From NCBI GenBank assembly GCA_902515455.1, contig CABXUO010000001.1, forward strand, positions 7,297-71,296: a stretch of 64,000 nt of DNA, read 5' to 3'. Below are positions 1 through 64,000 of the stretch, one piece after another; positions within the stretch are counted from its first letter, which is position 1, and the number at the start of each line of letters is the position of its first letter. The stretch is from an uncultured SAR86 cluster bacterium. Lineage in GTDB: Bacteria; Pseudomonadota; Gammaproteobacteria; Magnimaribacterales; D2472. The notes under the pieces are model-generated. The model was given only the letters and a program-made list of their open reading frames with translations. It was not told the origin of the DNA and made no database searches. Both the position numbers and the translations under genes were made by a program.

Positions 1-1
1 G

Positions 2-331
2 ATTGGAATTGTTTTTGGTTTAGCCACTCTTGGATCAAGAGTAATTACAACAGTTGGCAGAAAAATCACAGCCCTGACACCTAGTCTTGGATTTTCAGCT
101 GAGATGGCTACAGCATCAACAGTTGTTGCAGCATCATATTTAGGCTTTCCAATTTCAACAACTCATACACTGGTTGGAGGAGTAATTGGTGTTGGTTTAG
201 CCAAGGGTGCTGAGCATTTAGATTTTTCATCAATAAAAAGAATTATTGCCTCTTGGTTAGTAACAATTCCAGCTGGAGCCGCATTTACCGTTTTATTTTA
301 CGTTTTACTCAGAATTATTTTCGGAGTGTAG
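2..331 (+). CDS. pitA: PiT-family inorganic phosphate transporter, C-terminal fragment (5' end lies outside the window)
   Basis: The frame is open from nt 2. The translation IGIVFGLATLGSRVITTVGRKITALTPSLGFSAEMATAST...PISTTHTLVGGVIGVGLAKG carries the conserved PiT repeat motif and a hydrophobic tail. Confidence 0.8.
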   Translation: MGIVFGLATLGSRVITTVGRKITALTPSLGFSAEMATASTVVAASYLGFPISTTHTLVGGVIGVGLAKGAEHLDFSSIKRIIASWLVTIPAGAAFTVLFYVLLRIIFGV

Positions 332-334
332 AAA

Positions 335-1273
335 GTGCCTTCTAGTTATTTTATAAATAAGGTATTTATTGTTGCATTTTCAATTTTTTTATTAGGCAAT
401 AATGTCTTTGCATCGCCTACCTGGTACGGAAAAATATTTGTTGACGCTCAGTCTTTTTCCAACGATGTCATGGGAACTAAAACCGATATTAAAAATAATT
501 CTTCAAGATTAGGGCTAAAGGGTAAATATTCTTTTTCAGAAAATTCTGATCTTAGATTAATTTACCAAGCAGAGTATCAGTTTGATCCTGTAGATGGAAA
601 GGCTAGAGGAGATGATGGTACGCTCAAACAGCGGAATACATTCCTTGGCATTAAATCAAATATAGGGACACTTTTTGCAGGCACTCACGATTCAGCGCTT
701 AAGAAGTCTCAATTAAAAATTGATTTATTTAATGATCTTGCACCCGATATTAAAAATATTCTTCATGGTGAAAATCGGCTTGAAGATTTTATTGGTTATA
801 CAACCCCAAAATACAAAAGCATGATTTCCGCAACATTTAATAGTATTAAAAATCCCTCATCAGGAAAAAAATATAAATCTTATTCAATAAATTTTTCTGG
901 CGATGCCTTTCAAGCAGCTATAGGAATTGATGAATCAATGAAAGGTTATGATAGCTCGAGAATCTCAATTTTAATTCCAATTAATAAATTTAAGATTGGA
1001 TTGTTGGCTCAAAAAACTAAAAATCTTGTATCAGGTCAAAGTGATAGTGGGCATGTCACTAGTTTATCCAGAAAAATAAGCTCCAAGGGAACGTTTAAAA
1101 TTCAACGCTCATCATCAAACATGAAGATAAGCACAGGAATACAAACCACAATCGGATATGATTACCAATTTAAAAAATATCTCAAAATTTTTACATTCTA
1201 TTCTCAATTGGAGTCATCCAATAATTCAAAAGAGAAAGACATTTTTTCCATAGGGTTAGAATATAAATTTTAA
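335..1273 (+). CDS. Gram-negative porin (Porin_4-like), signal peptide, C-terminal Phe
   Basis: GTG start 3 nt after pit. N-terminal signal peptide (..NNVFA/SP). Alternating beta-strand pattern (RLGLKGKYSF, LRLIYQAEYQF, RNTFLGIKSNIGTLFAG) and terminal ..GLEYKF, typical of outer-membrane beta-barrels. Confidence 0.7.
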   Translation: MPSSYFINKVFIVAFSIFLLGNNVFASPTWYGKIFVDAQSFSNDVMGTKTDIKNNSSRLGLKGKYSFSENSDLRLIYQAEYQFDPVDGKARGDDGTLKQRNTFLGIKSNIGTLFAGTHDSALKKSQLKIDLFNDLAPDIKNILHGENRLEDFIGYTTPKYKSMISATFNSIKNPSSGKKYKSYSINFSGDAFQAAIGIDESMKGYDSSRISILIPINKFKIGLLAQKTKNLVSGQSDSGHVTSLSRKISSKGTFKIQRSSSNMKISTGIQTTIGYDYQFKKYLKIFTFYSQLESSNNSKEKDIFSIGLEYKF

Positions 1274-1312
1274 AATTTTTTAATGATTTTATATTAGCGT
1301 TACAATGTAGAC

Positions 1313-2359
1313 ATGTCTTGGTTTGTAAAGCTCATCTTCTCTTTAAGTATTTTCTTTTTAGCTAGTTGCTCTAGTGATTACTCGATTAATGCAATTGCTG
1401 AGACAGAGCCTGTTGCATCGAGTGGAGATGCCGCAGATGATCCAGCAATAGTTATAAATTTTAGTAATCCAGCGCAATCACTTATTTTTGGAACTGATAA
1501 GCGCGCAGGAGTTTATTTATATAATCTTTCTGGAGAAAAAATTTCATATGCTTCTTTAGGCGAAATAAATAACATAGACGTTAGACAGGCTGATAATAAA
1601 ATTTATGTAGCTGCATCAAATAGAGCAGCTCAATCAATTGAGTTTTGGGAATTTAATCAGCAAGAATTTTTTAAAAATATTCTTTATTCAGATAACCTTT
1701 TTGATTTATCTACGCAGTCAATAACAATACCTACCAACATAGATGTCTATGGTATTTGTGCTGGCTTAATAGATGGAGTGCCCATTGTTTTTATTACAGA
1801 GGATAAGGGTCCTCGCGTTGAGTTGTGGGTACCCCAGACTCGAACACTTATAGGAACTTTCAGTAATGGAGGCGAATCAGAGGGTTGCGTTTTTGATGAC
1901 GAAAATAAAACGGTTTTTATTTCAGAAGAAGAGGTGAATGGAGTTTTAAAAACCTACAACTTAAATAATGAATTTCCGTTTGAAAGTCCCTTCATTGTGG
2001 ATTCTCGAGAGGGAAATATTGGCGGTGATCCAGAGGGGCTTACAATCTATAAAACTTCTGAAAAAGAGGGTTATATCTTACTTTCATCCCAAGGAGATAA
2101 TAAATACAACGTTTATAATCGAATTTATCCTCACGAATTTATCTCAAGTTTTACTATTGACGATGACCCCCAAGGCATTGATGGCACATCAGAAACTGAT
2201 GGGATCGATGTCACCAATCACAATCTCAGAGGTAAATTTTCCAAAGGTCTATTTGTTGCTCAGGACGGTTACAACTTTGATGGAAAAGAGCTGAAGAATC
2301 AAAATTTTAAAATTGTTCCCTTTAATCCCATCCTTAAATTTATAAATAAAAGTAAGTAG
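1313..2359 (+). CDS. beta-propeller phytase (3-phytase) lipoprotein
   Basis: Lipobox FLASC. The DDPAIVIN...GTDKRAGVYLYNLSGEK motif resembles the BPP phytase N-terminal signature, and acidic propeller repeats run throughout. Confidence 0.75.
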   Translation: MSWFVKLIFSLSIFFLASCSSDYSINAIAETEPVASSGDAADDPAIVINFSNPAQSLIFGTDKRAGVYLYNLSGEKISYASLGEINNIDVRQADNKIYVAASNRAAQSIEFWEFNQQEFFKNILYSDNLFDLSTQSITIPTNIDVYGICAGLIDGVPIVFITEDKGPRVELWVPQTRTLIGTFSNGGESEGCVFDDENKTVFISEEEVNGVLKTYNLNNEFPFESPFIVDSREGNIGGDPEGLTIYKTSEKEGYILLSSQGDNKYNVYNRIYPHEFISSFTIDDDPQGIDGTSETDGIDVTNHNLRGKFSKGLFVAQDGYNFDGKELKNQNFKIVPFNPILKFINKSK

Positions 2360-2361
2360 TT

Positions 2362-3201
2362 TTATTCTTTGGTTGTTGATTCAATAAGTTCTGTTGAGTA
2401 ACCTGAGTAAACCTCTACGAACTCTGGATGAGTCAATATCCAAAATTCATCATTTTCAATTTTTTTAAAAACAATTATAGCTAAGTCTTCAGGACTCATG
2501 CCTTCTTTAACGCCATCAGCAAGCCATTGAGCATTACTCTTGGCGCTTTCGTGTTGGTCAATTGAGGATTCGTCAAGATCTAATCCAAGGTGATCTCTTT
2601 CAATGATGTTGGTTTGAACTAATCCAGGACAGAGTACGGACACCCCAACCTTATCATTGTCTGCTAGATCCTCATGCAAGGTTCGGGTTAAACCCACAAC
2701 TGCATGCTTGGTCGTTGTATAAGGAGCAAGCGCAGGGCCAACAATGATACCTGCCATAGATGATGTATTAATAATGTGACAGCGTTCTTGGCTAGCAACC
2801 ATCTCATCAACAAACAGATTTAAGCCATAAATTACACTCATTAAATTTACATCAATAATTCGTTGCCAGTTTTTTTGGTCTGCTTTCCATGCTCTACCTT
2901 CTAAAAAGATTCCTGCGTTATTAAATAGGAAATGAACTGTGCCAAACTCACTTTCAATTTGTTCTTTCGCTTTTGCAAAGTCTTCTAAGTTAGATACATC
3001 ACACTGGATGATCATCGATGGACAATCTGCCATAAGGCTATGAGTCTCACTTAAACCATTTTTGTTGAGGTCCATTAAGACTACATTCATTTGAAGTTTT
3101 GCAGCATGCAATGCTAAGCCTCTCCCAATTCCACTGGCAGCACCTGTGATTAAGACAGTTTTATTTGTAAAAATATCAGCTTGCAAGATACCCACCATCA
3201 A
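2362..3201 (-). CDS. short-chain dehydrogenase/reductase (SDR)
   Basis: TGAASGIGRG Rossmann motif, NNAG, and Ser...YTTTK catalytic residues. Confidence 0.85.
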   Translation of the reverse strand: MMVGILQADIFTNKTVLITGAASGIGRGLALHAAKLQMNVVLMDLNKNGLSETHSLMADCPSMIIQCDVSNLEDFAKAKEQIESEFGTVHFLFNNAGIFLEGRAWKADQKNWQRIIDVNLMSVIYGLNLFVDEMVASQERCHIINTSSMAGIIVGPALAPYTTTKHAVVGLTRTLHEDLADNDKVGVSVLCPGLVQTNIIERDHLGLDLDESSIDQHESAKSNAQWLADGVKEGMSPEDLAIIVFKKIENDEFWILTHPEFVEVYSGYSTELIESTTKE

Positions 3202-3940
3202 TGGGGTAATAAGATCCTGTAATATAAGATGCTTCTGATGATGCTAGAAAATATATTAAATTAGCCACTTCATCTGCAGAAGCCACTCTTTTCATAGGAA
3301 CTCTTTGTAAAAGGTACTGCATGACATTTTCATCTTTCATCAATTCTGTATTCATTGGCGTATCTATGACACCTGGACCGATTGCATTAGCCCTTATGTT
3401 TATTGTTGCGTAGTCTTGCGCAATTGATTTGGTGAGACCAACCACGGCATGTTTGGAGGCACCATATGAAGCTTGAGCTGCACTAGCTCTTGTTCCCATA
3501 ATCGATGCCACATTCACAATGGAACCCTCTTCAATGTTCATTGCAGTAGCAAGCTTTAAGAATTCTCTACAGGCATAAAAAGTTCCATGTAAATTTATGT
3601 CTATGGTTCTGAGCCATTCATCTACTGAGTATTCATGCAAGGGATTCAATGCTGGGCTGATGCCTGCACAATTAATTAATACATGAGCAGGACGTTTTTC
3701 CTCTAATAGGGCATTAAAAATAGACTCAATTTGAGAATGATTTGTAATATCGCAATGAATAAAATTTAATTTGTATGTATCTGATTTGAGGTCATTGATT
3801 GAATTATCTCCAGCTTCTTTATTAGCGTCTAAGCTCAATACCTCATATCCTTCTTTTAAAAAACGCTTTACTGCGCCCAGGCCGATTCCAGAGGCTCCGC
3901 CAGTAATCACTGCAAATGGTTGAGATTTATTAGTCGACAT
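3176..3940 (-). CDS. short-chain dehydrogenase/reductase (SDR)
   Basis: TGGASGIGLG, NCAG and YGASK motifs. Overlaps the downstream SDR gene by 26 nt. Confidence 0.85.
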   Translation of the reverse strand: MSTNKSQPFAVITGGASGIGLGAVKRFLKEGYEVLSLDANKEAGDNSINDLKSDTYKLNFIHCDITNHSQIESIFNALLEEKRPAHVLINCAGISPALNPLHEYSVDEWLRTIDINLHGTFYACREFLKLATAMNIEEGSIVNVASIMGTRASAAQASYGASKHAVVGLTKSIAQDYATINIRANAIGPGVIDTPMNTELMKDENVMQYLLQRVPMKRVASADEVANLIYFLASSEASYITGSYYPIDGGYLAS

Positions 3941-4099
3941 ATTTATGTATAAAAATTTATTCTTAAAGTTCTAACTAATCCACTATAACGAATCATGAAT
4001 TTTCTAACAATATAAATTAAATGATTAGATTTCTTGACAAAAAAAATCCTATTGATACTCGTTGATTAATCAATTTATTTATAAGATAGTTAAATCCTA

Positions 4100-5764
4100 A
4101 TGTTGCACTCAGACAAATACATTCAAGCCCTAATTAACGAACAACCTTTTTTTGAAATTCATCAAGAAAATGTTCTTGGAGTACAGATGGATGTCTTTAA
4201 AAATAGGCCTAAGTCATTGGTGGATTTTATTGAATCATCTGCAGCACATGGCGACAAACCTTATTTAATATTTAAAGACCAAGTTATTACCTTCAATCAA
4301 CATTTAACTCTCGTAAAAAAGGCTGCATATATTCTTCAGACTAAATATGAAGTTCAACAAGGTGATAGGGTGGCTATATATGCTGCCAATTCACCTGAGT
4401 GGATAATATTTTTTTGGGCCACAGTCAGTCTTGGCGCAATTGCCTGCGGATTGAATGGTTGGTGGAAAGGTTCTGAGGCAATTAAAGCAATTAATGATGC
4501 AGATCCTAAAGTCGTTGTTGCAGATCAAGCGCGATTTGAAAGAATTGATGAAACACTTGAGCATCCTGTCATGATATTTGAGCAGCACGATCTCTCAGCA
4601 CATGAACAAGGACTTGATTCATTTATTCGAGTGGATGAAGATGAATGCGCATGCCTTTTATATACATCCGGCACCACAGGGACTCCAAAAGGCGTCATGA
4701 CAACTCATAGATCAATGATTGCAAACTCAACGCTCCAAATGCTTCAAGGAGCTGCCGTATCTCAAGATTCCTCCAGCAAAGGCATTGATTGGTCCAAGAA
4801 CACCCCAACAACCCTGCTTACTTCACCCTTATTTCATGTGTCAGGATTATCTGCAGGAGCTGTTACGAGTCTATTTGCAGGTTCTACAACCTTGCTTTAT
4901 GACGGGAGATTTTTGGCAAATAAAGTCATTGAGTTAATCCAAAAATATAATGTGACATCATGGGGAGGAGCAGTTCCAACAGCCCTAAAAAGAGTCTTAG
5001 ATGATGCAGAGGAAAAAGGATTAAAAATGATGAGTGTGCTGGTAGTAGGTGGGGGGGGTGCACCAATGCCCCCAGAATTAATTTCGCGAACAAAAGATGT
5101 CTTTCCAAACTCAAAGTATAGTTTTGGATATGGCTACGGACTTACAGAATCTGGCGCTATTACAATTATTAATTGGGGGGATAATCTTAAAAATGAACCA
5201 GCTTCTCCAGGGCAGCCAATGCCAACAATTCAAGTTCAGCTAAGAGATGAGGATGGGGAAGTGATAGATAAGGACTCAATTGAGGGTGAAATATATGTTA
5301 AAAGCCCCTCAGTAATGCTTGGCTACTATAACAATACGCTTGCCTCTAAAGATTCATTAACTGAGGATAGGTGGCTAAAAACCGGAGATTGGGGATTTAA
5401 GAAAAAATCTCTTTACTATATTTCTTCTAGACGAACTGATCTGATTTTAAGGGGAGCAGAGAATGTTTACCCACAAGAGATAGAATTAGTAATAGATTCT
5501 CATGAAGGAGTAGAGGAGTCAGCTGTTATTGGAATACCTCATGATGATTTGGGTGAAGAAGTAATGGCAATTGTGTATGCAAAGAGATCTAATGTTGACG
5601 ATTTAGAATTAAGTGCATGGGTGGCAAAGGATCTTGCTGACTTTAAGGTGCCCTCTAAGTGGAAATTTGTTAATTCGCCATTGCCAAGAAATGCTTCCGG
5701 TAAATTGATGAAACATGTTTTAATAGACACATCTAAAAATACAATGGTTGAAGAAAATGAGTGA
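4100..5764 (+). CDS. acyl-CoA synthetase / AMP-dependent ligase (class I adenylate-forming enzyme)
   Basis: LYTSGTTGTPKGV AMP-binding motif, GYGLTE, TGDWG, and a C-terminal ..SGKLMK lysine motif. Confidence 0.9.
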   Translation: MLHSDKYIQALINEQPFFEIHQENVLGVQMDVFKNRPKSLVDFIESSAAHGDKPYLIFKDQVITFNQHLTLVKKAAYILQTKYEVQQGDRVAIYAANSPEWIIFFWATVSLGAIACGLNGWWKGSEAIKAINDADPKVVVADQARFERIDETLEHPVMIFEQHDLSAHEQGLDSFIRVDEDECACLLYTSGTTGTPKGVMTTHRSMIANSTLQMLQGAAVSQDSSSKGIDWSKNTPTTLLTSPLFHVSGLSAGAVTSLFAGSTTLLYDGRFLANKVIELIQKYNVTSWGGAVPTALKRVLDDAEEKGLKMMSVLVVGGGGAPMPPELISRTKDVFPNSKYSFGYGYGLTESGAITIINWGDNLKNEPASPGQPMPTIQVQLRDEDGEVIDKDSIEGEIYVKSPSVMLGYYNNTLASKDSLTEDRWLKTGDWGFKKKSLYYISSRRTDLILRGAENVYPQEIELVIDSHEGVEESAVIGIPHDDLGEEVMAIVYAKRSNVDDLELSAWVAKDLADFKVPSKWKFVNSPLPRNASGKLMKHVLIDTSKNTMVEENE

Positions 5765-6203
5765 TCAAAAAGATCTTTTAAGAGCTCCCTTTGAGCTTGC
5801 TTATAATTATAAGCGTTCAAGCGGTCCTCTTATGTCAAAATTTTTTGATGCCTTAGCAGAACAAAAAATCCTAGGCACAAAAAGCAGCACTGGAAAGGTG
5901 TATGCTCCGGCTGCTGAATTTGATCCAGAGACTCATGAATCATTGAGTGACTTAGTAGAGGTTGGACCTGGCGGAGTGATCGAATCATTTAGTTGGATTG
6001 AAGAGCCAAAACATCATCACTTAATTAAAAATCCATTTGCATTTGCTTTAATCAAATTGGATGGAGCTGATACATCTATGCTCCATATGGTTACTGAGTG
6101 TGATGAAGAAGACCTAAAAATTGGATCAAGGGTCACAGCAAATTGGTCTGCAACTATTGAGAATCGCATAACTGATATTAAATTTTTTACCTTAGAAAAA
6201 TGA
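5757..6203 (+). CDS. DUF35-type OB-fold protein with a degenerate (Cys-less) zinc-ribbon region
   Basis: Size and layout of a DUF35/OB-fold acyl-CoA-associated protein (..FALIKLDGADTSMLHMV..IGSRVTANW). No CxxC pairs. ATG at 5757 is preferred over TTG at 5748. Its stop overlaps the next start (ATGA). Confidence 0.65.
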   Translation: MSDQKDLLRAPFELAYNYKRSSGPLMSKFFDALAEQKILGTKSSTGKVYAPAAEFDPETHESLSDLVEVGPGGVIESFSWIEEPKHHHLIKNPFAFALIKLDGADTSMLHMVTECDEEDLKIGSRVTANWSATIENRITDIKFFTLEK

Positions 6204-6697
6204 GCGAAGAAGAAAAAAAAGATTACGCTGAGTCTCCAATAAATTTGGAATATCATTATACAGCTGGATCAGCTACCACCCGATTTCTTAACCAAGTTAA
6301 AGAAGGCAAAATTGTAGGTCAGTCATGCCCAAAATGCAGCGCTGTATATGTACCTCCAAGAGGCAGCTGTCCAAGATGTGGAGTAGCAACAAATATCGAG
6401 GTTCCATTGACTGATAAAGGCTGCATTGAATCATTTACTATTGTGCATATTCCTATTCCGGGTAATCCCATCGTGCCGCCATATGTTTGTGCAATGATCA
6501 GGCTCGATGGAGCTAACATTTCTTTTTTGCATCTCATTCAAGGAATTGATGTTGAAGAAATAAGAATTGGGATGCGTATACAAGCAGTTTGGAAGCCTAA
6601 AGATGAATGGACTCATTCATTAGAGAACATCAAATGGTTTACTCCTATAGATGAACCAGATGTTGATGTTGCAACATTGAGGTTTCAAGAATCATGA
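6200..6697 (+). CDS. DUF35-type OB-fold protein with an intact 4-Cys zinc ribbon
   Basis: CPKCSAVYVPPRGSCPRCG rubredoxin-like ribbon followed by an OB-fold (CAMIRLDGANISFLHLIQG..IGMRIQAVW). ATGA overlaps on both sides. Confidence 0.75.
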   Translation: MSEEEKKDYAESPINLEYHYTAGSATTRFLNQVKEGKIVGQSCPKCSAVYVPPRGSCPRCGVATNIEVPLTDKGCIESFTIVHIPIPGNPIVPPYVCAMIRLDGANISFLHLIQGIDVEEIRIGMRIQAVWKPKDEWTHSLENIKWFTPIDEPDVDVATLRFQES

Positions 6698-7749
6698 GAA
6701 AAGTAGCAATCGTAGGATATGCTCAACATCCTATTTTAGAGAATGCGGGAGCTTTAAACGAAGTTGAACTCATCATGCCAGTTGTTCATCAGCTGTTTGA
6801 TGAATTAGGTATAAGTCAAAATAACATAGATTTTACCTGCTCAGGTAGTTGTGATTATTTGCAAGGAGCTGCTTTTGCATTTGTTGAAGGTTTATCTGCC
6901 ATTCAAACCAATCCTCCCATTAAAGAGTCGCATGTAGAAATGGATGCAGCTTGGGCGATGTATGAATCAATGCTAAAAATTCAAATGGGAGATGCAGATA
7001 CTGCATTGATTTATGGATTTGGTAAATCTTCTCCCGGTAGACTCGATTCAATAATTTCATTACAAATGGATCCTTATTACATTTCACCTCTTTGGCCAGA
7101 TCGAGTAAGTTTGGCTGCAATACAGGCAAGGGTGCTGCTTGAAAAAAATATCATAACTCCTGAACAAATGATTACAGCTGTTATTGAGGCAAGAACTAAT
7201 TCTAAGAATAATAAAAATGCACTTGTTACTGAATTGGTTGATAAAGAAGCATATCTAGCAAGTGAGAACATTTCTTCTCCACTCAATGAATTTGATTGTC
7301 CTCCAATATCTGACGGATCTTCTGCCATGATCATTGCCTCAGAAGAAAAAGCATATGAATTCACTGATCATCCTATTTTTATTGAAGGCATCGATCATAG
7401 AATTGAATCATCAAATATAGGCTCACGGGATCTTTCAAAACCTTCTGGAATACTGGCTTCAATTGAGCAGTTAAAACTTGAAAAAATAAAATTTGATGTT
7501 GCTGAGTTACATACTCAATTTAGTCATGAGGTGCCTTACTTACAATCCGTTTTAAACCTTAGTGATGTTCCAACAAATTTATCAGGTGGACCATTGGTTG
7601 GTAATGTCATGATGTGTGCAGGTTTGGATGCAATTGGCAAAACTTACGAGTCATTAAAATCCCATGATTTTACAAATGGCCTGGCGCATGCATCCTCTGG
7701 CCCATGTTTACAACATAACATGCTTGTTCATTTGGAGAAAAAATCATGA
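6694..7749 (+). CDS. thiolase-like (SCP-x/Ltp-type) protein lacking the nucleophilic Cys
   Basis: Thiolase-fold layout (VAIVGYAQ.., ..GFGKSS, NLSGGPL). The position aligned to the Cys of the N-x-C-A-S/T-G motif reads VEMDAAWA. Confidence 0.7.
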   Translation: MRKVAIVGYAQHPILENAGALNEVELIMPVVHQLFDELGISQNNIDFTCSGSCDYLQGAAFAFVEGLSAIQTNPPIKESHVEMDAAWAMYESMLKIQMGDADTALIYGFGKSSPGRLDSIISLQMDPYYISPLWPDRVSLAAIQARVLLEKNIITPEQMITAVIEARTNSKNNKNALVTELVDKEAYLASENISSPLNEFDCPPISDGSSAMIIASEEKAYEFTDHPIFIEGIDHRIESSNIGSRDLSKPSGILASIEQLKLEKIKFDVAELHTQFSHEVPYLQSVLNLSDVPTNLSGGPLVGNVMMCAGLDAIGKTYESLKSHDFTNGLAHASSGPCLQHNMLVHLEKKS

Positions 7750-8894
7750 TTCAGGCTGGTGTAATTGGAGTTGGACAAACTAAATATGATGCCAAAAGAA
7801 GGGATGTATCCATGGGTGGATTAGTCCGAGAGGCAATAGATAATGCCATGTTAGCTGCTAATGTTGAATGGGACGCTATAGACGCTGTTATATTAGGCAA
7901 AGCACCAGACATGTTTGAGGGTGTGGTTATGCCTGAGTTATATTTAGCCGATGCTATTGGAGCTGTTGGTAAGCCGGTCCTCCGAGTCCATACTGCTGGT
8001 AGTGTTGGAGGGAGCACAGGTGTTATTGCCGCAACCCATGTTTGTTCAGGGCAATTTAAAACAGTTTTAACTGTAACATTTGAAAAACAATCTGAATCAA
8101 ATGCAACGTGGGCATTATCCCCACGTTACCCATATTCTCCTCATATCAATGCAGGTGCTGGAGGATACTTTGCTCCATTTATCAGAGAGTACATTCGCAG
8201 ATACGATGCTCCAGAACATATTGGTTGGAAAGTTGCAGTTAAAGATCGTTTGAATGCACTCAAGAATCCACTAGCCCATCTTCATATTCCAGGGATAGAT
8301 GAAAAAATGGTAAGTGACACTCCTATGCTTTGGGAGCCATTAAGATATCTTGAGAGTTGCCCATCGTCCGATGGAGCCTGTGCCATGGTAATTACATCCA
8401 AAGATCTTGTGGGCTCAAGAGATGTTGCATGGATAAAAGGAATGGCTGTTAGATCTGAGGGCACTTTGTCCGCAGGCAGAGATGAGGTCAATCCTCAGGC
8501 AGGAATTGATTGCGCAAAAGATATCTATGATCAGGCAGGCATAACCAATCCATACAAGGAAATTGATTGTGCAGAAATTTATGTTCCATTTTCTTGGTAT
8601 GAGCCAATGTGGTTGGAAAATTTAGGATTTTGTGATCTGGGAGAAGGATGGAAACTGACCGACAAAGATGCAACAGCTATAGATGGAGAAATACCTTTTA
8701 ATATGTCTGGTGGAGTTATGTCGTCCAATCCGATTGGAGCATCGGGAATGATTCGTTTTGGTGAAGCAGCCTTACAAGTTATGGGTAAGGCAAATGATCA
8801 TCAAGTTGAGGATGCGAAAGTTGCAATGGGACATGCTTATGGTGGAGCAGCACAATTTTTTGCAATGTGGATAGTCTCATCATCACTAGATTAG
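7746..8894 (+). CDS. thiolase-like (SCP-x/Ltp-type) protein lacking the nucleophilic Cys and the GHP histidine
   Basis: VHTAGSVGGSTG...TFEKQSE aligns to VNNxCATGSTA...GFEKMS with Gly at the Cys position. NMSGGVMSSNPIGASG occupies the place of NPSGG..GHPxGATG. Confidence 0.75.
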   Translation: MIQAGVIGVGQTKYDAKRRDVSMGGLVREAIDNAMLAANVEWDAIDAVILGKAPDMFEGVVMPELYLADAIGAVGKPVLRVHTAGSVGGSTGVIAATHVCSGQFKTVLTVTFEKQSESNATWALSPRYPYSPHINAGAGGYFAPFIREYIRRYDAPEHIGWKVAVKDRLNALKNPLAHLHIPGIDEKMVSDTPMLWEPLRYLESCPSSDGACAMVITSKDLVGSRDVAWIKGMAVRSEGTLSAGRDEVNPQAGIDCAKDIYDQAGITNPYKEIDCAEIYVPFSWYEPMWLENLGFCDLGEGWKLTDKDATAIDGEIPFNMSGGVMSSNPIGASGMIRFGEAALQVMGKANDHQVEDAKVAMGHAYGGAAQFFAMWIVSSSLD

Positions 8895-8907
8895 TTAGGA
8901 GTTATTT

Positions 8908-9705
8908 ATGAATACAGAGCATGCGATTGTAGAAGAAAAAGGCCACATAATGGTCATTACACTTAATCGTCCTGAAAAAAGAAATGCGTTAAGTCCAGGC
9001 ATGTTATTAACTGTATATGAAGCTTGGAGAAAACTCGACGAAGATTCTAATCTAAGATGCGCTGTCTTGACTGGTGCAGGCGGTACTTTTTGTTCTGGGG
9101 CTGACCTAAGTGCTATGAAGGATGGAAATGAAGATTCTGAGATGATGGAAAAATTAAAAGAAATTCCTGATTTACATTGGCAATCTCTGTTAAGGCACAA
9201 CAGGCCTAATAAACCAATTATTGCAGCAGTCGAGGGGTTTGCACTTGCTGGAGGTACAGAGATTTTACAGGGTACAGATATTAGAGTTGCAGGAAAAAGT
9301 GCCGTATTTGGTCTAACAGAACCGTTAAGGGGCTTATTTCCATTAGGTGGCTCGACTGTTCGACTTAGAAGGCAAATTCCTTATACTCTGGCAGCAGAAG
9401 CATTGTTAACTGGGAGGAGAATTTCCTCTGAAGAAGCATTAAGATTTGGGCTTATTGGTCATATCGTAGATGATGGAACTGCTCTAGATAAAGCTATGGA
9501 AATTGCAGAAACCGTCAGTGCAAATGCACCATTATCTATTCAGGCAATTGTTAAATCTTTAAGAGAAATTGATGAGAGCTATCTAGAATCAGAAGCATTG
9601 GAAAAAGAGTTAGAAATAGGGCAGCCCGTTTTTTCGACAGAAGATATGATGGAAGGGCTGACTGCTTTTGCAGAAAAAAGAAAACCAAATTTCAAAGGTA
9701 AGTGA
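8908..9705 (+). CDS. enoyl-CoA hydratase/isomerase (crotonase family)
   Basis: ITLNRPEKRNAL, GAGGTFCSGADL, AAVEGFALAGGTE and a C-terminal FAEKRKPNFKG. AGGAG-like RBS upstream. Confidence 0.85.
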   Translation: MNTEHAIVEEKGHIMVITLNRPEKRNALSPGMLLTVYEAWRKLDEDSNLRCAVLTGAGGTFCSGADLSAMKDGNEDSEMMEKLKEIPDLHWQSLLRHNRPNKPIIAAVEGFALAGGTEILQGTDIRVAGKSAVFGLTEPLRGLFPLGGSTVRLRRQIPYTLAAEALLTGRRISSEEALRFGLIGHIVDDGTALDKAMEIAETVSANAPLSIQAIVKSLREIDESYLESEALEKELEIGQPVFSTEDMMEGLTAFAEKRKPNFKGK

Positions 9706-10436
9706 GTAAACTTTTAATTGAGACCGAAAAAGGTATTCGTACCTTAATCTTTAACCGCCCAGAAAAAAAGAATGCATTTGACGCCGAATTGTGGGCTATG
9801 TTTAGAGACGAGCTAAATTTAGCAAGCGACGATCCTGACATCTATTCTGTGATTGTAACTGGTTCGTCCAATACTTTTTCTTCGGGTGTTGATCTAAGCA
9901 GCATGATGGGAGATGGGGGTGCAGAATATGAAGAGCCATTTGAAACTTGTATCGATGCATTAATAAATTTTAAAAAACCATTAATAGGAGCTGTTGAGGG
10001 AGCTGCTGTAGGTGGAGGTGCAACCATTTTATTGCATTTTGATGCTGTTTTTATTTCTCCAAATACAAAAATAAAATATCCATTTTCTGAATTAGGCTTA
10101 GCTCCTGAGGTTGGCAGTTCTTATTTATTATTTCAGGCACTAGGATATCAACAAGCGGCTCAACTTTTATTTCAATCTAAAATCATTGATGGAACTAAAT
10201 ATTATGAATTAGGTCTAGCCAAATATGTTGGTGATGATTTTCTAGATCAAGCTTATAGTTATGCACAAGATTTAAAAGAACAATCACTCAGCTCAATTAT
10301 TGAAACTAAAGCAATTTTAAAATCATTTATGTTGGAAGATCTTGCTGAAGCTCGTTCGATAGAAAATAAAGCAATGAAAAAATTATTTGGTTCTGAAGAT
10401 AACTTAAAAGCTGTAGAGAAGTTTTTTAATAAATAA
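9702..10436 (+). CDS. enoyl-CoA hydratase/isomerase family protein
   Basis: LIFNRPEKKNAF, GSSNTFSSGVDL and GAVEGAAVGGGAT. GTG start overlaps the upstream stop (GTGA). Confidence 0.8.
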   Translation: MSKLLIETEKGIRTLIFNRPEKKNAFDAELWAMFRDELNLASDDPDIYSVIVTGSSNTFSSGVDLSSMMGDGGAEYEEPFETCIDALINFKKPLIGAVEGAAVGGGATILLHFDAVFISPNTKIKYPFSELGLAPEVGSSYLLFQALGYQQAAQLLFQSKIIDGTKYYELGLAKYVGDDFLDQAYSYAQDLKEQSLSSIIETKAILKSFMLEDLAEARSIENKAMKKLFGSEDNLKAVEKFFNK

Positions 10437-10448
10437 AATTAATAATTT

Positions 10449-10955
10449 ATGTCTTTTGAAAGAATTCAAATATTTTTAGAGTCTAATCCAGAATATGGTT
10501 GGATGCTTGTTTTCTTATTCGGTTTTATGGAATCAATGATTATCACAGGTAGCTTTATGCCGAGCGCTATTCTTTTTTCTTTATGTATCTATTTATACAA
10601 CATTGAATTATTAACCTTGCCATGGATATGCGGAATTGCACTTTTAGGCTCCCATGTTGGTGATGTTGGAGGATTTTTAGTTGGCAAATCTCTTGGACCC
10701 ACTTTGCTGAATTCAAACTTTATTCAAAAAAGACAAAAGGCTCTTCATAGAACACAAAAATTTTTAGATCGCTTTGGGCCATATACAGTTTTAGTTGGGA
10801 GATTTATTCCTGCAATAAGACCCCTGGTGCCTTTTATGCTTGGGGTGACTGATCTAAAATTAAAAAGATTTTATGTTGCTGATTTAATTGCTTGTACTTT
10901 ATGGGCGATTGCATTAGCCTTGCTTGTAGTTTCAGTAGGTTCTATATTTAAATAA
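10449..10955 (+). CDS. DedA-family membrane protein
   Basis: Multi-TM protein with VLVGRFIPAIRPLVPFMLGV, the DedA/SNARE-associated signature. Confidence 0.7.
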   Translation: MSFERIQIFLESNPEYGWMLVFLFGFMESMIITGSFMPSAILFSLCIYLYNIELLTLPWICGIALLGSHVGDVGGFLVGKSLGPTLLNSNFIQKRQKALHRTQKFLDRFGPYTVLVGRFIPAIRPLVPFMLGVTDLKLKRFYVADLIACTLWAIALALLVVSVGSIFK

Positions 10956-10957
10956 TT

Positions 10958-11146
10958 ATGATGACTTTAGTAATATTATTCTTATCCATTATTGCTCTTC
11001 TTTTTTTGGTTCAGCAATTATTAAAGAATTCGCCTGAGGGTAAATTCTTAAAATCTATAAGAGATTTGCTGGTTATAGTTTTAGCTTTAGGAATTTCTGC
11101 TGGCGTATTCTATGTTGGCTTCCGGCTATTTAGATTTTTGATATAA
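10958..11146 (+). CDS. small membrane protein (62 aa, two hydrophobic segments), unknown function
   Basis: ORF starts 2 nt after the dedA stop. Two TM-like stretches. No family recognised. Confidence 0.4.
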   Translation: MMTLVILFLSIIALLFLVQQLLKNSPEGKFLKSIRDLLVIVLALGISAGVFYVGFRLFRFLI

Positions 11147-11150
11147 ATTT

Positions 11151-11489
11151 ATGGAAACATTGTTCACAAAAATTATTAATAAAGAAATTCCCGCCGATAT
11201 TATTTTTGAGGATGATTTTTCTCTTGTGTTCAAAGACATCAATCCGCAAGCACCCACTCATTTATTAATTATTCCAAAAAAACCTATTCCTAAGTTATCT
11301 GATGCCTCAGAAGAAGATAAAGAGTTGCTTGGACATTTGATGTGGGTTGCAGGAGAGATATCTCGAGATCTTGGTTTGGATGAGACTTTTAGATTGGTCA
11401 CAAATAATGGAGCCAAAGCAGGCCAAAGTGTTTTTCATCTTCATTTGCATTTATTAAGCGGCAGACCACTTCAATGGCCACCTGGGTAA
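11151..11489 (+). CDS. hinT: HIT-family nucleotide hydrolase (HinT-like)
   Basis: FEDDFSLVFKDINPQAPTHLLIIPK and the histidine triad HLHLHLL. Confidence 0.85.
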   Translation: METLFTKIINKEIPADIIFEDDFSLVFKDINPQAPTHLLIIPKKPIPKLSDASEEDKELLGHLMWVAGEISRDLGLDETFRLVTNNGAKAGQSVFHLHLHLLSGRPLQWPPG

Positions 11490-11492
11490 TGA

Positions 11493-12107
11493 ATGTCGAT
11501 TGAAGAAAGAATAGATCGACTTGAATCGCTTGATGAAATTAGGCAATTAGCAGCCAAGTATTCTGTAACTTTAGACATGCGAGATATTGATATGCATGTA
11601 AATCTTTTTGTTCCAGATGTTCGAGTGGGCAAAGAGAAGAGTGGTCGTCAAGCTCTAAAAAAATGGGCTGATGCAACTTTTAGAGATAAATTTACAGGAA
11701 CTTCTCATCATATAGGGAATCACATCATTGATTTTGAGACACCTGATTCAGCAATTGGTTTGGTCTATTCAAAAAATGAACATGAAACTGAAAATGAGTG
11801 GATTATTATGCAAATGCTTTATTGGGATTCATATCAAAGAGTTAATGGAACATGGCTTTTTAAAAAAAGACTTCCGATGTACTGGTATGCAACTGATTTA
11901 AACAAACCACCTCTGGGTGATAAAAAAATGCGCTGGCCAGATGAAGAAAGCTATGAGGGATTTTTCCATGACTTATTTCCTTCTTGGAAAGAGTTTTGGA
12001 GTAGTGATTATATTCGAGACAATGACGTCTCAGCACCGGTTGAAGCAAATCAGTTTCTAAAAGCTATAAGGCGCGGCTCAGAACCTGGAAAATTAAAAAT
12101 TAAATAA
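11493..12107 (+). CDS. SnoaL-like / NTF2-fold protein
   Basis: The N-terminal IDRLESLDEIRQLAAKYSVTLD pattern is typical of SnoaL_4 proteins. Size about 200 aa. Confidence 0.5.
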   Translation: MSIEERIDRLESLDEIRQLAAKYSVTLDMRDIDMHVNLFVPDVRVGKEKSGRQALKKWADATFRDKFTGTSHHIGNHIIDFETPDSAIGLVYSKNEHETENEWIIMQMLYWDSYQRVNGTWLFKKRLPMYWYATDLNKPPLGDKKMRWPDEESYEGFFHDLFPSWKEFWSSDYIRDNDVSAPVEANQFLKAIRRGSEPGKLKIK

Positions 12108-12236
12108 ATAGGCTACAATACCTAACATAAATACGAACCCACCTATGCCGATAACAAATAGTCCTAAACTTTTCATTGTTTGTGTATCTTCATCCATACA
12201 GTAAGTATAACCACCTAATAATTCTTTAATCAAATT

Positions 12237-13265
12237 ATGAATATAGAAAAAAGATTAGAATTTCCCATTGATGACGTACCGAAATATGGAGTTTTGCACC
12301 AAATAAATGACCAAATTCATTGGGTAAGAATGCCATTACCAATGTCTTTGAATCATGTAAATTTATGGACTGTTGGTGATAAAGACAGCTTAACTCTGAT
12401 TGATACAGGTATGCAGCTAGAAGATACCAAAAACCTTTGGAAAAATTTAATTAAAAAAGAAAATCTGTTTTTTAAACACATCATTGCAACCCATATGCAT
12501 CCAGATCATGTTGGTTTAGCTGGCTGGTTTGTAAAAAAATATGAATCAAATTTTAGTATGAGTAGAACTGATTACTTGCAGTGCAGAATGTTATCTGCGG
12601 ATACTGGAAATGATGTTCCGAATGATGCAATAAAATTTTATACTCAGGCAGGCATGACAAAGGATCAGATTCATTCTTTTACTGAAAGATTTGGTTTTTT
12701 TGGCTCTATTGTTCATCCATTGCCGCGATCCTATAACCGATTAAAAGATGGCGATAGTATTGAAATCAACGGTACAAATTGGTTAGTTATTGATGGACAG
12801 GGCCATACAATGGAGCATTTAGCCTTCTATTCTGAGGAATTAAATGTATTTATAAGTGGTGATCAGCTTCTCCCAACTATTAGCTCCCACGTTGGTACTT
12901 TTCCAACAGAGCCAGAGGCTAATCCAGTAGAGGATTGGATTGCATCCTGTCACAAACTATTAAAAATATTACCTGAGACAGTGTTAGTTTTGCCTGGTCA
13001 TGGAAGGCCATTTGTCGGCGCTCACAAGAGATTAATGGCTCTGATAGAGCATCATGAAACTTCTTTAGATAAACTCCATGATATTTTAAAAACACCTAAA
13101 AGAGCAGTCGATGTTTTTGATATTTTATTTAAAAGGGAAATTGATGATAGCAATCTAATCATGGCAACTGGTGAATCATTAGCTCACTTGAATTGTTTAC
13201 ATTATCGTGGGCTGATAAAAAAATCACTAGATCAAAACAATCAGTGTTGGTATGAGCAAAACTAA
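12237..13265 (+). CDS. MBL-fold metallo-hydrolase
   Basis: THMHPDHVG metal-binding motif, with downstream His (GQGHTMEH) and GD residues. Confidence 0.8.
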   Translation: MNIEKRLEFPIDDVPKYGVLHQINDQIHWVRMPLPMSLNHVNLWTVGDKDSLTLIDTGMQLEDTKNLWKNLIKKENLFFKHIIATHMHPDHVGLAGWFVKKYESNFSMSRTDYLQCRMLSADTGNDVPNDAIKFYTQAGMTKDQIHSFTERFGFFGSIVHPLPRSYNRLKDGDSIEINGTNWLVIDGQGHTMEHLAFYSEELNVFISGDQLLPTISSHVGTFPTEPEANPVEDWIASCHKLLKILPETVLVLPGHGRPFVGAHKRLMALIEHHETSLDKLHDILKTPKRAVDVFDILFKREIDDSNLIMATGESLAHLNCLHYRGLIKKSLDQNNQCWYEQN

Positions 13266-14502
13266 GCTCTCAACAGAAGCGAAGGCATGGATCCTTTACG
13301 ATGGCGGTAATTCTGCGTTTGCTACAACTGTAATAGCGGCTTTTTTCCCAATATTTTTTAATGATTTTTGGGCAACCGGTCTTGAGGCTGAAGTAAAGAC
13401 TGCTTATCTTGGTTGGGGCTTAACAATTTCAAACTTGGTTCTTTTATTTACCTCTCCATTTATTGGCGCCATAACTGATGTTTCAAGAACAACGAAATTT
13501 TTATTTTCCGGATTTGGTGCGATATCAATAATTTCAGTTGCGATTTTATTTTTTGTTCCCGCAGGCTCATGGCTTCAGGCTTTAATATTTTTTGGTATAG
13601 CGAATTATTGTTTTGCAGCTGGCAATACTCTATATGACAAGATGTTAGTTCAAGTTTCTAATCAGGATAATATTGCTAAAATATCTAGTTATGGATTTGC
13701 ATTCGGATATTTAGGGGGAGGTTTTTTATTTCTTATTAATGCAGCTATGACCATTAAACCAGAGTTTTTTGGACTATCCAGTGTTGCAGATGCGGTAAGA
13801 TGGTCTTTCCTCAGCGTATCTGTTTGGTGGACCTTATTTTTAATACCAATCTTGTTAAAAATTCAAGATAAAGGAGTAAGTTTACCTGGATCCCACTTCA
13901 AAATGGCTTACTTGAGGGTGATAAATACATTGCGAACTGTATCCTCAAAAAAAAATGTTTTTATTTTTTTATTAGCTTTCTTTTTGTACATTGATGGTGT
14001 TCATACCATTATGGCAATGGCAGCTGATTTTGCTCTCAATTTAGGATTACCTAGCAGTGATATAATTGTTGCTCTCATACTTGTTCAATTTGTAGCTTTT
14101 CCAACGACTCTACTTTGGTCGAAATTCGCATACAAATTTGGCGAGAAAAATACTTTATTATTTACGATTTCTCTTTATCTTCTTGTGATCGCATATTCTG
14201 CTTTCTTATCTAATGCAATTGAGTTTTATGTTCTAGCTTCTATGGTAGGAGCTATTCAGGGAGGTATTCAATCCATTTCTAGGAGCTATTATGCGACCCT
14301 TATTCCGCATGATGAATCTGGAGAGTACTTTGGTTTTTATAATATGTTTGGCCGAGCAGGCGCATTTATGGGCCCAGCATTAGTAGCAATTTTTGTGACC
14401 TTTTTTCAAGATACAAGATTTGGCTTGATACCAATAGCAGCACTCTTTATTATGGGTGCAATTATTCTTTTAAAAGTTCAAAGCAACAATGAATCTCTTT
14501 AG
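13252..14502 (+). CDS. MFS transporter (UMF1/Atg22-like)
   Basis: About 12 TM segments. N-terminal AWILYDGGNSAFATTV is typical of the UMF1 family. Confidence 0.7.
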   Translation: MSKTKLSTEAKAWILYDGGNSAFATTVIAAFFPIFFNDFWATGLEAEVKTAYLGWGLTISNLVLLFTSPFIGAITDVSRTTKFLFSGFGAISIISVAILFFVPAGSWLQALIFFGIANYCFAAGNTLYDKMLVQVSNQDNIAKISSYGFAFGYLGGGFLFLINAAMTIKPEFFGLSSVADAVRWSFLSVSVWWTLFLIPILLKIQDKGVSLPGSHFKMAYLRVINTLRTVSSKKNVFIFLLAFFLYIDGVHTIMAMAADFALNLGLPSSDIIVALILVQFVAFPTTLLWSKFAYKFGEKNTLLFTISLYLLVIAYSAFLSNAIEFYVLASMVGAIQGGIQSISRSYYATLIPHDESGEYFGFYNMFGRAGAFMGPALVAIFVTFFQDTRFGLIPIAALFIMGAIILLKVQSNNESL

Positions 14503-14677
14503 TCGAAAATCTATTATCTTATACAGTTTGCTAGGTCTGGTGAGTCTTTTTTTAGCAGGTTTTATTAGAGAAATGCTCCAGTTTTCTACATGGTTAGAAA
14601 TTTTAATTACTTCTTGCGTAATTATTCCCATGTACATTTTTGCAAGAAAAATCTTTGCAAAATTTCTTCAGAATTAA
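14489..14677 (+). CDS. small membrane protein (62 aa), unknown function
   Basis: Overlaps the MFS gene end by 14 nt. Two hydrophobic segments. No family recognised. Confidence 0.4.
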   Translation: MNLFSRKSIILYSLLGLVSLFLAGFIREMLQFSTWLEILITSCVIIPMYIFARKIFAKFLQN

Positions 14678-15414
14678 TGGTGCGATAAAAGATCTTTAAG
14701 AGTTTTAGGTCTATCAGTAATAATTCCGTCAACTCCTAAATCAATGAGCTTAAGCATTGTATCCTCATCATTAATTGTCCAGACATGAATCTTCAAACCA
14801 ATGCTGTGGACATAATTTATAAATCGCTTAGTAACTAATTTTATTCCATATTGATAAATAGGAATTTGCAAACAATTACCAGGAACTTTCTTCTTGTAAA
14901 GGTTATAACTTGCTAATAACAGTTTCATTACTTCGAAAGGACCCATAGATAAACAAATCTCGGGATGCAAGTTATGCACTTGTTTTAATCTTTTACTACT
15001 AAAGCTAGCTAGACAAACATTCTTTATTGAATTTGTTTTTTTTATTACTTCCAATGCTGGTAAGACCACCTCATCAGTTTTTACATCTATTTGAAAAAAT
15101 GTATTAGGGAACTTATTAAGTGTTGATTCTAGCGTAGGGATTCTATACTTATCAAAAAGCATCAATTGATTTATTTCATCGCTATGTAACGAATTAAAAA
15201 CAATATCTTTTTGAAATAATCTACTTAGGTCATCATCATGAAAAATATATGGAATTCCATCAGATGAAAGTTGAACATCTGTCTCTATATATGAGGAACC
15301 AATTTCAATGGAATACTGAAAGGATTCTATAGTATTCTCTGGCGCTTCCATACTACCACCTCGGTGAGCAGATATTGCTACGCCTGAAACATCTAAATAT
15401 GGGTGTATTGACAT
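14674..15414 (-). CDS. glycerophosphodiester phosphodiesterase
   Basis: The AHRGGS..APENT N-terminal motif, ETDVQLSSDG and GVDGIITDRP are hallmarks of the GDPD family. Confidence 0.85.
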   Translation of the reverse strand: MSIHPYLDVSGVAISAHRGGSMEAPENTIESFQYSIEIGSSYIETDVQLSSDGIPYIFHDDDLSRLFQKDIVFNSLHSDEINQLMLFDKYRIPTLESTLNKFPNTFFQIDVKTDEVVLPALEVIKKTNSIKNVCLASFSSKRLKQVHNLHPEICLSMGPFEVMKLLLASYNLYKKKVPGNCLQIPIYQYGIKLVTKRFINYVHSIGLKIHVWTINDEDTMLKLIDLGVDGIITDRPKTLKDLLSHH

Positions 15415-15478
15415 TTTATTATTGTACTTAGATTAGTGTAAAATCACTAAATTCATATCAATATCATGAGAAGCGTAA

Positions 15479-15712
15479 ATGAATGACCAGGATATCTTAA
15501 TGCAGGAAGGAATGAATCTGCTATACAGCGGAATGATCGTGGTATTCAGTTTTTTGATTTTACTGATAATTTCAGTCAATTTACTAAGAATTTTCTTTGC
15601 TTTATTAATTCAGAGTAATCCAGCTGAAGAGGGCTTTGATCCATTGCTTGAGGAGCAAAACAATATCCATCATAAAATTATAAAAGAAGTGTTAGGAGGT
15701 ATTAGGTCGTGA
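15479..15712 (+). CDS. oadG: oxaloacetate decarboxylase gamma subunit
   Basis: 77-aa single-TM protein (LLYSGMIVVFSFLILLII) directly upstream of, and overlapping (GTGA), oadA. Confidence 0.7.
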   Translation: MNDQDILMQEGMNLLYSGMIVVFSFLILLIISVNLLRIFFALLIQSNPAEEGFDPLLEEQNNIHHKIIKEVLGGIRS

Positions 15713-17463
15713 CAGATTCTAAAAAAATTGGTGTTACCGAATTAGTTTTAAGAGACGCACATCAATCATTACTTGCAACTAGATTTAGATATTCTGATAT
15801 GGAATCTGCATTAAAAGATCTTGATAGCGTTGGTTTTTGGTCAGTTGAATCTTGGGGCGGAGCTATTTTTGATTCTTGCATAAGATATTTAGGCGAGGAC
15901 CCTTGGGAAAGAATTAGAAAGATAAAATCGATGATGCCTAACACGCCTCAACAAATGCTTTTAAGGGGACAAAATTTACTTGGTTATAAACATTATTCAG
16001 ATGATGTTGTTAATAAGTTTGTTGAGTGCTCAAAAAAGAATGGAGTTGATGTTTTTAGAGTTTTTGATGCACTCAATGATACAAGAAATATGCATCAAGC
16101 ATTACAAGCAGTTATTGGTGTAGAAGGCCATGCTCAAGGAACAATTTCCTATACAACAAGTCCTGTTCATACTATTGATTTATGGGTAGATCTTGCAAAA
16201 AGAATTCAAGATATGGGTGCTCAATCATTAGCAATTAAGGATATGGCAGGATTATTGAAGCCTTATGTAGCTTTTGAGCTTGTTTCAAAACTGAAGGACG
16301 AGCTTGAAATCCCTGTTCATTTGCATTGTCATGCCACCACAGGTTTTTCAGTCGCTACTGGTGTAAAAGCAATTGAAGCTGGTTTAGATGTTATTGACAC
16401 ATCGATTTCTTCAATGAGCATGACATATGGACATACTCCAACTGAAACAATGATAAGTATTCTAGATGGAACAAATCGGGAGACGGATTTAAATCTTGAA
16501 AACCTCAAACCTATTGCTGAGCATTTTCAGTCAGTAAGAAAAAAGTACAAGAAATTTGAAGGATCTTTGAGGGGAGTAGATGCCAGAATTATTGCTTCTC
16601 AAGTTCCAGGAGGCATGCTTACTAACCTTGAGAATCAGCTAAAAGCTCAAGATTCAATAGATAAATTTGATGATGTTATAAAGGAAATCCCAAAAGTTAG
16701 AAAAGAACTAGGTTACATTCCATTAGTTACTCCTACCTCTCAGATTGTTGGAACTCAATCTGTGATAAATATTTTATCTAGTTCTAGATATTCAACCATC
16801 ACCAATGAAGTGAAGTCTTTATTGAAAGGTGAATACGGAGAAACTCCTGCACCAGTGGATAAAGATCTGCAGCAACAGGCTATTGGTGATAGTGCTGTTA
16901 TTACATGCAGACCTGCAGATTTACTCAATGATGATTATCAATCAGCAAAAGAAGATTTTGAAAAAGCCATGACTGAAAACAATCTCATGTCTGAATCATC
17001 TGATGAGAATGTACTAATCTATACAATGTTTCCAGAAATTGGAGTAAATTTTTTAGCAAATATTGATAATCCAGACTATTTCGAAGCTGAGCCTCTTGAA
17101 ATTCATGAGTTAACTGATTCTGCATATTTGGTGAGCGTGGACGATAAGGAATATTCGGTTACATTGAAAGCTGATAATTCAGTGATAATCAATGATGGAT
17201 CACGAGTAAATGAAATTAAGAATGAGACTAAAGTTGAAGCTGGACCTGGAACAATTATAGAGGCTCCTCTTGGTGGAAACATTTTTAGAACAATTGCCTC
17301 CGAAGGGGATTCTGTTGAAGCCGATGCAACCGTTCTTATCTTAGAAGCTATGAAAATGGAAACAGAAATTAAGGCACCTTCAGCTGGTATCATTGCAAAA
17401 ATTTTTGTTAAACCGGGAGATACTGTAAAACCTGGCAATCCCTTGTTCGAAATTCAAAGCTAA
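15709..17463 (+). CDS. oadA: oxaloacetate decarboxylase alpha subunit (carboxyltransferase plus biotinyl domain)
   Basis: The N-terminal [16 protein letters not shown]-barrel carboxyltransferase signature, HCHATTG, and a C-terminal biotin attachment site EAMKMETEI. Confidence 0.9.
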
Positions 17464-18752
17464 TGAATCTAGAAGCAATTTTTTCTAATTTAGGAATTTT
17501 TAGTTTGTCCTCTGGACAATCAATCATGCTATTGGTTGGACTGTTAATTTTGTATTTAGCTATAAGTAAGAAATTTGAACCTCTCTTATTGTTACCTATT
17601 GGTTTTGGTGCAATTCTTACAAATATTCCTGAAATTGGATTAGCTCTTAGTCCAATTGAAAAGCTGATTTATTACTCTGATGGAAATGAGTTAGCTGGAG
17701 CATTATCTTTGGTCTCGGCTGTTGACGGAGAATCTTTAACATCATTTCTTAAAACAGCATCGCATTCTCAGTTATGGCTATTAAACGAATATGCTGCAGA
17801 ATTAGGCTATAAGGCTGGAATTTTAAATACTTTTTATAATGTAGCAATTGGCTCAGGAGTTGCTCCTTTAGTAATTTTTATGGGTGTCGGTGCCATGACT
17901 GATTTTGGTCCAATGTTAGCCAATCCAAAAACATTAATATTAGGTGCTGCGGCACAATTTGGTATTTTTGCAACTGTAATTGGTGCTTTATTACTAAATA
18001 AATTAGGTTTAGTAACTTTCACCCTTAAGCAAGCTGCTGCAACAGGAATTATCGGTGGTGCAGATGGACCAACAGCAATTTATGTTTCTTCAATATTAGC
18101 TCCAGAACTTTTGGGTGCAATTGCTGTAGCTGCATATTCCTATATGGCATTAGTTCCATTAATACAGCCTCCAATTATGAGGCTTTTAACAACAAATTCT
18201 GAAAGAACAATAAGAATGGTTCAATTAAGAGAGGTTTCTCAGAAAGAAAAAATTATATTTCCAATTATATTAGTGTTTCTTGTTGGCATGATGCTTCCAA
18301 GTGCTGCTCCATTAATCGGTATGTTCTGTTTTGGAAATTTAATGAGAGAATCTTTGGTTGTTGAAAGATTGAGTGAAGTAGTTCAAAACTCACTCATCAA
18401 CATAGTTACAATTTTTTTAGGATTGGCGGTTGGATCTAAACTTGCAGCGGATCAGTTTCTCACTCCTGAAACGCTTGGAATTCTATCTTTAGGAATAATT
18501 GCTTTTTCAATAGGCACAGCTTCCGGTATTTTGATGGCTAAATTAATGAATGCCCTTAGTAAAAACAAAATAAATCCTTTGATTGGAGCTGCTGGAGTTT
18601 CTGCTGTTCCAATGGCTGCGAGAGTTGTAAATAAAGTTGGATTAGAGAACGATTCCCAAAACTTTTTATTAATGCATGCCATGGGCCCAAATGTAGCTGG
18701 AGTAATTGGATCTGCAGTTGCCGCGGGAGTCATGATTCAACTTCTAGCCTGA
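17463..18752 (+). CDS. oadB: oxaloacetate decarboxylase beta subunit (Na+ pump)
   Basis: Polytopic membrane protein with the FGPMLANPK and GGADGPTAI motifs of the OadB/GcdB family. TAATG overlap with oadA. Confidence 0.9.
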
Positions 18753-18756
18753 TGCC

Positions 18757-19890
18757 ATGGATCCATTTAAAAATATTAGACCATATACTGATTCTGAAGT
18801 TGCAGAAGTTCTATCATCACTTACATCTAATCATTCAGTTTTAAATGCTTTAATAGGACTTCAATTTCCAGGCATTCTTTCAAAAATTCCTTTATTAAAA
18901 TACTTTATAAAGCAAAGACTTATTTCTCGAGCAAAAAAAATTCACACAATAGATGATTATCAAAAAGTATTTAAAACATTAATGGAAAAAGTTGTAAGAG
19001 AATCCATTACAGACTTTTCTGTAAATGGACTTGAAAAGTTAAACCAAAATCATAGCTATTTATTTATCTCCAATCACCGAGATATTACATTAGACGCAGC
19101 ACTTCTTGCTCTAAATCTTTATCAATCTGGCTTTAAAACATTCAATATTGCTGTGGGAAATAATTTAATGGAAGAAAGCTGGGCCTCTGATTTATTTAGA
19201 TTAAACAAAAGCTTTATTATTCAAAGATCTGGAGCAACTAAGAAAGAAATTTATTCTGGTTTGTCCCTCGCTTCAAAATTTATCAATAAAAGTATATTTC
19301 AAGATAATGACTCAGTTTGGATTGCCCAAAAACAAGGAAGGGCTAAAGATGGAATTGATGAAACTGATCCTGCATTGTTAAAAATGATTCATTTAAGTGA
19401 GAGAAAATCAAAATCTATTGCTGATTATTTTAATTCTTTAAGTGTTGTTCCCGTATCTATCTCATATGAATTTGATCCAAATGATCAATTAAAAGCGATG
19501 GAGCTTGATGCATCTGAATTTAATAACAAATATGTCAAAGAAAAAGATGAAGATCTAAAAAGCATTGCTAATGGTATAACTGGATTTAAAGGACATGTCA
19601 CATTAAATATATCTGAGCCAATGGAATTTAAGCCTAATGATGATTATCAAGCAATCTCAAGCAAAATAACTAATTCAATATTAAAAATGTATGAACTCCA
19701 TCCAACAAATTTTGCTGCATGCAATTTACTTGGTTGGGATTGGCAAGGCCAAACAAATTTTTCAAGCAAGGAAATTAATCTAGCACAGAAAGAATTAGAT
19801 AAAAGAACTAAGCCCCTTGGAATTAGCGCACGTTCAAAGTTATTAGAGCAATACGCTAATCCAGTTATTAGAAAGCTGCAATCGCACTAG
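18757..19890 (+). CDS. PlsC-like glycerolipid acyltransferase family protein
   Basis: HX4D motif NHRDITLD and a downstream ..AQKQGRAKDG block typical of lysophospholipid acyltransferases. Confidence 0.65.
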   Translation: MDPFKNIRPYTDSEVAEVLSSLTSNHSVLNALIGLQFPGILSKIPLLKYFIKQRLISRAKKIHTIDDYQKVFKTLMEKVVRESITDFSVNGLEKLNQNHSYLFISNHRDITLDAALLALNLYQSGFKTFNIAVGNNLMEESWASDLFRLNKSFIIQRSGATKKEIYSGLSLASKFINKSIFQDNDSVWIAQKQGRAKDGIDETDPALLKMIHLSERKSKSIADYFNSLSVVPVSISYEFDPNDQLKAMELDASEFNNKYVKEKDEDLKSIANGITGFKGHVTLNISEPMEFKPNDDYQAISSKITNSILKMYELHPTNFAACNLLGWDWQGQTNFSSKEINLAQKELDKRTKPLGISARSKLLEQYANPVIRKLQSH

Positions 19891-21176
19891 CTACCGGTTA
19901 TGTAACCACTCTCATTATGTTCTGTTAAATCCAGGCCTTCATGCTCACTTTCATCACTTACTCTTAAATCTGAAACGTATGAGGTAATTTTCAAGGCAAC
20001 CCAAGAAAATATTAAAGTCCATGTACAGATGACTAAAACTCCCTGAAGCTGGATCATTAATTGTTCAAATACAGATGGATCAAATCCAGCGGCACCAGCT
20101 CCTAGAAATCCATCTGGTTTGCCTACAAAGGCAAGCATTAAAATTCCTAAAATACCTCCAACTCCATGAACAGGAAAAACATCCAATGAATCATCAATTT
20201 TAAAATAAACCTTAATCATTTGAGTCGCATAAAAACATACAAAGCCTGCTAAAAGACCTATCAGTAATGCTCCTTGAGGACCCACAGTACCAGAGGCAGG
20301 TGTAATAGTGGCTAGTCCAGCAACCATTCCAGTAGCTATGCCGACTACTGTAGGCTTACCGGTTTTGAGCCACTCAACTAACATCCAAGTTAACGCGCCA
20401 ACTGCTGCACTTATATGAGTGACTAAAATAGCCATGGCAGCATTTGAATCTGCTGCTACTGCGCTACCACCATTAAATCCAAACCACCCAACCCACAGCA
20501 TAGCAGCTCCCATAACAACCATAGGTCTATTATGAGGAATTAATGAGCCTCCCGGAAAGCCTTTCCTTGGTCCAAGCATTATTGCAGCTACAAGAGCTCC
20601 AACTCCACAAGTTGCATGAACTACTAATCCTCCTGCAAAATCTATGACACCAATGCTTCCAAGGTAACCTCCGCCCCATACCATGTGGCATGCTGGCAAA
20701 TAAACTAAAGTTACCCAAAGGATAGTAAAAATACACATAGCGCTGAACTTCATTCGTTCAGCAAAGGCACCAACAACTAAAGCTGGTGTGATAATTGCAA
20801 ATGTCATTTGGAAAACAACAAATAGGCTTTCAGGAAGAGACCCTGAAGCAGAATCTCTCATCAAATTAGCCAAGAAAAAAGCTTCAGTTCCACCAATAAT
20901 GGATCCATTACCAGTGAATGCTAGGCTGTAACCATAAACAACCCACACAACAGAAACAATGCAACAAATTGCAAAACATTGCATTAGCACTGACAAAACA
21001 TTCTGTGATCTAACAAGCCCTCCATAAAATAGTGCTAGTCCAGGAAGAGTCATAAATAAGACCAATGCAGTAGCAGTTAAAATCCAGGCAGTATCTCCAG
21101 CATTTATTTCAGCAGAAAGCACTGATGGTGAAAGAAGGGCAGTTAAGCCCATTAAACAGTAATTTAATAATTTCAT
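19887..21176 (-). CDS. amtB: ammonium transporter (AmtB type with signal peptide)
   Basis: MKLLNYCLMGLTALLSPSVLSA signal peptide, DTAWIL, and FAGGLVVH / VHGVGG conserved His motifs. ATG at 21176 is preferred over the track start at 21215 because AGGAGA lies 7 nt upstream of it and it avoids overlap with glnK. Confidence 0.9.
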   Translation of the reverse strand: MKLLNYCLMGLTALLSPSVLSAEINAGDTAWILTATALVLFMTLPGLALFYGGLVRSQNVLSVLMQCFAICCIVSVVWVVYGYSLAFTGNGSIIGGTEAFFLANLMRDSASGSLPESLFVVFQMTFAIITPALVVGAFAERMKFSAMCIFTILWVTLVYLPACHMVWGGGYLGSIGVIDFAGGLVVHATCGVGALVAAIMLGPRKGFPGGSLIPHNRPMVVMGAAMLWVGWFGFNGGSAVAADSNAAMAILVTHISAAVGALTWMLVEWLKTGKPTVVGIATGMVAGLATITPASGTVGPQGALLIGLLAGFVCFYATQMIKVYFKIDDSLDVFPVHGVGGILGILMLAFVGKPDGFLGAGAAGFDPSVFEQLMIQLQGVLVICTWTLIFSWVALKITSYVSDLRVSDESEHEGLDLTEHNESGYITGS

Positions 21177-21189
21177 TTTTTTCTCCTGA

Positions 21190-21531
<342 letters not shown>

Positions 21532-21564
21532 TTACCCCAAATAAAAATAATTCACATAACTACA

Positions 21565-21580
21565 TGCAATTATGATGCCG
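21565..21580 (-). promoter_or_regulatory. sigma-54 (-24/-12) promoter for glnK-amtB
   Basis: The minus strand reads CGGCAT-cataa-TTGCA, i.e. GG-N10-GC spacing, about 37 nt upstream of the glnK ATG. It is near-identical to the element at 23964-23980. Confidence 0.6.
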
Positions 21581-21638
21581 ATATATATAGAGGTTTTTGC
21601 TTAATTTTGATTAAACCTAGGTAGGATTAATCATTTAT

Positions 21639-21655
21639 TGCACTTATTTGATGCA
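21639..21655. promoter_or_regulatory. possible NtrC-type enhancer site
   Basis: TGCACT-tattt-GATGCA matches 10 of 12 positions of the TGCACC-N5-GGTGCA dyad and lies about 60 nt upstream of the -24 element. Confidence 0.25.
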
Positions 21656-21659
21656 AATA

Positions 21660-21685
21660 CAACCGTCAACTTATGTTGACGGTTG
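21660..21685 (-). terminator. stem-loop terminator after the upstream amt gene
   Basis: Perfect 11-bp stem CAACCGTCAAC / GTTGACGGTTG with a 4-nt loop, 12 nt past the amt stop at 21698. T/A-rich flanks on both strands. Confidence 0.6.
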
Positions 21686-21697
21686 TATTATTTAGTT

Positions 21698-22975
21698 TTA
21701 TTTAAACTCTGGGTATGCTTCTACTCCTATCTCGGAAACATCAAGCCCAGCAGATTGCTCTTCATCACTAGCACGAATCGGAGTAATCATGTTTATAACA
21801 TAAACCGCTCCAAAGCTTGCTAGAAATCCAAAGCCAGCTATTGAGATGACACCAATGAATTGATAGAGGAATGATGCATCAGCATTAGTGAAAGGTACTA
21901 CCATGACACCAAATATTCCTGCGGTACCGTGAGCAGATATAGCTCCAACCGGATCATCTACATTCATCTTGTCAAAGTAAAGTATAGATGCATAAACTAT
22001 TAGACCTCCAATAAATCCAATAATGACAGACTCACCGCCTGTTGGCGCACTTGGACCTGCTGTTATAGCAACAAGACCAGCAATAGCGCCATTTATTACC
22101 ATGGTTACATCACTTTTTCCTGTCATCACTAAACTTAGTATTAAAGCACCAAGAACTCCACCAGCTGCAGCCATATTGGTATTTAGAAATACTTGACTTA
22201 CTGCAATTGCACTTGCTTCGTCGCTGATAACTAGCTCAGATCCACCATTGAATCCAAACCAACCTAACCAGAGAATTAGAGTTCCCAATGCAGCTAATGG
22301 AATATTTGACCCTGGCATTGGGTTAATGCTTCCATCAGGCCCATATTTTCCATTTCTTGGCCCAAGTAGAGTAACAACTCCTAACGCAGCTGCAGCACCT
22401 AAAAGATGAACAGTGCCAGATCCAGCATAGTCAGAATATCCAAGTGTGCTTAGAAAACCGCCACCCCAATTCCAATAACCTTGAGTTGGGTAAATAAAAG
22501 CAGTCAAAATCACTGCAAATATAAAAAACGGAATTAATTTCATCCTTCCGGCAACAGCACCTGACACAATAGACATTGCAGTGGCTACAAAAACAACCTG
22601 AAAAAAGAAGTCAGCTTGTTGAGAGTAATCCATGCCATATGCCATACCAATCTCTTCTAGTGGCATATCAGTGCTTAAACCCCATGAGGTTCCAATCGCT
22701 GGCAAAATACCATAAACAATTGCTTCTCCTGCATCATCTAGTCCACCAGATATTGCAAATACAGCATCGGATGGATACATAAGCATAAATCCACATACTA
22801 GGTACATGACACATGCTATTGAGAATAAACCTAGGTTTTTAGTTACGATTTCAGAAACATCTTTCTTTTGAACTAATCCTGCTTCAAGCATGGTAAAACC
22901 AGCTGCCATCCACATGACAAGAGCTCCTGACATAATTGCGTAGAAAGTATCTAATGCAAATTTTACTTCATCCAT
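21698..22975 (-). CDS. amt: ammonium transporter (Amt, no signal peptide)
   Basis: N-terminal DTFYAIMSGALVMWMAAGFTMLEAG, YAGSGTVHLLG and AHGTAGIFG, the conserved Amt histidines and Phe gate region. Confidence 0.9.
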   Translation of the reverse strand: MDEVKFALDTFYAIMSGALVMWMAAGFTMLEAGLVQKKDVSEIVTKNLGLFSIACVMYLVCGFMLMYPSDAVFAISGGLDDAGEAIVYGILPAIGTSWGLSTDMPLEEIGMAYGMDYSQQADFFFQVVFVATAMSIVSGAVAGRMKLIPFFIFAVILTAFIYPTQGYWNWGGGFLSTLGYSDYAGSGTVHLLGAAAALGVVTLLGPRNGKYGPDGSINPMPGSNIPLAALGTLILWLGWFGFNGGSELVISDEASAIAVSQVFLNTNMAAAGGVLGALILSLVMTGKSDVTMVINGAIAGLVAITAGPSAPTGGESVIIGFIGGLIVYASILYFDKMNVDDPVGAISAHGTAGIFGVMVVPFTNADASFLYQFIGVISIAGFGFLASFGAVYVINMITPIRASDEEQSAGLDVSEIGVEAYPEFK

Positions 22976-22989
22976 AATAATCTCCTTAG

Positions 22990-23331
<342 letters not shown>

Positions 23332-23925
23332 TTATAGGCTTGCTGAAATTGAGAAGAAGATCCCATCTTCATCACCTGTTCCGTAACCTTCATCAGTCAT
23401 GTCATACATAGTCAGTCCACATTCGTATGAACCGCATGCGAATCCATAGCTTAAGGTAACATTATCGCTGACGTCATCGTAAGTACCATATGAGAGTGAT
23501 ACAGGGCCAATTCCATAAGAAACTTCAGTGTAATCTGGCGCTCCATCTTGACCAGAAGCAAAGAATAATCCTAAATCACCAAAAGAAAGACCTAAATAGA
23601 TTTCTTCAAAATCTAAGCCTGTTTGGTTTTCTGGATAATCAAATGCAATGTAACCAATATCAACACCTACATCGCCAAGTGAAAAACCATAGCCGGCATA
23701 GTAATCTAATTCACTTCCTGCACCATCGTTAAAATTTACATTTGATCCCCATATACCTGCATAGAAACCTCCTTCAGCTTCAAAGTCAAAGCCACCTTGA
23801 ATTGCAGGTCCATCACTTTGTGTCATTCCTCTCCAAACATAATCTGAAGTGAAAGCTACATTTGCACTTACTGCTGCAAAAGAGGGTATAGTGAGCATAC
23901 CTACTAATAATAGTAATTTTTTCAT
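23332..23925 (-). CDS. outer-membrane beta-barrel protein (TIGR02001-like family, often linked to amt/glnK)
   Basis: Signal peptide. FTSDYVWRGMTQSDGPAIQGGFDFE is characteristic of that family. Gly/Tyr-rich beta strands. 3-nt gap to glnK. Confidence 0.6.
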   Translation of the reverse strand: MKKLLLLVGMLTIPSFAAVSANVAFTSDYVWRGMTQSDGPAIQGGFDFEAEGGFYAGIWGSNVNFNDGAGSELDYYAGYGFSLGDVGVDIGYIAFDYPENQTGLDFEEIYLGLSFGDLGLFFASGQDGAPDYTEVSYGIGPVSLSYGTYDDVSDNVTLSYGFACGSYECGLTMYDMTDEGYGTGDEDGIFFSISASL

Positions 23926-23963
23926 AATTTCTCCTATATTTTTATGAACTTACATAACTAAAA

Positions 23964-23980
23964 TGCAATTATTGTGCCAA
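23964..23980 (-). promoter_or_regulatory. sigma-54 (-24/-12) promoter for the OMP-glnK-amt operon
   Basis: The minus strand reads TTGGCAC-aataa-TTGCA, an exact TGGCAC-N5-TTGCA consensus, about 38 nt upstream of the ATG at 23925. Confidence 0.7.
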
Positions 23981-24056
23981 TTATTTTTTAAGCTTTGATA
24001 CTAAACATTTTTAAAAATAGCTAGGTATAATTTCATATGATTAAAGGAGATTATCA

Positions 24057-24827
24057 ATGGAATTAAAAGATAAAGTTATAGCAATAACAGGTGGTGCGTC
24101 AGGTTTGGGTGAAGCATCAACTAGACATTTTGTATCTCAAGGATCAAAAGTAATGATTTTAGATATCAATGATGATAACGCCAAAGCTATCTGTGATGAG
24201 CTGGGCGATGAGAATGTTAAATATGTAAACACTAACATCATGGAAGAGGATCCTGTGAAAGAAGCTATGGCAAAAATTGAGAAAGATTTTGGTAAATTAC
24301 ATGTTGCAATTAACTGTGCAGGAACTGGATATGGAGCAAGAATTATAGGCAAAGATGCACCTCATCCATTGGATCATTTTAAGTTTATTATTGATTTAAA
24401 TTTAGTTGGGACATTTAACGTAATGCGCTTAGCTGCTGAACTTATGGATAAAAACGAGGCTGGTGCAGATGGTGAAAAGGGAGTAATTATAAACACCGCA
24501 TCCATAGCTGGCTACGAAGGACAGATCGGACAATCAGCCTACAGCGCATCAAAGGCTGGTGTTATTGGATTAACTCTAACTGCGGCAAGAGATCTTGCAA
24601 GACATGGAATAAGGGTTAATACCATTGCCCCTGGAATTTTTGATACTCCACTCATGAAATTGGCTCCTGAAAAAGTTAGAGATCCTTTATTAGAATCAAC
24701 TCAATTCCCTCATAGATTTGGTATCCCTTCTGAGTTTGGTAATTTGGCTGCACATATAGTTGAAAATACATACTTAAATGGTGAAACAATAAGGCTTGAT
24801 TCAGCCATGAGAATGAAGCCTAGATAA
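24057..24827 (+). CDS. SDR, type II 3-hydroxyacyl-CoA dehydrogenase-like (HSD10 type)
   Basis: TGGASGLG, NCAG, YSASKAG and a C-terminal NGETIRLDSAMRM typical of HSD17B10-like enzymes. Confidence 0.75.
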   Translation: MELKDKVIAITGGASGLGEASTRHFVSQGSKVMILDINDDNAKAICDELGDENVKYVNTNIMEEDPVKEAMAKIEKDFGKLHVAINCAGTGYGARIIGKDAPHPLDHFKFIIDLNLVGTFNVMRLAAELMDKNEAGADGEKGVIINTASIAGYEGQIGQSAYSASKAGVIGLTLTAARDLARHGIRVNTIAPGIFDTPLMKLAPEKVRDPLLESTQFPHRFGIPSEFGNLAAHIVENTYLNGETIRLDSAMRMKPR

Positions 24828-25810
24828 TGGAATATTCAGCCTATTATGTTGAGGAGAACGAAGGTTCTTATTCTGCATCAATATCAAAGCTCGACCTCAA
24901 AAAACCACAAGAAGGTTTTGTTCAAATTAAGGTATCACATTCATCACTAAATTATAAAGATGCTTTATCAGCATCTGGAAATAAAGGAGTCACAAGAAAT
25001 TACCCGTTTGTGCCAGGAATTGACGCTGTAGGAAAAATTACCGATGGTAACTCATCTGAATTTACTGACGGTGAAGATGTAATAGTCACTGGTTATGACA
25101 TGGGTATGAATACACCAGGGGGTTTTGGAGAATTTATCAATGTTCCTGCAGGATGGGTTGTTAAAAAACCAGTTAACTTAAATAATGTAGACGCAATGTC
25201 TATAGGGACAGCTGGATTAACAGCAGCAGCGAGTGTATTAAAAATTAATGAATCATCAAAAAATTCAGATCTTCCTGTTTTAGTTTCGGGAGCAACAGGA
25301 GGTGTTGGTTCGATTGCCGTTATGTTAATTTCCATGCTCGGTAAAGAGGTTTCAGCACTAACTGGTAAGTCTTCATCAGTTGATTTTCTTAAATCGATTG
25401 GAGCATCAAACATAATCATGCGGGATAATTATTTAGAAACTGATACAAAAGCTTTAGAAAAAGCATCATTTTCATCTGCAATCGATACGGTAGGAGGAAA
25501 AATATTGAGTAAAATGCTTCCTCAAATTGCCCCTCATGGAGTAGTTGCATGCTGTGGAAATGTTGCTGGTATAGAAGTTAATACAACAGTCTTTCCTTTC
25601 ATCTTGAGAGGTTTAACCTTGGCTGGTATAGATTCAGCAGAATCGCCTATAGAATTTAAAACAAGTATTTGGAACAAATTTGCAGATGAGTGGAAATTAG
25701 ATCTTTCATCAATTACAAAAATTGTTACGAAAGAAAATTTACAAGAAGAGATTGATCTTATTTTAAAAGGCGGACAACAAGGAAGAGTAGTTTTAGAACA
25801 CGGAGAATAA
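24827..25810 (+). CDS. acuI: YhdH/AcuI-type acrylyl-CoA reductase (MDR superfamily)
   Basis: [32 protein letters not shown] aligns closely with E. coli YhdH ([29 protein letters not shown]). [8 protein letters not shown] NADPH motif. Confidence 0.8.
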   Translation: [327 protein letters not shown]

Positions 25811-25812
25811 GT

Positions 25813-25944
25813 ATGTCAGATAAATATGATGAATTTTTTGAATCTCAAGAAGCAAATGATGATAGTAGGTCAGATGCAAGAGTCGCACTAATTTTGATTG
25901 CAGTATTTGTAGCAGGAATGATTTTTTGGATTTCCGGTCAGTAA
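25813..25944 (+). CDS. possible 43-aa single-TM protein (not in the ORF track)
   Basis: ATG 2 nt after the acuI stop. MSDKYDEFFESQEANDDSRSDARVALILIAVFVAGMIFWISGQ* has an acidic head and one TM helix. Ends directly abutting the trxB stop. Confidence 0.35.
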   Translation: MSDKYDEFFESQEANDDSRSDARVALILIAVFVAGMIFWISGQ

Positions 25945-26847
<903 letters not shown>

Positions 26848-26939
26848 TTATCTTTTCTCACTAAATAACTTATATCTCAATATAATATTAAAAACAGGAG
26901 ATAATCATCGCAAAAAAACAAGAGCAACCAAATCTGCGG

Positions 26940-29234
26940 ATGGGAACGCTAAAAAATGTTTTAGCATTTTTTTGTTTAGGCTCAGTTCTGTATATTTTCA
27001 TATCTCTTATTTCATATTCATCTCTCGACCCAAGTCTATCCTCTGTAAGTTCTTTGTCAGGAGATATCAAAAATCTTGGTGGACCCTTTGGAGCGTATCT
27101 TTCTGATGCCTTATTTTCAGTTATCGGAATGGGCGCATACTTATTTATAGTTGTCATATCTTTTGCAGCAGTCAAAACTCTTTTTTTCTATCATCGAACC
27201 GATAGATTGCATAAAGCTATTCAAATTGCCTCAGCAATTTTTTTAATTTCTTCGTTTTCAGCTCTATGCGAGTTTTACTATTCTGGCGACTATTTCCCTC
27301 AATCTTCATCTGGTGGATTGGTTGGCAACTTAATCTTTGTTAACTTTTCAAATGTTTTTGGTGTAGTTGGCTCGTTAATATTCATTGTAATTTTTTTTCT
27401 TGCATCAATATCTTTGACTTTTTCATTTTCATGGTTATCAGTTATTGATACCCTTGGTAAAGGCACTAAATATTGTTTCAAAGAATTTTCTTCTCAATTT
27501 ATTCGTCTTGTTAAATTTATATTTAATTCTTTAAGATTAATTGATGTATCAAAATTCAAACCAGCCAATAAAATACTACCTGAGCGCTCTGTTGAGGATG
27601 CAAAACCAAGAGAACTAAATTTGCCTAAGGCATCCAGTTCAATCCAAGAAGATTCTATATCTGATGATATTTCAAAATCATCAATTAAATCTGAACCGCA
27701 AAAAAGTGAATCTGATGCCTCATCGACTGTTTTTAAATCTAAAGATAAAAACTTAAATCAAGAAATGCCATCAACTGATCTTCTTGACAGAGTTCTTGAT
27801 GATGGTTCATCTCTTACGAAAGAACAGCTTGACGAAGTTGCAGATAGACTTGAAGTTAAACTTCAAGAATTTGGAATAGAAGCGTCTGTCGTTTCTGTAA
27901 TTCCAGGACCAGTTGTAACACGTTTTGAAATACAGCCTGCTCCAGGAACAAAAGCAAGCAAAATAACCAACATAGCTCAAGATATAGCTAGATCACTTGC
28001 TGTAATTAGTGTTCGAGTTGTTGAGGTGATACCAGGAAAGTCAGTCGTGGGAATTGAAATACCTAATACAAATAGAAAAATGGTTCGTTTAACTGAAATA
28101 CTTTCCTCTGATACATTTAATAATGCACATTCACCACTTTCAATGGCTTTAGGTCATGATATAGCTGGTAAACCTATAGTTGTAAATTTAGAAAAAATGC
28201 CACACTTATTGGTTGCTGGTACCACTGGTTCAGGTAAGTCTGTTGGATTAAATGCAATGTTGCTAAGTTTATTATTTAAATCAGATCCCGAGACTGTTCG
28301 TTTAATAATGATTGATCCTAAAATACTTGAACTTTCTGTATATGAGGGAATACCACATCTCTTAACCCCGGTTATTACCGATATGAATGATGCATCGAAT
28401 GGTTTGAGATGGTGTGTTGCTGAAATGGATAGACGTTATAAATTAATGTCTCAAATGGGAGTGAGAGGCCTTTCAGCTTTTAATCAGAAAGTAGCTGAAG
28501 CTAATGCAGCTGGTAAACCACTCTTTGATCCTTTTAAAGAGGACGAGCAGATTCCCCTTGAAGAATTACCCTCTATCGTAGTGGTAGTAGATGAGTTTGC
28601 AGACATGATTATGATTGTAGGCAAAAAAGTAGAACACCTTATTGCACGAATTGCTCAAAAGGCAAGGGCTGCTGGAATTCATTTAATTCTTGCAACTCAA
28701 AGACCGTCCGTCGATGTCATCACCGGACTAATTAAAGCAAATATTCCATCAAGAATTGCATTTCAAGTATCCTCTAAGATTGATTCAAGAACTATTCTTG
28801 ATCAAGGGGGTGCAGAGCAGCTTCTTGGCGCAGGTGACATGTTATACCTCCCAGCAGGACAGGGTGTTCCAGAACGTGTTCATGGAGCATTTGTTGGTGA
28901 TGATGAAGTTCACAGAGTTGTTGATAGTTGGAGACAAAAATCTGAGCCTAATTATTTGGATGAAATAACCTCTGATATGCAAGAAACAGGACCAATTCCA
29001 GGTTGGTCTGATACAGATAATTCAGATTTATCTGATGAAAATGATGAACTTTATGATGAAGCAGTTAGTTTTGTAATAGAATCTAGAAGAGCATCAATTT
29101 CTGCCGTTCAACGAAAATTAAGAATTGGATATAACCGTGCAGCTAGAATAATAGAAGCAATGGAAATGGCTGGACTAGTTTCTGAAATGAGCAGCAATGG
29201 TAGTCGAGAAGTTTTGGTTCCCAAGCAGCAATGA
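26940..29234 (+). CDS. ftsK: DNA translocase FtsK
   Basis: N-terminal TM domain, low-complexity linker, Walker [25 protein letters not shown], and a gamma winged helix [20 protein letters not shown]. Confidence 0.95.
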
Positions 29235-29743
29235 TTGCTCGCTTAAGTTTAATTATATTTGCTATTAATTTTTCAGTTTTAGCTGGTGATGACAAAGTTT
29301 CATTATCATTACTCAATGCTGAGCTAAAAAAAAATTATGCCTTTGTTGAGAGATCTTTAAATCAGTCCGAAATGAAGATTGATAATTCTTCAGGAAAAAT
29401 ATTTTTTGATGAAACAGGAATCACAATCAATGTCCTTACTCCGTTTAAAGAAAACTATAGAATCGAGGACGGTATTATTGAGATTCATGATTTGTTTTTA
29501 GATCAAAAGCAACTCATTGATGTTGAACAAGCTAACAATTTTTTTCTTAATATTTTAATTGAAGGCATTGATGAAAATAATCCACTATATAGAGTAAATA
29601 TTGTTGATGATGACATAATAGAAATTATGTCAATTGAGCAGAATACTTTAGTAAGCTTTTTATTTTTCAAAAATAGACTTGAGCTTATTAGATACACAGA
29701 CTCCATTGGAGTAGAGCACGGAATAGAACTAAGACCGTTATGA
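29231..29743 (+). CDS. lolA: LolA-like outer-membrane lipoprotein carrier (short)
   Basis: Signal peptide and conserved ftsK-lolA synteny with ATGA coupling. Sequence similarity is judged only qualitatively. Confidence 0.5.
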
Positions 29744-30108
29744 TGACAAAATTTTTTTTGATAGCATTGGGTGGCTCATTAGGCGCTCCATTAAGATACC
29801 TAATTAATGATTCAATGAAAGATTTTTACTTTTTTATGCTGCCTAGTGGAATAATGCTTATTAATTTTATTGGATGTTTTTTTATTGGCATTGCAATGGC
29901 ATATATTTCTGACTTTAAATCAAATGCTTATTATTTTTTAATCGTTGGATTTCTTGGCTCTTTTACAACAATGTCAGCCTTCTCACAGCAAACAATTGAA
30001 TTGCTATACAATGGAAAAGAATTGAATGCATTAATGTATGTTGTAGCGTCAATAATTACATGCTTAGTAGGAACATTTTTAGCTTTTTCTTTGTTTAAGA
30101 CATCTTAA
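29740..30108 (+). CDS. crcB: fluoride channel CrcB/FluC
   Basis: 122 aa, 4 TM, GGSLGAPLRY and GFLGSFTTMSAF motifs. Confidence 0.85.
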   Translation: MMTKFFLIALGGSLGAPLRYLINDSMKDFYFFMLPSGIMLINFIGCFFIGIAMAYISDFKSNAYYFLIVGFLGSFTTMSAFSQQTIELLYNGKELNALMYVVASIITCLVGTFLAFSLFKTS

Positions 30109-30111
30109 AAA

Positions 30112-31356
30112 ATGATTGATACAAATTTAATAAAGAATAACTCTCAGATTGTCATTGAGAATCTTAAATCTAGAAATTATGACTTAGATTTTAAATTGTA
30201 TGAAAGTTTAGAATCCGATAGAAAAAAATATCAGACTGAAACTGAAAATTTACAGGCGCAGCGTAAAACACTTTCACAGGAATTTGGAATACTGAAAAAA
30301 GAAGGTAGGGATGATCCAGAGCTTAGCAAAAATATTGAATCTGTTAACAATGATCTCGAAGTCTGCTCAAGTAAGCTAAATGAAGTCCAACAAGGTTTAA
30401 ATGAATTATTATTAGATATACCCAACCTTTCAGATAAATCTGTTCCAATAGGCTTAAATGAAGCTAATAACGTAAAAATTAGAGAGTGTGGCCAGCCAAA
30501 AATTTTAAAAGGGAAGGATCATCTAGATATAACATCAATGATTGATACAGAATCAGCAAATCTGCTTGCCGGATCTCGTTTTGCAGTTCTGAAAGCAGAA
30601 ATAGCTAAATTACAGCGAGCATTAATAGCTTTTATGTTAGATAAGGCCTCAGAGCATGGATACATTGAACATTATTTACCTATGATTTCAAATAGTGCAT
30701 CTCTAACTTCTACTGGTCAGTTACCAAAATTCTCAGATGATCTATTTCAGCTTAATGATGATTATTTTTTAATACCAACCGCTGAAGTGCCTCTAACTAA
30801 TTTATTTAGAGACAAGATTCTAGATATTGATAAATTACCTTTAAAATTAACCGCTCATACCAGTTGTTTTAGGTCCGAGGCTGGGAGTTATGGAAAAGAT
30901 ACAAAGGGATTAATCAGACAACATCAATTTGAAAAAGTTGAGTTAGTGCAAATTTGTCATCCAGATCATTCATTTAAAGCATTAGAGGAACTTACATCAC
31001 ATGCTGAAGCAGTTCTAATTGAGCTTAATCTTCCATATCAAGTTGTTGAATTATGTTCTGGAGATTTGGGCTTTTCTGCTGCCAAAACCTATGATCTTGA
31101 GGTATGGATTCCAAGTCAAGAATCCTATAGAGAGATATCTTCATGCTCAAATTGTACTGATTTTCAAGCTAGAAGAGCCAAGATGAGATTTAAAGAGGAA
31201 GGTAAATCAAAATTTGTACACACACTCAACGGTTCTGCACTGGCTGCAGGCAGAGCTCTAATTGCAATTATTGAAAATAATTTTGATCAAAAAAGTAAAA
31301 TTTCTATCCCAGAAGTGCTTCAAGATTATACAAAGTTCTCGCATATTGAAGTTTGA
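30112..31356 (+). CDS. serS: seryl-tRNA synthetase
   Basis: N-terminal coiled-coil arm and class II motifs (FRSEAGSYGKDTKGLIRQHQFEKVE, GSALAAGR). Confidence 0.95.
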   Translation: MIDTNLIKNNSQIVIENLKSRNYDLDFKLYESLESDRKKYQTETENLQAQRKTLSQEFGILKKEGRDDPELSKNIESVNNDLEVCSSKLNEVQQGLNELLLDIPNLSDKSVPIGLNEANNVKIRECGQPKILKGKDHLDITSMIDTESANLLAGSRFAVLKAEIAKLQRALIAFMLDKASEHGYIEHYLPMISNSASLTSTGQLPKFSDDLFQLNDDYFLIPTAEVPLTNLFRDKILDIDKLPLKLTAHTSCFRSEAGSYGKDTKGLIRQHQFEKVELVQICHPDHSFKALEELTSHAEAVLIELNLPYQVVELCSGDLGFSAAKTYDLEVWIPSQESYREISSCSNCTDFQARRAKMRFKEEGKSKFVHTLNGSALAAGRALIAIIENNFDQKSKISIPEVLQDYTKFSHIEV

Positions 31357-31454
31357 TAAAAATTTACATAATGTTGCAGAATTGTTCCTTTTAATAATTA
31401 TCAAAGAGGTATAGAATTAATCCGTCGTCTTTATTTTAATTTTTAGAGGAAATT

Positions 31455-34400
31455 ATGAAATTATTACGAAACTTTTTTATGATTGCAGCCTTAATTGCAA
31501 TCCCAGCCTTTGGACAAGAACTTACTTCAGATATCACTGGTGTAGTTAGTGACTCTTCTGGAACTCCTTTAGGTGGCGCTAATGTAACCGTTACTTATAA
31601 ACCAACAAATTCAACTTTTTCAAGAACTACAAATTCAAGTGGAAGGTTTAATGCTGGTGGTTTAAAGCCTGGTGGTCCATATGAAGTATCTGTTAGATCA
31701 GGTCAGTATAATTCTGAGACTGTATCAGGAATCACTCTTATTGTTGGAGATACAAAAAGAATTAATTTTGTTCTAGAAACAATTGATGAGGTGGTGGTAG
31801 TTGCATCAGCAGGAACAACTCTTGATACCGGTTATGGTTTTGGAACTGCACTAACTGCTAAGGATATTGAACAAACTGCTTCAGTCCAAAGAGATTTAAA
31901 AGATTTTATTAGATTGAACCCACTTGTTTCTCTTGATGATGCTCAAGAAAATTATGAGGCTATTTCTATTGCAGGGGCTCATCCTAGAACAAACGATCTA
32001 AGGGTAGATGGAGTTTCTTTTAACGATGATTTTGGTTTGAATGACAATGGTTATCCTTCTCAGAGAAGCCCAATTTCATTGAATGCCATTGAACAGCTTG
32101 CTGTAAAAGTCGCACCGGCATCGGTGGAATATTCTGGTTTTAGAGGCGGGGTAATTGAAGTTATTACAAAATCAGGAACCAATGAATTTACTGGAGAGGT
32201 ATTTAGCTATGATAGAGGTGATTCATTCATGGGCGATGAATCAAATGGCGACGTCTATACATTTGATCTAGATGATACTTCAGAAGGTTTTGCCTTTGGT
32301 GGACCCATTATAAAAGATAAGGCTTTCTTTTATGTTACATACGAAGAAGCTGAGATTTCAAAACCAATCACACACGGGCCTATAGGCTCCGGTCTTCCTA
32401 ACAACATCAGAATTACAACTGACGAAGTTGCCAATATTAGACAAATTACTCAGGATGTATACGGTTTTGATCCATTAGGCTATACCGGTTCAAATGTATC
32501 TATGCAAGAATTCACAACTGTAAGACTGGATTATGATCTAAATGATGCACATAGATTAACTGTGAACTATAAAGAAGTAGACAGCAGTAAACTTAATGGG
32601 GCTAACAGAAGTTCAAGTACTATGACTTTTTCCTCTGCAGAGTACCAAAAAGGTGAAGTCACAGAAACAACTGGTATGCTTTTAGTATCTAATTGGTCTG
32701 ACGATTTCATCACAGAATTCAGTTACTCGACTAAAGAACAACTTACATCTCAACAGTCTCCAGTAGGCCAGGGTCTTCCTTCATTCACTATTAATGATTG
32801 CGGTGCTCAAGGCATACGTTGTGCTTTAGGGCCAGATGTATTTAGATCAGCTAATCAATTAGCTACTGAAACAACTTTTACTAAACTTAAAGGTACTTAT
32901 TATATGGGTAATCATAAGTTTACTTTTGGGTATGAAAATAAATTATGGGATATTTATAATGTATTTATAGAAGCACAGGATGGTGCATATGAATTTGAAG
33001 GTTTAGCAAATTATCAAGCGCAGATTGCTTCAAGCTTTGAATACTCAAATTCACGTGATTTAACAGAACAAGGCGGCGCCGCTGTGTTTGAGTACTATTT
33101 AGATTCTTTTTATATTCAAGATGAAATAGATATTTCTGAAAAACTAAATGTTTTGGTTGGTATTCGATATGATGAATTCGACTCAGACGACTCACCAGCT
33201 GTTAACCAAGGATTTGTAGATGCATATGGATTTGCAAATGGAGGCATCTCTGGAACTAATCTTCTTAATTACAGATTAAGTTTTGATTATGAAATTGATG
33301 AGGTCAGCAGATTAAAGGGTTTATTTGGAACTTTTTCTTCTAAGCTACCTACCGTTTGGATATCAAATGCATACACAAATGATGGAACCAGAATTGCTCA
33401 ATATAATTCTGCTAATGCTGCAGCAGGCTGTAATCCTCTTGTGAATGTATCTACAACAATGCCTAGCTGTGTTAATGATGCAATCGTAAATGCGCCATTG
33501 TTAGCTGCTAAGGTAGATTTCATAGCACCAAGTTTTGAATGGCCTGAGACTCAGACATTCAACCTAACATATGAGAGAGAAATGGGTGACTGGCTACTTA
33601 CATCTACTTACTTAAATTCTAAGCAAGATGAGGCAAATTATAGAATTCTAGATGCTGGTACTGGTGTTATAGGAGATAGGGCCTTGCCTGCAGTTCTTAC
33701 CGCTCCGGATGGAAGACCGATACTAAGTCAATCTGAGTCGCAGTTTAAGACCACAAAGTTTGGTTTGTATACTAATAGCGGTGCTCAGCGTGAAGTTTTC
33801 TCAGTTCAAATGTCAAGGTTTTTTAATGATGGTGAGGGAGCATTCTCTATTGGATATACTCATCAAAATATCGACATGATATGTAGTATGCAATCTTCTA
33901 CTTCTCATTCAAACTATGGAAAATGTCCTGCATCAGATTTCCAGTATAGATCTGCTTCAAGATCAATTTATGAAACTGAGCATAGACTTTTCGCAACTTT
34001 ATCATCAACGCATTACTTCTTTGGTCCTGAAAGTCCAACCACTTTTAATCTTTTCTTTGAAAGAAAATCTGGTTTACCAGGAACATTATCTTTTGATACT
34101 TTTTCAAGTCCAGGAAGATATCAAACTCAAGCATTCGGTCATGAGAGAAGAACTAATGATGACAGTGCGCAACTTTTATATATACCTAGTGGTGTAGATG
34201 ACCCTCTGGTTTGTTTTGTTTCATGTACATCTCCTGACTTAGCAGTAGCTGGTGAAATATTAGATCTACTCTACAACACTTATGGTCTTGCTAATTATGC
34301 AGGTCAAATTGTTCCTCCTGGAGCGTTTGAATTCCCATATCAAACTACATTGGATCTTAAAATCACGCAGGTTCTTCCTGGATTTAGAGATGATGATGAG

Positions 34401-34664
34401 TTTGTAATCTCATTGGGAATCGAAAATTTACTCAACTTACTTGATAATAATGAGGGTGAGATTTTCTATGGTGATTACACAGGTAAAATTCCAGTCTTGG
34501 ACCTTCAACTGACATCAGATCTATCTAGATACATTTACGGAAACAGCAGAGGTGCCGATTATGCATTTAGATATAATCCAAACGATCCTTATGACTTGAG
34601 TAAATCAGCTGTTAACAGTATATGGAGAGCTCAATTAGGTTTTACTTATAGATTCTCACTATAA
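31455..34664 (+). CDS. TonB-dependent receptor with an N-terminal carboxypeptidase-regulatory-like domain
   Basis: Signal peptide, the CarboxypepD_reg pattern (GVVSDSSGTPLGGANVTV), plug-like region, and a long beta-barrel with a Tyr/Phe-rich C-terminus. Confidence 0.85.
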   Translation: MKLLRNFFMIAALIAIPAFGQELTSDITGVVSDSSGTPLGGANVTVTYKPTNSTFSRTTNSSGRFNAGGLKPGGPYEVSVRSGQYNSETVSGITLIVGDTKRINFVLETIDEVVVVASAGTTLDTGYGFGTALTAKDIEQTASVQRDLKDFIRLNPLVSLDDAQENYEAISIAGAHPRTNDLRVDGVSFNDDFGLNDNGYPSQRSPISLNAIEQLAVKVAPASVEYSGFRGGVIEVITKSGTNEFTGEVFSYDRGDSFMGDESNGDVYTFDLDDTSEGFAFGGPIIKDKAFFYVTYEEAEISKPITHGPIGSGLPNNIRITTDEVANIRQITQDVYGFDPLGYTGSNVSMQEFTTVRLDYDLNDAHRLTVNYKEVDSSKLNGANRSSSTMTFSSAEYQKGEVTETTGMLLVSNWSDDFITEFSYSTKEQLTSQQSPVGQGLPSFTINDCGAQGIRCALGPDVFRSANQLATETTFTKLKGTYYMGNHKFTFGYENKLWDIYNVFIEAQDGAYEFEGLANYQAQIASSFEYSNSRDLTEQGGAAVFEYYLDSFYIQDEIDISEKLNVLVGIRYDEFDSDDSPAVNQGFVDAYGFANGGISGTNLLNYRLSFDYEIDEVSRLKGLFGTFSSKLPTVWISNAYTNDGTRIAQYNSANAAAGCNPLVNVSTTMPSCVNDAIVNAPLLAAKVDFIAPSFEWPETQTFNLTYEREMGDWLLTSTYLNSKQDEANYRILDAGTGVIGDRALPAVLTAPDGRPILSQSESQFKTTKFGLYTNSGAQREVFSVQMSRFFNDGEGAFSIGYTHQNIDMICSMQSSTSHSNYGKCPASDFQYRSASRSIYETEHRLFATLSSTHYFFGPESPTTFNLFFERKSGLPGTLSFDTFSSPGRYQTQAFGHERRTNDDSAQLLYIPSGVDDPLVCFVSCTSPDLAVAGEILDLLYNTYGLANYAGQIVPPGAFEFPYQTTLDLKITQVLPGFRDDDEFVISLGIENLLNLLDNNEGEIFYGDYTGKIPVLDLQLTSDLSRYIYGNSRGADYAFRYNPNDPYDLSKSAVNSIWRAQLGFTYRFSL

Positions 34665-34682
34665 GTTTGTAAACTAAATTAA

Positions 34683-34709
34683 AAGGGCGGTTGTACCGTC
34701 CTTTTTTTT
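34683..34709 (+). terminator. Rho-independent terminator
   Basis: AAGGGCGG-ttgta-CCGTCCTT stem (one G-U pair) followed by T8, 19 nt after the receptor stop. Confidence 0.75.
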
Positions 34710-34724
34710 GTTAAACTAATTTTT

Positions 34725-35630
34725 ATGTCATTTAACTCAATTCCAGTCTTTTCAATGCCAGACATTGAAAATCGAAATCAAGAGACCATTGATAGTCTTT
34801 ATAAAGCGCTAACTACTCACGGATTTTTTACAATTACAGATCATGGGATTAAGGATGAGGTTTTAGCCTCTAGTTATAAAGTAAGTAAAGAATTTTTCGA
34901 TCTCTCTGAAGATATAAAAAACAACTATGCTCACCCTGAAGTAGCAGGCGCCAGAGGATACACGCCATTTGGCAAAGAAACAGCTGTTGGTGAAAAAACT
35001 CCTGATTTAAAAGAATTTTGGCATCATGGCCCAGTCATTGATGAATCATTTGATGATAGAGTTCCTAAAAACATATTTGTTTCTGAGCTTGCAGATTTTA
35101 ATGGCCAATTTGATCTGCTATTCAATCAACTTAATATGCTTGGAATAAAGGTTTTAAGTGCTATAGCAGTTACCCTAGGCAAGGATCCTGATTTTTTTGA
35201 TAACTGGGCTTTAAAAGGTAACTCAATATTGAGACTGATTCATTATCCACCTATCAATGATAATACAAACATCATGCGAGCTAGAGCTCATGCAGACATA
35301 AATTTAATCACTTTATTAGTTGGCGCTGAAGAGTCTGGCCTTGAAGTTCAAAACTCCTCTGGTGGATGGATACCAATTCAGGCAAAGAGTAAATCAATAG
35401 TTTGCAATATTGGAGATATGATGCAGTTAGTTACTCGTTCTAAACTAAAAAGCACTAGCCATCGTGTTGTTGATCACAATGTTGATAAATCTTCGTCCCG
35501 TTATAGCATGCCTTTCTTTCTCCATCCTTCGCCTGATATAGAACTATGTTCCATCGTTGATGATTCAGCAGATTCTATAAGTGCTCATGACTTCCTAGAG
35601 GAGAGACTCAGAGCAATTAAGCTATACTAA
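34725..35630 (+). CDS. 2-oxoglutarate/Fe(II)-dependent oxygenase (isopenicillin N synthase-like family)
   Basis: N-terminal non-haem dioxygenase region (LTTHGFFTITDHGI). HxD...H facial triad candidates (AHADINL ... TSHRV). Confidence 0.7.
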   Translation: MSFNSIPVFSMPDIENRNQETIDSLYKALTTHGFFTITDHGIKDEVLASSYKVSKEFFDLSEDIKNNYAHPEVAGARGYTPFGKETAVGEKTPDLKEFWHHGPVIDESFDDRVPKNIFVSELADFNGQFDLLFNQLNMLGIKVLSAIAVTLGKDPDFFDNWALKGNSILRLIHYPPINDNTNIMRARAHADINLITLLVGAEESGLEVQNSSGGWIPIQAKSKSIVCNIGDMMQLVTRSKLKSTSHRVVDHNVDKSSSRYSMPFFLHPSPDIELCSIVDDSADSISAHDFLEERLRAIKLY

Positions 35631-35633
35631 ATC

Positions 35634-36896
35634 ATGACAATAATATCGATAATTCAAATTATCATTGGCTTTATAGGTCTTGTCTTTATTGCTATACCTT
35701 TTTCACAAAACATAAGATCGATTAACTATAAACACATTCTTGCTGCGATATTTCTTCAAATTGCATTAGCTTTTGCTCTTTTAAAGATACCTTTCATTGT
35801 TCAAATCTTTGCATATCTTTCTGAAGGTGTTACTGCATTACAGTTAGCTACTCAGGAGGGAGCTGAATTTGTATTTGGCTATCTCAGCAATGGCTCATTA
35901 TCTCCATTCGAAAAATCTGGACAAGGAAATCCAATGATATTTGCATTCCAAATATTACCTTTGATTATTGTGATATCTAGTCTTTCCGCATTGCTTTGGT
36001 TTTGGAATATATTGCCACTAATTATTCGGTCAATATCCAAAATATTTGAAAAATTATTTAACATTGGCGGTCCCATTGGATTGGGAGCAACTGCAAATAT
36101 TATTATGGGTCAAGTAGAAGCGCCGCTTCTTGTAAGACCATATTTATCTAGAATGAGCGAGAAAGAATTATTAATTTTGATGACTGCAGGTATGTCTACT
36201 GTATCTGGATCTATCATGATTGCGTTAGTATCAATGCTATCTCCTCAATTCCCAGATATAAATCTAATTCAGCATCTTGTTTCAGCCTCAATTTTATCTA
36301 TACCAGCAGCAATAATGTATGCCAATATTATGATCCCATCTTCAAAGATAACTAATTTTGATGGAAGTTCTGTGCCCAAGGTTTACGATAGTTCTATGGA
36401 TGCAATTACTAGGGGCACAAGGGATGGTCTTGAAATTTGTTTGAATGTTGCAGCTATATTAATTGCTTTTATAGCTCTAGTTTCTTTGCTTAATTCAATT
36501 CTTGGCATTGCAGGAAATTGGATTGGAGTTAATGATTTATCTTTGCAGTTAATACTAGGCTATATATTTTTTCCAATTGTTTGGTTAATGGGCGTCCCTA
36601 TATCAGAAGCTTTGCCTGCTGCCGAATTATTAGGACTTAAAACCGCTCTTAATGAGTTTGTAGCATATGGCGCACTGGCAAATATTGAACCAGATATATT
36701 CTCTGAAAGATCAAAGCTTATTACTTTGTATGCATTATGCGGTTTTGCTAATTTTTCTTCTGTTGGAATCCTTGTCACAGGAATTAGTGCCATGGCGCCT
36801 GAAAGAAAAAATGATTTAATAAAGGTATCTATAAAAGCTTTGATTGGAGCTACTTTAGCCTCTTGTATGACCGGTTTGGTTATAGGCTTATTTTAA
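35634..36896 (+). CDS. concentrative nucleoside transporter (NupC/CNT family)
   Basis: Polytopic protein of about 420 aa. GAEFVFGYL, the MGQVEAPLLVRPYL motif and a C-terminal ALCGFANFSSVGI are typical of the CNT family. Confidence 0.8.
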   Translation: MTIISIIQIIIGFIGLVFIAIPFSQNIRSINYKHILAAIFLQIALAFALLKIPFIVQIFAYLSEGVTALQLATQEGAEFVFGYLSNGSLSPFEKSGQGNPMIFAFQILPLIIVISSLSALLWFWNILPLIIRSISKIFEKLFNIGGPIGLGATANIIMGQVEAPLLVRPYLSRMSEKELLILMTAGMSTVSGSIMIALVSMLSPQFPDINLIQHLVSASILSIPAAIMYANIMIPSSKITNFDGSSVPKVYDSSMDAITRGTRDGLEICLNVAAILIAFIALVSLLNSILGIAGNWIGVNDLSLQLILGYIFFPIVWLMGVPISEALPAAELLGLKTALNEFVAYGALANIEPDIFSERSKLITLYALCGFANFSSVGILVTGISAMAPERKNDLIKVSIKALIGATLASCMTGLVIGLF

Positions 36897-37324
36897 TTGA
36901 GCCAGATAATTGAAGCATTTAAAAATGTTGCAAATATAAGCCATAAAAGATAGGGTAAATAAACATAAAATAATACTCTTGAATTAATTTGTATTATTTT
37001 TAATATTTTTTGATTTAAATAAATTAGAATTACTATATCAATTAATGCAATTACCGGAGATTGAAAAAAAAAGAAAATCCATGACCAAGCTGCATTTAGT
37101 ATTAATTGTAAAATAAAGATCGAACTAAATTTATCTCCCACTCTAAAGGAAACAACAGCCATCATTAGATATAAAATTGGCCAAACAATACCAAATATAT
37201 AGCTTGGAGGATTTAGCGGACTTTTAATTAGTTCTGAATACCAAGTATCAGAGCTTATATATGTATTTGCAAGAGATCCAATTATTGAAGTTAAAATTAC
37301 CAGTAAAGGCAAAATATATTTCAT
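36893..37324 (-). CDS. tspO: TspO/MBR tryptophan-rich sensory protein
   Basis: 5-TM, 143 aa, with W..L.KSPLNPPSYIFGIVWPILY and NAAWSWIFF motifs. Confidence 0.8.
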   Translation of the reverse strand: MKYILPLLVILTSIIGSLANTYISSDTWYSELIKSPLNPPSYIFGIVWPILYLMMAVVSFRVGDKFSSIFILQLILNAAWSWIFFFFQSPVIALIDIVILIYLNQKILKIIQINSRVLFYVYLPYLLWLIFATFLNASIIWLN

Positions 37325-37328
37325 TACT

Positions 37329-38441
37329 TTAATCTTTTTCTAGCAATATTGAACAAATTGAGTATCCAGCGCCAAAAGAACAAATAATTCCCTTTTGACC
37401 ATCATCCAATTGATTGTATTTATGAAAAGCTATGATCGATCCAGCTGAGCTTGTATTAGCATATTCATCTAAAACGATAGGAGCACGATCAGAAGAGAAA
37501 TCATCACCTAATAATTTTTTTATTACGTATGAATTCATGTTGATATTTGCTTGATGAAGCCAATACCGTTCGATATCTTCAGGAGATAAACTATGTTCAT
37601 TAAGTTGTTCCAAAATCAATGAAGAAACAAATGGCATTACCTCTTTGAATACCCGTCTACCATTTTGAACAAATAATTGTTCAGCCTCAGAATACTTCTT
37701 GTCTTCAATAGTATTCATATAACCAAAATTATTTCTAATATTATTAGAGAATGTAGTTTTAAGTTTTGTATCGATTATTTTAAATTTGTTTTTCGCTTTC
37801 GAGGCTTTCTCAATTACAACAGCCGTACAAACATCTCCAAATATAAAATGACCATCTCTATTTTTGAAATTATTATGTCCAGAAGTGATTTCAGGACTTA
37901 TCACTAAAATTTTTGAAGATTTCCCAGCTTTGATATCGCTATATGCATTATTTATTCCAAAAGTAGAGGCTGAGCAGCCTACCATCATATCGTATGCAAA
38001 ACCCTCAATCCCTAATTCATTTTGAACTTCGATTGCTACAGCAGGATAGGCTCTTTGCAGATTAGCAGCAGAAACAATTACGCAGTCTATATCAGAAGGT
38101 TTTAGACCTGCGTTTTCCAGAGCCTGCCTAGCAGCTATAACACTTACTTCTGCAGAAAATGATAATTCATCATCAGCTCTGGCCTCTATCATAGGCTTCA
38201 TACGCTTTGGGTCTAACAAGGAATCCTTTTCTATGACATATCTACTTTTAATGCCTGATGCTTTAACTATAAACTCACTTGATGAATGCTCTAGAGCATC
38301 AATATCACCAGTATTTATTTGATCTGCATTTTCTGCGTTGAATAAATCAACATATTGATTGAATGATTTTACAAGCTCATCGTTAGATATTTTGTGGGGT
38401 GGAGTCCAAACTCCAGTTCCCGAAATGTGTATATCTTCCAT
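37329..38441 (-). CDS. beta-ketoacyl-ACP synthase III-like condensing enzyme
   Basis: Cys-His-Asn triad candidates (MVGCSAS, WLHQANINMN, YANTSSAGS). About 370-aa long-form KAS III. Confidence 0.75.
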   Translation of the reverse strand: MEDIHISGTGVWTPPHKISNDELVKSFNQYVDLFNAENADQINTGDIDALEHSSSEFIVKASGIKSRYVIEKDSLLDPKRMKPMIEARADDELSFSAEVSVIAARQALENAGLKPSDIDCVIVSAANLQRAYPAVAIEVQNELGIEGFAYDMMVGCSASTFGINNAYSDIKAGKSSKILVISPEITSGHNNFKNRDGHFIFGDVCTAVVIEKASKAKNKFKIIDTKLKTTFSNNIRNNFGYMNTIEDKKYSEAEQLFVQNGRRVFKEVMPFVSSLILEQLNEHSLSPEDIERYWLHQANINMNSYVIKKLLGDDFSSDRAPIVLDEYANTSSAGSIIAFHKYNQLDDGQKGIICSFGAGYSICSILLEKD

Positions 38442-38476
38442 ATGTTTCCCCTGAATACATGTTATTTTATATTCTT

Positions 38477-39388
38477 ATGGAGAAAATACCATTAGATACA
38501 ATTTCTGGATTAAATCATGTGTTTAATCTTCATTATTCGTCTGCTGACAAAGTCATTGGCTTGATTCAAATATCTCATGGTATGGCAGAACATAAAGCCA
38601 GATATTTAACTCTTATTAATTATTTTAATCAACATGGATATCACGTAGCTATACATGATCATAGAGGTCATGGCGATAGAATCATTGATAATAAGATTGG
38701 ATTCTTTAATAAGTGTGATGGTTGGGAGTTGGTTGTTATGGATTTACTTAAAGTTCATGAGGAAACAAACAAATTATTTCCTATGCTTCCAAAAATTTTA
38801 TTGGGTCATAGCATGGGTTCATGGATCGCATTATCAGCCCTGCAAAAAAAACCACAATTCAATGCAGCTTTAATATCTGGATCAAGCTACCCCAATATGT
38901 CTGAAACAATCCTACAAAAAATATTGTTAAAATTTGAAATATTGAGGCTTGGAAAAGAGGGTTATAGTAAATTTTTACATAAAATCATCTTTGGAGGTTT
39001 TAATTCAAGATTTAAAGATGCAATCACTTCTAACGATTGGCTATCAAGGGATAAGTTAAGTGTAGAAAATTATACAAAAGATCCTCTTTGCGGTTTTGTT
39101 GTATCAAATCAATTATGGGCCGATGTTATTAAGGGAATAGAATCGGTATTTAAAAAAGAAAATCTAGAATTATTGAATAAAAATATTTCTTTTTTAGTAT
39201 TATCAGGAACTCATGACCCAGTTAGCAATATGGGAAAAGGTGCAATCAAATTGAATGAATGTCTAAAATATCATGAATGTCAATCAGAGCTTTATCTTGT
39301 TGAAGGCGCTAGACATGAAACCCTTAATGAAACTAATAAGATGACGACTTATAATTACATTTTAGATTTTTTAGAAAAAAAACTTTAA
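38477..39388 (+). CDS. alpha/beta hydrolase (lysophospholipase / monoacylglycerol lipase-like)
   Basis: HGMAEH, GHSMGS nucleophile elbow and a late His. ATG at 38477 is preferred over the track start at 38399, which would overlap the divergent KAS III gene. Confidence 0.75.
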   Translation: MEKIPLDTISGLNHVFNLHYSSADKVIGLIQISHGMAEHKARYLTLINYFNQHGYHVAIHDHRGHGDRIIDNKIGFFNKCDGWELVVMDLLKVHEETNKLFPMLPKILLGHSMGSWIALSALQKKPQFNAALISGSSYPNMSETILQKILLKFEILRLGKEGYSKFLHKIIFGGFNSRFKDAITSNDWLSRDKLSVENYTKDPLCGFVVSNQLWADVIKGIESVFKKENLELLNKNISFLVLSGTHDPVSNMGKGAIKLNECLKYHECQSELYLVEGARHETLNETNKMTTYNYILDFLEKKL

Positions 39389-39396
39389 GGAGTGTA

Positions 39397-40158
39397 ATGG
39401 ATTTAGAAAATAAAGTATCCCTAGTTACTGGGGCGGGTCAGGGTATTGGTGAGGGTATAGCTAAGACGCTAGCTAAAAAAGGCTCCAAAGTTATAGTTGT
39501 TGATTTAAATCATGAATCATCAGCAAAAGTTGCTGAGGAGATTAATGATAAATTTCCAAATAGTGCATATAGTCTTCAAGCAGATCTTACAAAATCAGAT
39601 GAGATTAAACATATGCTTGAATTCGGTGTAACAAAATTTAGCAAGATTGATTGTATTTGTAATAATGCTGCTGCCTCAAGAGGTATTGGACCAGTTGAGA
39701 ATTACTCTCTTGAGGATGTGCAAGCTACAATCGATTTAACTTTTACTTGCTTATGGAAATGCCTCCAAGCCGAAATTAAATTTCTAAAGCAACAAGCTAT
39801 TTTAGCCTCAGTTGTAAATATTTCATCTAATTCAGCCATAAAAGGATATGCATTTAATTCTATATATGCTGCTAGTAAGGCTGCAGTCAATAATTTGACA
39901 CAATCAATTGCAAAGGAAATTGCTAGAAATGATATTAGAGTCAATGCTGTATCACCGGGAACAATTAATACTCCCGGTGTAAGAGAATACTTTAAAGCCG
40001 AGCCTAAAGCTAAAGAAATGCTTGAGAGATCATCCTTATTACGAAGAATCGGTGAAGCAGAGGAAGTTGGTGAATTGGTTGCGTTTCTTCTATCCGATAG
40101 ATCTTCATTTATTACTGGACAAATTATTTCAGTCGATGGAGGCGCTTCAATTGCTTAA
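39397..40158 (+). CDS. short-chain dehydrogenase/reductase (SDR)
   Basis: TGAGQGIGEG, NNAA and YAASKAA motifs. Confidence 0.85.
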   Translation: MDLENKVSLVTGAGQGIGEGIAKTLAKKGSKVIVVDLNHESSAKVAEEINDKFPNSAYSLQADLTKSDEIKHMLEFGVTKFSKIDCICNNAAASRGIGPVENYSLEDVQATIDLTFTCLWKCLQAEIKFLKQQAILASVVNISSNSAIKGYAFNSIYAASKAAVNNLTQSIAKEIARNDIRVNAVSPGTINTPGVREYFKAEPKAKEMLERSSLLRRIGEAEEVGELVAFLLSDRSSFITGQIISVDGGASIA

Positions 40159-40163
40159 ATTGC

Positions 40164-40853
40164 ATGTTTAAAAATAAATATACCTATCCTGATTTGGTCA
40201 GGGTAGAAAAAAATGATGTTAGATATTATCGAGATTCTCAAGAAAATCTAGTTCCTTCGGTTACATCTATTCTTTCTGCGACGGGTGACAAAAGTGGCAT
40301 TGATGCCTGGAAGAGGCGTGTAGGAGCTAAAGCAGCAAAAGCTGTTGTGGATGAGGCAACAACGATCGGAACAGCGGTTCACTTAGCAATTGAAAATTAT
40401 CTATATGGAAAAGAATGGGAATATTTTACAGATGATAAAATGGGTTTATTGTCTCAACAAATTGCAAAAAGATTTATCCATGACTGTCTCGGTGATATTG
40501 ATGAAGTCTGGGGCCTAGAATCTGGTTTAGTTGTCGATGGATTATATGCAGGAACTGCAGATTGTATTGGTATGTTCAAAGGTAAGCCAACAATAATTGA
40601 TTTCAAGACAGCAAAAAAGATCAAACGAAAAGATTGGATAGAAGACTACTTTTTACAAGGAGCTGCTTATGCAAATGCACACAATGTTATGCATGGAACC
40701 CAAATTAAATCTATTGCTATTTTGATGGTAGATAGAGATTTACTGTTTAAAGAATTTTTGATAAGTGATGCTGAATTTGATAGTTACACTGATAAGTGGA
40801 AAAAGCGAATAATAGGTTACTATAAAGTCCATGAAATTTTAGGGAGAGAATAA
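40164..40853 (+). CDS. PD-(D/E)XK nuclease superfamily protein (RecB/Cas4-like fold without Cys cluster)
   Basis: Motif order GTAVH ... GTADCIG ... IIDFKTAKK ... QGAAY corresponds to the H / D / (D/E)xK / QxxxY blocks of PD-(D/E)XK exonucleases. Confidence 0.6.
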   Translation: MFKNKYTYPDLVRVEKNDVRYYRDSQENLVPSVTSILSATGDKSGIDAWKRRVGAKAAKAVVDEATTIGTAVHLAIENYLYGKEWEYFTDDKMGLLSQQIAKRFIHDCLGDIDEVWGLESGLVVDGLYAGTADCIGMFKGKPTIIDFKTAKKIKRKDWIEDYFLQGAAYANAHNVMHGTQIKSIAILMVDRDLLFKEFLISDAEFDSYTDKWKKRIIGYYKVHEILGRE

Positions 40854-41591
40854 ATGAGTAATTTAAAAAACAAAATTATTATGATTACCGGTGCAAGCTC
40901 AGGTTTTGGCAAAGAGACTGCTAAGATGTGTGTTGACCTAGGAGCTAAGGTAGTACTTGGTGCGCGAAGAGAGGATAAACTTGCAGATTTATGTAATGAA
41001 CTTGGATCTGATTCAGCAATATATAAAGCAACTGACGTAACATCTAAAGAGCAAATGCATGCATTGGCTAATCATGGTATTGAAACCTTTGGAAGAATAG
41101 ATTCATTAGTTAACAATGCTGGAATTATGCCTTTATCTCTTCTTGAAAGAGGAAGAACTGATGAATGGGATCAAATGATCGATGTAAACATTAAAGGTGT
41201 TTTATATGGTATTGATTCAGTGTATTCGCATATGCTTGAGAGAGAATCAGGTCAAATCATAAATATTTCGTCTGTAGCCGGTAAAAGAGTTATGCCAGGA
41301 AGCGCGGTATATTCAGGTACTAAATATGCTGTCAGAGCAATATCTGAAGGTTTAAGAATAGAATCTTCTGGAAAGATACAGGTAACATGTATTTATCCAG
41401 GCGCATTTAAAACAGAGCTAGCTTTCTCAATAAAAGATGAATCAATGTTAGAAGCATTGATGAGTAGAGGGATAGGGGAAATTGCTCAACCTGCAGAGAG
41501 AGTTGCAGAGTCAATTATTTATGCTCTCCAGCTAGATCCTGGGGTTTCAGTCAATGAGATAGTTATAAGACCTACTGCTCAAGACGCATAG
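40854..41591 (+). CDS. short-chain dehydrogenase/reductase (YdfG-like, NADP-dependent)
   Basis: TGASSGFGKE, NNAG and YSGTKYAV motifs. 245 aa. Confidence 0.85.
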   Translation: MSNLKNKIIMITGASSGFGKETAKMCVDLGAKVVLGARREDKLADLCNELGSDSAIYKATDVTSKEQMHALANHGIETFGRIDSLVNNAGIMPLSLLERGRTDEWDQMIDVNIKGVLYGIDSVYSHMLERESGQIINISSVAGKRVMPGSAVYSGTKYAVRAISEGLRIESSGKIQVTCIYPGAFKTELAFSIKDESMLEALMSRGIGEIAQPAERVAESIIYALQLDPGVSVNEIVIRPTAQDA

Positions 41592-41598
41592 ATTAGAA

Positions 41599-43269
41599 AT
41601 GAAATTTGTATTCTTTGGTTTCTTAATCCTTCATTTTGCATCACTAATTGCAAATCCAAAATGTGATCAAGCAGATTTAATACTTGAAGATGCATCTATT
41701 TATAATGGTCTTAGCGAAAATTCATTTATCGGAAGCATTGGGATAAAAGATTCTAAAATATCCTTTGTTGATAAAGGAATAACGACTTCATATGATAAAT
41801 GCGATGATGTCAGAGTTCTTAATTTAAAGGAACAATTTGTCTATCCTGGATTTGTTGATGGTCATGGCCATTTAAAGGGGATTGGTTACAGAGAATTAAC
41901 CCTCAATTTACAAGGTATATCTTCTCTAGATTTAACTTTAAAAGCGGTTGAAAACTATCTATCTTTAAAAAAACCTAATGATTGGATTATAGGAAGAGGA
42001 TGGATTGATAAAACTTGGCCAGAAAAAAGATTTCCAACAAGATGGGATATAGACTCTTTTGCTCCTAATCATCCTGTTGTTCTAGAAAGGGCAGACGGCC
42101 ATGCTATTGTAGTCAATAGTGTAGTTTTAAAACTGGCAAATATAGATTCGAACACTCCTGATCCTCAAGGTGGTTTTATCGAAAAAGATATTAATGGCGA
42201 GCCAACAGGTTTATTGGTTGATATGGCAATGAACTTAATTGCAGATTTAATACCAAAATCAACAAGAAATGACGATAAAAGAGCATTCATTGAAGGAATT
42301 CAAAGAAATGTAGCTCTAGGATGGACTCAAATTCATGTGCCTGGAGGCACCTTTGAAGATATTTCAATTTTAAATGAGATTAAATCAGAAAATAATCTTC
42401 TGCAAAGAGTTTATTTTATGGTTGATGACGGAGAGCCTGCCGATTTACTGCTTCAAAAAGGACCTATTATCGATCCTGAAAATTTACTTACAGTTCGTGC
42501 AATTAAAATGTATGCAGACGGTGCATTAGGTTCGAGAGGAGCTGCATTAATTGAAAAATATAGTGATTATGAAGGAAAGGGAGTTTTTATTTTTCGTGAG
42601 GAAGAAACCAAACCAAGATTAGCCAAAGCTTTGATAAAGGGTATTCAAATAGCAACCCATGCAATTGGTGATAATGGGAACAGAGTTGTCTTAAATTGGT
42701 ATGAAGAAGCGTTTGAAAACGCAAAAAACAATAATGAAGTGGTTTCTGAGCCAAGATGGAGAATAGAGCATGCTCAAAACATTACTCCAATAGATCAAAA
42801 ACGATATGTTGAATTAAATGTTATACCGGCAATGCAGCCTTCTCATGCAATCGGTGACTTGCATTTTGCAATTGACAGATTGGGATTAGAAAGAATAAAC
42901 AATGCATATGCATGGAGAGATCTTATAGATCAAGGTTTAATTATTGCAGGCGGTACAGATGCACCCGTTGAAATTGGTGATCCTAGAATTGAATTTTATG
43001 CAGCCATTACTCGGAAAGATATTGATGGTTTTCATGCTGAAGGATGGAACCTTAATCAAAGATTAACTAGGTTGGAAGCATTAAAAATGTTTACCATATG
43101 GCCGGCTATTGCATCTTTTGAGGATGATATTAAAGGAACAATCGAAGTTGGTAAATTAGCAGACTTTAGTATTTTTGATAAAGATATTATGACTATTCCT
43201 GAGCAAGAAATATTAAGTGTAAAAAATATTTATACTATTGTTGGTGGTCGAGTAGTTTATGAGGATTGA
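41599..43269 (+). CDS. amidohydrolase family protein (Amidohydro_3 / YtcJ-like), secreted
   Basis: Signal peptide, GFVDGHGH metal motif, HAIGD, and a C-terminal GGTDAP. Confidence 0.8.
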   Translation: MKFVFFGFLILHFASLIANPKCDQADLILEDASIYNGLSENSFIGSIGIKDSKISFVDKGITTSYDKCDDVRVLNLKEQFVYPGFVDGHGHLKGIGYRELTLNLQGISSLDLTLKAVENYLSLKKPNDWIIGRGWIDKTWPEKRFPTRWDIDSFAPNHPVVLERADGHAIVVNSVVLKLANIDSNTPDPQGGFIEKDINGEPTGLLVDMAMNLIADLIPKSTRNDDKRAFIEGIQRNVALGWTQIHVPGGTFEDISILNEIKSENNLLQRVYFMVDDGEPADLLLQKGPIIDPENLLTVRAIKMYADGALGSRGAALIEKYSDYEGKGVFIFREEETKPRLAKALIKGIQIATHAIGDNGNRVVLNWYEEAFENAKNNNEVVSEPRWRIEHAQNITPIDQKRYVELNVIPAMQPSHAIGDLHFAIDRLGLERINNAYAWRDLIDQGLIIAGGTDAPVEIGDPRIEFYAAITRKDIDGFHAEGWNLNQRLTRLEALKMFTIWPAIASFEDDIKGTIEVGKLADFSIFDKDIMTIPEQEILSVKNIYTIVGGRVVYED

Positions 43270-43271
43270 CT

Positions 43272-44867
43272 TTAATTATTGCTTAAAATTAAATCAGCGC
43301 ATTTAGCTCCTACCACATTACAAGTTGCATTTGTATTTCCAGATATTATGCTTGGAAAAATTGATGCATCTGCAACTCTTAAACCCTCGATGCCTTTGAC
43401 CTTAAGATTCTGATCAACCACACATTCAACCCCATTTCCCATTTTGCAGGTTCCGATTGGATGATAAACAGACAAGGACTCATTTCTAACAAATGAATCA
43501 ATTTCATCATCTGTTTGATAGGTTGGTCCTGGTTGTATTTCAGTTGCTTCAATATTCTTCATGGTTGGAGTATTGAAAACCTCTCTAATTTTATTTACTC
43601 CTTCAATCATATGTTTTATGTCTTTTTCCTTATCAAGATAATTAGCATAAATTTTTGGAGCAACACCAGGATTAGAGGATTGCAATTCAATATGTCCTCT
43701 GCTGTCAGGCCTTAAATTACATATTGATGCTGTGATTCCTGATGATGGCCGCATGGCACCATTTTTTTTGTATTCACCAGCACCAGGTGCAAAGTGAATT
43801 TGTGCATTTGGTGTTTTTTCATTTAGATTGGTTTTAAAAAATACACCTATATCTGATGCAGGATAGGTCATTAACCCAGTATCTTTTAAAAAATATTCAT
43901 AGAGATTTTTAATCATCATAAATGGCTGCATTAGCTCGCTAAATGTTTTTAACTCATTGATCTTATAACTCACATTAACAGTTAGATGATCTTGTAAATT
44001 TTGACCAACTCCTGATAAGTCATGAATGAGGGGTATGCGAAATTTTTTTAGATGATCTTTTGGGCCAATGCCTGAGAGCATTAGTATTTGAGGTGAGTTG
44101 ATACTACCACCACAAAGAATAACTTCAGATGAGCATCCTATTACTCCTGAAAATTTTTTATTTGAAATTTTTACACCGACTACTTTTTTGTTTAAGGTAA
44201 TAAGTTTTTCAACTAAGGTATTTGTCAGAATTTCTAAATTTGGTCGATTCGATATCGGTTTTAAAAATGCATCTGCGGCGCTGAACCTTTTTCCATCTTT
44301 TATATTGACTTGATATTGTCCAAATCCTTCCTGATCAGTTCCATTAAAATCATCATTATTTTTAAAACCAAATTCTGCACATGCTTTTAAAAATTCTTTG
44401 GATGCATCCAGTATAGGTTGATATGTTTCAACCCATAAAGGACCAAAGTTTCCATGAAATTGATCTTCATGATTTTGATTATTCTCTAAAGCAATAAAGT
44501 ATTTCAGTAAATCTCGATACCCCCAACCATAATTTCCTAGCTGTTCCCAATGATCATAATCGTCAGCTTGACCACGTATATATAACATCCCATTAATTGA
44601 GCTGCTTCCCCCTAATGTTTTCCCTCTGGGCCAATTAATTGTTCGATTATTTAGATTTTTTTCAGGCTCAGTTTCATATCCCCATCCATATTTTTTACTC
44701 TTAAACAATGAACTGGCTGCAAGGGGCATTTTGATTGAATACGAAGAATCCATTGGGCCGGCTTCAATTAAAAGAACAGAATTTTTAGGATCCTCTGAAA
44801 GTTTATTTGCTAAAACACAACCTGCACTTCCAGCACCAACAATGATATATTTATTACTATATTTCAT
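43272..44867 (-). CDS. GMC-family FAD oxidoreductase (choline dehydrogenase-like)
   Basis: VGAGSAGCVLANKLSED FAD motif, GKTLGGSSSINGM, and a C-terminal HPIGTCKMG ... DASIFP. Confidence 0.9.
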   Translation of the reverse strand: MKYSNKYIIVGAGSAGCVLANKLSEDPKNSVLLIEAGPMDSSYSIKMPLAASSLFKSKKYGWGYETEPEKNLNNRTINWPRGKTLGGSSSINGMLYIRGQADDYDHWEQLGNYGWGYRDLLKYFIALENNQNHEDQFHGNFGPLWVETYQPILDASKEFLKACAEFGFKNNDDFNGTDQEGFGQYQVNIKDGKRFSAADAFLKPISNRPNLEILTNTLVEKLITLNKKVVGVKISNKKFSGVIGCSSEVILCGGSINSPQILMLSGIGPKDHLKKFRIPLIHDLSGVGQNLQDHLTVNVSYKINELKTFSELMQPFMMIKNLYEYFLKDTGLMTYPASDIGVFFKTNLNEKTPNAQIHFAPGAGEYKKNGAMRPSSGITASICNLRPDSRGHIELQSSNPGVAPKIYANYLDKEKDIKHMIEGVNKIREVFNTPTMKNIEATEIQPGPTYQTDDEIDSFVRNESLSVYHPIGTCKMGNGVECVVDQNLKVKGIEGLRVADASIFPSIISGNTNATCNVVGAKCADLILSNN

Positions 44868-44893
44868 AAATCTAATATCTCTCAGGTAATAAC

Positions 44894-45589
44894 ATGCGTC
44901 AAGTAATAGCTATAGGTGGAGGAGGTTTCGGTAGAACTATAAAATCTAATCTGATAGAACAATATATTTTGGATCAAACAGGCAAGGAAAAACCGAATAT
45001 ATGCTTTATTCCAACCGCTACTGGAGACCTTGAAGAATACATTAAAAATTTTTATTCAGTTTTTTCTAAATTAAAATGCAGCGCTTCTCACATTAGTTTT
45101 TTTAAACGAACTATTGATCTAAAAAAACATATCGAAGATCAAGATGCTATATTCGTTGGAGGAGGCAATACAAAAAGTATGTTGGCTGTATGGAGAGACT
45201 GGGGTTTAGATTTAATTCTTCAAGATGCATATCAACGGGGAGTCGTAATGAGTGGAGTTAGCGCTGGTGCAATTTGTTGGTTTGAAAAAGGTTTAACTGA
45301 TTCATGGGAAAGTGAACTTAAACTAATGGAGTGCATGAACTTTGTACCTGGAAATTGTGCCCCTCATTATGATGAGGAGCCAGAAAGGAGGCCTGCAACC
45401 AAAAAATTACTCAATGACCAAGCTATTAATTTTATGTATGGAATCGAAGGTGGCGCAGCACTTCATTTTATAAATGAAATACCTAAACAAACCATTACAT
45501 TTGATAAAAATAAAAATGCATACAAAGTTACTCTTAATAAAAATACAATTAATGAAAATGCGTTTAAAATAATGAAGTTAATAAAATGA
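44894..45589 (+). CDS. peptidase S51 (dipeptidase E-like)
   Basis: FVGGGNT...GVSAGAICWF nucleophile-Ser context, with His in the CAPHYDEE region. Confidence 0.7.
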   Translation: MRQVIAIGGGGFGRTIKSNLIEQYILDQTGKEKPNICFIPTATGDLEEYIKNFYSVFSKLKCSASHISFFKRTIDLKKHIEDQDAIFVGGGNTKSMLAVWRDWGLDLILQDAYQRGVVMSGVSAGAICWFEKGLTDSWESELKLMECMNFVPGNCAPHYDEEPERRPATKKLLNDQAINFMYGIEGGAALHFINEIPKQTITFDKNKNAYKVTLNKNTINENAFKIMKLIK

Positions 45590-46023
45590 AATTTTGGCGT
45601 TTAATTAATCCATTCGTATCTATAATAGCTAGATCGCCATTTCACTTTATTATTAGCCATCAACTTCTTGTTGTTCAGTTTCAAGGTAAAAAAAGCGGAA
45701 AAAAATACCTAGTTCCACTTAGTTATCATAAACATGCATCTTCATATACATGCGTTACTTTACGATCAAATATATGGTGGAAGAATTTAAAAAATTTATC
45801 TATTGGCAATATTTGGTTAAAAGGTAAGTTGGTAGATGTTGATATATCCCTTGAATTTACTGATGATAATTTAGTTGAAGAAATATTAAGAGATCTTGTT
45901 ACTAACAATAGAATTGATGCATTTTTTGCAAATGTAAAACTTCAAAAGGACGGTACTCCAATAAAAGAGGACCTTGCAAAAGCTGCTAAACTTCATACAG
46001 TATTGAAATTTACGACAAGATAA
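45586..46023 (+). CDS. hypothetical protein, possibly a PNPOx-like split-barrel (DUF385-like)
   Basis: G+KSGKKY.VPL ... WWKNLKN ... VWLKG pattern. Weak, pattern-level only. Confidence 0.35.
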   Translation: MKFWRLINPFVSIIARSPFHFIISHQLLVVQFQGKKSGKKYLVPLSYHKHASSYTCVTLRSNIWWKNLKNLSIGNIWLKGKLVDVDISLEFTDDNLVEEILRDLVTNNRIDAFFANVKLQKDGTPIKEDLAKAAKLHTVLKFTTR

Positions 46024-46107
46024 ATAAATTACTTTATTTAAAAATCTAGCCTTTTTTAACTGAATAAGTTAATTTATTGATTAGTAAAACAAGTTTGAGA
46101 AGCATTT

Positions 46108-46647
46108 ATGTTTACCAGAATGGATCACAGCACTGAAGAGGAGTGGCAGCATATTAGCGAGGAACATATGCCTCACATATTTGATATGCCAAAAAGAATT
46201 ATTTCAATGCTAAAGCAAGCCAAAGATTTAACACTTGGCTTTGGAACAGATCAATTACATCATGCATTGCAAACAGCCACAATGGCAAGAAGAGCTGGTG
46301 CGGATGACGAAATGATATTAATTAGCTTAATTCATGATATAGGTAAGGTCATCAACGTTCCTAACCATGGTCAAATCGCAGCTGAGATGATAAAACCTTA
46401 TGTTAGCGAAGATGCTTATCACATCATTAGAACTCATCAAGATTTTCAAGGAGAGCATTATTATCACTATATGGGTAAACCTCAAGATTTACGTAAACAA
46501 TATGTAAACGAGACATGGTATAAAAAAGCTATCGAATTCACAGATGAATGGGATCAGGTAGCATTCGATCCAAATTATCAAACCGATACACTTGAATCAT
46601 TCGAGCCATTAATTAAAAAGTTTTTTGCTGCTCCTCATACTATTTAA
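46108..46647 (+). CDS. HD-domain metalloprotein with a six-ligand (dinuclear) pattern, PhnZ/MIOX-like candidate
   Basis: H(HALQTA) ... HD(IGK) ... H(GQ) ... H(QD) ... D(QVAFDP). The block RRAGADDEMILISLIHDIGK resembles phosphonate-associated HD oxygenases as I recall them. Confidence 0.55.
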   Translation: MFTRMDHSTEEEWQHISEEHMPHIFDMPKRIISMLKQAKDLTLGFGTDQLHHALQTATMARRAGADDEMILISLIHDIGKVINVPNHGQIAAEMIKPYVSEDAYHIIRTHQDFQGEHYYHYMGKPQDLRKQYVNETWYKKAIEFTDEWDQVAFDPNYQTDTLESFEPLIKKFFAAPHTI

Positions 46648-46676
46648 TTAATCAATATTTAAAACTTTCGATAATT

Positions 46677-47402
46677 ATGAATAGTAATATTTGGACTGAT
46701 ATAAAAAAAGAAATTTCATTAAGAATTGATGCTGAGCCATCTTTAAAGGATTATCTTGAGAGCTTAATTTTATCAAAAGATAATATTATCGAGGCCACGG
46801 CAGCAATTCTTGCATCAAAACTTCATAATGATGCATTATCATCAATTGACTTATATCACATTATTTTGTCTTCCTATAATGAAAAAAAATCTGTTGAAGG
46901 CAGCCTAATAGAGGATATTTTATTTTTTCGTGAAAATGATCCGGCTTGTAAATATTTATCTACACCACTTCTTTTTTATAAGGGTTTTCAAGGCTTAGCT
47001 GCATATAGATCAAGCAATATTTTATGGAATAATGATCGTCACACCATGGCTTTGTATATTCAAAATAGATCATCTGAAGTATTTGGTGTTGATATCCATC
47101 CAGCTGCATTCATTGATAGCTCCGTAATGATTGACCATGCTACAGGAGTTGTAATTGGCGAAACAGCGAAAATTAAAAAGGGCGTTTCAATTTTTCAAGG
47201 CGTTACATTAGGCGGGAAGGGTTTCAATAGCGGCGATAGGCATCCTAAAATTGAAGAGGGAGTCTCTATTTTTGCATCAAGCACAATATTAGGAAATGTA
47301 ACAATTGGTAAAAATTCTGTTGTTGCTGCTGGAAGTTTAGTCCTTGATGATGTTGAGAATGAATCGACAGTAGCAGGTATTCCTGCAAAAAAAATTAAAT
47401 AG
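46677..47402 (+). CDS. cysE: serine O-acetyltransferase
   Basis: N-terminal SATase helical domain plus left-handed beta-helix hexapeptide repeats (IDHATGVVIGETA, GVTLGG, GDRHPKIEEGV, AGIPAK). Confidence 0.85.
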   Translation: MNSNIWTDIKKEISLRIDAEPSLKDYLESLILSKDNIIEATAAILASKLHNDALSSIDLYHIILSSYNEKKSVEGSLIEDILFFRENDPACKYLSTPLLFYKGFQGLAAYRSSNILWNNDRHTMALYIQNRSSEVFGVDIHPAAFIDSSVMIDHATGVVIGETAKIKKGVSIFQGVTLGGKGFNSGDRHPKIEEGVSIFASSTILGNVTIGKNSVVAAGSLVLDDVENESTVAGIPAKKIK

Positions 47403-48417
47403 AACTTAAAATTTCTTTTTCTTCATCATTCATTTCAGAATCAATCTTTTCAAATAATACGGATGATAAATATCTTTCTGCGGTATCTGCCAGCATACAT
47501 AATATATTTGCTCCATCTGCTGCCTCCTCAGCGATTTTCATTGCGACTGCAAATGTTGATCCTCCAGATATACCAGTAATTATTCCTTCATTTCTAGCTA
47601 ATTTATTGGACCAGTAAACCCCATCTTCGCCTGAAACAGGTATATTCATATCAAAATAATTTTTATCAATTGATTCTTGTAAAACCAAAGGGATAAAGTC
47701 AGGTGTCCAGCCTTGAATTGGATGAGGGTTCCATGAATCATGTCCGCTTGCAGGCGAACCATCTTGATTTCTTTTTTGTGCTATCAAACTATTTACTAAT
47801 TGAGCATTGTCAGGCTCAGTAATAACAAGTTTTGTTCTAGGTGATTGTTCTTTTAAAACACGTGAGACCCCGCTGAAAGTTCCACCTGTTCCATAACCTG
47901 ATACCCAATAATCTAATCCTAATTCTTTGAAGTCATTCAAAATTTCAATAGCAGTTGTTTTTTCATGAATATCTGCATTTGCATCATTTTCAAACTGCCT
48001 GGCATAAAACCATTTATTTTTATCACATAACTTTTTAGCAAGGTTATATGCAGCAGTTGTTCCTTCAGATGCTGGAGTTAAAAGAACTTTAGCGCCAAGA
48101 AATCGCATTAATTTTCTTCTTTCAACTGAGGTACTATCAGGCATTGTCATAACACATGGATAACCTTTGCTTGCGCATACCATTGCTAATCCAATTCCAG
48201 TATTCCCACTTGTGGCTTCAACTACAGTTTGATTTGGTTCTAATAGCCCTTCCTTTTCAGCTTTTTCAATTATATTCAAAGCCAATCTATCCTTTACTGA
48301 GCCACCAGGATTAAAGTATTCAGCTTTAACAAAAAGGTTTATATTTTTGGGAGCAATATTTTTAATTTTTATAATTGGTGTATTACCAATTGAGCTTAAT
48401 AGATCTTTATAAATCAT
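47395..48417 (-). CDS. cysteine synthase / PLP-dependent CysK-family enzyme (long form with an insertion)
   Basis: NPGGSVKDR PLP-lysine motif, SGNTG and GTGGT. A 340-aa form carries the ..HPIQGWTPDFIP insertion. Confidence 0.8.
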   Translation of the reverse strand: MIYKDLLSSIGNTPIIKIKNIAPKNINLFVKAEYFNPGGSVKDRLALNIIEKAEKEGLLEPNQTVVEATSGNTGIGLAMVCASKGYPCVMTMPDSTSVERRKLMRFLGAKVLLTPASEGTTAAYNLAKKLCDKNKWFYARQFENDANADIHEKTTAIEILNDFKELGLDYWVSGYGTGGTFSGVSRVLKEQSPRTKLVITEPDNAQLVNSLIAQKRNQDGSPASGHDSWNPHPIQGWTPDFIPLVLQESIDKNYFDMNIPVSGEDGVYWSNKLARNEGIITGISGGSTFAVAMKIAEEAADGANILCMLADTAERYLSSVLFEKIDSEMNDEEKEILSSI

Positions 48418-48467
48418 GATAAGTGCCTTACGTAAAGTTTAAAAATTTCATTTACTTTAAACATTAT

Positions 48468-48501
48468 AATTAAAATTAAAATTAAAATTAAAATTAAAAT
48501 T
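48468..48501. repeat. hexanucleotide microsatellite (AATTAA) x 5.7
   Basis: Counted directly: five perfect AATTAA units plus AATT. Lies in the 104-nt gap between the Rieske gene stop and the cysK-like start. Confidence 0.9.
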
Positions 48502-48521
48502 TCGATTTAATAAGTAATTTA

Positions 48522-49655
48522 TTATAGTTTTTCTGGTTCTGTATCTTGATAAGATAATGGAATAGCGTCTCTTATTTTGTTAGCGCTATCTATTAAGCAT
48601 ACTTCAGATGATGCAAGTGGGCCTGATTTAAAGTAGTTTGTATTCATGCCTTCTTGAACAAGATTAATTAATTTCGTATCTTCGTTATTAACTTGTCTAT
48701 TAATTCTCCAATTTAGATATTGAGCAACTTTAGTCTCTCTTCTATCATCAGGAAGAGCATATGCAATTTCCCTGATTATTGTTGTTTTTGCGTCTATGGG
48801 TATGAATTGCATGAAATCCATTTGTTCAGGATATATATCAAATGCAAGATTTGGCCAAAGCCTGAAATAAACCCAGTATCTTTGTTTGTTTTTTGGAAGA
48901 TGGTCCATGTAAGGCAAGTATTTATCATAAAGTTTGTTTGAAAGATTATTTTTACGAGAATTTTTTCCATCTCCCCACATTTTATGAATGTATCCATTAT
49001 TAGGGGATACTTCAACGCCATAGCTTTTGCCTACTAGCCCAGATAACCCAGGATGAGCTACAGGAATATGAAGAGCATCAACGTAGTTATCAGCAATCTG
49101 CTTCCAGTTAACATTTCTTGGTCTCATCGTAATTCTTCCTAGCGGCTCCATTTCATTGAGTTTGTATTGACTTATTTCGTCAAGGTATGGAGCAAACTGA
49201 CTATTAACAGTTGGAACATCTGACTCAATTAACTTTACAAAAATAAAACCTTGAAAAATTTCCATTTCAACACTTTTTAATTTGTGCTCATTTTTATTGA
49301 AATCAATAAATTGATTTTCGTAAGGTACTTTTATGAGGTTGCCATTAAAATCATATCCCCATGCATGATAGGGACATGTTATTTTTCCTTTGCAGGTTCC
49401 AGATGTTTCATCAATAAGCTTAGTTCCTCTATGAGAGCAGAAGTTATGAAAAGCCCTTACATTTTTATCTTCACCTCTGATAACAAATACTCTTTCATTA
49501 AAAATCTCAAATGTAAAATAATCTCCTGCTTTAGGTATGTTAGAAATATGACAAACCAATTGCCAATTTTTAAGAATTAACTCAGTTTTTTCGAGTTCAA
49601 AAAATGCATCACTTGTATAAGTCCATCCTGGCAAACTTTTATATATTTTTTTCAT
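48522..49655 (-). CDS. Rieske [2Fe-2S] non-haem iron oxygenase, alpha-subunit type
   Basis: CSHRG...CPYHAWGY Rieske motif and a mononuclear iron motif NYVDALHIPVAH (D-x2-H-x4-H). Confidence 0.85.
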   Translation of the reverse strand: MKKIYKSLPGWTYTSDAFFELEKTELILKNWQLVCHISNIPKAGDYFTFEIFNERVFVIRGEDKNVRAFHNFCSHRGTKLIDETSGTCKGKITCPYHAWGYDFNGNLIKVPYENQFIDFNKNEHKLKSVEMEIFQGFIFVKLIESDVPTVNSQFAPYLDEISQYKLNEMEPLGRITMRPRNVNWKQIADNYVDALHIPVAHPGLSGLVGKSYGVEVSPNNGYIHKMWGDGKNSRKNNLSNKLYDKYLPYMDHLPKNKQRYWVYFRLWPNLAFDIYPEQMDFMQFIPIDAKTTIIREIAYALPDDRRETKVAQYLNWRINRQVNNEDTKLINLVQEGMNTNYFKSGPLASSEVCLIDSANKIRDAIPLSYQDTEPEKL

Positions 49656-49658
49656 ACG

Positions 49659-50525
49659 TTAGTTTCTTATTAGCGGTCTTGTTAGGCAAGTAGGTCCACC
49701 TTCACCTTTTCGACTAATTTCATCACCTTTATAAAAACGAATTTTGCATCCAATCTTCTCAAGTTTATTTTTAATTTCAGGTAAATTTTCAAGCATGATA
49801 ATTGATCTTGGAGCTGTTGCCAAAATGTTACACCCCATTAATGGATATTCAGCTTCACTCACTTCAATAAATTCTATTCCTAATTTAGTGAGCCAGTTTA
49901 AAAATGTTTCAGGCATAAAAGGCTTATAGATAACTGCAAGATCTTTATCTAATGGTGAAATTATTGACATTAAATGCAAGACATCATCTGGATGATCTGG
50001 ATCAGGCAAATTTACAATATGTAGATCGATTTCTGGGCCTAAAATTTCTTTGAGTTGACGAATTCCTTCAGAATTGGTTCTTGGTCCTAAACCAACTGCA
50101 GCATTTTTATTATCTATCCAAATAAAATCACCGCCTTCAAGCGTCCCAGGTGATTTTATTTGTCCTGCAACTTTATACCCATTATCTGCAAGAGTTTTAA
50201 AATTCTCCTCTGCTTCAGGCGTTCTAGATGATCTTCCCATATTACATAGAATCAAACCTGAGTCACATACCAAAATACTATCTCTGGTATAAATACTATC
50301 TAAAGTTAACTTATCTGAGGAGGGGAGCTCAATGATCTTGATTTCATCTTCTTCAAGAAAACTCCTAAAATAATCGTATTCAATAATTGCTTTTTTTAGA
50401 TCTGGTTTTGCATGAAATCTAAGTGGCGTCCATTCATTTGTAATTTTTTCATCATTAACAAAGCTTGAAAGTGGAGACCTAATTGCAACCTCACTTATTT
50501 TAGAGTATTCATTTAATAGGTTCAT
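49659..50525 (-). CDS. guanidino-group-modifying enzyme (amidinotransferase / DDAH / arginine deiminase-like fold)
   Basis: YTRDS, LEGGDF, VLHLMS and a C-terminal GEGGPTCLTRPL (nucleophilic Cys), the order seen in the DDAH/ADI superfamily. Confidence 0.7.
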   Translation of the reverse strand: MNLLNEYSKISEVAIRSPLSSFVNDEKITNEWTPLRFHAKPDLKKAIIEYDYFRSFLEEDEIKIIELPSSDKLTLDSIYTRDSILVCDSGLILCNMGRSSRTPEAEENFKTLADNGYKVAGQIKSPGTLEGGDFIWIDNKNAAVGLGPRTNSEGIRQLKEILGPEIDLHIVNLPDPDHPDDVLHLMSIISPLDKDLAVIYKPFMPETFLNWLTKLGIEFIEVSEAEYPLMGCNILATAPRSIIMLENLPEIKNKLEKIGCKIRFYKGDEISRKGEGGPTCLTRPLIRN

Positions 50526-51829
50526 AATTCTGTTTTAAAAAGATATATAGGTGTTCCAATGAAAATTAGAATAACTGAATACATAATCATCTCTATGCCT
50601 GCTCCCCAAATAGCAAAAATTGCGTATAAAAAGGTCCCAAATGATATCAAAAAAGCATACTTTTTTTGCTGACTTTTTTTATTTGTATGCACAAATTTTA
50701 ATTCAGCCATAGCACAAAATGCATAGGCTATTAAAGTGGATAATGTTGAGAGCATGGCCATAAAAACAAATGCATTTATGATGCCTTTTGTATAATTCAA
50801 CATTAACAGAATACTTACAAATGTACCTGACAACAGATATGTAAATATAGGTGTGCCAGATTTTGTTAATGATATAAATTTAGCTGGAAGTAAGCCATCT
50901 CTTGCTGCTGCTAAACTTAAGTTACCTGCTGTAAGTGTGTTTGCATTTAATGAGCCCAAAGTAGAAACAAGAGCTCCAATAGTAATTAGTGTGCCGCCTG
51001 TAGATCCTAAAATTTTGCTAGCAGCTAAAGCAAATGGGGCAGAGGAATCTATGAGTTCTTTTGCTGGAACGATCAATGCAATCGCAAAACTTACTAGGAT
51101 ATAAAGAGTCAAAATTGTTAAAACAGATGCTATTAAAACTTTTGGGATAGTTTCTTGAGGATTAATTACATTATCTGCAGGAACTGTTGCAGTTTCAATT
51201 CCAATGAATGACCACATAACTAAGGTCGTGACAGTACCTAGCAATGAAAGAGGGTGAAGGTTGGTTGGATTAAACTCCGGCAAGTTACTAACATTTAAAT
51301 TTGACGCGCCGAGAAAAATAATTAATAGAAGAGGTAATAATTTCAATAGAGTTGAAATTAGCTGAAATCTACTACTGTTTTCTATGCTTTTAATATTTAG
51401 AAGTACAACAGCCCAAACTAACAACAGTGAAGCAATCAAAGAATGAATTGGCGAATCGCTAATATTTGGAATAAAAAAACCTAAATAGCCAACAAAGGCT
51501 ATTGATATTCCCGCAATTGCAGAAATACATGCAATCCAATAAGTCCAGGCAATTATAAAGCCAGAAAAACTTCCCAGTGCTTCATTGACATAAACATAAG
51601 GACCTCCAGTCTTTGGCATTCTTATTACCAGTTGAGCCATCGTTAGGGCAACTAAGATTGATCCTAGTCCTGCTATAAGCCAACCAAAGAAACCAAGCAT
51701 CCCGTAGGGTGCTAAAATTGTAGGCATCATAAAAATCCCTGAGCCAATAGCGCAGCCAACTGCTATGGACCAGCCCCTCCAAAATCCAATAACTCTATGT
51801 TGATTAGAATTCATCAAATGATAATACAC
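50522..51829 (-). CDS. APC-superfamily amino acid/polyamine permease
   Basis: 12-TM protein. GCAIGSGIFMMP and GGPYVYV motifs resemble basic amino acid/polyamine antiporters. Its stop overlaps the next start (ATGA). Confidence 0.8.
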   Translation of the reverse strand: MYYHLMNSNQHRVIGFWRGWSIAVGCAIGSGIFMMPTILAPYGMLGFFGWLIAGLGSILVALTMAQLVIRMPKTGGPYVYVNEALGSFSGFIIAWTYWIACISAIAGISIAFVGYLGFFIPNISDSPIHSLIASLLLVWAVVLLNIKSIENSSRFQLISTLLKLLPLLLIIFLGASNLNVSNLPEFNPTNLHPLSLLGTVTTLVMWSFIGIETATVPADNVINPQETIPKVLIASVLTILTLYILVSFAIALIVPAKELIDSSAPFALAASKILGSTGGTLITIGALVSTLGSLNANTLTAGNLSLAAARDGLLPAKFISLTKSGTPIFTYLLSGTFVSILLMLNYTKGIINAFVFMAMLSTLSTLIAYAFCAMAELKFVHTNKKSQQKKYAFLISFGTFLYAIFAIWGAGIEMIMYSVILIFIGTPIYLFKTEL

Positions 51830-51907
51830 CTAAAAAATAAGGTTTTTTAATAATATGAAGTTCTCATCAAGACACGATGAGTAATAAGAGAATTTAGATA
51901 AAGCGAT

Positions 51908-52504
51908 TTAAGATTTTTTTGCCATCATTATTACTAATTTATATAAGATCGGCGCCATGATTAACCATGGTAATTGTGTCTGAAACATAACGCTCCTTTC
52001 ATTGAACTCAAACAGTAGTGGATTAAAGTATTGGCCAGTTGGTGCGAAGGGAGCCCATGAAAGTATTTTCCCCTCTGACAATTGATCATGATATAAAAAA
52101 AGTTCTACAAAGAGATTTTGTGTAATGCACCATAAAAGTAGGATACTAAATGCAGACCAGTTCCATTGCTCAAATATCAATGAATTTTTATCACTCCATT
52201 TCCACATTAACCACAAACCTACAAAAGAGATCGTTCCAGCATCTGCCATTGAATTTAATAGCCAATTTATATGAATGGGAATCCATTCATTTAAAACGCT
52301 GGATCTCCTTAAATTAACTGGATCTCCATCAATCCACCCATATGTGAACCAGAGCTCCCAACCCAATGAGCACATAATGAACATACCAGCATATAAGGAT
52401 GGAACCCATTTTGGGATTTTATCCTTGTGATAAAAGTAAATAACTAGAGGAACAAGAGCACTAACATAAACAATTAATATTACTCTTAGTTCCTCTAGCG
52501 TCAT
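51908..52504 (-). CDS. Trp-rich polytopic membrane protein, unknown function
   Basis: 198 aa with about 5-6 hydrophobic segments and many Trp residues (GWELWFTYGW, LWLMWKW, EQWNW). No family recognised. 3 nt downstream of the DUF4177 gene. Confidence 0.6.
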   Translation of the reverse strand: MTLEELRVILIVYVSALVPLVIYFYHKDKIPKWVPSLYAGMFIMCSLGWELWFTYGWIDGDPVNLRRSSVLNEWIPIHINWLLNSMADAGTISFVGLWLMWKWSDKNSLIFEQWNWSAFSILLLWCITQNLFVELFLYHDQLSEGKILSWAPFAPTGQYFNPLLFEFNERSVMFQTQLPWLIMAPILYKLVIMMAKKS

Positions 52505-52507
52505 TAA

Positions 52508-52723
52508 TTAAATTTGACGTCTTAAGTATATTTGTTTTGGGCCATCTTGAGAGATTAATTCCCAGCTTTCTTTCCCAAGTTTATTTAACTCAATTCTAGA
52601 CATCTCATATTTCCAATGTACAGCATCTTTATGTTCAATCTTAAATGCTTCAGTCTCTTCGTTTGAGTAACCCATAGCTGTTGAATTGCTATGATCGACA
52701 ATTTTATATTCCCATTTTGTCAT
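52508..52723 (-). CDS. DUF4177-like small protein (71 aa)
   Basis: MTKWEYKIV... ...LNKLGKESWELIS matches the WEYK / LN..G..GWEL pattern of DUF4177. GGAG RBS 7 nt upstream. Confidence 0.6.
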   Translation of the reverse strand: MTKWEYKIVDHSNSTAMGYSNEETEAFKIEHKDAVHWKYEMSRIELNKLGKESWELISQDGPKQIYLRRQI

Positions 52724-52752
52724 TTTTTCATCTCCTGCCGGTTGGCAATAAG

Positions 52753-52805
52753 ATGCGTTCCTTCAGTATCATTACTTACTTCCGTCCTATGAAAGGATGA
52801 ACGAT
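52753..52805 (-). ncRNA. candidate glutamine riboswitch (glnA-RNA / Downstream-peptide class), cis-regulatory leader
   Basis: The minus-strand RNA reads AUCGUUCAUCCUUUCAUAGGACGGAAGUAAGUAAUGAUACUGAAGGAACGCAU. P1 is CGUUC/GAACG. Hairpin UCCU-uucau-AGGA. Conserved ACGGAAGUA. Hairpin AGUA-auga-UACU. Conserved GAAGGAACGC. It lies 29 nt upstream of the DUF4177 ATG. Confidence 0.65.
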
Positions 52806-52811
52806 AAGATA

Positions 52812-52841
52812 ATTTTCACAAATTATGTTCATCGGTGTCAA
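52812..52841 (-). promoter_or_regulatory. sigma-70-like promoter for the riboswitch leader
   Basis: The minus strand has TTGACA (52836-52841), an 18-nt spacer and GAAAAT (52812-52817). The predicted start falls about 7 nt downstream, at the first aptamer nucleotides. Confidence 0.4.
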
Positions 52842-52884
52842 ATTTGAAATGATATTTCATCAAATATGATGGTTATCTGTTACA

Positions 52885-52912
52885 TTTACTTATTTCTAAA
52901 AGTCTTTAAAAT
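52885..52912 (+). promoter_or_regulatory. sigma-70-like promoter for tRNA-Ser
   Basis: TTTACT-N16-TAAAAT ends 17 nt before the mature tRNA 5' end. Confidence 0.35.
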
Positions 52913-52929
52913 GCCTTACCTTAAGGAAT

Positions 52930-53019
52930 GGAGAGATGGCAGAGCGGTTGAATGCACTGGTCTTGAAAACCAGCAAACCTTCGCGGGTTTCCAGGGTTCG
53001 AATCCCTGTCTCTCCGCCA
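52930..53019 (+). tRNA. tRNA-Ser (anticodon UGA), CCA encoded
   Basis: Acceptor GGAGAGA/TCTCTCC. Anticodon stem CTGGT/ACCAG with loop CTTGAAA. Long variable arm AAACC-ttcgc-GGGTTT. T arm CAGGG-TTCGAAT-CCCTG. Discriminator G plus CCA. Confidence 0.95.
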
Positions 53020-53023
53020 GTTT

Positions 53024-54355
53024 TTAGTTGCTCAAACTAGAATAGAGTAATGTTTTAAGTTCCTCTCGAAGTGGATATTTATCCGATGGCATGTACTGCG
53101 TCATCATTGTAGCTGCAACATTATTTTTTTTATCCACCCAGAAAATTGTGCTAGCAGCACCACCCCAAAAAAATTCTCCCTTTGAAGAATAAGTTCCAGC
53201 AACACCAGGATTCATAATAGTTCCAACTGTTAATCCGAAACCAACACCTTCTAATCCAAAAGCAGATCCATCTTTTAGAATTTCATCTGAGAGATGATTA
53301 TTTGACATCAAATTTACAGATGCTTCACTGAGGATTCTGACACCATTTAAAATACCACCATTTAAAAGCATCTCAGCAAATTTACTATAATCATCTATAT
53401 TCGAGACTAGACCTGAACCACCATCATAAAGTTTTGAGGAATTTGTAAGATATGGCGACTTATCAAAGGCGTCTATTGGTCTAAGTTCTTTGGAAAATAT
53501 AAGCTCAGCTTGATTTAAACCAGAAGGAGCAACAATTTCTCCATCTCTCGAAAATGCTCCTGAGGTATAAAGTGTTGTAAATGAATCCTTATCACTTTCA
53601 TTTACTGAAAAGCCAATACTTTCAAGTCCCAATGGATCAAATATATTTTTTTGAAGATACTCAGCAAATGTCATTTTTGAAATCACTTCAACCACGCATC
53701 CCAAAATATCCATATTAATTCCATATGACCATTTTTCTCCTGGATTATGAAGGAGAGGTACAGAGGCTGCAGCAGTAGAAAACTGGCAGGTATTGCCTGG
53801 AAATTTATTTAGTTCTGCATCCACAGCTCCAAAATAATAGGGACGAATATTATATTTTCTATACATTTGGTTAACTGGACCTTCACCAGCCCAGCTGTAA
53901 GTAAGGCCACTTGTATGAGTTAATAAGTCTCTAATTGTTACTTCTCTTTTTGGTTTTACCACATAATCTTGAAAATCAAGATTGATAACTTTTGTATTTT
54001 TAAAAGCAGGAATATATTTAGAAACCTTGTCATTTAATCTTAATTTTCCACTCTCAATGAGTTGCATAATTGCAACGCCAGTAACCGGCTTTGTCATTGA
54101 GTAAATTCTAAAAACAGTTTTTTTGTCTATATTTATATTTTTTTCAATATCCGCATATCCGTGAGTGTGACGAAATATTTCTTTACTATCTTTTTTTATT
54201 AGAATTGAGATATTAGGTAAACTGCCGTTATTAACATATTCATTAAAATGATTTGAAATTCTTTTTTTGTCTTCTGAGTCAAGCGAGCTTGCAGAAATTT
54301 GCAATGATATTAAAAAAAATAATATTAATGATCTAAAGATTCTCATAAATTTCAC
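53024..54355 (-). CDS. serine hydrolase, beta-lactamase (class C)/esterase family, secreted
   Basis: Signal peptide, S-x-x-K motif SMTKPVTG, and downstream Tyr and GG motifs. Confidence 0.8.
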   Translation of the reverse strand: MKFMRIFRSLILFFLISLQISASSLDSEDKKRISNHFNEYVNNGSLPNISILIKKDSKEIFRHTHGYADIEKNINIDKKTVFRIYSMTKPVTGVAIMQLIESGKLRLNDKVSKYIPAFKNTKVINLDFQDYVVKPKREVTIRDLLTHTSGLTYSWAGEGPVNQMYRKYNIRPYYFGAVDAELNKFPGNTCQFSTAAASVPLLHNPGEKWSYGINMDILGCVVEVISKMTFAEYLQKNIFDPLGLESIGFSVNESDKDSFTTLYTSGAFSRDGEIVAPSGLNQAELIFSKELRPIDAFDKSPYLTNSSKLYDGGSGLVSNIDDYSKFAEMLLNGGILNGVRILSEASVNLMSNNHLSDEILKDGSAFGLEGVGFGLTVGTIMNPGVAGTYSSKGEFFWGGAASTIFWVDKKNNVAATMMTQYMPSDKYPLREELKTLLYSSLSN

Positions 54356-54395
54356 CTATAATTTATGCTAATCATTTTATTACACTAATGGGCTA

Positions 54396-54800
54396 ATGGC
54401 ATCCTCCAAAGTAAATCTTAATAATCCTCCAAAATTTTTATCAATCTTAGGATCCAAAAATGTAAATTTTGATGAAAATAATGAATCTATTACTATGACT
54501 TTTGATATTAGCGATGAGCTTACTCATTCGGGTGGAAAGATAGTGCAGGGTGGATTTATCACAGCCATGCTTGATACTTCTATGGCGCATCTTCTAATCT
54601 TTGTTAAAAAAGGAGAATATAATCCGTTAACATTAAACATTAATGTTGCATTTGTTGCATCAGGATCACCAGGTATTTTTACTGCAAAAGCAAAGATAGA
54701 AAAATTAGGCAATAGTATTGTTTTCACTTCTGGCTCACTACATCAAGAAGATAGATTGATTGCCACTGCTACATCAACTAATAAACTTATTAAATTTTAA
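54396..54800 (+). CDS. PaaI-family hotdog-fold thioesterase
   Basis: 134 aa, with the GGKIVQGGFITAMLDTSMA core typical of PaaI/YbdB thioesterases. Confidence 0.7.
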   Translation: MASSKVNLNNPPKFLSILGSKNVNFDENNESITMTFDISDELTHSGGKIVQGGFITAMLDTSMAHLLIFVKKGEYNPLTLNINVAFVASGSPGIFTAKAKIEKLGNSIVFTSGSLHQEDRLIATATSTNKLIKF

Positions 54801-54820
54801 AACTAATTTGTCAGATCAAA

Positions 54821-55909
54821 ATGAATGAGAAAGAAAAGTTTTTTAATTTTATGGATAGTGTAAAACCAGAGAAAGACTTTATAGAAGAAGACGTTCCAAA
54901 AGCTCCAAATTATCATGATAAATTATTTTGGGCAGCTTTACCCGAAAGAGACGGCTTGCATAACTTGTCACCTGATGAAAAACCATCAATGGAAATTAAA
55001 AATTTTGATGTTTTTTATATTCATCCAACTGGCTATTTTTTAAAACATTGGAATGAACCGCTTGAGGATGATTCAGCTTCATATGAGAGGACTGGTAGTC
55101 ATCTGGCATCTCAAGCATCTGCATTTTCAGAGACATGTAATGTATATGCACCTTACTACAGACAAGCAACATATTTTTCATTCTATGATACTCAGTCAAA
55201 TGGTGTTCAAGCTCAAGATGTTGCCTATTCAGACATTGCGAATGCTTTTACTGTTTATATGGAAAAATATAACTCCGGAAGACCATTCTTTATAGCAGGT
55301 CATAGTCAGGGAGCGTTGCATGGACAAAGATTAATTCATGAATATATTTCTTTGAATCCAAATAGGGAAAAATTTATCGCAGCATATTTGATTGGATACA
55401 TATTACCAATAAAACATTTCAATACTTTATATCCTGATCTTTACATTTCTAAATCTGCAGATGATCAAAAATCAATCATTTCATGGAGCACAGGTTTAGA
55501 AGGATTCAGGAGAAGTAGAGCCTATTCAATGTTTTGGTTGCCTCAAGGTTGGACCACCGAAAACATGGAACAACCTATAGTTTGTCAAAATCCTTTGTGT
55601 TGGACATCAAACAAAGATTGGCAACAAGATAAAAATAATATCATCATTCGACTCAGATCAAATAATCCTTTTCTAACCGATTATTCAGCTACAAAACATC
55701 AGCATTCTAAGATATCAATTGAATCTATTGATGATCTAAATTTTGAAGCCAGATATTCTAAAAATTTTATGATTGAAACAAGAGGAACGCTAATTGATAA
55801 AATTAAATCGTTTGCTCCTAATGGAGATCTTCATAACTTCGATATGTCACTATTTTGGGGCGCGATAAGAAACAATGTAAAACAAAGAGCAAATGCATTT
55901 TCAACATAA
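54821..55909 (+). CDS. DUF3089-type alpha/beta hydrolase
   Basis: DVFYIHPTGY and the GHSQGA nucleophile elbow are characteristic of DUF3089 lipase-like proteins. Confidence 0.65.
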   Translation: MNEKEKFFNFMDSVKPEKDFIEEDVPKAPNYHDKLFWAALPERDGLHNLSPDEKPSMEIKNFDVFYIHPTGYFLKHWNEPLEDDSASYERTGSHLASQASAFSETCNVYAPYYRQATYFSFYDTQSNGVQAQDVAYSDIANAFTVYMEKYNSGRPFFIAGHSQGALHGQRLIHEYISLNPNREKFIAAYLIGYILPIKHFNTLYPDLYISKSADDQKSIISWSTGLEGFRRSRAYSMFWLPQGWTTENMEQPIVCQNPLCWTSNKDWQQDKNNIIIRLRSNNPFLTDYSATKHQHSKISIESIDDLNFEARYSKNFMIETRGTLIDKIKSFAPNGDLHNFDMSLFWGAIRNNVKQRANAFST

Positions 55910-56843
55910 AATAATTATTTTTTTCTTTTTAATTATATGCATTGATGTAAATTCATATGACGAGGGCTATTCTTTAAACGAAAATACAAAAATTGCATAC
56001 AGAGACTATGGTCCTCCATCTGGCACTCCAATATTGCTAGTCACAGGATTAGGCGCTCAATTAACTCTTTGGCCTGAGTTCTTGATAGATGAATTACAAG
56101 CAAATAATTTTAGACCTATCGTTTATGACAACAGAGATGTTGGACTTTCAACAAGATTTTCTTCGGAGCCCTCTCAATTTCTAAACTATTTAAAATATTT
56201 TTTATTTATTCCAATTAACCCTGAATATTCAATTGAAGATATGGCATCTGATGGTATATCTGTTTTAGATGAATTGAAAATTGACCAATCTCATATTTTA
56301 GGAATGTCCATGGGAGGCATGATTTCCCAAGTTATGGTTGCTAATTATCCATCAAGAGTTAAGTCATTTACGATGATTTCATCTACAGCATCAACTCCTA
56401 ATCCATTTAATGGTCCAGAATTTAAGGTTACAAGACAATTATTAAAAAGAACTGCTGCAAAAGATGATATTGAGGGCAGGATAGATCAATCTATTAAGCT
56501 TTTTGAACTTATTGGGACACCTGATACTAATTATGATACTCCTGAATTTAGAGATGCTATGCGTGCATATATAAAAAGGGGAGGAGATGACGGGGGTTTT
56601 ATCAGACAAATGGCAGCCATTGTTGGTTCAAAAAATAGAAAAGAATTAATTAAATCTATAGAGACTCCAACATTAATTATTCATGGAGATATTGATCCAC
56701 TAATTAAAGTGAAAAATGCATATCAAGCTCATAAATTTATTGACTCAAGTGAGCTTGTAATAGTTGAAGGAATGGGGCATTTATTAGATAAAAAGGCTTT
56801 TGAAAAGTTTCAAACTCAGCTAATTAAATTTTTAAAAAATTAA
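55893..56843 (+). CDS. alpha/beta hydrolase, secreted
   Basis: Signal peptide, GMSMGG nucleophile elbow, and a C-terminal GMGHLL histidine. Confidence 0.8.
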   Translation: MHFQHKIIIFFFLIICIDVNSYDEGYSLNENTKIAYRDYGPPSGTPILLVTGLGAQLTLWPEFLIDELQANNFRPIVYDNRDVGLSTRFSSEPSQFLNYLKYFLFIPINPEYSIEDMASDGISVLDELKIDQSHILGMSMGGMISQVMVANYPSRVKSFTMISSTASTPNPFNGPEFKVTRQLLKRTAAKDDIEGRIDQSIKLFELIGTPDTNYDTPEFRDAMRAYIKRGGDDGGFIRQMAAIVGSKNRKELIKSIETPTLIIHGDIDPLIKVKNAYQAHKFIDSSELVIVEGMGHLLDKKAFEKFQTQLIKFLKN

Positions 56844-56877
56844 ACTGAAAACCTAGTTTTTTTCTATACAATATCGC

Positions 56878-58281
56878 ATGGCTATAGATGTAAAAGAAAA
56901 ATTTTTTTATGCCTCGGGTGCAATTGCAAATGGAGTTAAGAATGATGCTTTTACATTCTTCCTCTTGTTTTTTTATTCAAATGTTATAGGTCTAACCCCA
57001 GGATTAGCTAGTTTAGCTATTTTTATAGCACTGTTAGTGGATGCATTTACAGATCCACTGATGGGGGTTATATCCGACAGAACCCAACATAAACTAGGTA
57101 GGAGACACCCATATTTTTTATTAGGTATGATTCCCATGGCATTGTCTTACTTTATGCTTTTTTCTATCCAGACTTCTTGGGAGCTATCTCAGCAATATTT
57201 ATTTTTGTGGATGCTAAGTTTCACATTATTAACTAGATTAGGGATGACAATTTTTGAAGTACCCCATAGGTCATTAGGAAGTGAAATGACAAGATCCTAC
57301 ATTGAAAGAACCTCCATATTTGCTGCAAGAGAATTGCTTGGGTGGTTTGGAGGACTATTTAATGCCTTTTTGGCATACACAATCTTTTTTAAAGATACTC
57401 CAGATTATATGCCGGGTACAAAAAATCCTGATCCTTGGATCTACTACGGCATGACTGGCGCGAGTATTATGTGCATATCAGTTTTGCTAACTTATTTTGG
57501 CACTCTAAAGTATCGCAATCACTCTGATGAATATATAGCCACTGTAAACCTGAAATTAATTCTTAATCAGATTTTTATTGCCTTAAAAAATAAATCTTTT
57601 TTAATCTTTTTCTTTGGCTATTTGTTTATTGCTGTTAGTTGGGGTATGGGGAGTTCGTTACAAATATATATGAATACATATTTCTGGGAATTTAAATCAA
57701 TTATGCTTGCTTCATATCTAGGCATATATGTCTTATCAACATTAAGTGCTTTTTTAATAGTCCCAAGATTAGTTCGAGTGATTGAAAAAAGAACTATTCT
57801 GTTAATTGCTATAAGTTTTGCAGCATTAATACCGCCAATACCAATAATTTTATTTATAAATGACTTTTTACCTGATACAGGAACTTGGCATCTTTTTTAT
57901 GTAACAGTTCCATTTGTATACATTGCTAATACTTGCTTATCCTCAAGTGCGATAATTAGAGAATCCATGTTAGGAGATATTAGTGATGAGGTTGAATTAG
58001 AGAGTGGAATTGGGCAGCAAGGACTAATGTTTGCTTCAAGCTCCTTGATTGGAAAATTAAATACAGGATTGGGAATTTTAATGGCAGGCATTACTTTAGA
58101 AGTTATAAATTTTCCTCAAGGAACAAATGTTGATCCAACTGCAGAAAATATATTTAATCTTGCAATGGTTCAAGGCCCGTTAGTAGCTATTTTAATGATC
58201 ATTCCATTTGGGATATTTTCACTATATAGGATAGATAGATATAGACATCAAGAAATTCTTGCTAAACTAGGACCTAAATAA
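56878..58281 (+). CDS. GPH-family (MelB-like) MFS cation symporter
   Basis: DAFTDPLMGVISDRTQHKLGRRHPY is the glycoside-pentoside-hexuronide family signature. 12 TM. Confidence 0.8.
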   Translation: MAIDVKEKFFYASGAIANGVKNDAFTFFLLFFYSNVIGLTPGLASLAIFIALLVDAFTDPLMGVISDRTQHKLGRRHPYFLLGMIPMALSYFMLFSIQTSWELSQQYLFLWMLSFTLLTRLGMTIFEVPHRSLGSEMTRSYIERTSIFAARELLGWFGGLFNAFLAYTIFFKDTPDYMPGTKNPDPWIYYGMTGASIMCISVLLTYFGTLKYRNHSDEYIATVNLKLILNQIFIALKNKSFLIFFFGYLFIAVSWGMGSSLQIYMNTYFWEFKSIMLASYLGIYVLSTLSAFLIVPRLVRVIEKRTILLIAISFAALIPPIPIILFINDFLPDTGTWHLFYVTVPFVYIANTCLSSSAIIRESMLGDISDEVELESGIGQQGLMFASSSLIGKLNTGLGILMAGITLEVINFPQGTNVDPTAENIFNLAMVQGPLVAILMIIPFGIFSLYRIDRYRHQEILAKLGPK

Positions 58282-58299
58282 CATTATTCATTCAGTATT

Positions 58300-58545
58300 A
58301 TGAAAGCAGCACATGTAATTACTTTATTTCTTTGGTCATTAGGAATAGTTAATCTTTTTGAGCCATTCAATGGATGGTTATTTTATTTTGCATCAGGAGT
58401 ATTTTATTTGTTGCTCATTGCGCACTTGATTGAATGTGTTGTGTATAGAAATAAAATTTTAAAATCTCAAGATTCTCCATTTGTTGCATTCTCTATGACT
58501 CTTCTGTTTGGAATTATATACCTTGGCTCAATAAAAGATTCCTAA
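58300..58545 (+). CDS. small 3-TM membrane protein (DUF1145-like?)
   Basis: 81 aa and hydrophobic. The family call is a guess. Confidence 0.4.
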   Translation: MKAAHVITLFLWSLGIVNLFEPFNGWLFYFASGVFYLLLIAHLIECVVYRNKILKSQDSPFVAFSMTLLFGIIYLGSIKDS

Positions 58546-58547
58546 TT

Positions 58548-59918
58548 TTGGAAGTTTTAGATGGGGGAGATAAAATCCCTAGAGGTTCAATGGGTGTATG
58601 GAAACTTGCCTGGCCTTCAATTATCACAAATCTTTTCTATGCCACAAGTTCAATTGTTGCAATTAAAGTAGTTGGTGGTCTTGGACCTGACGCGATAGCC
58701 GCTGCTGTAACGGGTCAAAGAGTCACTTTTATTCTGCAAGCAGTTTTAACAGGAGTTTTGGCTGGCTCTACAGCATTAATCGCAAGACATTGGGGGGCAA
58801 AAGATAAGCATGAAGCTGGAGTTTTTTTAACTAGGACTGTCCAATTAGTAATTTTTTTATCTATTATTTCTGCATTTCTAGTATGGCAGTTTGCTGAACC
58901 ACTTGTAAGATTTTTTGGTTTAAAAAATCAAGCTTTAATTCTTTCATCTGAGTACTTGAAGGCTATAGCGCCTTTTTATGTGGCATTTGGTTGTGGGATG
59001 GGTTTGATTACAGCATTAAGAGCGGTTGGTGACGTAAAAACGCCCTTGTTTATAGGTGTAATTATGAATTTATTCGCAATTTTTTTTATGTTAGTTTTTG
59101 TAAATGGTTGGCTAGGATTTCCAAAATATGGAGTTCTTGGCGCTGCTTTAGGCAATGGACTTTCGTTTGTAATTGGAGCAGTCTTACTTGTTGTTTTCTG
59201 GCTATCAAATCAATTGGCTGTCAGATATTCATCAATATTTGATTTAGATCTCATCCGTGTTATTGAAATCTTTAAGGTTGGCTTACCAGCAGCACTTGAA
59301 CAAGTTATTTTTCAAATTGGCATCACGGCTTTTCTTATTTTAGTAGCTTATTATGGGACAGAAGCTTATGCAGCATATGGAATAGGTGTTCAAATTCTAT
59401 CCTTCTCATTTGTAATTGGATTTGGATTTTCAATAGCTGGCGCTACATTGGTTGGACAGCATTTAGGAGCTCAAAATAAAAATCAAGCAAAAAGAGCAGG
59501 ATGGGGGGCAATGAGACTTTCAATTATCTCCATGACGTTTTTTGGGATCATTATTGTTACTTTTGCAGAACCATTGGCAAGATTCATGATTGATAATGAT
59601 GAAGTTGTAAGGTTAACCGTTATATTTATATGGTTGCTTGGATCAATGCAACCTTTAATGGCGATAGAATTTTCACTTGGGGGTGCATTAAGAGGTGCAG
59701 GTGACACAAAAACTCCATTGGTTATAACATTAACATGTTTACTTTTTATAAGAGTTTTTCTGGCTGTAGTCTTCTTTTTACTAGATGCAAGCATTGAAAT
59801 AATTTTCTCAACGTTGCTTGCAGATTATATCGTCAAAGGCTTTTTATATGTTTCTAGATTTAAATCTGACAGATGGATGAATGTATTAAAAATTAAGGAA
59901 GTTGATCAACAACTTTAA
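58548..59918 (+). CDS. MATE-family efflux transporter
   Basis: 12 TM, AWPSIITNLF and ...GAGDTKTPL motifs. TTG start at 58548 or ATG at 58590. Confidence 0.85.
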   Translation: MEVLDGGDKIPRGSMGVWKLAWPSIITNLFYATSSIVAIKVVGGLGPDAIAAAVTGQRVTFILQAVLTGVLAGSTALIARHWGAKDKHEAGVFLTRTVQLVIFLSIISAFLVWQFAEPLVRFFGLKNQALILSSEYLKAIAPFYVAFGCGMGLITALRAVGDVKTPLFIGVIMNLFAIFFMLVFVNGWLGFPKYGVLGAALGNGLSFVIGAVLLVVFWLSNQLAVRYSSIFDLDLIRVIEIFKVGLPAALEQVIFQIGITAFLILVAYYGTEAYAAYGIGVQILSFSFVIGFGFSIAGATLVGQHLGAQNKNQAKRAGWGAMRLSIISMTFFGIIIVTFAEPLARFMIDNDEVVRLTVIFIWLLGSMQPLMAIEFSLGGALRGAGDTKTPLVITLTCLLFIRVFLAVVFFLLDASIEIIFSTLLADYIVKGFLYVSRFKSDRWMNVLKIKEVDQQL

Positions 59919-61323
59919 CCAAGGCTTCATTTACTCTTTTCCAAAGTTTATTTTCATTCGCGTTAGTTTTATTGGATTGAAGATTATTAATAAATTGAAT
60001 CAATAAATCTTTAATTCCATTGCTTGAGATACTCGATCCAGAAAATTTATTTTGCAACATTTCTAAAGCTAACTTTTGTTTTAAGGCTTGATTAGATTTA
60101 GGCGGTTCTATTTGAGCAATCAATTCAATCTTTATAACACTTTCAAGCAATGCATCTTCATCACCATTATAGAGAGGTGATTCCAATACCTTTAAAATAT
60201 CTTTATGAATAATATGGTTTTGTGCTTCTTCTTTTTTAAGATTATTAAGAATATTTTGATAAGCTTCTAATTTTTTATCAAGCATCATTGATAGTTGTTT
60301 TTTTTCAAGTGCTTTAATCTCCTTTTGGAGATTTTTAAATTCTGGAGATTTTCTTACTTTATTTATATCTTTGATTTGATTCTTAATTTCATTCAGTATG
60401 CAGTTATTTTTTTTCAGCTCATTTGATAGTTCTGCAATTAGAGCAAGTTCATTCTTTACTAATGATTTTTCTTCTGCAAAAAACTTGTCTGCCGCTTCAT
60501 TAAGTTTTTTCCACAATAAAGGTTCATTTTTTTTTCCACACGGACCCGTTTCTTGATACTCACGTTTAATTTTTTTGTATTTTTGTATGCATATTTGATT
60601 ATCAACATCGTTAATCAATTTTACTTTTTCAATTAATGATTCTTTAATTTTATAATTTTTATTTTCTTGATCTTTTATAGCATCATTTATAGGCTTTCTA
60701 GCAATTTGAAATTCAGATTTTAATTTTGCGAAGTCTTCATCAAGAACGGGAGCATATTTTTGCCATGACTGAAATGTTTTATTTAGAAATTTACTCATAT
60801 CAATTAATCCAGGCCATTTAACTGAATGCTCACTAGTATATTGATTAAGAGTGTCTATTATTTTTTCTCTTTGTTTAGCATTTGATATTTTAATCAGCTT
60901 TAACTCCTCGTAATAATGTGCACATGGCTCCCAAGCTTTATCTGTTAACTCTTTAAAACTTGTCCATTGATCTCGACTTGCTGGTTTAGAGGTTTGATCT
61001 AGTAGCTGCCATCTAGTCTGCAAACTATGAATTTCATTAGCTTGTTTCTTCGGATTTTCTAGAGGTTTAGAGATTAATCTTTCAATAGCTTCAATAATTT
61101 CATTTCTTTTTGGATTTGTTGCAAATGAAGAAATCTCATTGAAGTATCTAGATTGTGCAGACAAAAAATTAAATCTATGTCTTAACTTGTTAGAAACTTT
61201 TCCTTCAGCTTTCATTGTTCTGGAAATTTCGCTGACAATTTTTTGTGCTAATTTTATCTCACCAGCTTCAAAGTGTTTTTCAGCTTTTTCTAGTGATTTG
61301 AATAAAGTTTTATGAGTTTCCAC
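59893..61323 (-). CDS. Lys/Glu-rich coiled-coil protein, DUF349-like
   Basis: Repeated W-x-helical units (RWQLLDQTS..DQWTSFKELTDKAWEPC, QSWQKYAP, LWKKLNEAADKFF, LWKRVNEAL) resemble DUF349 repeats. GTG start. Confidence 0.45.
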   Translation of the reverse strand: METHKTLFKSLEKAEKHFEAGEIKLAQKIVSEISRTMKAEGKVSNKLRHRFNFLSAQSRYFNEISSFATNPKRNEIIEAIERLISKPLENPKKQANEIHSLQTRWQLLDQTSKPASRDQWTSFKELTDKAWEPCAHYYEELKLIKISNAKQREKIIDTLNQYTSEHSVKWPGLIDMSKFLNKTFQSWQKYAPVLDEDFAKLKSEFQIARKPINDAIKDQENKNYKIKESLIEKVKLINDVDNQICIQKYKKIKREYQETGPCGKKNEPLLWKKLNEAADKFFAEEKSLVKNELALIAELSNELKKNNCILNEIKNQIKDINKVRKSPEFKNLQKEIKALEKKQLSMMLDKKLEAYQNILNNLKKEEAQNHIIHKDILKVLESPLYNGDEDALLESVIKIELIAQIEPPKSNQALKQKLALEMLQNKFSGSSISSNGIKDLLIQFINNLQSNKTNANENKLWKRVNEALVKVVDQLP

Positions 61324-61356
61324 AATAGTTAATTTTGATGTTTATAATTATCATTA

Positions 61357-62355
61357 ATGAAGAAAAGAATTTTAACAGGTATTACGACAACTGGTACTCC
61401 TCACATCGGAAATTATTTAGGTGCAATTAAGCCTGCCCTTGATTTGGTAGAGCCAGATAATGATTCATATTTTTTTCTTGCAGATTATCATGCTTTGATA
61501 AAACAAAATGATCCTAATGAAATTGAGAAAAGTGTTAAAAATGTTGCTCTAGCTTGGCTTTCATCAGGTTTAGATCCTAAGAAATCTAATTTTTATAGGC
61601 AGTCAGATATTCCTGAGGTTCATGAATTAACATGGATTTTAAATTGCAGCGCATCAAAAGGATTATTAAATAGGGCTCATGCATATAAATCAATGGCAGC
61701 TGAAAATACTCAAACTGGAAATGATGAGGATAAAGCCATTAATATGGGTTTATTTTCATATCCTGTTTTAATGGCTGCAGATATTCTGATATTTGGAGCA
61801 ACACATGTTCCTGTTGGACCTGATCAAGCACAGCATATGGAGATGACTCGTGATATTGCAGGCACTTTTAATCATACGTATTCTAATTTATTAACTTTAC
61901 CAGAAGCCATAATTCAGAATGAAGTATCAGTACCTGGAATTGATGGAAAAAAGATGAGCAAGTCCTACAATAACATTATCCCATTTCTATCATCTGAAAA
62001 AGATTTAGAGAAATCTATTTCGAAAATTGTTACCAATTCTTTAGGCCCAGGTCAGGCAAAAGATACTAAAGATTGTACTCTTTTTCAGCTATATTCATGT
62101 TTTGCTACTAGTGATGAAATAAACGAAATGAATCAAGCATACAAGGATGGTATTGGATGGGGTGATGCTAAGAAAAAATTATTTTCAATCATTAATTCTG
62201 AAGTTTCTCCAATTAGAGAAAAATATTTTGAATTGAATGACAAACCAAATTTATTAAATGATTTATTTTCTGAAGGTGCTCAAAAAGTCCGTCCTCAAGC
62301 AAAAGAGCTTGTCGAAAAATTGCGTGAGGCTGTTGGCATAAATAAAATTGTATAA
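61357..62355 (+). CDS. trpS: tryptophanyl-tRNA synthetase
   Basis: HIGH-type motif TGTPHIGNY, KMSKS present, 332 aa. Confidence 0.95.
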   Translation: MKKRILTGITTTGTPHIGNYLGAIKPALDLVEPDNDSYFFLADYHALIKQNDPNEIEKSVKNVALAWLSSGLDPKKSNFYRQSDIPEVHELTWILNCSASKGLLNRAHAYKSMAAENTQTGNDEDKAINMGLFSYPVLMAADILIFGATHVPVGPDQAQHMEMTRDIAGTFNHTYSNLLTLPEAIIQNEVSVPGIDGKKMSKSYNNIIPFLSSEKDLEKSISKIVTNSLGPGQAKDTKDCTLFQLYSCFATSDEINEMNQAYKDGIGWGDAKKKLFSIINSEVSPIREKYFELNDKPNLLNDLFSEGAQKVRPQAKELVEKLREAVGINKIV

Positions 62356-63553
62356 AGCTTCATCTTGGCTAAAGTTTGGTTTATTTTCAGTAGGACTTGG
62401 ACAGTCATTTGCATTTGTTTTAGTTCCACCGTTAGCAAGAGATTTGGGCTTATCTGTTATTGAAACCTCAATAATTTTTTCTATATCAGCAGTAGCTTGG
62501 GCTATAACTAGTTCTTCATGGGGGAGGGCATCTGATAAATACGGCAGACGAAATATTGCAGTCATAGGTTTGATCGGTTATTCAATTTCAATAATAGCTT
62601 TAATAACTCCACTCTTTCTTGTCGAAAGAAATTTATTAGATTTTGTATTTCTTTTACCTTTATTAATTTTAGGAAGGCTTATAAATGGATTAATTGGGTC
62701 AGCAACAAGACCAGCTGCGTTTGCATATATTGCTGACATTTCTAGCAGAACTAAAAGAACAAAGAAATTTGCGCGACTTGAATCTAGTTTCTTGATTGGA
62801 ACGATAATGGGTCCAATGATAGGAGGCTTTCTTTTCTTGTACTCAAAACCTCTGCCATTTTATATTTTTGCTATGTGTGGATTTATTTCCGCTCTGGGAA
62901 TTTTCCTTACATTTCCAAAAATAACTCCACTCAAAGAAAAAACCAATATTATGCTATCGAAGCTATCTTTTAAAGATAAAAGCGTATGGCCGTTTCTTTT
63001 TATTGCGGCACTTTCATCCCTTTGCCAAGCGTCATTATTGCAGTCAATTGGATTTTTTATTACTGATGTCTTTTCTGATGAAAAAGATCTGCCTTTGGTA
63101 ATTAGTCTAACATTTGTTGTGCTTTCATTATCAACAGTTGTGAGCCAATACATATTTACCGATATGAAGCCAATTTCCAATGATAAATTACTAATTTACG
63201 GTACTTTTCTTATACTTGTATCTTACATTATGGCCGCATTATCGTCTTCAATAGCATTATTTTACTTAGCAATGATGATTAATGGCCTAGGCGCAGGTAT
63301 GTTTAGACCTGCAAATGCATCTTCCTTATCACTAGCTCAAACCCCTGATAATCAAGGCAAGGCTGCAGGCTATTTGGGTTCTGTTATGCCAATTGGGCAT
63401 GTGCTTACACCAATCATTGCAATGCCAATTTACCAACTTAGCCCTGAGTATTTATATTTTTTTAGTGCTTTGTTATGTTTTGTATCTTTATTATTTATAA
63501 TGTTGCATCCAATATTAAGAAAGCATGAACAAACCAGCACTATTATTAATTAA
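62348..63553 (+). CDS. MFS transporter
   Basis: 12 TM, with WGRASDKYGRRN, an MFS loop 2-3 motif. Confidence 0.8.
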   Translation: MYKASSWLKFGLFSVGLGQSFAFVLVPPLARDLGLSVIETSIIFSISAVAWAITSSSWGRASDKYGRRNIAVIGLIGYSISIIALITPLFLVERNLLDFVFLLPLLILGRLINGLIGSATRPAAFAYIADISSRTKRTKKFARLESSFLIGTIMGPMIGGFLFLYSKPLPFYIFAMCGFISALGIFLTFPKITPLKEKTNIMLSKLSFKDKSVWPFLFIAALSSLCQASLLQSIGFFITDVFSDEKDLPLVISLTFVVLSLSTVVSQYIFTDMKPISNDKLLIYGTFLILVSYIMAALSSSIALFYLAMMINGLGAGMFRPANASSLSLAQTPDNQGKAAGYLGSVMPIGHVLTPIIAMPIYQLSPEYLYFFSALLCFVSLLFIMLHPILRKHEQTSTIIN

Positions 63554-64000
63554 TCTAGGAACGCCGAACTCTCCTTCATATTTCGATGTATTTAAATACT
63601 TAAGAGAATTTCTAATGGATGGGCGAGTGATTGATGTTCCTTCTTTATTTAGGTTTATCTTAGTTACTCTTATTATTTGCCCAATACGATCATTTTCATC
63701 AAGTAAAATATATAAAGAATTATGGGATCTATCAGGCGGTGTTTCACCTTTGCTAAAAAATACAGAAGAGTTAACTAATAAATTAAATGCTAAGCAAAAT
63801 AAATATGATGTGCATTTTGCAATGCGATATCAAAAACCAAGCATTAAAAAAGCCTTAGAAGTTATTAAAAAATCAAATCCTTCTGAGCTTGTAGTACTCC
63901 CACTTTTTCCTCATTATGCATCAGCTACTTCTGGTAGTGTATTTGAGGATTTAACTAAAAAGATTTCAAGAGCATGGGTTATTCCATCTTTTAGATACAT
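63525..64000 (+). CDS. hemH: ferrochelatase, N-terminal part (runs off the window; not in the ORF track)
   Basis: Own translation from ATG 63525: MNKPALLLINLGTPNSPSYFDVFKYLREFLMDGRVIDVP...VVLPLFPHYASATSGS, the ferrochelatase N-terminal signature. Overlaps the MFS gene end by 29 nt. Confidence 0.85.
   Translation, partial: MNKPALLLINLGTPNSPSYFDVFKYLREFLMDGRVIDVPSLFRFILVTLIICPIRSFSSSKIYKELWDLSGGVSPLLKNTEELTNKLNAKQNKYDVHFAMRYQKPSIKKALEVIKKSNPSELVVLPLFPHYASATSGSVFEDLTKKISRAWVIPSFRY

Follow-up and report, generated by a model that had tools for sequence, protein, structure and literature searches.

Two aldolases that pair a thiolase fold with a DUF35 partner, Ltp2-ChsH2(DUF35) and Sal-Shy(DUF35), act on steroid side chains and share an α-β-β-α architecture. 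A related pair, Ltp3-Ltp4, has been described as a heteromeric aldol-lyase acting on sterol side chains that carry a C24 branch, on the basis of genetics only: ltp3, ltp4, and fadD19 are required when the side chain is branched at C24 but not when it is straight, and mutants without echA19 are delayed in their use of sitosterol. In Mycobacterium neoaurum, deletion of ltp3 or ltp4 left the conversion of phytosterol to 4-HBC running, so the role of these genes in handling C24 branches is either not universal or redundant. Our survey of the searchable literature found no Ltp3-Ltp4 complex with in vitro activity or a structure. Genes for steroid side-chain β-oxidation are widespread in SAR86 genomes, and here we analyzed a 64-kb stretch of SAR86 (Magnimaribacterales) DNA (the window) containing a seven-gene operon, whose products are an acyl-CoA ligase, a tandem pair of DUF35 proteins from split genes, the orthologs of Ltp4 (A) and Ltp3 (B), a hydratase of EchA19 type (ECH1), and a second crotonase (ECH2) (Table 1). 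The DUF35a-DUF35b-A-B quartet is the marine SAR86 copy of a widespread module that is known genetically. On the grounds of the orthology, synteny, active-site substitutions, and fold that we observed, we infer with a probability of roughly 0.6 that its products form a complex that cuts branched sterol side chains by retro-aldol chemistry. An earlier note on this DNA could assign the quartet, with crotonase-type rather than MaoC-type hydratases next to it, to no known pathway. This view does not hold, since the quartet corresponds to Rv3521-ltp4-ltp3 in the cholesterol/sterol cluster of Actinobacteria, a module for which a heteromeric aldol-lyase is already in the literature, and the EchA19-type crotonase is an expected partner rather than an anomaly because EchA19, itself a crotonase, is a characterized steroid enoyl-CoA hydratase (PMC8204306).

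Table 1. Features of the SAR86 operon and its surroundings (positions in the window)
Feature	Coordinates	Strand	Evidence
Two overlapping SDR genes, divergent from the operon	2362..3940	-	Pfam and NCBIfam SDR matches
Probable promoter/operator region, conserved upstream blocks	4034..4089	+	Intergenic alignments, six SAR86 loci
Acyl-CoA synthetase, CasG-like (steroid-24-oyl-CoA synthetase type), operon gene 1	4100..5764	+	Pfam, NCBIfam
DUF35a, OB-fold DUF35 protein with degenerate, Cys-free ribbon	5757..6203	+	Pfam, 3irb alignment
DUF35b, zinc ribbon and OB fold	6200..6697	+	Pfam, structure matches
Thiolase-like A, Ltp4 ortholog	6694..7749	+	NCBIfam PRK07937, AF2 fold
Thiolase-like B, Ltp3 ortholog	7746..8894	+	NCBIfam PRK08313, invariant motifs, fold
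ECH1, EchA19-type crotonase, enoyl-CoA hydratase	8908..9705	+	NCBIfam PRK07799
ECH2, second crotonase-fold protein	9702..10436	+	Pfam ECH_1

The three start/stop overlaps previously reported within the quartet are present, with ATGA at 6200, 6694, and 7746, and coupling extends further than had been seen: the ATG at 5757 and the stop of the upstream synthetase gene overlap by 8 nt (ATGAGTGA), and the ECH1/ECH2 junction is a GTGA overlap at 9702. On its own such coupling is not unusual, because the genome is compact and genes on the same strand often overlap slightly (about a dozen cases among the open reading frames listed). Within the 159-bp gap 5' of the operon there are conserved blocks, TTGACA..., TGATACTCGTTGATT, and TTTATAAGATAG, which are kept across six SAR86 loci although the synthetase coding regions are just 72-79% identical, and their conservation points to a probable promoter/operator region.

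The organization of the quartet is invariant, its four genes having the same order and strand in 80/80 related loci kept from a genome scan, which span Gammaproteobacteria (SAR86 and Cellvibrionales among them), Sterolibacterium, and Actinobacteria (Rhodococcus and Mycobacteriaceae among them). In Actinobacteria, a fused DUF35 protein lies at the Rv3521 position, the A and B orthologs correspond to the models for Ltp4 and Ltp3, respectively, and the genes for EchA19 and FadD19 are close by; in Rhodococcus, for example, the locus comprises a FadD19-type ACS (PRK07798, 779 bits), an EchA19 equivalog (428 bits, above the cutoff of 400), a fused DUF35 protein, and matches to PRK07937 (641 bits) and PRK08313 (725 bits). 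Closer to home, an identical B protein in the same gene order is found on many ocean metagenome contigs, and A is 99% identical to its counterpart in a SAR86 single-cell genome. Purifying selection is strong on all operon genes, with dN ranking B < ECH1 < DUF35b < ECH2 < A, and DUF35a and the ACS near A; dN of A is 3.5 times that of B.

B carries the clearest signature of function. It scores 636 bits against PRK08313 (cutoff 514), is 60-70% identical to actinobacterial Ltp3 orthologs, and has a thiolase fold (TM 0.77-0.85), the matches including Ltp2 (6ok1) and Sal (9myr). In HMMER alignments to solved thiolases, Gly85 (HTAG85SVGG) sits opposite the nucleophilic Cys and Asn328 (SSN328PIGASG) opposite the GHP His, while the ELHDCFS motif of the SCP2 thiolase 6hsj aligns with EIYVPFS, placing Tyr279 at the first HDCF position. 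These alignments bear out the substitutions proposed by eye in the earlier note for the Cys and the His of B. The motifs RVHTAG85SVGGS, AE[IV]Y279VPFSW, and C205PSSDGA, as well as Asn328, are invariant among 71 B sequences, and mean column identity is 80%. CtSal likewise has Gly at the nucleophile position, and both Ltp2 (YDHF) and Sal (YDCY) have their catalytic base Tyr at the first HDCF position. Gly and Tyr at these two sites are hallmarks of CtSal and TcLtp2, and the suggestion stands that A and B belong with the Cys-less, DUF35-partnered thiolase-fold proteins typified by the steroid side-chain aldolases. One difference is that B, with YVPF, lacks the Cys that serves Sal as an acid and shows no obvious counterpart of Tyr344 in Ltp2. 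The invariant Gly85 and Tyr279, together with the identity to actinobacterial Ltp3, make B the probable catalytic retro-aldolase subunit.

A is more divergent. It has no Pfam match and scores 399 bits against PRK07937, below the cutoff of 419, with the next-best model at 94 bits; its Rhodococcus ortholog is 47% identical. Despite the Pfam blank, A is a thiolase-fold protein as judged from its AlphaFold2 model (pLDDT 82.7; TM 0.77-0.84 to thiolases) and from its PRK07937 score. The earlier note was right that A lacks the nucleophilic Cys but not quite exact in reading Glu/Asp/Ala at that site, since the loop of A is ~8 residues shorter and the alignment has a gap where the Cys would be (ESHV--------EMDAAW). 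The GHP His is also missing, as noted earlier, with Asn304 in its place, and the HDCF motif reads HTQF, with the HDCF-position residue switching between His and Tyr among lineages. The invariance of ESHVEMDA in A is partly an artifact, as this motif was among the scan patterns. A is probably a non-catalytic or structural partner subunit, and together with DUF35a, which also evolves faster, it looks like the structural half of the module.

The two DUF35 proteins, 32% identical to each other, both contain OB_ChsH2_C, and, as had been noted, only one keeps a four-Cys zinc ribbon: Pfam finds zf-ChsH2 in DUF35b alone, which has an intact CxxC...CxxC, and the four Cys of the solved DUF35 protein 3irb align with S/T/D/T in DUF35a. 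Ribbon Cys are absent from DUF35a in 22/22 taxa inspected. In DUF35b all four are retained in SAR86, Halieaceae, and Zhongshania, three are left in Saccharopolyspora and Amycolatopsis, and none in Rhodococcus and Sterolibacterium. DUF35b matches ChsH2(DUF35) (6ok1_B, 1.7e-8), the Shy DUF35 domain (9myr_B), and an archaeal DUF35 protein (6esq_E). In Actinobacteria, Zhongshania, and Endozoicomonas, DUF35a and DUF35b form a single ORF, a fusion that implies joint action in a 1:1 ratio; the N-terminal half of these Rv3521-type proteins is the equivalent of SAR86 DUF35a and the C-terminal half that of DUF35b. Such fusions in many lineages, and the adjacency of A and B in every locus, make the hetero-oligomer suspected earlier very likely.

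Both downstream proteins match Pfam ECH_1, confirming that they are crotonase-type rather than MaoC-type. ECH1 passes PRK07799, the family named for Mtb EchA19 (PMC8204306), with 367 bits (cutoff 316) and misses the EchA19 equivalog model (343.6 bits, cutoff 400); it is 52-57% identical to the EchA19 genes adjoining fadD19 in actinobacterial loci and retains both catalytic Glu (GGTE and TEP motifs). ECH2 has GGGAT in place of GGxE and retains SELG, leaving one of two catalytic Glu, and it reaches no NCBIfam cutoff; orthologs with 35-40% identity lie a few genes 3' of the quartet in Cellvibrionales. It resembles an isomerase-like or other non-hydratase crotonase. The synthetase contains AMP-binding and AMP-binding_C, and its top NCBIfam model is Str24CoAsynCasG (543 bits, under the cutoff of 750); its identity to the ligases of FadD19 type (PRK07798) that adjoin the quartet in Cellvibrionales and Actinobacteria is just 22-26%. 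The SDR pair recurs at this site in those SAR86 loci that reach that far (L001-L009 and L011-L015; 48-99% identity), and among the related loci from the genome scan only those of SAR86 and its closest relatives have it next to the quartet; it is possibly associated with the operon.

By analogy with Ltp2-ChsH2(DUF35) and Sal-Shy(DUF35), the four proteins would most likely form one asymmetric complex, with an A-B thiolase-fold heterodimer as core, DUF35a and DUF35b on the flanks, and A plus DUF35a as its structural half. This complex would cleave a β-hydroxyacyl-CoA by a retro-aldol reaction, with no thiolysis. In the active site of B, Tyr279 would act as base on the β-hydroxyl, which the backbone NH of Gly85 would hold, in concert with a general acid. 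The ligase would form the CoA thioester, a dehydrogenase encoded elsewhere would introduce the 2-enoyl double bond, the EchA19-type crotonase would hydrate it, and the lyase would free propionyl- or acetyl-CoA where the alcohol is tertiary or otherwise non-oxidizable. Orthology with Rhodococcus ltp3/ltp4 favors a C24-alkylated sterol side chain as the substrate. C24-alkylated sterols are typical of marine algae. Several observations count against this reading: the M. neoaurum deletions described above, a ligase that is CasG-like instead of FadD19-type, the departure of B from the acid residues of Sal and Ltp2, and a 64-kb window in which we found neither cyp125 nor any gene for a carboxylase, an acyl-CoA dehydrogenase, or ring degradation.

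The same complex and chemistry might, like Sal, be directed at steroids with a C5 side chain, which we consider possible but rather unlikely. In that case the CasG-like ligase would take a steroid C24 acid as its substrate, (22R)-hydroxy-24-oyl-CoA would be the product of the EchA19-type crotonase, and the lyase would release acetyl-CoA and a C22 aldehyde. The best model of the ligase is indeed CasG rather than FadD19, but its score is far under the cutoff, and bile-acid-CoA-ligase-like genes have been reported in SAR86 genomes. Moreover, Mtb EchA19 favors C5-side-chain enoyl-CoA and yields a 22R alcohol unusable by the dehydrogenase ChsB1, for which Ltp3/Ltp4 have been named as possible cleavers (PMC8204306). 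However, M. neoaurum uses Atf1 as its C22-C23 aldolase, and the route stays open when ltp3 or ltp4 is deleted; in M. smegmatis this cleavage is assigned to MSMEG_6561; and Rhodococcus genetics link ltp3/ltp4 with C24-branched sterols, not cholesterol. Recruitment of the module to non-steroid β-branched lipids, for example acyl-CoAs that derive from phytol or are otherwise isoprenoid, is improbable. There, a 3-methyl-2-enoyl-CoA would be hydrated and the tertiary 3-hydroxy-3-methylacyl-CoA split into acetyl-CoA and a methyl ketone; to our knowledge, any tertiary β-alcohol chemically requires a retro-aldol step, and chlorophyll phytol is plentiful in the surface ocean. This would suit a ligase that is not of FadD19 type and an operon that is an isolated island, with cyp125 and sterol-ring genes absent from the 64 kb, and ring degradation is missing from most SAR86 lineages. 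Nevertheless, the identity of B to the Ltp3 of sterol degraders and its invariant pocket argue for an unchanged substrate class, the nearest non-SAR86 relatives (Cellvibrionales, Sterolibacterium, Actinobacteria) carry the FadD19/EchA19 sterol set, and SAR86 phytol is predicted to go via α-oxidation (phyH).

We give very little credence to readings in which the proteins are not aldolases. Benzoylsuccinyl-CoA thiolase BbsAB and the Friedel-Crafts acylase PhlABC likewise combine DUF35 with a thiolase fold, and the proteins match BbsB, BbsA, PhlC, and PhlB in fold and weakly in sequence, but a true thiolase or acyltransferase is hard to reconcile with the absence from both A and B of the Cys nucleophile as well as the HDCF Cys and the GHP His, with the invariance of the replacements in B, or with CtSal, which has the same Gly substitution and is said to be incapable of thiolysis. 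A non-enzymatic role in lipid transfer or as a scaffold, equally hard to credit, would fit the loss of every canonical thiolase catalytic residue and the database names "lipid-transfer protein" and "lipid carrier protein." These names, however, presumably reflect resemblance to the thiolase portion of SCP-x and not the outcome of a transfer assay, conservation in the pocket of B is much higher than expected of a carrier, and a CoA ligase and a hydratase are always encoded beside these genes.

The Mtb order fadD19, echA19, Rv3521, ltp4, ltp3 is matched by the Rhodococcus locus. The SAR86 version of the module has peculiarities of its own: it lies in 64 kb without ring-degradation genes, its ligase is CasG-like, and its DUF35 genes are split.

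The central finding of this analysis is that the four genes encoding two DUF35 proteins (DUF35a and DUF35b) and two Cys-less thiolase-fold proteins (thiolase-like A and B), whose doubled arrangement the earlier note considered unassignable to a known pathway, have a known counterpart: the Ltp3-Ltp4 module, accompanied by EchA19 and an Rv3521-type DUF35 partner. The corresponding Rhodococcus locus scores over the NCBIfam cutoffs for the PRK07798 ligase (779 bits), the EchA19 equivalog (428, cutoff 400), PRK07937 (641) and PRK08313 (725), and its gene order—ligase (-), EchA19 (+) and, further on, fused DUF35, A-type and B-type genes—agrees with the M. tuberculosis map (fadD19 Rv3515c, echA19 Rv3516, Rv3521, ltp4 Rv3522, ltp3 Rv3523). 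These models and this shared order identify A as an ortholog of Ltp4 and B as an ortholog of Ltp3. In the window, B scores 636.4 bits on PRK08313, which passes the cutoff of 514, and shares 60-66% identity with the gene occupying the ltp3 place of actinobacterial loci; A scores 399.1 on PRK07937, just below the cutoff of 419, with the next model at 94. A is full-length, occupies the syntenic position in 80/80 loci (the best 80 of 595) and is 47% identical to the Rhodococcus ortholog that itself reaches 641 on the same model, which makes its orthology to Ltp4 by synteny convincing, although the curated cutoff is formally missed.

The module is widely distributed. A profile of A, run against a single genome from each species, yielded 595 confirmed loci, the best 80 of which were retained; these include, within the Gammaproteobacteria, SAR86, Halieaceae, Spongiibacteraceae, Zhongshania and Endozoicomonas, and also Sterolibacterium, Rhodococcus, Prescottella, Saccharopolyspora, Amycolatopsis and Mycobacteriaceae. 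On contigs reaching far enough, tblastn with the window proteins found DUF35a-DUF35b-A-B in constant order and on one strand, and the DUF35 genes adjoin the thiolase-like genes in every locus compared (best 80 of 595). B is 86-95% identical among other SAR86 loci; the actinobacterial orthologs are 60-70% identical for B and 41-47% for A, and identity beyond SAR86 as a whole is 41-53% for A, 40-64% for DUF35b and 30-47% for DUF35a. Against another SAR86 lineage, dN is lowest for B (0.034) and rises through ECH1 (the first of two crotonases encoded 3' of B), DUF35b (0.070) and ECH2 (the second) to A (0.120), with DUF35a (0.128) near A; with dS > 1.2 and in some cases undefined, synonymous sites are saturated, and the dN ranking alone was used, dN/dS being discarded. 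A is 99% identical to the A protein of a SAR86 single-cell genome, and many marine contigs, from Tara Oceans and elsewhere, carry the exact B protein with the same neighbours: identical B is present in 101 indexed blocks of an assembly collection, with Tara Oceans assemblies among the 23 contigs examined. Exact-protein look-ups of two other window proteins returned no records. SAR86 reportedly accounts for up to 6% of the microbial community in the surface ocean. The window operon is an ecologically prominent addition to a module that is known genetically and biochemically uncharacterised. In two of the loci, genes are split in tblastn by frameshifts or assembly errors: the ligase gene of a SAR86 single-cell assembly (L007, 5406-7068) and the EchA19-type and Ltp3-type genes of the Prescottella defluvii chromosome (L064, 5016-5754 and 9080-10221).

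The quartet lies within seven tightly packed genes on the forward strand (4100-10436), which are one tight operon, in a window whose G+C content is 30-40% in each 2-kb bin. The ATGA overlaps that had been claimed at 6200, 6694 and 7746 read as such at all three junctions; in addition, the synthetase stop is overlapped by 8 nt by the ATG at 5757, and the ECH1/ECH2 junction at 9702 is a GTGA overlap. Because other short gene overlaps are frequent across this genome, we regard these as an operon feature and not as an oddity. In the 159-bp gap 5' of the ligase gene, blocks within 4034-4089 (TTGACA..., TGATACTCGTTGATT and TTTATAAGATAG) have been conserved across SAR86 lineages with considerably diverged proteins. 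A 12-bp perfect palindrome, TTGATTAATCAA (4062-4073), was considered as an operator and dropped because other SAR86 loci do not conserve it. A promoter and terminator scan was uninformative, returning fewer promoter- and terminator-like sites than shuffled controls.

Genes of the SAR86 operon and their positions in the window
Gene	Position	Strand
acyl-CoA synthetase	4100-5764	+
DUF35a	5757-6203	+
DUF35b	6200-6697	+
thiolase-like A	6694-7749	+
thiolase-like B	7746-8894	+
crotonase ECH1	8908-9705	+
crotonase ECH2	9702-10436	+

DUF35a and DUF35b each represent one half of an Rv3521-type protein. Both have the Pfam OB domain, and the zinc ribbon is found solely in DUF35b, which bears out the earlier observation of a ribbon in one protein only; DUF35a has S/T/D/T at the four Cys positions of the solved DUF35 protein 3irb, and the two proteins are 32% identical. 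DUF35b matches ChsH2(DUF35) and Shy(DUF35). Two DUF35 domains are encoded directly 5' of A, the position held by the fused Rv3521-type gene elsewhere: the genes are fused into a single ORF in Actinobacteria, Zhongshania, Endozoicomonas and some Spongiibacteraceae, and split in SAR86, Halieaceae and Sterolibacterium.

A has no Pfam match; its PRK07937 score and its AF2 model (pLDDT 82.7; TM 0.77-0.84 to thiolases) clearly predict a thiolase-fold protein, and comparing the model of B with solved structures gave the same fold result. By hhalign (99.4%, 21% identity), A is a distant paralog of B. Alignment confirmed that neither has a nucleophilic Cys or a GHP His, as the earlier note had read by eye. 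In B, solved thiolases set Gly85 (HTAGSVGG) against the Cys and Asn328 opposite the His. In A, Asn304 stands at the His position, and the absence of the Cys was also upheld; the proposed Glu/Asp/Ala register was not, as the nucleophile loop (ESHV/EMDAAW) is ~8 residues shorter and therefore no residue matches the Cys. The invariance of ESHVEMDAAW in A was discounted as evidence because ESHVEMDA was a pattern used in finding the loci. With the thiolase set of Cys nucleophile, His and second acid/base Cys absent from both A and B, we rejected the reading of either as a true thiolase, and the lipid-carrier reading was rejected as well; the aldolase-type reading of such Cys-less proteins with DUF35 partners was judged reasonable.

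B carries both hallmarks of the retro-aldolases, Gly for the nucleophilic Cys and Tyr at the first HDCF-equivalent position. The latter assignment was made in two steps, an alignment of EIY279VPFS in B to ELHDCFS of the SCP2 thiolase 6hsj and the published equivalence of the YDHF, YDCY and HDCF motifs (PMC12329534). G85, Y279, N328 and the CPSSDGA loop are invariant in 71 B sequences. A general acid such as Tyr344 in Ltp2 or Cys304 in Sal was not found in B, where the motif YVPF places Pro at the Cys/His position, and where the region expected opposite Ltp2 Tyr344 holds Asn328, the register with Ltp2 being an estimate; the invariant H82, C205, H363 and Y365 are candidate proton donors. In A, the HDCF-motif position is variable: Halieaceae and Zhongshania have Tyr there, and SAR86, Actinobacteria and Sterolibacterium have His. 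The sole low-confidence stretches of the A model, residues 54-76 and 112-135, overlap the invariant motifs DYLQG..F.FVEG, PPI, SSPG and DPYY; judging from the model, these segments might become ordered only upon partner binding.

Of the accompanying genes, ECH1 encodes an EchA19-type crotonase with both crotonase Glu residues. It scores 367 on PRK07799 (cutoff 316), the model to which M. tuberculosis EchA19 is assigned (PMC8204306), and 343.6 on the EchA19 equivalog, below the cutoff of 400, and is 52-57% identical to the EchA19 genes of actinobacterial loci, so that a linked EchA19-type gene is present. ECH2 has GGGAT for the hydratase GGxE, leaving one of two catalytic Glu, which suggests an isomerase-like or other non-hydratase crotonase; its orthologs (35-40% identity) accompany the quartet in Cellvibrionales, and none was seen in actinobacterial loci. 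The top model for the window ligase is CasG (steroid-24-oyl-CoA synthetase), at 543 bits and below cutoff, and PRK07798 (FadD19-type) is not among the 25 best models listed. The ligase is only 22-26% identical to the quartet-associated ligases of Cellvibrionales and Actinobacteria, including the PRK07798 ligases of Rhodococcus and Zhongshania: a ligase is linked to the quartet but belongs to another subfamily, and looks like a non-orthologous replacement in SAR86.

Pfam and NCBIfam annotation of the window revealed no genes for steroid ring degradation, cyp125, ChsE or a carboxylase within the 64 kb, and no other steroid-specific genes besides the operon. Divergent from it lie two SDR genes overlapping by 26 nt (2362-3940, -), a pair that is kept at the same position in the SAR86 loci extending that far (L001-L009, L011-L015) and may share the pathway of the operon. 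On the 3' side of the operon, the same loci conserve a SnoaL_4 (NTF2-like) protein gene followed by a metallo-beta-lactamase-fold gene and an MFS transporter gene, the latter two sharing 14 nt (11493-14502). Farther away are the alpha and beta subunits of a Na+-translocating oxaloacetate decarboxylase (15709-18752), with a small gamma-subunit gene just upstream in related contigs; two neighbouring ammonium-transporter genes on the same strand (19887-22975, -); and a cluster of lipid or xenobiotic-type genes (37329-44867) with a FabH-like KAS III, an alpha/beta hydrolase, two SDRs, an unassigned 229-aa ORF, an amidohydrolase and, in convergent orientation, a GMC oxidoreductase. At 48522-51829 (-), a gene for a Rieske ring-hydroxylating oxygenase alpha subunit adjoins an amidinotransferase/arginine-deiminase-fold gene and an amino-acid permease gene, a unit that may serve catabolism of an N-methylated or guanidino compound and for which no steroid link was found.

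Oxidation to the 3-oxoacyl-CoA required by a thiolase is impossible for a tertiary beta-alcohol, whose cleavage therefore calls for a retro-aldol lyase. In the solved relatives Ltp2-ChsH2(DUF35) and Sal-Shy(DUF35), the organisation is alpha-beta-beta-alpha and places a DUF35 domain on each side of a thiolase-fold dimer, the HDCF-equivalent Tyr is the base (PMC12329534), and the Gly that replaces the nucleophilic Cys holds the beta-hydroxyl through its backbone NH. For the quartet, we propose an asymmetric complex, because the hallmarks of B are invariant, the motif position of A is variable and the dN values rank as they do. B and the zinc-ribbon protein DUF35b would form a conserved catalytic half, and A and the ribbon-less DUF35a a faster-evolving structural half; which DUF35 protein pairs with which thiolase-like subunit is something we infer.

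The literature on the actinobacterial module bears on the substrate. According to papers citing Wilbrink et al. 2012, ltp3 and ltp4 of R. rhodochrous are essential for degrading C24-branched side chains, such as those of sitosterol and campesterol, and dispensable for cholesterol; as summarised there, loss of fadD19 has the same phenotype, loss of echA19 slows sitosterol use, and Ltp3-Ltp4 is a heteromeric aldol-lyase that follows C28 carboxylation and hydration and releases propionyl- or acetyl-CoA. The alcohol formed by M. tuberculosis EchA19 is 22R and is not usable by the pathway dehydrogenase, and Ltp3/Ltp4 have been named as possible downstream enzymes (PMC8204306). In the openly searchable literature, neither an assay nor a structure was found for an Ltp3-Ltp4 complex, and the Ltp3/Ltp4 passages of the one paper there that names Ltp3, Ltp4 and DUF35 together make no mention of DUF35.

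We favour the reading that the quartet would form one retro-aldolase complex cleaving C24-branched sterol side chains. If the operon does remove C24-alkyl branches from sterols, it points to a way for streamlined plankton to gain carbon from membrane sterols. The C24-branched requirement is known only from the R. rhodochrous knockouts. In M. neoaurum, ltp3 and ltp4 knockouts still turned phytosterols into 4-HBC, which counts against a universal role. The CasG-like ligase, the split DUF35 genes and the lone operon leave room for a role on a C5 side chain, as for Sal, or on a non-steroid branched lipid. That B is so highly conserved speaks for a substrate class that has not changed. A more radical departure, which we consider unlikely, is that the SAR86 operon encodes not a sterol enzyme but a general lyase of tertiary beta-hydroxyacyl-CoAs, by which beta-methyl-branched isoprenoid lipids (e.g., phytol-derived acids) would be beta-oxidised with release of acetyl-CoA and a methyl ketone. 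It is prompted by the isolation of the operon and by the lack of steroid ring degradation in most SAR86 lineages: a 2024 comparative study of SAR86, in which the word "thiolase" does not occur, reports steroid side-chain beta-oxidation genes as widespread and ring degradation in few genera only. Were it true, the whole Ltp3-Ltp4 family would be a "branch-removing" aldolase and not a steroid-specific one. In a milder version, SAR86 could strip algal sterols of nothing but their C24-alkylated side chains, as a source of carbon, with the rings left in place.

Among the DUF35-aldolases, the retro-aldolase complex favoured here would be the first that is heteromeric, one half apparently being catalytic and the other degenerate. 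In SAR86 and Cellvibrionales, ligase, EchA19-type hydratase, tandem DUF35 and Ltp4/Ltp3 are encoded in one transcription unit, which argues for joint action of Ltp3-Ltp4 with EchA19 and with Rv3521, whose annotation is conserved hypothetical protein.

Like Ltp2-ChsH2(DUF35) from Thermomonospora curvata (PDB 6OK1), which acts on a steroid C3 side chain, the window system would join a thiolase fold to a DUF35 partner, with a Tyr at the first HDCF-equivalent position, that of the catalytic base, and a Gly that, according to the Sal paper, touches the beta-hydroxyl in TcLtp2, the role proposed for Gly85 of B. Unlike Ltp2, a homodimer with two identical DUF35 domains belonging to a MaoC hydratase, it has two different thiolase-like subunits, two distinct free-standing DUF35 proteins and a crotonase hydratase; B has YVPF instead of YDHF and no evident counterpart of the Tyr344 acid (Asn328 in that region by estimated register), and sequence similarity is low (E 1.8e-13 across half of the protein). 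Sal-Shy(DUF35) from Comamonas testosteroni (PDB 9MYR, bile-acid C5 side chain) is, as proposed for the window system, a proteobacterial DUF35-partnered thiolase-fold aldolase in which Gly replaces the nucleophilic Cys, the Tyr base lies in YDCY, and the DUF35 zinc ribbon shapes the substrate cleft. However, Sal retains as its acid the motif Cys that is Pro in B, is a homodimer whose DUF35 is a MaoC hydratase domain with a Cys3His ribbon, and is only about 21% identical to B by structural alignment. The DUF35-partnered thiolase/acyltransferase assemblies, including ST0096, give the top fold and sequence matches of A and B and also use DUF35 as partner or scaffold, but all except ST0096 are true Cys-dependent enzymes, and none has a heterodimeric thiolase-like core with tandem DUF35.

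The Rv3521/Ltp4/Ltp3 system of Rhodococcus rhodochrous and M. tuberculosis (Rv3521-Rv3522-Rv3523, KstR regulon) shares with the window the order DUF35-DUF35-ltp4-ltp3, the NCBIfam models PRK07937 and PRK08313, the same loss of thiolase catalytic residues and an associated EchA19-type crotonase. The differences are that the window DUF35 genes are split and translationally coupled instead of fused, that DUF35b retains a 4-Cys ribbon lost in Rhodococcus and Mycobacteriaceae, that the ligase is CasG-like rather than FadD19-type, that all seven genes form a single tight operon, and that the host is a streamlined marine planktonic gammaproteobacterium without adjacent ring-degradation genes. In Sterolibacterium the quartet is followed only by a ligase. 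The module of Zhongshania is likewise self-contained, with a TonB receptor, TetR, quartet, FadD19-type ligase, EchA19-type hydratase, family III CoA-transferase/racemase-like gene, nitroreductase, ECH2 and thioesterase; in Zhongshania aliphaticivorans (L039), the TetR regulator and TonB-dependent receptor genes lie 5' of the quartet, and the CoA-transferase and nitroreductase genes (12983-14813) lie between the EchA19-type gene and ECH2.

What the first reader, a model, noticed from the sequence alone, without database searches (positions are those of the whole stretch)
48522..51829. Tightly coupled APC permease / guanidino-modifying enzyme / Rieske oxygenase operon: possible guanidino or methyl-arginine nitrogen scavenging
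Three minus-strand genes are fused by an ATGA overlap (50522-50525) and a 3-nt gap.
- An APC permease resembling basic amino acid/polyamine antiporters.
- A 288-aa amidinotransferase/DDAH/ADI-fold enzyme with the C-terminal GGPTC nucleophile.
- A Rieske non-haem iron oxygenase of the type that includes N-demethylases such as the glycine betaine, carnitine and stachydrine enzymes.
I do not recognise this import + guanidino hydrolysis/transfer + Rieske oxidation combination as a named pathway. It sits only 78 nt downstream of the riboswitch-led module on the same strand. A 6-bp hairpin (51863-51881) in that gap lacks a U-tract, so read-through is possible.
Basis: partly seen in the sequence, partly recalled or inferred. 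Interest (0 to 1): 0.6.

Follow-up and report, generated by a model that had tools for sequence, protein, structure and literature searches.

The report
Methylarginine uptake operon with Rieske oxygenase
A small marine bacterium carries a three-gene unit (an importer, a DDAH-like hydrolase and a carnitine-oxygenase-like iron enzyme) that most likely lets it feed on methylated arginine shed by other organisms; the iron enzyme would add an oxidative step not yet described for this pathway.

Summary
The three minus-strand genes are real and translationally coupled, with a 4-nt overlap and a 3-nt gap. One correction: the permease starts at the conserved ATG 51814, not GTG 51829.

- **Gene identities.** The genes encode an AdiC-like APC permease, a 288-aa DDAH-fold hydrolase of a distinct family, and a Rieske oxygenase. 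The hydrolase keeps the Cys-His-Glu triad and lacks ADI's second Asp. The Rieske oxygenase's closest solved relative by sequence, fold and tree is carnitine monooxygenase CntA, not aromatic dioxygenases.
- **Within the genus.** All three genes are present in 15 of 24 relatives, or all three are absent.
- **Elsewhere.** Permease plus hydrolase is a widespread pair (50 of 81 species loci). CntA-like Rieske genes join it in several lineages, in different arrangements.
- **An alphaproteobacterial-type genus.** There the sister Rieske sits with an APC permease and a P. aeruginosa-type DDAH relative. Three near-complete genomes there keep permease plus Rieske with no DDAH-fold gene at all.

My reading is a methylarginine import module with two parallel enzymes: hydrolysis to citrulline plus methylamines, and oxidative N-demethylation. 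Substrates are inferred, not shown. The unit has its own conserved promoter-like block and does not depend on the upstream glutamine riboswitch. First readers of this scan noted the same trio in two other genomes.

The parts
50522..51814 (-). APC-superfamily permease (AdiC-like, basic amino acid/polyamine antiporter type), 430 aa from the conserved ATG; the mechanical ORF runs to GTG 51829
   Evidence: Family matches: PF13520 at 152 bits; TIGR00905 at 246 bits (cut-off 409); AdiC structures at 7e-56. The GSG and WSFIG(V/I)E motifs are kept, but AdiC N101 is Ile here and W293 is Asn. The start codon comes from the conserved ATG.
49659..50525 (-). DDAH-like guanidino-modifying hydrolase, 288 aa (family with C-terminal GGPTCLTRP)
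   Evidence: Family matches: PF02274 at 70 bits; PF19420 at 55 bits; the best NCBIfam model is a dimethylargininase at 81 bits (cut-off 340). The AF2 model has pLDDT 94.9, and its top Foldseek hit is P. aeruginosa DDAH 3rhy with TMt 0.90. C280, H184, D82, R101 and R149 are invariant and E130 and D76 nearly so across 16 diverse members.
48522..49655 (-). Rieske [2Fe-2S]/mononuclear-iron oxygenase alpha subunit, 377 aa, CntA-like (group V)
   Evidence: Best PDB sequence hit is CntA at 9e-38, full length. The top 13 Foldseek hits are CntA, followed by Stc2. In the tree it falls on the CntA/YeaW side, against Stc2/NdoB/AntA (90/95). Ligands C73, H75, C94, H97, H196, H201 and D326, and Tyr191 at the CntA-Y203 position, are present.
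51819..51830 (-). Conserved block GGTGTATTATCA just upstream of the permease ATG; it contains a -10-like TATTAT (51821-51826) and an AGGTG Shine-Dalgarno-like core
   Evidence: The block is invariant in 16 genus genomes whatever gene lies upstream. The promoter scan lists TTAAAA-18-TATTAT at 51850..51821. It is not a genome-wide motif: 5 matches against 4 for the control.
51845..51850 (-). -35-like hexamer TTAAAA paired with the -10-like TATTAT
   Evidence: Found by the promoter scan and only partly conserved in the alignment. This is a consensus match, not shown to function.
51863..51881 (-). 6-bp hairpin after the upstream membrane-protein gene, with no U-tract
   Evidence: Read in the sequence. 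It is not called terminator-like and is not conserved in relatives.

Best explanation
The three genes form a self-contained module for taking up and breaking down N-omega-methylated arginines (ADMA, NMMA, probably SDMA). Such compounds are released when eukaryotic proteins are degraded.

1. The AdiC-like APC permease imports the methylated amino acid, possibly in exchange for a product.
2. The DDAH-like enzyme uses its Cys280-His184-Glu130 triad to hydrolyse the substituted guanidino group, giving citrulline plus mono- or dimethylamine. Citrulline then enters arginine synthesis through ArgG/ArgH.
3. The CntA-like Rieske oxygenase acts in parallel on the imported substrate, not on the hydrolase's products. 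It stacks the cationic methylated nitrogen group on Tyr191 and hydroxylates an N-methyl carbon. This releases formaldehyde and yields a less methylated arginine. That would open up substrates the hydrolase cannot take (for example SDMA) or regenerate arginine directly. Electrons must come from housekeeping ferredoxin systems.

Shown here: gene structure, family and fold assignments, catalytic residues, co-inheritance, and recurrent linkage across lineages.

Inferred: the substrates, the demethylation chemistry, the electron donor and the physiological role (a nitrogen or arginine source).
For: **Coupling and co-inheritance**
- The genes have a 4-nt overlap and a 3-nt gap.
- The same 15 of 24 genus genomes hold all three genes and 9 hold none. 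Gene order is constant while the flanks vary.
- A close relative has the flanking genes 242 nt apart with the segment missing.

**Permease plus DDAH-like pair is widespread**
- The permease lies immediately upstream on the same strand in 50 of 81 species loci from Bacteroidota, Acidobacteriota and Proteobacteria.

**Rieske partners recur in different arrangements**
- An orthologue lies downstream in two Pseudomonadales MAGs and in Kordiimonas gwangyangensis.
- A divergent copy lies upstream in Flavobacteriaceae and Cytophagales.
- A convergent copy is found in one Pseudomonadota MAG.
- All of these partners hit CntA best and keep the DNY tyrosine.

**Displacement by a closer DDAH relative**
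- The sister Rieske clade (92/83 support) sits with an APC permease and a P. aeruginosa-type DDAH relative (1.6e-44 to 3rhy).
- This holds in 6 of 10 species of another genus. In one of them the DDAH is moved to the other end of the cluster.

**A known pairing**
- Genes that pass the DDAH equivalog cut-off (511 bits against 450) lie next to APC permeases in two gammaproteobacterial genomes.

**Hydrolase active site**
- The triad and the alpha-amino-acid binding residues are conserved.
- The motif after the His is HLMS, like DDAH's HLK[ST] and unlike ADI's HLDT.
- The nearest fold is PaDDAH.

**Rieske acts independently of the hydrolase**
- Three genomes that are 98-100% complete have permease plus Rieske and no DDAH-fold gene. 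The positive control was detected.

**Rieske pocket**
- CntA's F258, N270, Y295 and Y315 are replaced by K/R, D, E and R. This fits a zwitterionic cationic amino acid.

**Metabolic and expression context**
- argG is present and no urease was found.
- Seawater metatranscriptome contigs from two studies cover all three genes at 95-99% identity.
Against: - No substrate was tested. Every specificity statement rests on homology and gene context.
- The DDAH-like protein scores far below every NCBIfam dimethylargininase cut-off (81 against 340; 56 against 450). It also carries ADI's YTRD motif where DDAH has FVED.
- A DDAH-annotated relative in M. tuberculosis (Rv2323c, next to the permease rocE) is needed for growth on plain arginine (PMC4569260).
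- The DDAH in the other genus is itself below the equivalog cut-off (171 against 450).
- No dedicated Rieske reductase was found. Only an Fdx-type ferredoxin and NqrF carry Fer2 domains, and both are also present in a genome that lacks the trio.
- Described group V enzymes act on quaternary ammonium groups (PMC7948474). None is known for methylguanidinium.
- The Rieske's nearest non-DDAH-linked clade pairs with a CrtO/CrtI-like flavoenzyme. The subfamily is therefore not tied to arginine chemistry throughout.
- Genus relatives are not independent samples.
Confidence: 0.5

Rival explanations
1. Plain arginine catabolism. The DDAH-like protein is a short arginine deiminase or dihydrolase-type enzyme acting on unmodified L-arginine brought in by the permease, as proposed for Rv2323c with rocE in M. 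tuberculosis. The Rieske enzyme serves some side reaction.
For: - The YTRD motif is identical to ADI's FTRD-type motif, and the ADI Pfam model is the top Pfam hit (70 bits).
- ADI and ArgZ structures are close structural neighbours (TMq 0.80-0.86).
- Rv2323c is a precedent (PMC4569260).
- Agmatinase-family genes lie beside the pair in three loci.
- The wide distribution of the pair would fit a ubiquitous substrate.
Against: - The second guanidinium-binding Asp of ADI (HLDT) is absent: the motif is HLMS, and no alternative invariant acid is seen.
- At 288 aa the protein lacks ADI's helical insertion.
- ADI NCBIfam scores are 62 and 50 bits against cut-offs of 414 and 489.
- The permease has lost AdiC's guanidinium contacts N101 and W293.
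- In another genus the hydrolase's place is taken by a P. aeruginosa-type DDAH relative.
- This reading gives a cation-binding Rieske oxygenase no role.
Confidence: 0.2
2. Salvage of methylated basic amino acids through two unrelated branches. The permease imports several methylated basic amino acids. The hydrolase handles methylarginines. The Rieske enzyme handles a quaternary ammonium amino acid such as N-epsilon-trimethyllysine, or another betaine-like compound, by demethylation or C-N cleavage.
For: - All characterised group V enzymes use quaternary ammonium substrates, and the Tyr that makes the cation-pi contact is kept (PMC7948474).
- The charged pocket residues would hold an amino-acid end.
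- Permease plus Rieske works without any DDAH in three genomes.
- Permease plus hydrolase works without a Rieske in most loci.
Against: - It does not explain why two non-orthologous DDAH-type enzymes are recruited next to the same Rieske clade.
- It does not explain why three different CntA-like lineages join the permease-hydrolase pair.
- No lysine-catabolic gene is linked.
Confidence: 0.17
3. A sequential pathway in which the Rieske enzyme works on the hydrolase's products. It would demethylate dimethylamine or methylamine to ammonia, or hydroxylate C5 of citrulline to split off urea.
For: - The gene order is permease, hydrolase, Rieske.
- Extra nitrogen could be won from the methylamines.
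- Stc2-type enzymes perform successive demethylations (PMC10952381).
Against: - Three near-complete genomes keep permease plus the sister Rieske with no DDAH-fold gene.
- The pocket is lined with K/R, D, E and R, as for an amino acid rather than a small amine.
- No urease was found in the genus, so a urea product would waste nitrogen.
Confidence: 0.07
4. The adjacency has no common pathway. The Rieske gene is a passenger in a variable islet next to tRNA-Ser.
For: - The segment lies in a variable region beside a tRNA gene.
- The Rieske subfamily has other contexts elsewhere.
Against: - Presence is all-or-none in 24 genus genomes.
- The gap to the Rieske gene is 3 nt.
- The same trio occurs in an alphaproteobacterium at 41-60% identity.
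- Linkage recurs in other arrangements.
Confidence: 0.03

Closest known systems
P. aeruginosa DDAH (ddaH, PA1195; structures 1h70, 3rhy) and its use of methylarginines under DdaR control (Lundgren et al. 2017, cited in PMC12228812 and PMC8657755; the paper itself is not held)
   Same: - Same pentein fold (Foldseek TMt 0.90).
- Same Cys-His-Glu triad.
- Same Arg pair and Asp for the alpha-amino-acid end.
- A single guanidino-binding Asp.
- Genes that pass the DDAH equivalog cut-off also sit beside APC permeases.
   Different: - Only 22-24% identity, and far below the equivalog cut-offs.
- YTRD replaces FVED, and HLMS replaces HLKT.
- About 35 extra residues.
- No sigma-54 activator gene lies adjacent.
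- A Rieske oxygenase is attached, which I do not recall being described for the Pseudomonas system (from memory; the paper is not held).
Carnitine monooxygenase CntA/YeaW (group Va Rieske oxygenases; PMC7948474)
   Same: - Best sequence and structural match, over the full length.
- Alpha-only architecture.
- CntA-like N-x5-H spacing.
- Tyr at the Y203 cation-pi position.
- Rieske and 2-His-1-carboxylate ligands.
   Different: - About 24% identity.
- The bridging Glu is Asp.
- The Cys206/Cys209 pair is absent (Ala and Ile).
- The hydrophobic or polar pocket residues are replaced by K, D, E and R.
- No CntB-type reductase gene lies nearby or was found in the genome.
- The partner genes are a permease and a DDAH-type hydrolase, not carnitine genes.
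Stachydrine demethylase Stc2 and glycine betaine monooxygenase GbcA (group Vb N-demethylases)
   Same: The oxidative N-demethylation chemistry proposed here is theirs. GbcA is the top NCBIfam hit (129 bits, N-terminal half only), and Stc2 ranks next after CntA in the fold search.
   Different: - It falls on the CntA side of the tree, away from Stc2.
- It has Tyr where group Vb has Asn.
- The GbcA score is far below the cut-off of 670.
Arginine/agmatine antiporter AdiC
   Same: Best solved relative (7e-56). The GSG motif and the TM6 WSFIG(V/I)E residues that hold the amino-acid backbone are kept.
   Different: The residues that hold arginine's guanidinium, N101 and W293, are Ile and Asn here. 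No decarboxylase partner is present.
M. tuberculosis roc cluster (rocE permease + Rv2323c DDAH-family protein; PMC4569260)
   Same: A DDAH-annotated enzyme encoded beside an APC basic amino acid permease and used for nitrogen supply.
   Different: Its substrate is plain arginine, and it has no oxygenase. The window protein scores only 30 bits on the M. tuberculosis-type model.

Membership tests
Dimethylarginine dimethylaminohydrolase (DDAH, EC 3.5.3.18) | Pentein (guanidino-modifying) alpha/beta propeller fold of about 250-290 aa, without ADI's helical insertion | tested here: met
   AF2 model with pLDDT 94.9. The top Foldseek hits are PaDDAH 3rhy/1h70/3bpb (TMt 0.86-0.90).
Dimethylarginine dimethylaminohydrolase (DDAH, EC 3.5.3.18) | Cys-His-Glu/Asp catalytic triad | tested here: met
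   C280, H184 and E130 align with PaDDAH C249, H162 and E114. C280 and H184 are invariant and E130 is nearly so in 16 diverse members.
Dimethylarginine dimethylaminohydrolase (DDAH, EC 3.5.3.18) | One guanidino-binding Asp only; no second Asp two residues after the catalytic His (ADI, amidinotransferases: H-x-D) | tested here: met
   The motif is HLMS, against DDAH HLK[ST]. D82 aligns with PaDDAH D66. The ADI HLDT motif is from my own knowledge.
Dimethylarginine dimethylaminohydrolase (DDAH, EC 3.5.3.18) | Score above the curated equivalog cut-off of a DDAH model | tested here: not met
   NF045660 scores 80.8 against 340; NF045658 56 against 450; NF045659 30 against 300.
Dimethylarginine dimethylaminohydrolase (DDAH, EC 3.5.3.18) | Hydrolysis of ADMA/NMMA to citrulline plus amine, with no activity on arginine | not testable with these tools
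   Needs an enzyme assay.
Arginine deiminase (ADI, ArcA) | About 400-aa protein with a five-helix insertion, two guanidinium-binding Asp residues, and a score above the arcA cut-off | tested here: not met
   The protein is 288 aa. The Pfam ADI model matches only stretches. TIGR01078 scores 49.5 against 489, and NF002381 62 against 414. The second Asp is absent.
Group V (quaternary-amine) Rieske oxygenases, CntA type | Rieske CxH...CxxH cluster ligands and a 2-His-1-carboxylate iron site | tested here: met
   C73, H75, C94, H97; H196, H201, D326.
Group V (quaternary-amine) Rieske oxygenases, CntA type | Aromatic residue at CntA Y203 (clade Va cation-pi contact) | tested here: met
   Tyr191 in a DNY motif with CntA-like spacing. 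It is conserved in all partner Rieskes. The criterion is from PMC7948474.
Group V (quaternary-amine) Rieske oxygenases, CntA type | Groups with CntA rather than with aromatic ring-hydroxylating enzymes | tested here: met
   In the tree it falls on the YeaW/CntA side, against Stc2 + NdoB + AntA (90/95), with long-branch caveats. The top 13 Foldseek hits are CntA.
Group V (quaternary-amine) Rieske oxygenases, CntA type | Cys-x-x-Cys pair beside the iron site (present in some group V members) | tested here: not met
   Ala194 and Ile197 occupy these positions. The feature is from PMC10952381.
Group V (quaternary-amine) Rieske oxygenases, CntA type | Dedicated FNR/ferredoxin-type reductase partner (CntB, GbcB, Stc4) | tested here: not met
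   None lies in the locus. The only Fer2-domain genes in five genus genomes are an Fdx-type gene of about 112 aa and an NqrF-type gene of about 411 aa. Both are also in a genome without the trio.
Group V (quaternary-amine) Rieske oxygenases, CntA type | Quaternary ammonium substrate | not testable with these tools
   The pocket differs from CntA's (K, D, E, R). Needs an assay.
APC superfamily, basic amino acid/polyamine antiporter (APA) family | AA_permease_2 fold with the TM1 GSG and TM6 backbone-binding motifs | tested here: met
   PF13520 at 152 bits. The alignment to AdiC keeps GSG and WSFIG(V/I)E.
APC superfamily, basic amino acid/polyamine antiporter (APA) family | Score above the TIGR00905 or AdiC equivalog cut-off, and AdiC's guanidinium contacts | tested here: not met
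   TIGR00905 scores 246 against 409, and AdiC 235 against 574. N101 is Ile and W293 is Asn.

The most novel reading that the evidence does not exclude
The Rieske enzyme is an oxidative demethylase of free N-omega-methylarginines. It would convert SDMA, ADMA and NMMA stepwise to arginine plus formaldehyde. That would make it the first Rieske-type arginine demethylase and the first bacterial route for SDMA. It would work beside, and in some genomes instead of, DDAH-type hydrolysis.
Probability: 0.3. Interest if true: 0.75.

Novelty: new variant of a known kind. Interest (0 to 1): 0.6.

Why it matters
- **A possible new input to marine nitrogen cycling.** Methylated arginines are made in bulk by eukaryotes and released on protein turnover. 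Their fate in the sea is, as far as I know, little studied. The window's genome is a very small (roughly 1.1-1.5 Mb), AT-rich marine gammaproteobacterial MAG. Homologues of all three genes are abundant in marine metagenomes and appear in seawater RNA libraries. If the module does what is proposed, it adds a new input to the dissolved organic nitrogen and methylamine/formaldehyde budgets.
- **New enzymology.** The module would define two uncharacterised families: a widespread DDAH-like family usually paired with an APC permease, and a CntA-related Rieske clade whose pocket is built for a charged amino acid. A Rieske enzyme that removes methyl groups from methylarginine would be new chemistry for the family. 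It would also bear on the long-standing search for arginine demethylases.
- **Directly testable.** Cultured carriers exist: Kordiimonas gwangyangensis DSM 19435 for the trio, and Roseivirga ehrenbergii KMM 6017 for the Bacteroidota variant.

Tried and rejected
- **Literature.** Searches for Rieske with DDAH, methylarginine, guanidino/amidinotransferase or SAR86 found nothing describing this combination. The mangotoxin paper that matched the words is unrelated. The DdaR paper (PMC5370422) is not held.
- **Sphingobium neighbour.** I first read the FAD enzyme next to the sister Rieske in Sphingobium as an amine oxidase (PF01593). NCBIfam and PDB show it is CrtO/CrtI-like, so I drew no substrate inference from it.
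- **Other recurrent neighbours.** An acyl-CoA dehydrogenase, an APH kinase, methyltransferases, a CLC channel, a carbonic anhydrase and SusD reflect lineage synteny, not the pathway.
- **GFA gene.** The GFA (formaldehyde-activating) gene two genes downstream in L143 is separated from the cluster by glyQ. I do not use it as evidence.
- **Conserved upstream block.** It is not a genome-wide regulatory motif.
- **Protein atlas.** Look-ups gave only generic names.
- **Metatranscriptome contigs.** One RNA-library contig spans 51777-51996 and another spans 49621-49890. Contigs cannot prove a single transcript or exclude DNA carry-over, so read-through from the riboswitch module stays open. Parts without cover say nothing.
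- **Complex prediction.** I did not run it, because no binding claim is made.

Full report
**Observation.** The ORF list and the sequence confirm three minus-strand genes at 50522-51829, 49659-50525 and 48522-49655. There is an ATGA stop/start overlap at 50522-50525 and a 3-nt gap before the Rieske ATG. The promoter scan found fewer promoter-like sites in 47300-53100 than in shuffled sequence (20 against 25.8). No terminator-like site lies at either junction or in the gap upstream of the permease. The 6-bp hairpin at 51863-51881 is there and has no U-tract.

One correction concerns the permease start. I aligned the 200 nt upstream of the permease in 16 genomes of the genus. The block GGTGTATTATCA followed by 4-5 nt and ATG is invariant whatever lies upstream. 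In at least one genome the GTG frame is closed by a stop before the ATG. The permease therefore starts at ATG 51814. The block holds a -10-like TATTAT that ends 7 nt before the A of the ATG and is paired with TTAAAA at 18-nt spacing. It also holds an AGGTG core. It is either a promoter for a leaderless message or a ribosome site, and this cannot be settled here.

**What the proteins are: the permease.** It is an AA_permease_2 protein closest to the basic amino acid/polyamine antiporters. TIGR00905 scores 246 bits and AdiC 235 bits, both below their cut-offs. AdiC structures match at 7e-56. Against AdiC, the TM1 GSG and TM6 WSFIG(V/I)E motifs that hold the amino-acid backbone are kept. The two residues I recall as holding arginine's guanidinium, N101 and W293, are Ile and Asn here.

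**What the proteins are: the hydrolase.** The 288-aa protein matches the ADI and DDAH Pfam models weakly and no NCBIfam model above its cut-off. Its AF2 model is confident (pLDDT 94.9). Its best structural matches are the P. aeruginosa DDAH entries (TMt 0.86-0.90), followed by ADI, ArgZ and human DDAH-1.
- C280, H184 and E130 align with the PaDDAH triad.
- D82, R101, R149 and D76 align with the residues that I recall binding the ureido group, the carboxylate and the amino group of citrulline in PaDDAH.
- C280, H184, D82, R101 and R149 are invariant and E130 and D76 nearly so in 16 members down to 32% identity.
- The motif after the catalytic His is HLMS, like DDAH's HLK[ST]. It lacks the second Asp of ADI and the amidinotransferases.
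- The YTRD motif, however, is ADI-like.

The protein is thus a distinct family, DDAH-like in its architecture and in its one-Asp guanidino site.

**What the proteins are: the Rieske oxygenase.** It has all cluster and iron ligands.
- Its best PDB sequence match is CntA, at 9e-38 and full length. Aromatic dioxygenases match only the N-terminal half.
- The top 13 Foldseek hits of its model are CntA, followed by Stc2.
- In a 28-sequence tree it lies on the YeaW/CntA side, against Stc2, NdoB and AntA (90/95). The tool's long-branch warning applies.
- It keeps the Tyr that makes the cation-pi contact in CntA (PMC7948474). It has Asp for the bridging Glu and lacks the Cys pair.
- Where CntA has F258, N270, Y295 and Y315, it has Lys, Asp, Glu and Arg.

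**Co-inheritance.** The window belongs to a 1.15-Mb, 59%-complete MAG with about 34% GC. NCBI-named homologues read 'Gammaproteobacteria bacterium'.
- Of 24 other genomes in the genus, the same 15 hold all three genes and 9 hold none. None of 16 genomes from other families of the order has the hydrolase or the permease.
- In all 15, the order is permease-hydrolase-Rieske with short gaps. Meanwhile the cysK/cysE pair downstream and the membrane-protein module upstream come and go.
- One close relative has the beta-lactamase-family gene and cysK only 242 nt apart, with the whole segment missing. Another has the trio directly beside the tRNA-Ser gene, without the riboswitch module.

The trio is therefore a unit in a variable islet and does not depend on the glutamine riboswitch (RF01739, 60.6 bits).

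**Linkage outside the genus.** A scan of one genome per species found at least 588 loci encoding the hydrolase family.
- Among the best 80 plus one metagenome contig, an APC permease lies immediately upstream on the same strand in 50 of 81. These come from Bacteroidota, Acidobacteriota and Alpha- and Gammaproteobacteria.
- A Rieske alpha-type gene is adjacent in 13. It is an orthologue (57-67% identity) directly downstream in two Pseudomonadales MAGs and in the alphaproteobacterium Kordiimonas gwangyangensis DSM 19435.
- A 21-25%-identical one is divergently upstream in six Flavobacteriaceae, two Cytophagales (including Roseivirga ehrenbergii KMM 6017) and one unnamed contig. A convergent one occurs in a Pseudomonadota MAG.
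- The two divergent Rieske partners tested (one Flavobacteriaceae copy and the Pseudomonadota MAG copy) again have CntA as their best, full-length PDB match, and all five aligned keep the DNY tyrosine.
- No other neighbour is conserved across lineages. Agmatinase-family genes sit beside the hydrolase in three loci.

**The most informative comparison.** A phylum-wide sample found Rieske homologues at 44-52% identity.
- One of them, in a complete 3.4-Mb genome, sits in the order DDAH - APC permease - Rieske. That DDAH is much closer to P. aeruginosa DDAH (1.6e-44 to 3rhy; NF045658 at 171 bits, still below the cut-off) than the window's protein is.
- In the tree, this Rieske is sister to the trio clade (92/83).
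- Nine further species of that genus have permease-Rieske orthologues. Four also have the DDAH upstream. One has it moved downstream of the Rieske. Four have none nearby.
- In three of those four genomes (98-100% complete), no DDAH-fold gene was found anywhere, using either the Pfam model or the protein itself. A positive control genome was detected.
- Separately, two gammaproteobacterial genomes have genes that pass the DDAH equivalog cut-off (511 bits against 450) directly beside APC permeases. As I recall it, this is the arrangement in P. aeruginosa, where ddaH supports growth on methylarginines (Lundgren 2017, seen only as a citation).

**Interpretation.** All three pairings occur in nature: permease with hydrolase, permease with Rieske, and all three together. 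Two different DDAH-type enzymes have been recruited next to one Rieske clade. The simplest account is that both enzymes act on what the permease imports, and that the import is the substrate class of DDAH, namely N-omega-methylated arginines.
- The hydrolase would give citrulline plus methylamines. argG is present, and no urease was found.
- The Rieske enzyme would carry out the oxidative N-dealkylation typical of its relatives. It has a cation-binding Tyr and a pocket lined for a charged amino acid.

A role for the Rieske enzyme on the hydrolase's products is made unlikely by the DDAH-free genomes. I put about 0.5 on the module-level reading and about 0.3 on the specific claim of methylarginine demethylation.

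**Rivals.** The main ones are plain arginine catabolism (precedent Rv2323c, PMC4569260; the ADI-like YTRD motif) and a Rieske substrate that is another methylated cationic amino acid, such as trimethyllysine.

**Weak points.**
- No assay has been done.
- Scores are below every curated cut-off.
- No dedicated reductase was found: only Fdx-type and NqrF-type Fer2 genes are present.
- The next Rieske clade out pairs with a CrtO/CrtI-like flavoenzyme of unknown role.
- Genus-level counts are not independent.

**Expression.** Contigs from seawater RNA libraries of two studies lie on all three genes at 95-99% identity. One spans the hydrolase/Rieske junction, and one spans the gap between the upstream membrane-protein gene and the permease. 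This shows presence in RNA libraries. It does not show a single transcript, and it cannot exclude DNA carry-over.

**Novelty.** No paper in the searched library describes the combination. First readers of this scan noted the same trio in two other genomes, without follow-up. I file it as a new variant of a known kind: DDAH-plus-permease methylarginine use, with a distinct hydrolase family and an added CntA-like oxygenase.

Noticed in passing
window 51812-51830: The permease's mechanical GTG start (51829) lies inside a 12-nt block that is invariant in 16 genus genomes. The conserved start is ATG 51814. A -10-like TATTAT ends 7 nt before it, so the message may be leaderless.
   Followed up: partly
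window 48418-53016; L173 (G006) 8120-8363; L019 (G007): The stretch from tRNA-Ser through the riboswitch module and the trio is a variable islet. One close relative has the flanking genes 242 nt apart with nothing between them. Another has the trio directly beside the tRNA without the riboswitch module.
   Followed up: partly
L036:8870-10141 (SAR92 MAG); L051:5388-6620, L075, L089: A BNR/sialidase-fold protein of about 410-423 aa with no Pfam assignment follows the DDAH-like gene by 3 nt in a SAR92 MAG, in the place the Rieske gene holds here. The same family sits just upstream of the permease in three Cyclobacteriaceae loci.
   Followed up: partly
L051:8891-9709, L061, L075, L089: In four Cytophagales loci (Cyclobacteriaceae and Ohtaekwangia) a fatty-acid-hydroxylase-family (membrane di-iron oxygenase) gene follows the DDAH-like gene. 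It may be a different oxygenase filling the Rieske's slot.
   Followed up: no
L033:2166-3128, L042:5657-6610, L097:418-1323; L042:6529-7977: Agmatinase-family ureohydrolase genes lie beside the DDAH-like gene in three unrelated loci. One of these also has a GntC-like PLP enzyme between them.
   Followed up: partly
L122 (Sphingobium sp. TomTYG65 pTomTYG65a) 5936-9775; L126, L128-L130: The next Rieske clade out (45-52% identical) forms a conserved pair with a CrtO/CrtI-like FAD oxidoreductase, preceded by an SBF-type or APC transporter. Its function is unknown.
   Followed up: partly
L143:9576-10055: A glutathione-dependent formaldehyde-activating (GFA) family gene lies two genes after the DDAH-permease-Rieske cluster, with glyQ in between. 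This is suggestive for a formaldehyde-releasing step, but it may be coincidence.
   Followed up: no
window 48424-48521: No terminator-like site follows the Rieske stop. An AT-rich tract with AATTTT/AATTAA repeats runs to the cysK-like gene on the same strand, which is absent after the Rieske gene in most relatives.
   Followed up: no
G012:C1:605604-606771: In one genus genome that lacks the trio, argG matches in two pieces (residues 1-74 and 71-390 in separate frames). This could be a frameshift or an assembly error.
   Followed up: no

Follow-up and report, generated by a model that had tools for sequence, protein, structure and literature searches.

The locus described here raises the question of which product a glutamine riboswitch serves in SAR86, which is among the most abundant heterotrophic groups of the surface ocean. 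To our knowledge, glutamine riboswitches have been proven functional solely in cyanobacteria, and there they turn on the production of IF17, a small protein that inhibits glutamine synthetase. The features of the SAR86 locus are listed in Table 1, with positions in the window (the whole stretch of DNA that was analysed, 64,000 nt). The unit opens with a promoter-like site, behind which come a type-I glutamine aptamer and a hairpin in which the Shine-Dalgarno (SD) sequence is buried; then follow a 71-aa ORF and, after 3 nt, a 198-aa membrane ORF. Further downstream lie the genes for an APC permease, a DDAH-like hydrolase and a CntA/GbcA-like Rieske oxygenase, in this order. Both ORFs are found where an earlier note on this DNA had placed them. 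With somewhat better than even confidence, the region is read here as the head of a unit controlled by the glutamine riboswitch, in which glutamine would switch on the translation of a small nitrogen-status effector.

Table 1. Features of the riboswitch locus and its surroundings, with positions in the window.
Feature	Position	Strand	Basis
Sigma-70-like promoter (predicted): TTGACA, 18 nt, GAAAAT with TG extension	52812..52841	-	Consensus match only
Type-I glutamine riboswitch aptamer (glnA RNA, RF01739)	52752..52805	-	Rfam covariance model
Expression-platform hairpin, CAUCUU..UGCC-AACC-GGCA..GGAGAUG	52729..52755	-	MFE fold, comparison of loci
71-aa cytoplasmic small protein, SAR86-wide family, DUF4177 superfamily; nearest named family sP36	52508..52723	-	
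198-aa inner-membrane protein, Trp-rich, five TM helices and a beta hairpin, undescribed family	51908..52504	-	
APC-superfamily amino-acid/polyamine permease	50522..51829	-	PF13520
DDAH/arginine-deiminase-fold hydrolase, modifies guanidino groups	49659..50525	-	PF02274, PF19420
Rieske non-haem-iron oxygenase alpha subunit, CntA/GbcA-like	48522..49655	-	Closest structure 6y8j
tRNA-Ser(TGA), edge of a variable SAR86 island	52930..53019	+	

The promoter-like site is the best consensus match between positions 47200 and 53100 (10/12) and stops 6 nt upstream of the aptamer; the leader keeps the TTGACA box at equal distance in most related loci. The aptamer, which had been called putative, proves to be a bona fide type-I element, matching RF01739 over its full length (model positions 1-53 of 53) with 60.6 bits against a gathering score of 35 (E 6.6e-11). 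Aligned to this model, it displays helices P1, P2 and P3 and the conserved junction sequences ACGGAAGUA and GAAGGAACG. All three helices are 100% paired across nine related leaders, and conservation among the SAR86 leaders is too high for covariation to reach statistical support. Aptamer-like sites picked up by a fuzzy regular expression in L068 (Luminiphilus) and L089 are false positives, because Rfam finds no match there.

The expression platform consists of a hairpin whose 5' arm begins at the linchpin C, adjoining P1, and whose 3' arm contains the SD sequence GGAG (52732-52735). In the predicted fold, C52755-AUCUU is paired with GGAGAUG at 52735-52729. The hairpin appears in the minimum free energy (MFE) fold, and the isolated segment folds with -12.2 kcal/mol. 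Across 11 loci its stems are invariant and its loop is variable, and the hairpin of L220 shows one compensatory change (C-G to U-A). In the structure of the Synechococcus aptamer, the C that adjoins P1 reportedly makes a ligand-dependent long-range pair. The hairpin arm starts at this same C, and therefore glutamine binding should weaken the hairpin and free the SD sequence. The pairing of nucleotides from the linchpin C with the ribosome-binding site is also the layout proposed for the glutamine-ON switch of gifB (Klaehn et al. 2018; PMC6212724), and the window leader, in which the linchpin C 3' of P1 and the nucleotides that follow pair with the ribosome-binding site, displays this gifB-type ON arrangement. 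Glutamine-ON translation has been demonstrated for Synechocystis gifB/IF17 (PMC6212724). By analogy, and judged from the layout alone, glutamine should likewise turn translation ON in the SAR86 leader. Counting against this polarity, the MFE fold without ligand contains both the SD hairpin and P1.

The same design recurs in other aptamer units. Of 100 aptamer-ORF units, 72 have a predicted hairpin between the aptamer tail and the SD sequence; when the tails were shuffled or swapped as a control, the number fell to 48-51 (sd about 3). By family, it is predicted in 21 of 29 DUF4278 (IF17-like) units, in 11 of 12 units of another small-ORF family and in 2 of 2 DUF4177 units. An ORF of up to 150 aa begins within 60 nt downstream of 96 of the 110 aptamer units in the metagenome sample, meaning that most sampled marine type-I glutamine aptamers precede small ORFs, which belong to many unannotated families.

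To judge from the excess of synonymous over non-synonymous codon differences between the window and its relatives, both ORFs are real genes (18-23 against 9-11 for the small gene, 62-69 against 39-41 for the membrane gene). The small protein had been described as DUF4177-like. The window protein itself matches PF13783 weakly, with 16.8 bits (E 0.0083), below the gathering cut-off of 25; 18 of 18 aligned family members also match the model (best E 2.4e-6), and the domain is present in the precomputed annotation of many relatives that are 60-77% identical. Its N-terminal strand and the helix LNxLGxxGWEL match those of DUF4177. Membership in DUF4177 says little, because the family is without established function: the DUF4177 papers found in a literature search give none, and the search found no paper joining DUF4177 with "glutamine riboswitch". 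The only consistent NCBIfam match is the Sp36 family (NF053529), which the window protein matches with 20.1 bits (E 4.4e-4, profile positions 1-32 of 50), short of the curated cut-off of 50, and which 18 of 18 family members match, also below this cut-off (best E 2.3e-7). These matches indicate relatedness at the level of the superfamily only. The predicted structure is of moderate confidence (pLDDT 74.7) and has the topology beta-alpha-alpha-beta-beta; a Foldseek search with it returned no significant match and no PDB neighbour. Matches to HIV reverse transcriptase in a PDB sequence-profile search are spurious, and no relative was found in the viral contigs scanned.

In the aptamer class, the predicted platform logic, the small-protein product and the glutamine signal, the locus resembles gifB of Synechocystis (PMC6212724). 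The products are nevertheless different: that of gifB belongs to DUF4278 (PF14105), whereas the SAR86 protein is of DUF4177 type, gives no match to PF14105 up to E 0.1 and lacks YRG repeats (in the metagenome sample, by comparison, a DUF4278 control reaches 89 bits). SAR86 thus pairs a glutamine aptamer and the same predicted platform with another small-protein family than the cyanobacterial IF17. Also in contrast to gifB, the host is a heterotrophic gammaproteobacterium, the unit in the window stands at the front of a polycistronic operon whose further genes have membrane, transport and catabolic roles, and nothing links the small protein to glutamine synthetase.

The only consistent named relative, sP36, is a small archaeal protein whose action shuts off the uptake of ammonium upon nitrogen upshift. 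In Methanosarcina mazei (Habenicht et al. 2023; PMC10714827) it moves to the membrane following the upshift and has AmtB1 and GlnK1 as binding partners. The presence of sP36 is also reported to be anticorrelated with glnD, glnB and glnK. The two proteins are of similar size (61 aa for sP36, 71 aa in SAR86) and share an N-terminal WEY strand and helix motif (the N-terminus of sP36 reads MTIWEYD); both would be tied to nitrogen upshift, on the SAR86 side by analogy. However, the SAR86 protein scores 20 against the cut-off of 50 bits and has an invariant stretch of about 30 inserted residues (DHSNSTxMGYSN..TE.FK). Moreover, no amtB or glnK gene lies near the SAR86 small gene, and sP36 is not known to be controlled by a riboswitch.

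Comparison across SAR86 separates the small gene from the rest of the operon. In L220, L221 and L222, the leader and the small gene stand alone as a monocistronic unit. In L226 and L227, leader, small gene and membrane gene are followed by a convergent gene, which in L226 encodes a peptidase and lies between the first two cistrons and the permease. The full operon, with the membrane, permease, DDAH-like and Rieske genes, follows the leader in the window, in L001, in L017-L025 (nine species genomes) and in L098. The leaders of these three arrangements are homologous end to end. The small gene is also present without the aptamer (L004-L012, L223-L225 and L026), and its copies apart from the membrane gene include some that have the aptamer and some that lack it. 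The recurring unit in SAR86 is the aptamer plus the small protein. Because leader and small gene stand alone in L220-L222, the small protein is supported as the primary cargo of the riboswitch. A provisional assignment of the aptamer to the operon rather than to the small gene, drawn from the aptamer-less L004-L012, was overturned by L220-L222 and L226. The recurrence of aptamer and small protein in other SAR86 lineages suggests that the small protein serves as a reporter of nitrogen status; many lineages keep the small gene without the aptamer, and its function is therefore independent of glutamine control.

The favoured mechanism is as follows. Glutamine would bind the aptamer and weaken the SD hairpin, and the freed SD sequence would switch translation of the small protein ON, as the layout suggests; the membrane protein would then be made through translational coupling to the small ORF. 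Analogy and weak homology point to a protein-level effector of nitrogen status, made at high glutamine, that may brake a target in nitrogen acquisition or assimilation, in the manner of IF17 on glutamine synthetase or sP36 on AmtB/GlnK. This target need not be the adjacent membrane protein. If the analogy with sP36 and IF17 holds, small protein inhibitors triggered by glutamine would constitute a general route of nitrogen feedback. A comparable case is the amt gene SAR11_1310 of Pelagibacter, which has a riboswitch-like leader (Smith et al. 2013; PMC3870248). It too belongs to a streamlined marine heterotroph, and a nitrogen-related membrane protein is made only under nitrogen-replete conditions through post-transcriptional control (PMC3870248). 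By contrast with the SAR86 locus, it involves no small protein and concerns another organism and gene, and the identity and ligand of its leader are not established in that paper (PMC3870248). SAR11 lacks the PII/GlnD system (PMC3870248).

The genes behind the pair might suggest a different allocation of control. The permease matches PF13520 (152 bits) and PF00324 (133 bits), both above the gathering score, and its best NCBIfam matches are the basic amino acid/polyamine antiporter and the arginine/agmatine antiporter, both under their equivalog cut-offs. The closest solved structure to the hydrolase is the dimethylarginine dimethylaminohydrolase of P. aeruginosa (3rhy, E 4.8e-12). The oxygenase is closest to the carnitine monooxygenase CntA (6y8j, E 8.8e-38, residues 8-343), and its NCBIfam match to GbcA covers the N-terminal half. 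Control by the riboswitch could extend over the entire operon, which would then act in nitrogen scavenging; the switch would be of the glutamine-OFF type, or its effect would reach the downstream genes by polarity. In that case the small and five-helix proteins would be accessory to the uptake and breakdown of guanidino compounds or methylated amines, or the small ORF would be mainly a leader cistron. Besides the nature of the three products, the order permease-hydrolase-oxygenase, which is maintained in nine species genomes and also in several contigs from metagenomes, speaks for this explanation, and no terminator-like site was found between the membrane gene and the permease. Nevertheless, it is rather unlikely: the leader and small gene do without the cassette in L220-L222, the convergent peptidase gene cuts off the permease in L226, and the platform layout is of the ON type. 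Furthermore, the permease appears from its sequence to have a ribosome-binding site of its own, AGGUG, ahead of an internal AUG that may be the true start, and the small gene is SAR86-wide and usually unlinked to any such cassette. Counting against the preferred glutamine-ON reading, on the other hand, it is counter-intuitive for high glutamine to switch on an apparent nitrogen-scavenging cassette, unless gating is confined to the first two cistrons.

The two first cistrons are tightly joined. In the window, the stop of the small gene and the membrane ORF are separated by 3 nt and lie in the same frame, and no SD-like motif is present in the 22 nt upstream of the ATG. The tight coupling behind the leader that the earlier note had reported is kept in 11 of 12 loci, with a 3-4 nt junction without SD-like motif; in the twelfth (SAR86E) a later ATG was picked by the script, and a GTG start would restore the junction. 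Translation of the membrane protein is thus probably coupled to the small ORF.

According to the earlier proposal, the two proteins would make up a dedicated two-component module, with the small protein as a cytoplasmic, glutamine-dependent regulator that docks on a five-helix channel, transporter or sensor. The conservation of the junction agrees with it, the pair stays intact in L226 and L227 despite the separated permease, and sP36, the nearest named relative, acts at a membrane protein (PMC10714827). The distribution of the membrane gene argues against it. Relatives of the protein occur in 216 species genomes, and among the 80 species loci covered the membrane gene has no adjoining small gene in 70, all of which (70/70) also lack the aptamer. 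Synteny of the two genes is thus lost in relatives outside one sub-lineage, contrary to what such a module would lead one to expect. The commonest upstream context is a LOG-family gene, directly behind which the membrane gene lies in 33 of the 70 loci. It habitually sits 0-3 nt behind its upstream gene (e.g., LOG, GNAT or CIA30), and no consistent functional theme was found in its neighbourhoods, which include LOG, GNAT, RidA, CIA30, MFS, amidohydrolase and SSS transporter genes. Riboswitch and small gene, for their part, do without the membrane gene in L220-L222.

Features of the protein itself also count against such a partnership. Its AlphaFold model comprises five long helices and a beta hairpin with high confidence (pLDDT 93.6, pTM 0.88). 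Conserved polar and Trp residues point to the periplasm in this model, and universally conserved residues are located in the loops on the periplasmic side and in the outer halves of the helices, apart from 2 that lie in cytoplasmic loops; the arrangement fits an outward-facing enzyme or binding site. The riboswitch-linked copies have no class-specific cytoplasmic surface, as just 6 positions are specific to them and 1 of these lies in a cytoplasmic loop. In protist transcriptomes and giant-virus-like contigs, which also contain relatives of the protein, no DUF4177-family gene is annotated among the neighbours. A dedicated partnership of the two proteins is thus not supported, and the two-component module is quite improbable. 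Of the earlier idea of a glutamine-responsive regulator acting on a membrane partner, the first half finds support, through the primary-cargo arrangement of L220-L222, the gifB-type platform and the sP36 matches; the adjacent membrane protein as the partner does not.

The description of the membrane protein as Trp-rich (14 of 198 residues, 7.1%), polytopic and without assignable family is borne out, and it did not fall into any well-known unrelated family. Among 22 diverse members of the family, none matches Pfam at E < 0.05; NCBIfam yields just SemiSWEET_2 (14.9 against 80 bits), and a PDB profile search with the sequence gives E above 2 throughout. Foldseek searches with the model reach a best E of 2.6 (TM below 0.3) against the PDB and 3.1 against BFVD. 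The five-helix protein therefore represents a family that has not been described; its model is confident but resembles no solved fold, and its members range from marine gammaproteobacteria to protist transcriptomes and giant-virus-like contigs. Culturable Halieaceae such as Luminiphilus and Litorirhabdus are among the bacteria with a homologue. A bolder reading, which we consider doubtful, makes the SAR86 DUF4177 protein a bacterial counterpart of sP36, triggered by glutamine through the riboswitch. It would plug or re-tune nitrogen-uptake membrane proteins, including the five-helix protein of the window lineage, which would itself represent a novel type of channel or receptor for cationic nitrogen compounds. 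If true, archaea, cyanobacteria and streamlined marine heterotrophs would in principle have in common a PII-independent nitrogen feedback by small proteins.

Finally, the locus borders on a variable island. The tRNA-Ser(TGA) gene adjoins the small-gene region in L001, L008, L009, L017, L024, L025, L098, L223 and L226, and the intervening genes differ. The adjacency of the two cistrons might accordingly be meaningless in functional terms, rearrangement in the island having joined unrelated genes, with a membrane gene that couples to any upstream ORF. The varying content of the island between lineages and the many different upstream genes to which the membrane gene is coupled are in keeping with this, as is L026 (one of the 70 unpaired loci), where the small gene is present in the same neighbourhood about 3 kb from the membrane gene. 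This explanation is very unlikely, however, given that the junction is conserved in at least 10 species-level lineages, whose proteins are 70-100% identical, and in two downstream contexts. Under the preferred reading of a riboswitch-controlled small effector, an ordinary SAR86 five-helix protein would have been placed behind the aptamer and small-gene unit in the window lineage, and a cassette for the uptake and breakdown of guanidino compounds or methylated amines likewise. Whatever the origin of the membrane protein, the conserved junction implies that in those lineages it would be glutamine-dependent.

Six nucleotides after a putative promoter on the minus strand of the window, a type-I glutamine aptamer opens a single array of co-directional genes (see the table). 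Comparison with relatives marks the two ORFs behind it as real genes. The small (71-aa) ORF has 277 relatives in a protein search. For the membrane (198-aa) ORF, a word-indexed search of proteins gives more than 1000 and an exhaustive one gives 130 cluster representatives. Against relatives of ~80-86% protein identity, synonymous and non-synonymous codon differences stand at ~2:1 in the small gene and ~1.6:1 in the membrane gene. The earlier note described this pair correctly in every checkable detail, including the 14 Trp among the 198 residues of the membrane protein. In a scan with each species represented by one genome, 216 genomes contain membrane-protein relatives; the best 80 of these are nearly all SAR86 single-cell or metagenome-assembled genomes, with a few Halieaceae or SAR92. 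Because these relatives are nearly all SAR86 and the window flanks are syntenic with SAR86 contigs, the sequence (~35% G+C) is assigned to SAR86. Further downstream, the permease ORF has an internal AUG with an AGGUG before it, which may make permease translation independent of the upstream cistrons. As a guess from family-level similarity, the downstream cassette could serve to import and degrade a guanidino or methylated-amine compound, e.g., methylarginines or carnitine-like betaines.

Features of the glutamine aptamer array and of related loci (positions in the window unless a locus is named)
Feature	Position	Strand	Remarks
HD-domain protein	46108-46647	+	Adjoins cysE/cysK on the far side; weakly PhnZ-like (phosphonate-degrading oxygenases), 37.8 bits against a cut-off of 214.6
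cysK, cysE			Beyond the Rieske oxygenase gene
Whole array	52841-48522	-	All genes co-directional
Rieske oxygenase	49655-48522	-	Closest solved relative: carnitine monooxygenase CntA
DDAH/arginine-deiminase-fold hydrolase	50525-49659	-
APC-superfamily permease	51829-50522	-
Membrane ORF, 198 aa	52504-51908	-	3 nt past the small ORF stop, same frame
Small ORF, 71 aa	52723-52508	-
Mini-ORF AUG-AAA-AAA-UGA	52720-52731	-	Begins within the SD hairpin, overlaps the small-gene start codon
SD GGAG	52735-52732	-	Buried in the predicted fold
Type-I glutamine aptamer	52805-52752	-	RF01739, 60.6 bits (gathering 35), E 6.6e-11, full model
Sigma-70-like promoter (putative)	52841-52812	-	TTGACA-18-GAAAAT with TG extension; top consensus match in the 5.9-kb scanned region
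tRNA-Ser(TGA), beta-lactamase-family gene			Upstream of the array
Variable SAR86 island	52930-54355		Beside the tRNA-Ser(TGA) and beta-lactamase-family genes; matched in L008, L009, L017, L223, L226
Split APC permease	L226 6292-7585		Two overlapping frames, 6292-6813 and 6806-7585
Membrane-protein relative on giant-virus-like contig	L217 6001-7299
Membrane-protein relative on giant-virus-like contig	L218 6001-6621

Four locus classes can be drawn from the limited number of fetched comparison loci. Class a consists of the aptamer, small gene, membrane gene, permease, DDAH-like gene and Rieske gene, and includes the window, L001, nine species genomes (L017-L025, SAR86E among them) and L098. In class a' (L226 and a partial copy, L227) the aptamer, small gene and membrane gene, the last 74% identical to that of the window, are followed by a convergent M20 peptidase gene and then by the permease and DDAH-like genes. 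Class b has the aptamer and small gene only, with a convergent gene next, and occurs in two unrelated neighbourhoods (L220, small protein 77% identical; L221/L222, 72%). Class c is the small gene alone (L004-L012, L223-L225, L026), where a search for the aptamer found none even at permissive thresholds. The first view, drawn from class c, was that the aptamer is a property of the operon; classes b and a' rule this out. Leader sequences from classes a, a' and b align from the aptamer up to the start codon, which argues that riboswitch and small gene moved as one piece. In the protein alignment, a shorter N-terminus and the motif GWEL(I/V)S(Q/L)D are confined to the riboswitch-linked small proteins and absent from the aptamer-free ones. 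Glutamine aptamer and small protein together form the regulated unit that recurs, in agreement with the logic of cyanobacterial IF17 (GifB, a DUF4278 protein) and with the general pattern among the sampled metagenomic aptamers. The genes that separate the tRNA from the small gene vary by lineage (e.g., Lactamase_B, GFA, DUF6552, fatty-acid desaturase). The split permease of L226 is either a frameshift pseudogene or a single-cell assembly error.

The 27 nt past P1 are predicted to fold as CAUCUU..UGCC-AACC-GGCA..GGAGAUG, burying the SD. In 11 loci the stems of this hairpin are invariant and the loop is variable; in L220 the closing pair has changed from C-G to U-A in a compensatory way, and this change aside the SAR86 leaders vary too little for covariation to be assessed statistically. 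The mini-ORF is probably without function, since related leaders do not preserve its reading frame. A comparison sample of type-I aptamers from metagenomes, in which exact core motifs were required, lists 132 aptamers at 120 loci (L097-L216). An ORF of ≤150 aa lies within 60 nt in 96 of the 110 aptamer-ORF units listed, and these small ORFs fall into nine or more recurring families, of which DUF4278 is the largest. Predicted pairing between the first 8 nt from the linchpin C (next to P1) and the -4 to -16 region occurs in 72 of 100 units, against 48.5 ± 3.5 with the tail shuffled and 50.7 ± 3.1 with tails swapped among units, and the helix sequences differ by family (CGCCUC/GGAGGCG, CACC/GGUG, CAUCUU/GGAGAUG). 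The identical arrangement has been proposed for Synechocystis gifB, where glutamine raises translation (Klaehn et al., PMC6212724); structural work, as cited in that paper, has ligand binding melt a short helix below P1 (PMC6212724). From this shared layout we infer a glutamine-ON translational switch, a reading that we hold to be rather probable. High glutamine would turn on translation of the small protein, and translation of the membrane gene would follow by coupling to the small ORF.

Several other recurring ORF families in the listed sample have no Pfam match. One of them (MTDKRHTKL...NGNGTSGY..KGKVLGH) has 13 members, and the families ...YITDNPFYP and ...FFPYYL are often found behind tandem aptamers. 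Only a few of the listed aptamers have an amt, gltB or glutamine synthetase gene behind them. At two loci (L134, L175) a 51-aa ORF lies 27 nt past the aptamer, and the match of its C-terminal 19 residues to Pfam PqqA (41.5 bits, cut-off 21.1) suggests a PQQ-precursor-like peptide under glutamine control.

The small protein has neither a signal peptide nor a hydrophobic segment. It is modelled as β-α-α-β-β (pLDDT 74.7), with lowest confidence in the invariant insert DHSNSTxMGYSN..TE.FK, and no solved structural neighbour was found by PDB sequence-profile or Foldseek searches. All 18 aligned members match Pfam DUF4177 (best E 2.4e-6) and the NCBIfam model Sp36_fam (best E 2.3e-7); the window protein scores under both cut-offs. 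The latter model is named for sP36, a 61-aa protein of Methanosarcina mazei that relocates to the membrane after a rise in ammonium and has AmtB1 and GlnK1 as binding partners; formation of the GlnK1-AmtB1 complex requires it (PMC10714827). The N-terminus of sP36, MTIWEYD in the published primers, corresponds to the strand motif of the small protein. This kinship is one of superfamily, a lead and not membership of the Sp36 family. The small protein is most probably a nitrogen-status effector produced at high glutamine. Pelagibacter offers a case of a nitrogen-related membrane protein made only when nitrogen-replete, under post-transcriptional control (PMC3870248). Glutamine riboswitches were described earlier in cyanobacteria and marine metagenomes (PMC2864571), and a 2025 study reported RF01739 matches inside SAR86 genome structural variants, leaving the cargo unanalysed (PMC12379486). 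Our literature search found no paper connecting a glutamine riboswitch with DUF4177. The switch and its logic were already known; the cargo family and the ecologically important host, SAR86, are new here.

By analogy with IF17, the earlier note had suggested that the small protein could regulate a membrane partner in response to glutamine. A dedicated partnership with the five-helix membrane protein finds no support in phyletic pattern, conserved surfaces or gene context. Among the best 80 of the 216 species, 70 fetched loci have no aptamer, permease or hydrolase near the membrane gene and no adjoining small gene. At one of these, L026, the distance to a small gene is 3 kb, and the neighbourhood has flanking DUF3089-, 4HBT- and hydrolase-like genes in common with the window. 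The membrane gene is the last of pgk-fba-dtd-LOG (fba encoding a class I aldolase) in 33 loci (among L035-L093), facing tatC/tatB and usually 0-3 nt behind the LOG-family gene (PF03641); no functional link is evident in this arrangement, which is that of most SAR86 genomes. At other loci its upstream neighbour is a GNAT, RidA or CIA30-like gene, or it stands by itself. Since it is tightly joined to such varied upstream genes, the RBS-less junction is habitual for the membrane gene and does not mark the small protein as its partner.

The AlphaFold model of the membrane protein, built on a 22-sequence alignment (pLDDT 93.6, pTM 0.88), has five long helices (3-25, 33-55, 77-103, 116-137, 174-197) and a β hairpin (163-173). 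Judged by the Lys and Arg residues of its loops, the protein more likely has an N-out, C-in topology. E50, G60, D88, P152 and P155 are invariant family-wide. Positions near-universal within SAR86 and relatives number 57; they cluster in helices 3 and 4 and in the two periplasmic loops, which hold 7 and 14 of them, and the cytoplasmic loops hold only two. Just six positions are specific to riboswitch-linked copies, one of them cytoplasmic. The protein may present an outward-facing enzyme or binding site of acidic, amide and Trp side chains, and an outer-face enzyme seems more likely than a transporter. A partnership is possible in classes a and a', where, either way, the membrane protein comes under the same glutamine signal. 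With no match in Pfam, NCBIfam, PDB sequence, PDB fold or BFVD fold searches, the five-helix proteins are an unclassified membrane-protein family, a by-product of this analysis. Distant relatives (among them the proteins P0213, P0234 and P0236) occur in MMETSP protist transcriptomes and on contigs with the giant-virus hallmark genes RNA polymerase Rpb1, Erv1/Alr, PIF1 helicase, intein-bearing AAA and DNMK; the L217 copy is fused C-terminally to a weak methyltransferase-like domain.

Follow-up and report, generated by a model that had tools for sequence, protein, structure and literature searches.

The minus strand of the 64,000-nt stretch of DNA analyzed here, referred to as the window, carries a short leader followed by a gene for a 71-aa protein (MTKWEYKIVDHSNSTAMGYSNEETE...) and a gene for a 198-aa membrane protein (Table 1). 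The host is a SAR86 gammaproteobacterium, which agrees with the proteobacterial, heterotrophic setting assumed in a first-pass annotation of the sequence, and the G+C content of the window is 32–39%. SAR86 bacteria are marine, non-photosynthetic gammaproteobacteria and rank among the heterotrophic lineages with the highest abundance in the surface ocean. The leader quoted in the first-pass annotation is present at 52753–52805 exactly as written, and the closing helix P1, the two hairpins, the junction and the 3' element that it described are all found (Table 1). A promoter scan recovered the TTGACA-N18-GAAAAT promoter that had been proposed to start transcription at the aptamer, with the 18-nt spacer ending in TGT and thereby forming an extended −10 element, and the transcription start is predicted at approximately 52805, the first nucleotide of the aptamer. 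The TTGACA and the TTTG before the −10 element are kept in 12 of 14 aligned orthologous leaders. The ribosome-binding site and the start codon likewise lie where they had been placed, with the ATG of the 71-aa gene (52721–52723) 32 nt past the last P1 pair.

The ATG of the 198-aa gene is located 3 nt past the stop codon of the 71-aa gene and has no Shine-Dalgarno sequence of its own, so that its translation is probably coupled to that of the small gene. The membrane protein gave no Pfam or NCBIfam match, and its more than 1000 homologues are all unnamed. Farther downstream on the minus strand, at 48522–51829, are genes for an APC-family permease, a DDAH/arginine-deiminase-like enzyme and a GbcA-like Rieske oxygenase, whose synteny behind this riboswitch unit is kept in 13 species genomes and which together may form a pathway acting on guanidino or methylated compounds rich in nitrogen. 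The 78-nt gap upstream of the permease gene contains a promoter-like site at 51821–51850. On the opposite side of the leader, a divergent tRNA-Ser(UGA) gene is positioned at 52930–53019, and the riboswitch unit starts about 90 nt away from this tRNA in most loci, with approximately 2 kb inserted between the two in L003 and L013. Sub-threshold Rfam matches at 52923–53118 (sX4 and a plastid 3' UTR family) overlap the tRNA gene and are apparently caused by it.

Table 1. Positions of the features in the window (numbering of the forward strand; − denotes the minus strand).
Feature	Position	Strand	Basis or remark
Sigma-70-type promoter	52812–52841	−	promoter scan, 10/12 matches + TG
−35 element TTGACA	52836–52841	−
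−10 element GAAAAT	52812–52817	−
Type-1 glutamine aptamer (glnA RNA, RF01739)	52752–52805	−	cmscan 60.6 bits; orthologous leaders 55–64 bits
P1 helix CGUUC/GAACG	52799–52803 with 52756–52760	−
P1a (first hairpin) UCCU/AGGA	52794–52797 with 52785–52788	−	U52797-A52785 to U52794-A52788
Junction ACGGAAGUA	52777–52785	−	two G at 52782–52783
P2 (second hairpin) AGUA/UACU	52773–52776 with 52765–52768	−
3' aptamer segment GAAGGAACGC	52755–52764	−
Junction GAAG	52761–52764	−
Conserved C after P1	52755	−
Expression platform, Shine-Dalgarno-sequestering hairpin	52729–52755	−	MFE fold and consensus fold
Shine-Dalgarno AGGAG of 71-aa gene	52732–52736	−	8 nt before ATG
Regulated gene, 71-aa protein	52508–52723	−	ORF; 64 close metagenome homologues, 36 species genomes
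Membrane protein, 198 aa	51908–52504	−	ORF; no family assignment
Perfect sigma-54 consensus TGGCACAATAATTGCA	23964–23979	−	upstream of glnK-amt cluster
Sigma-54-like site, 2 mismatches	21565–21580	−	before second glnK

The aptamer and its class

Judged from its sequence, the minus-strand leader at 52752–52805 is a genuine type-1 glutamine riboswitch and belongs to a known class that has been characterized in both structure and function. The first-pass annotation had pointed to the glnA-RNA/Downstream-peptide aptamers together and had proposed covariance models as the check. The type-1 (glnA RNA) part of this assignment passed with a wide margin, with the Rfam model RF01739 aligned over positions 1–53 of 53, i.e. 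its full length, at 60.6 bits compared with a gathering score of 35 (E = 6.6e-11, cmscan), and the type-2 part did not stand, as the Downstream-peptide/Glutamine-II model (RF01704) did not match anywhere in the window at a cut-off as loose as E ≤ 1. In a scan of the entire window with 4227 Rfam families, the only two matches above the curated gathering thresholds were tRNA-Ser and RF01739, and no second RF01739 copy was found in the window in a permissive scan at E ≤ 1.

The model alignment contains the three-helix junction (P1, P1a and P2) with the conserved strands ACGGAAGUA and GAAGGAACG, and the strongly conserved core nucleotides of RF01739 are present as a complete set in the window copy. 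As summarized from structural work in two published studies, a junction G enters P1 when glutamine binds and forms a pair there with the conserved C located just past the 3' strand of this helix (PMC11477058, PMC6212724). Both makers of this ligand-dependent long-range G-C pair, the GG of the junction and C52755, are found in the SAR86 leader, and the window copy would be expected to bind glutamine. The base after P1 is C in 58 of 63 distinct leaders and U in 5–6 of them.

The three-helix junction, ACGGAAGUA and GAAGGAACGC are identical to those of the type-1 members known from the Synechocystis gifB leader and the crystallized Synechococcus aptamer. In contrast to the cyanobacterial type-1 riboswitches, the SAR86 copy resides in a heterotrophic gammaproteobacterium. 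The type-2 aptamers (Downstream-peptide, RF01704) have the same ligand, related core sequences and very small ORFs behind them (PMC2864571), but are built on a different pseudoknot architecture. Cyanobacteria and marine metagenomes provided the members from which the class was defined (PMC2864571), and Klaehn et al. reported it in cyanobacterial genomes only, with the hosts of the metagenomic copies unknown (PMC6212724). Published copies are also carried by phages of SAR11 and OM43 (PMC9004378), and a 2025 study lists RF01739 matches inside SAR86 deletions without comment (PMC12379486). The GOS contig AACY020556514.1 (L080) is among our metagenome matches with a SAR86-type leader, so that leaders of this type were probably among the original metagenomic members of the class. 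New here are the placement of a large group of metagenomic copies in SAR86, the single dedicated target gene and the comparative support for the expression platform.

Conservation and covariation of the leader

The proposal that orthologous leaders should retain the aptamer helices was upheld in 15 species genomes, where the aptamer scores 55–64 bits, and the helices are 99–100% pair-compatible across 63 distinct leaders compared with 35–53% when the partners are slid. The covariation expected alongside was weak within SAR86, where the leaders are about 90% identical and a single pair has changed on both sides. The constraint on the leader is far stronger than on synonymous sites, with 57 of 90 leader columns invariant in the 63 leaders and 61 of 71 third codon positions varying in 51 distinct coding sequences of the small gene.

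Directly after P1 begins a hairpin that is predicted to sequester the Shine-Dalgarno sequence. In its outer helix the tail CAUCUU (C52755-U52750) pairs with G52734-G52729 in the Shine-Dalgarno region GGAGAUG, and in its inner helix (UGCC/GGCA) U52747-C52744 pair with G52739-A52736 around a four-base loop at 52740–52743. The first three tail bases, CAU (52753–52755), are shared with the conserved 3' end of the aptamer. The hairpin alone has a folding energy of −11.1 kcal/mol and pairs four of the five bases of AGGAG, and in the unconstrained ensemble the GAG of the Shine-Dalgarno sequence shows pairing probabilities of 0.84–1.0. When CAU was forced to be unpaired, the Shine-Dalgarno bases were still 0.6–0.9 paired in a plain thermodynamic model, in which tertiary structure is not representable. 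Among the 63 leaders the platform stems are kept and the loop is hypervariable, with at least ten loop sequences, and the closing pair of the hairpin is CG in 58, UG in three and UA in two. The A and U that follow C52755 are pairable with the AU preceding P1 in 60–62 of the 63.

Since the SAR86 leaders are too alike for strong statistics, a wider set of 148 distinct leaders was used, comprising those from cells and the viral matches listed. In 114 of the 148 leaders of this set, a downstream pentamer is able to pair with all of the first five bases of the tail, compared with 60 ± 4.6 (maximum 71) when the tails were permuted among leaders. The matched variants include CAUCU/AGAUG, CACUU/AAGUG, CACCU/GGGUG, CACUC/GAGUG, CACCC/GGGUG, CAAUC/GAUUG and UAUCU/AGAUA. 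The pairing pentamer adjoins a Shine-Dalgarno-like motif in 110 of the 114 pairing leaders among the matches listed. By these alignments, the helix between the aptamer tail and the ribosome-binding region covaries throughout the class, which lends comparative support to a mechanism that was until now only postulated. For gifB, Klaehn et al. postulate that the C after P1 and its neighbors pair with the ribosome-binding site until glutamine binds (PMC6212724). The SAR86 leader resembles that of gifB in that the aptamer lies in the 5' leader of a small-protein gene and the tail after P1 is complementary to the ribosome-binding site, and differs from it in the additional inner hairpin (UGCC-loop-GGCA) of its platform.

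The virus-borne type-1 aptamers (Melnitz, Mosig, cyanophages; PMC9004378) share with the SAR86 copy the aptamer core, the pairing rule between tail and Shine-Dalgarno sequence and the marine habitat, whereas the SAR86 copy is chromosomal and syntenic across SAR86 species. Among IMG/VR viral contigs the type-1 core is very common, with at least 120 carriers, and often stands before small ORFs, some of which have the YRGV.Y motif of IF17-like proteins, and the pairing rule is valid across the viral loci (L145–L224 and further). Tandem type-1 aptamers occur in L081 (775–910) as well as in L115, L125, L129 and L134, followed by a 38-aa ORF (MTYRQYQWKQCVIARRRALIHKLL...), and in these tandem loci the tail CACCU has its counterpart in an AGGUG located past the Shine-Dalgarno site. 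In L101 (1497–1760, minus strand) a SAR86-like aptamer precedes a different gene, a 54-aa basic ORF (MTISKLHNLDKSIHQNPRRL...), with weak complementarity between tail and Shine-Dalgarno sequence.

The regulated gene and its distribution

In sequence comparisons the 71-aa ORF is a real gene, with 6177, 2738 and 26382 pairwise differences at codon positions 1, 2 and 3, respectively, among the 51 distinct coding sequences. Public gene calls (P0003, P0006, P0007 and P0009) often begin the ORF at an in-frame start farther upstream, giving 104 or 107 aa, and thereby hide the riboswitch inside an annotated coding sequence. The first-pass annotation had labeled the gene as DUF4177, of which the relationship holds and the family membership does not, as the window protein reaches 16.8 bits against the DUF4177 (PF13783) cut-off of 25. 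All 27 aligned relatives match DUF4177 at E ≤ 0.01 (best 2.4e-6), and several relatives carry a precomputed PF13783 match. For the NCBIfam family Sp36_fam (NF053529), the window protein scores 20.1 bits against a cut-off of 50, and 26–27 of the 27 relatives match below threshold (best E 2.3e-7). Generic DUF4177-like proteins, used as a control, score 18–43 bits with Sp36_fam; since such ordinary proteins match this family equally well or better, the link to sP36 is one at the superfamily level. The 71-aa protein is thus, as far as profile comparisons can place it, a divergent DUF4177/sP36 relative restricted to SAR86-type genomes.

A profile search of 1.84 billion representative sequences returned 17 relatives below E = 1e-7, mostly fragments, which indicates a narrow family; beyond these are generic DUF4177-like proteins that share the pattern WEYK...LNKLG.EGWELV...YLKR. 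This pattern is also common to the SAR86 protein and the sP36/DUF4177 proteins, which are small cytoplasmic proteins of similar size, and the SAR86 protein is distinguished from them by a conserved insert of about 20 aa (DHSNSTAMGYSNEETE) in addition to its scores far below the curated cut-offs. The AlphaFold2 model of the 71-aa protein has a beta-alpha-alpha-beta-beta arrangement with a pLDDT of 76. A Foldseek comparison of this model with the PDB gave nothing with E below 1, so that the structure adds no function, and the HIV reverse transcriptase entries returned by a profile search of the PDB (E 0.04–0.09) are chance matches. The target differs from that of gifB in being DUF4177-like and not a DUF4278/IF17 protein, and no sequence or fold relationship to IF17 was detected. 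A literature search found no paper linking a glutamine riboswitch to DUF4177. Unlike the virus-borne systems, the SAR86 locus encodes a protein with no relative in 2.9 million viral contigs, and a viral origin of the cassette was rejected for the protein.

When one genome per bacterial or archaeal species was scanned, relatives of the small gene were found in 36 genomes, nearly all titled SAR86 cluster, with five titled Pelagibacterales/Pelagibacteraceae and one Halieaceae. The best matches to the proteins of the window are 94–99% identical. In 15 of the 36 genomes (L001–L015) the aptamer occupies the same position before the orthologous small gene, and for the other 21 orthologues (L016–L036) Rfam models found no aptamer and a relaxed motif search showed no decayed copy. 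A metagenome scan with the SAR86-type core pattern gave 108 contigs, approximately 100 of which have the aptamer, the same platform and the WEYKIVDHSNST ORF. The order riboswitch, small gene, membrane gene, permease gene, DDAH-like gene and Rieske gene is found in the window and in L001–L013. In L014 and L015, where the 198-aa gene is absent from this position, only the small gene lies behind the riboswitch, and the next gene is convergent; this monocistronic arrangement identifies the small protein as the regulated target. A loose linkage of the two genes persists in four riboswitch-free loci of the SAR86B type (L022, L023, L031 and L033), in which the 198-aa and small genes share a strand, the former about 3.3 kb upstream and separated from the latter by opposite-strand genes. 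Around the 21 riboswitch-free orthologues the gene neighborhoods vary and are uninformative, except for glmU-glmS in five.

Direction of the switch and the nitrogen context

With the class membership of the aptamer, its conservation, the target gene and the covariation supporting the tail/Shine-Dalgarno helix established, we consider the leader to be, probably, a functional type-1 glutamine riboswitch that controls translation of the 71-aa protein and, in this genome, of the coupled 198-aa membrane protein and is ON at high glutamine. Transcription would begin at the first aptamer nucleotide. Without glutamine, the CAUCUU after P1 would pair with GGAGAUG and, together with the short inner helix, bury the Shine-Dalgarno sequence with about −11 kcal/mol. 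Upon binding of glutamine the aptamer core would close and the junction G would take C52755, and the A and U that follow could pair with the AU preceding P1. Half of the outer helix would then be lost and the ribosome-binding site exposed, allowing the small protein to be made, and the membrane protein would be raised as well by translational coupling, so that the switch would be ON when nitrogen is plentiful. C52755 would serve both as the first base of the sequestering helix and as the partner in the ligand-dependent G-C pair; these two pairings are mutually exclusive, from which we infer an ON switch. The opening may be partial, since the Shine-Dalgarno bases retain much of their pairing in the folding model when CAU is withheld. 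In vivo, glutamine increases protein synthesis through the type-1 riboswitch of gifB (Klaehn et al. 2018, PMC6212724).

The same aptamer and target could also operate in the opposite direction, with the glutamine-stabilized P1 stacking on the adjacent hairpin and strengthening it so that translation falls, which we regard as unlikely. Such an OFF switch would be compatible with the secondary structure of the aptamer, as the sequestering hairpin begins immediately after P1, and with the folding model in which the withdrawal of CAU leaves much of the Shine-Dalgarno sequence paired; negative regulation is moreover expected, though not yet tested, for the metagenomic glnA-associated copies (PMC6212724). 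However, the tail begins with the conserved C, which in the bound aptamer is engaged in the internal G-C pair, the leader sequence offers the tail no anti-sequestor partner that would free the Shine-Dalgarno sequence in the unbound state, and the sole in vivo test of a type-1 riboswitch revealed an ON switch (PMC6212724). Riboswitches in general employ several kinds of platform, and the SAR86 aptamer might bind glutamine and act on transcription elongation or mRNA stability instead of translation initiation. This is improbable, as no terminator-like stem with a U run was found between the aptamer and the ATG, where the hairpin is followed by an A run, and the covarying partner of the tail abuts a Shine-Dalgarno-like motif in nearly all of the pairing leaders among the matches listed. 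That the element is degenerate or resembles the class by chance and regulates nothing, or that it senses another ligand, to which the U in place of the conserved C in a minority of copies might point, is hardly credible for a leader that scores 25 bits above the curated threshold across the whole model, has all strongly conserved core nucleotides and is much more conserved than synonymous sites in more than 60 distinct copies.

As a translational ON switch, the SAR86 leader would bring direct sensing of glutamine by RNA into the nitrogen control of a streamlined heterotroph that has also retained sigma-54, P-II and Amt genes, and it singles out an uncharacterized 71-aa protein as the output of this sensing, which makes the function of the protein directly testable. 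A second connection with glutamine is seen in five other genomes titled Pelagibacterales/Pelagibacteraceae, i.e. SAR11 by title, in which a riboswitch-free small gene lies about 20–40 nt behind glmU-glmS (L021, 798–4216, and also L025, L026, L032 and L034). GlmS is the glutamine-consuming amidotransferase of amino-sugar synthesis. From these two independent links, the riboswitch in one clade and the glmU-glmS-small-gene arrangement in the five other genomes, we put forward the tentative idea that the riboswitch drives a DUF4177-type small protein that could act post-translationally on nitrogen assimilation as an effector of nitrogen status. The ammonium transporter/GlnK pair, glutamine synthetase and GlmS are candidate targets of such an effector. 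In Methanosarcina mazei, AmtB1 is blocked by GlnK1 after an ammonium upshift, with the sP36 protein as the mediator (PMC10714827), and the action of sP36 after a nitrogen upshift would fit the timing of a glutamine-ON switch in SAR86. The logic is also that of gifB, where a glutamine riboswitch leads to a small protein, IF17, at plentiful nitrogen. If the effector role is correct, SAR86 would present the third independent case, after IF17 and the archaeal sP36, in which a signal of plentiful nitrogen makes a small inhibitory protein, and the DUF4177 superfamily would gain a function.

The two glnK-amt units that the first-pass annotation had noted in the window were confirmed with Pfam (P-II, Ammonium_transp) as two P-II/ammonium-transporter pairs in a cluster at 19887–23979 on the minus strand, approximately 30 kb from the riboswitch. 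The cluster has the order sigma-54 site, Gcw_chp outer-membrane-type protein, P-II, Amt, second sigma-54-like site, P-II and Amt. The sigma-54 control proposed for both units is represented by a perfect consensus before the cluster and a site with two mismatches before the second glnK. At up to two mismatches the sigma-54 pattern has 33 matches in the window compared with 31.7 by chance, and among these matches only the perfect, well-placed site is worth noting. Both P-II proteins retain the T-loop tyrosine (..ELYRGAEY..).
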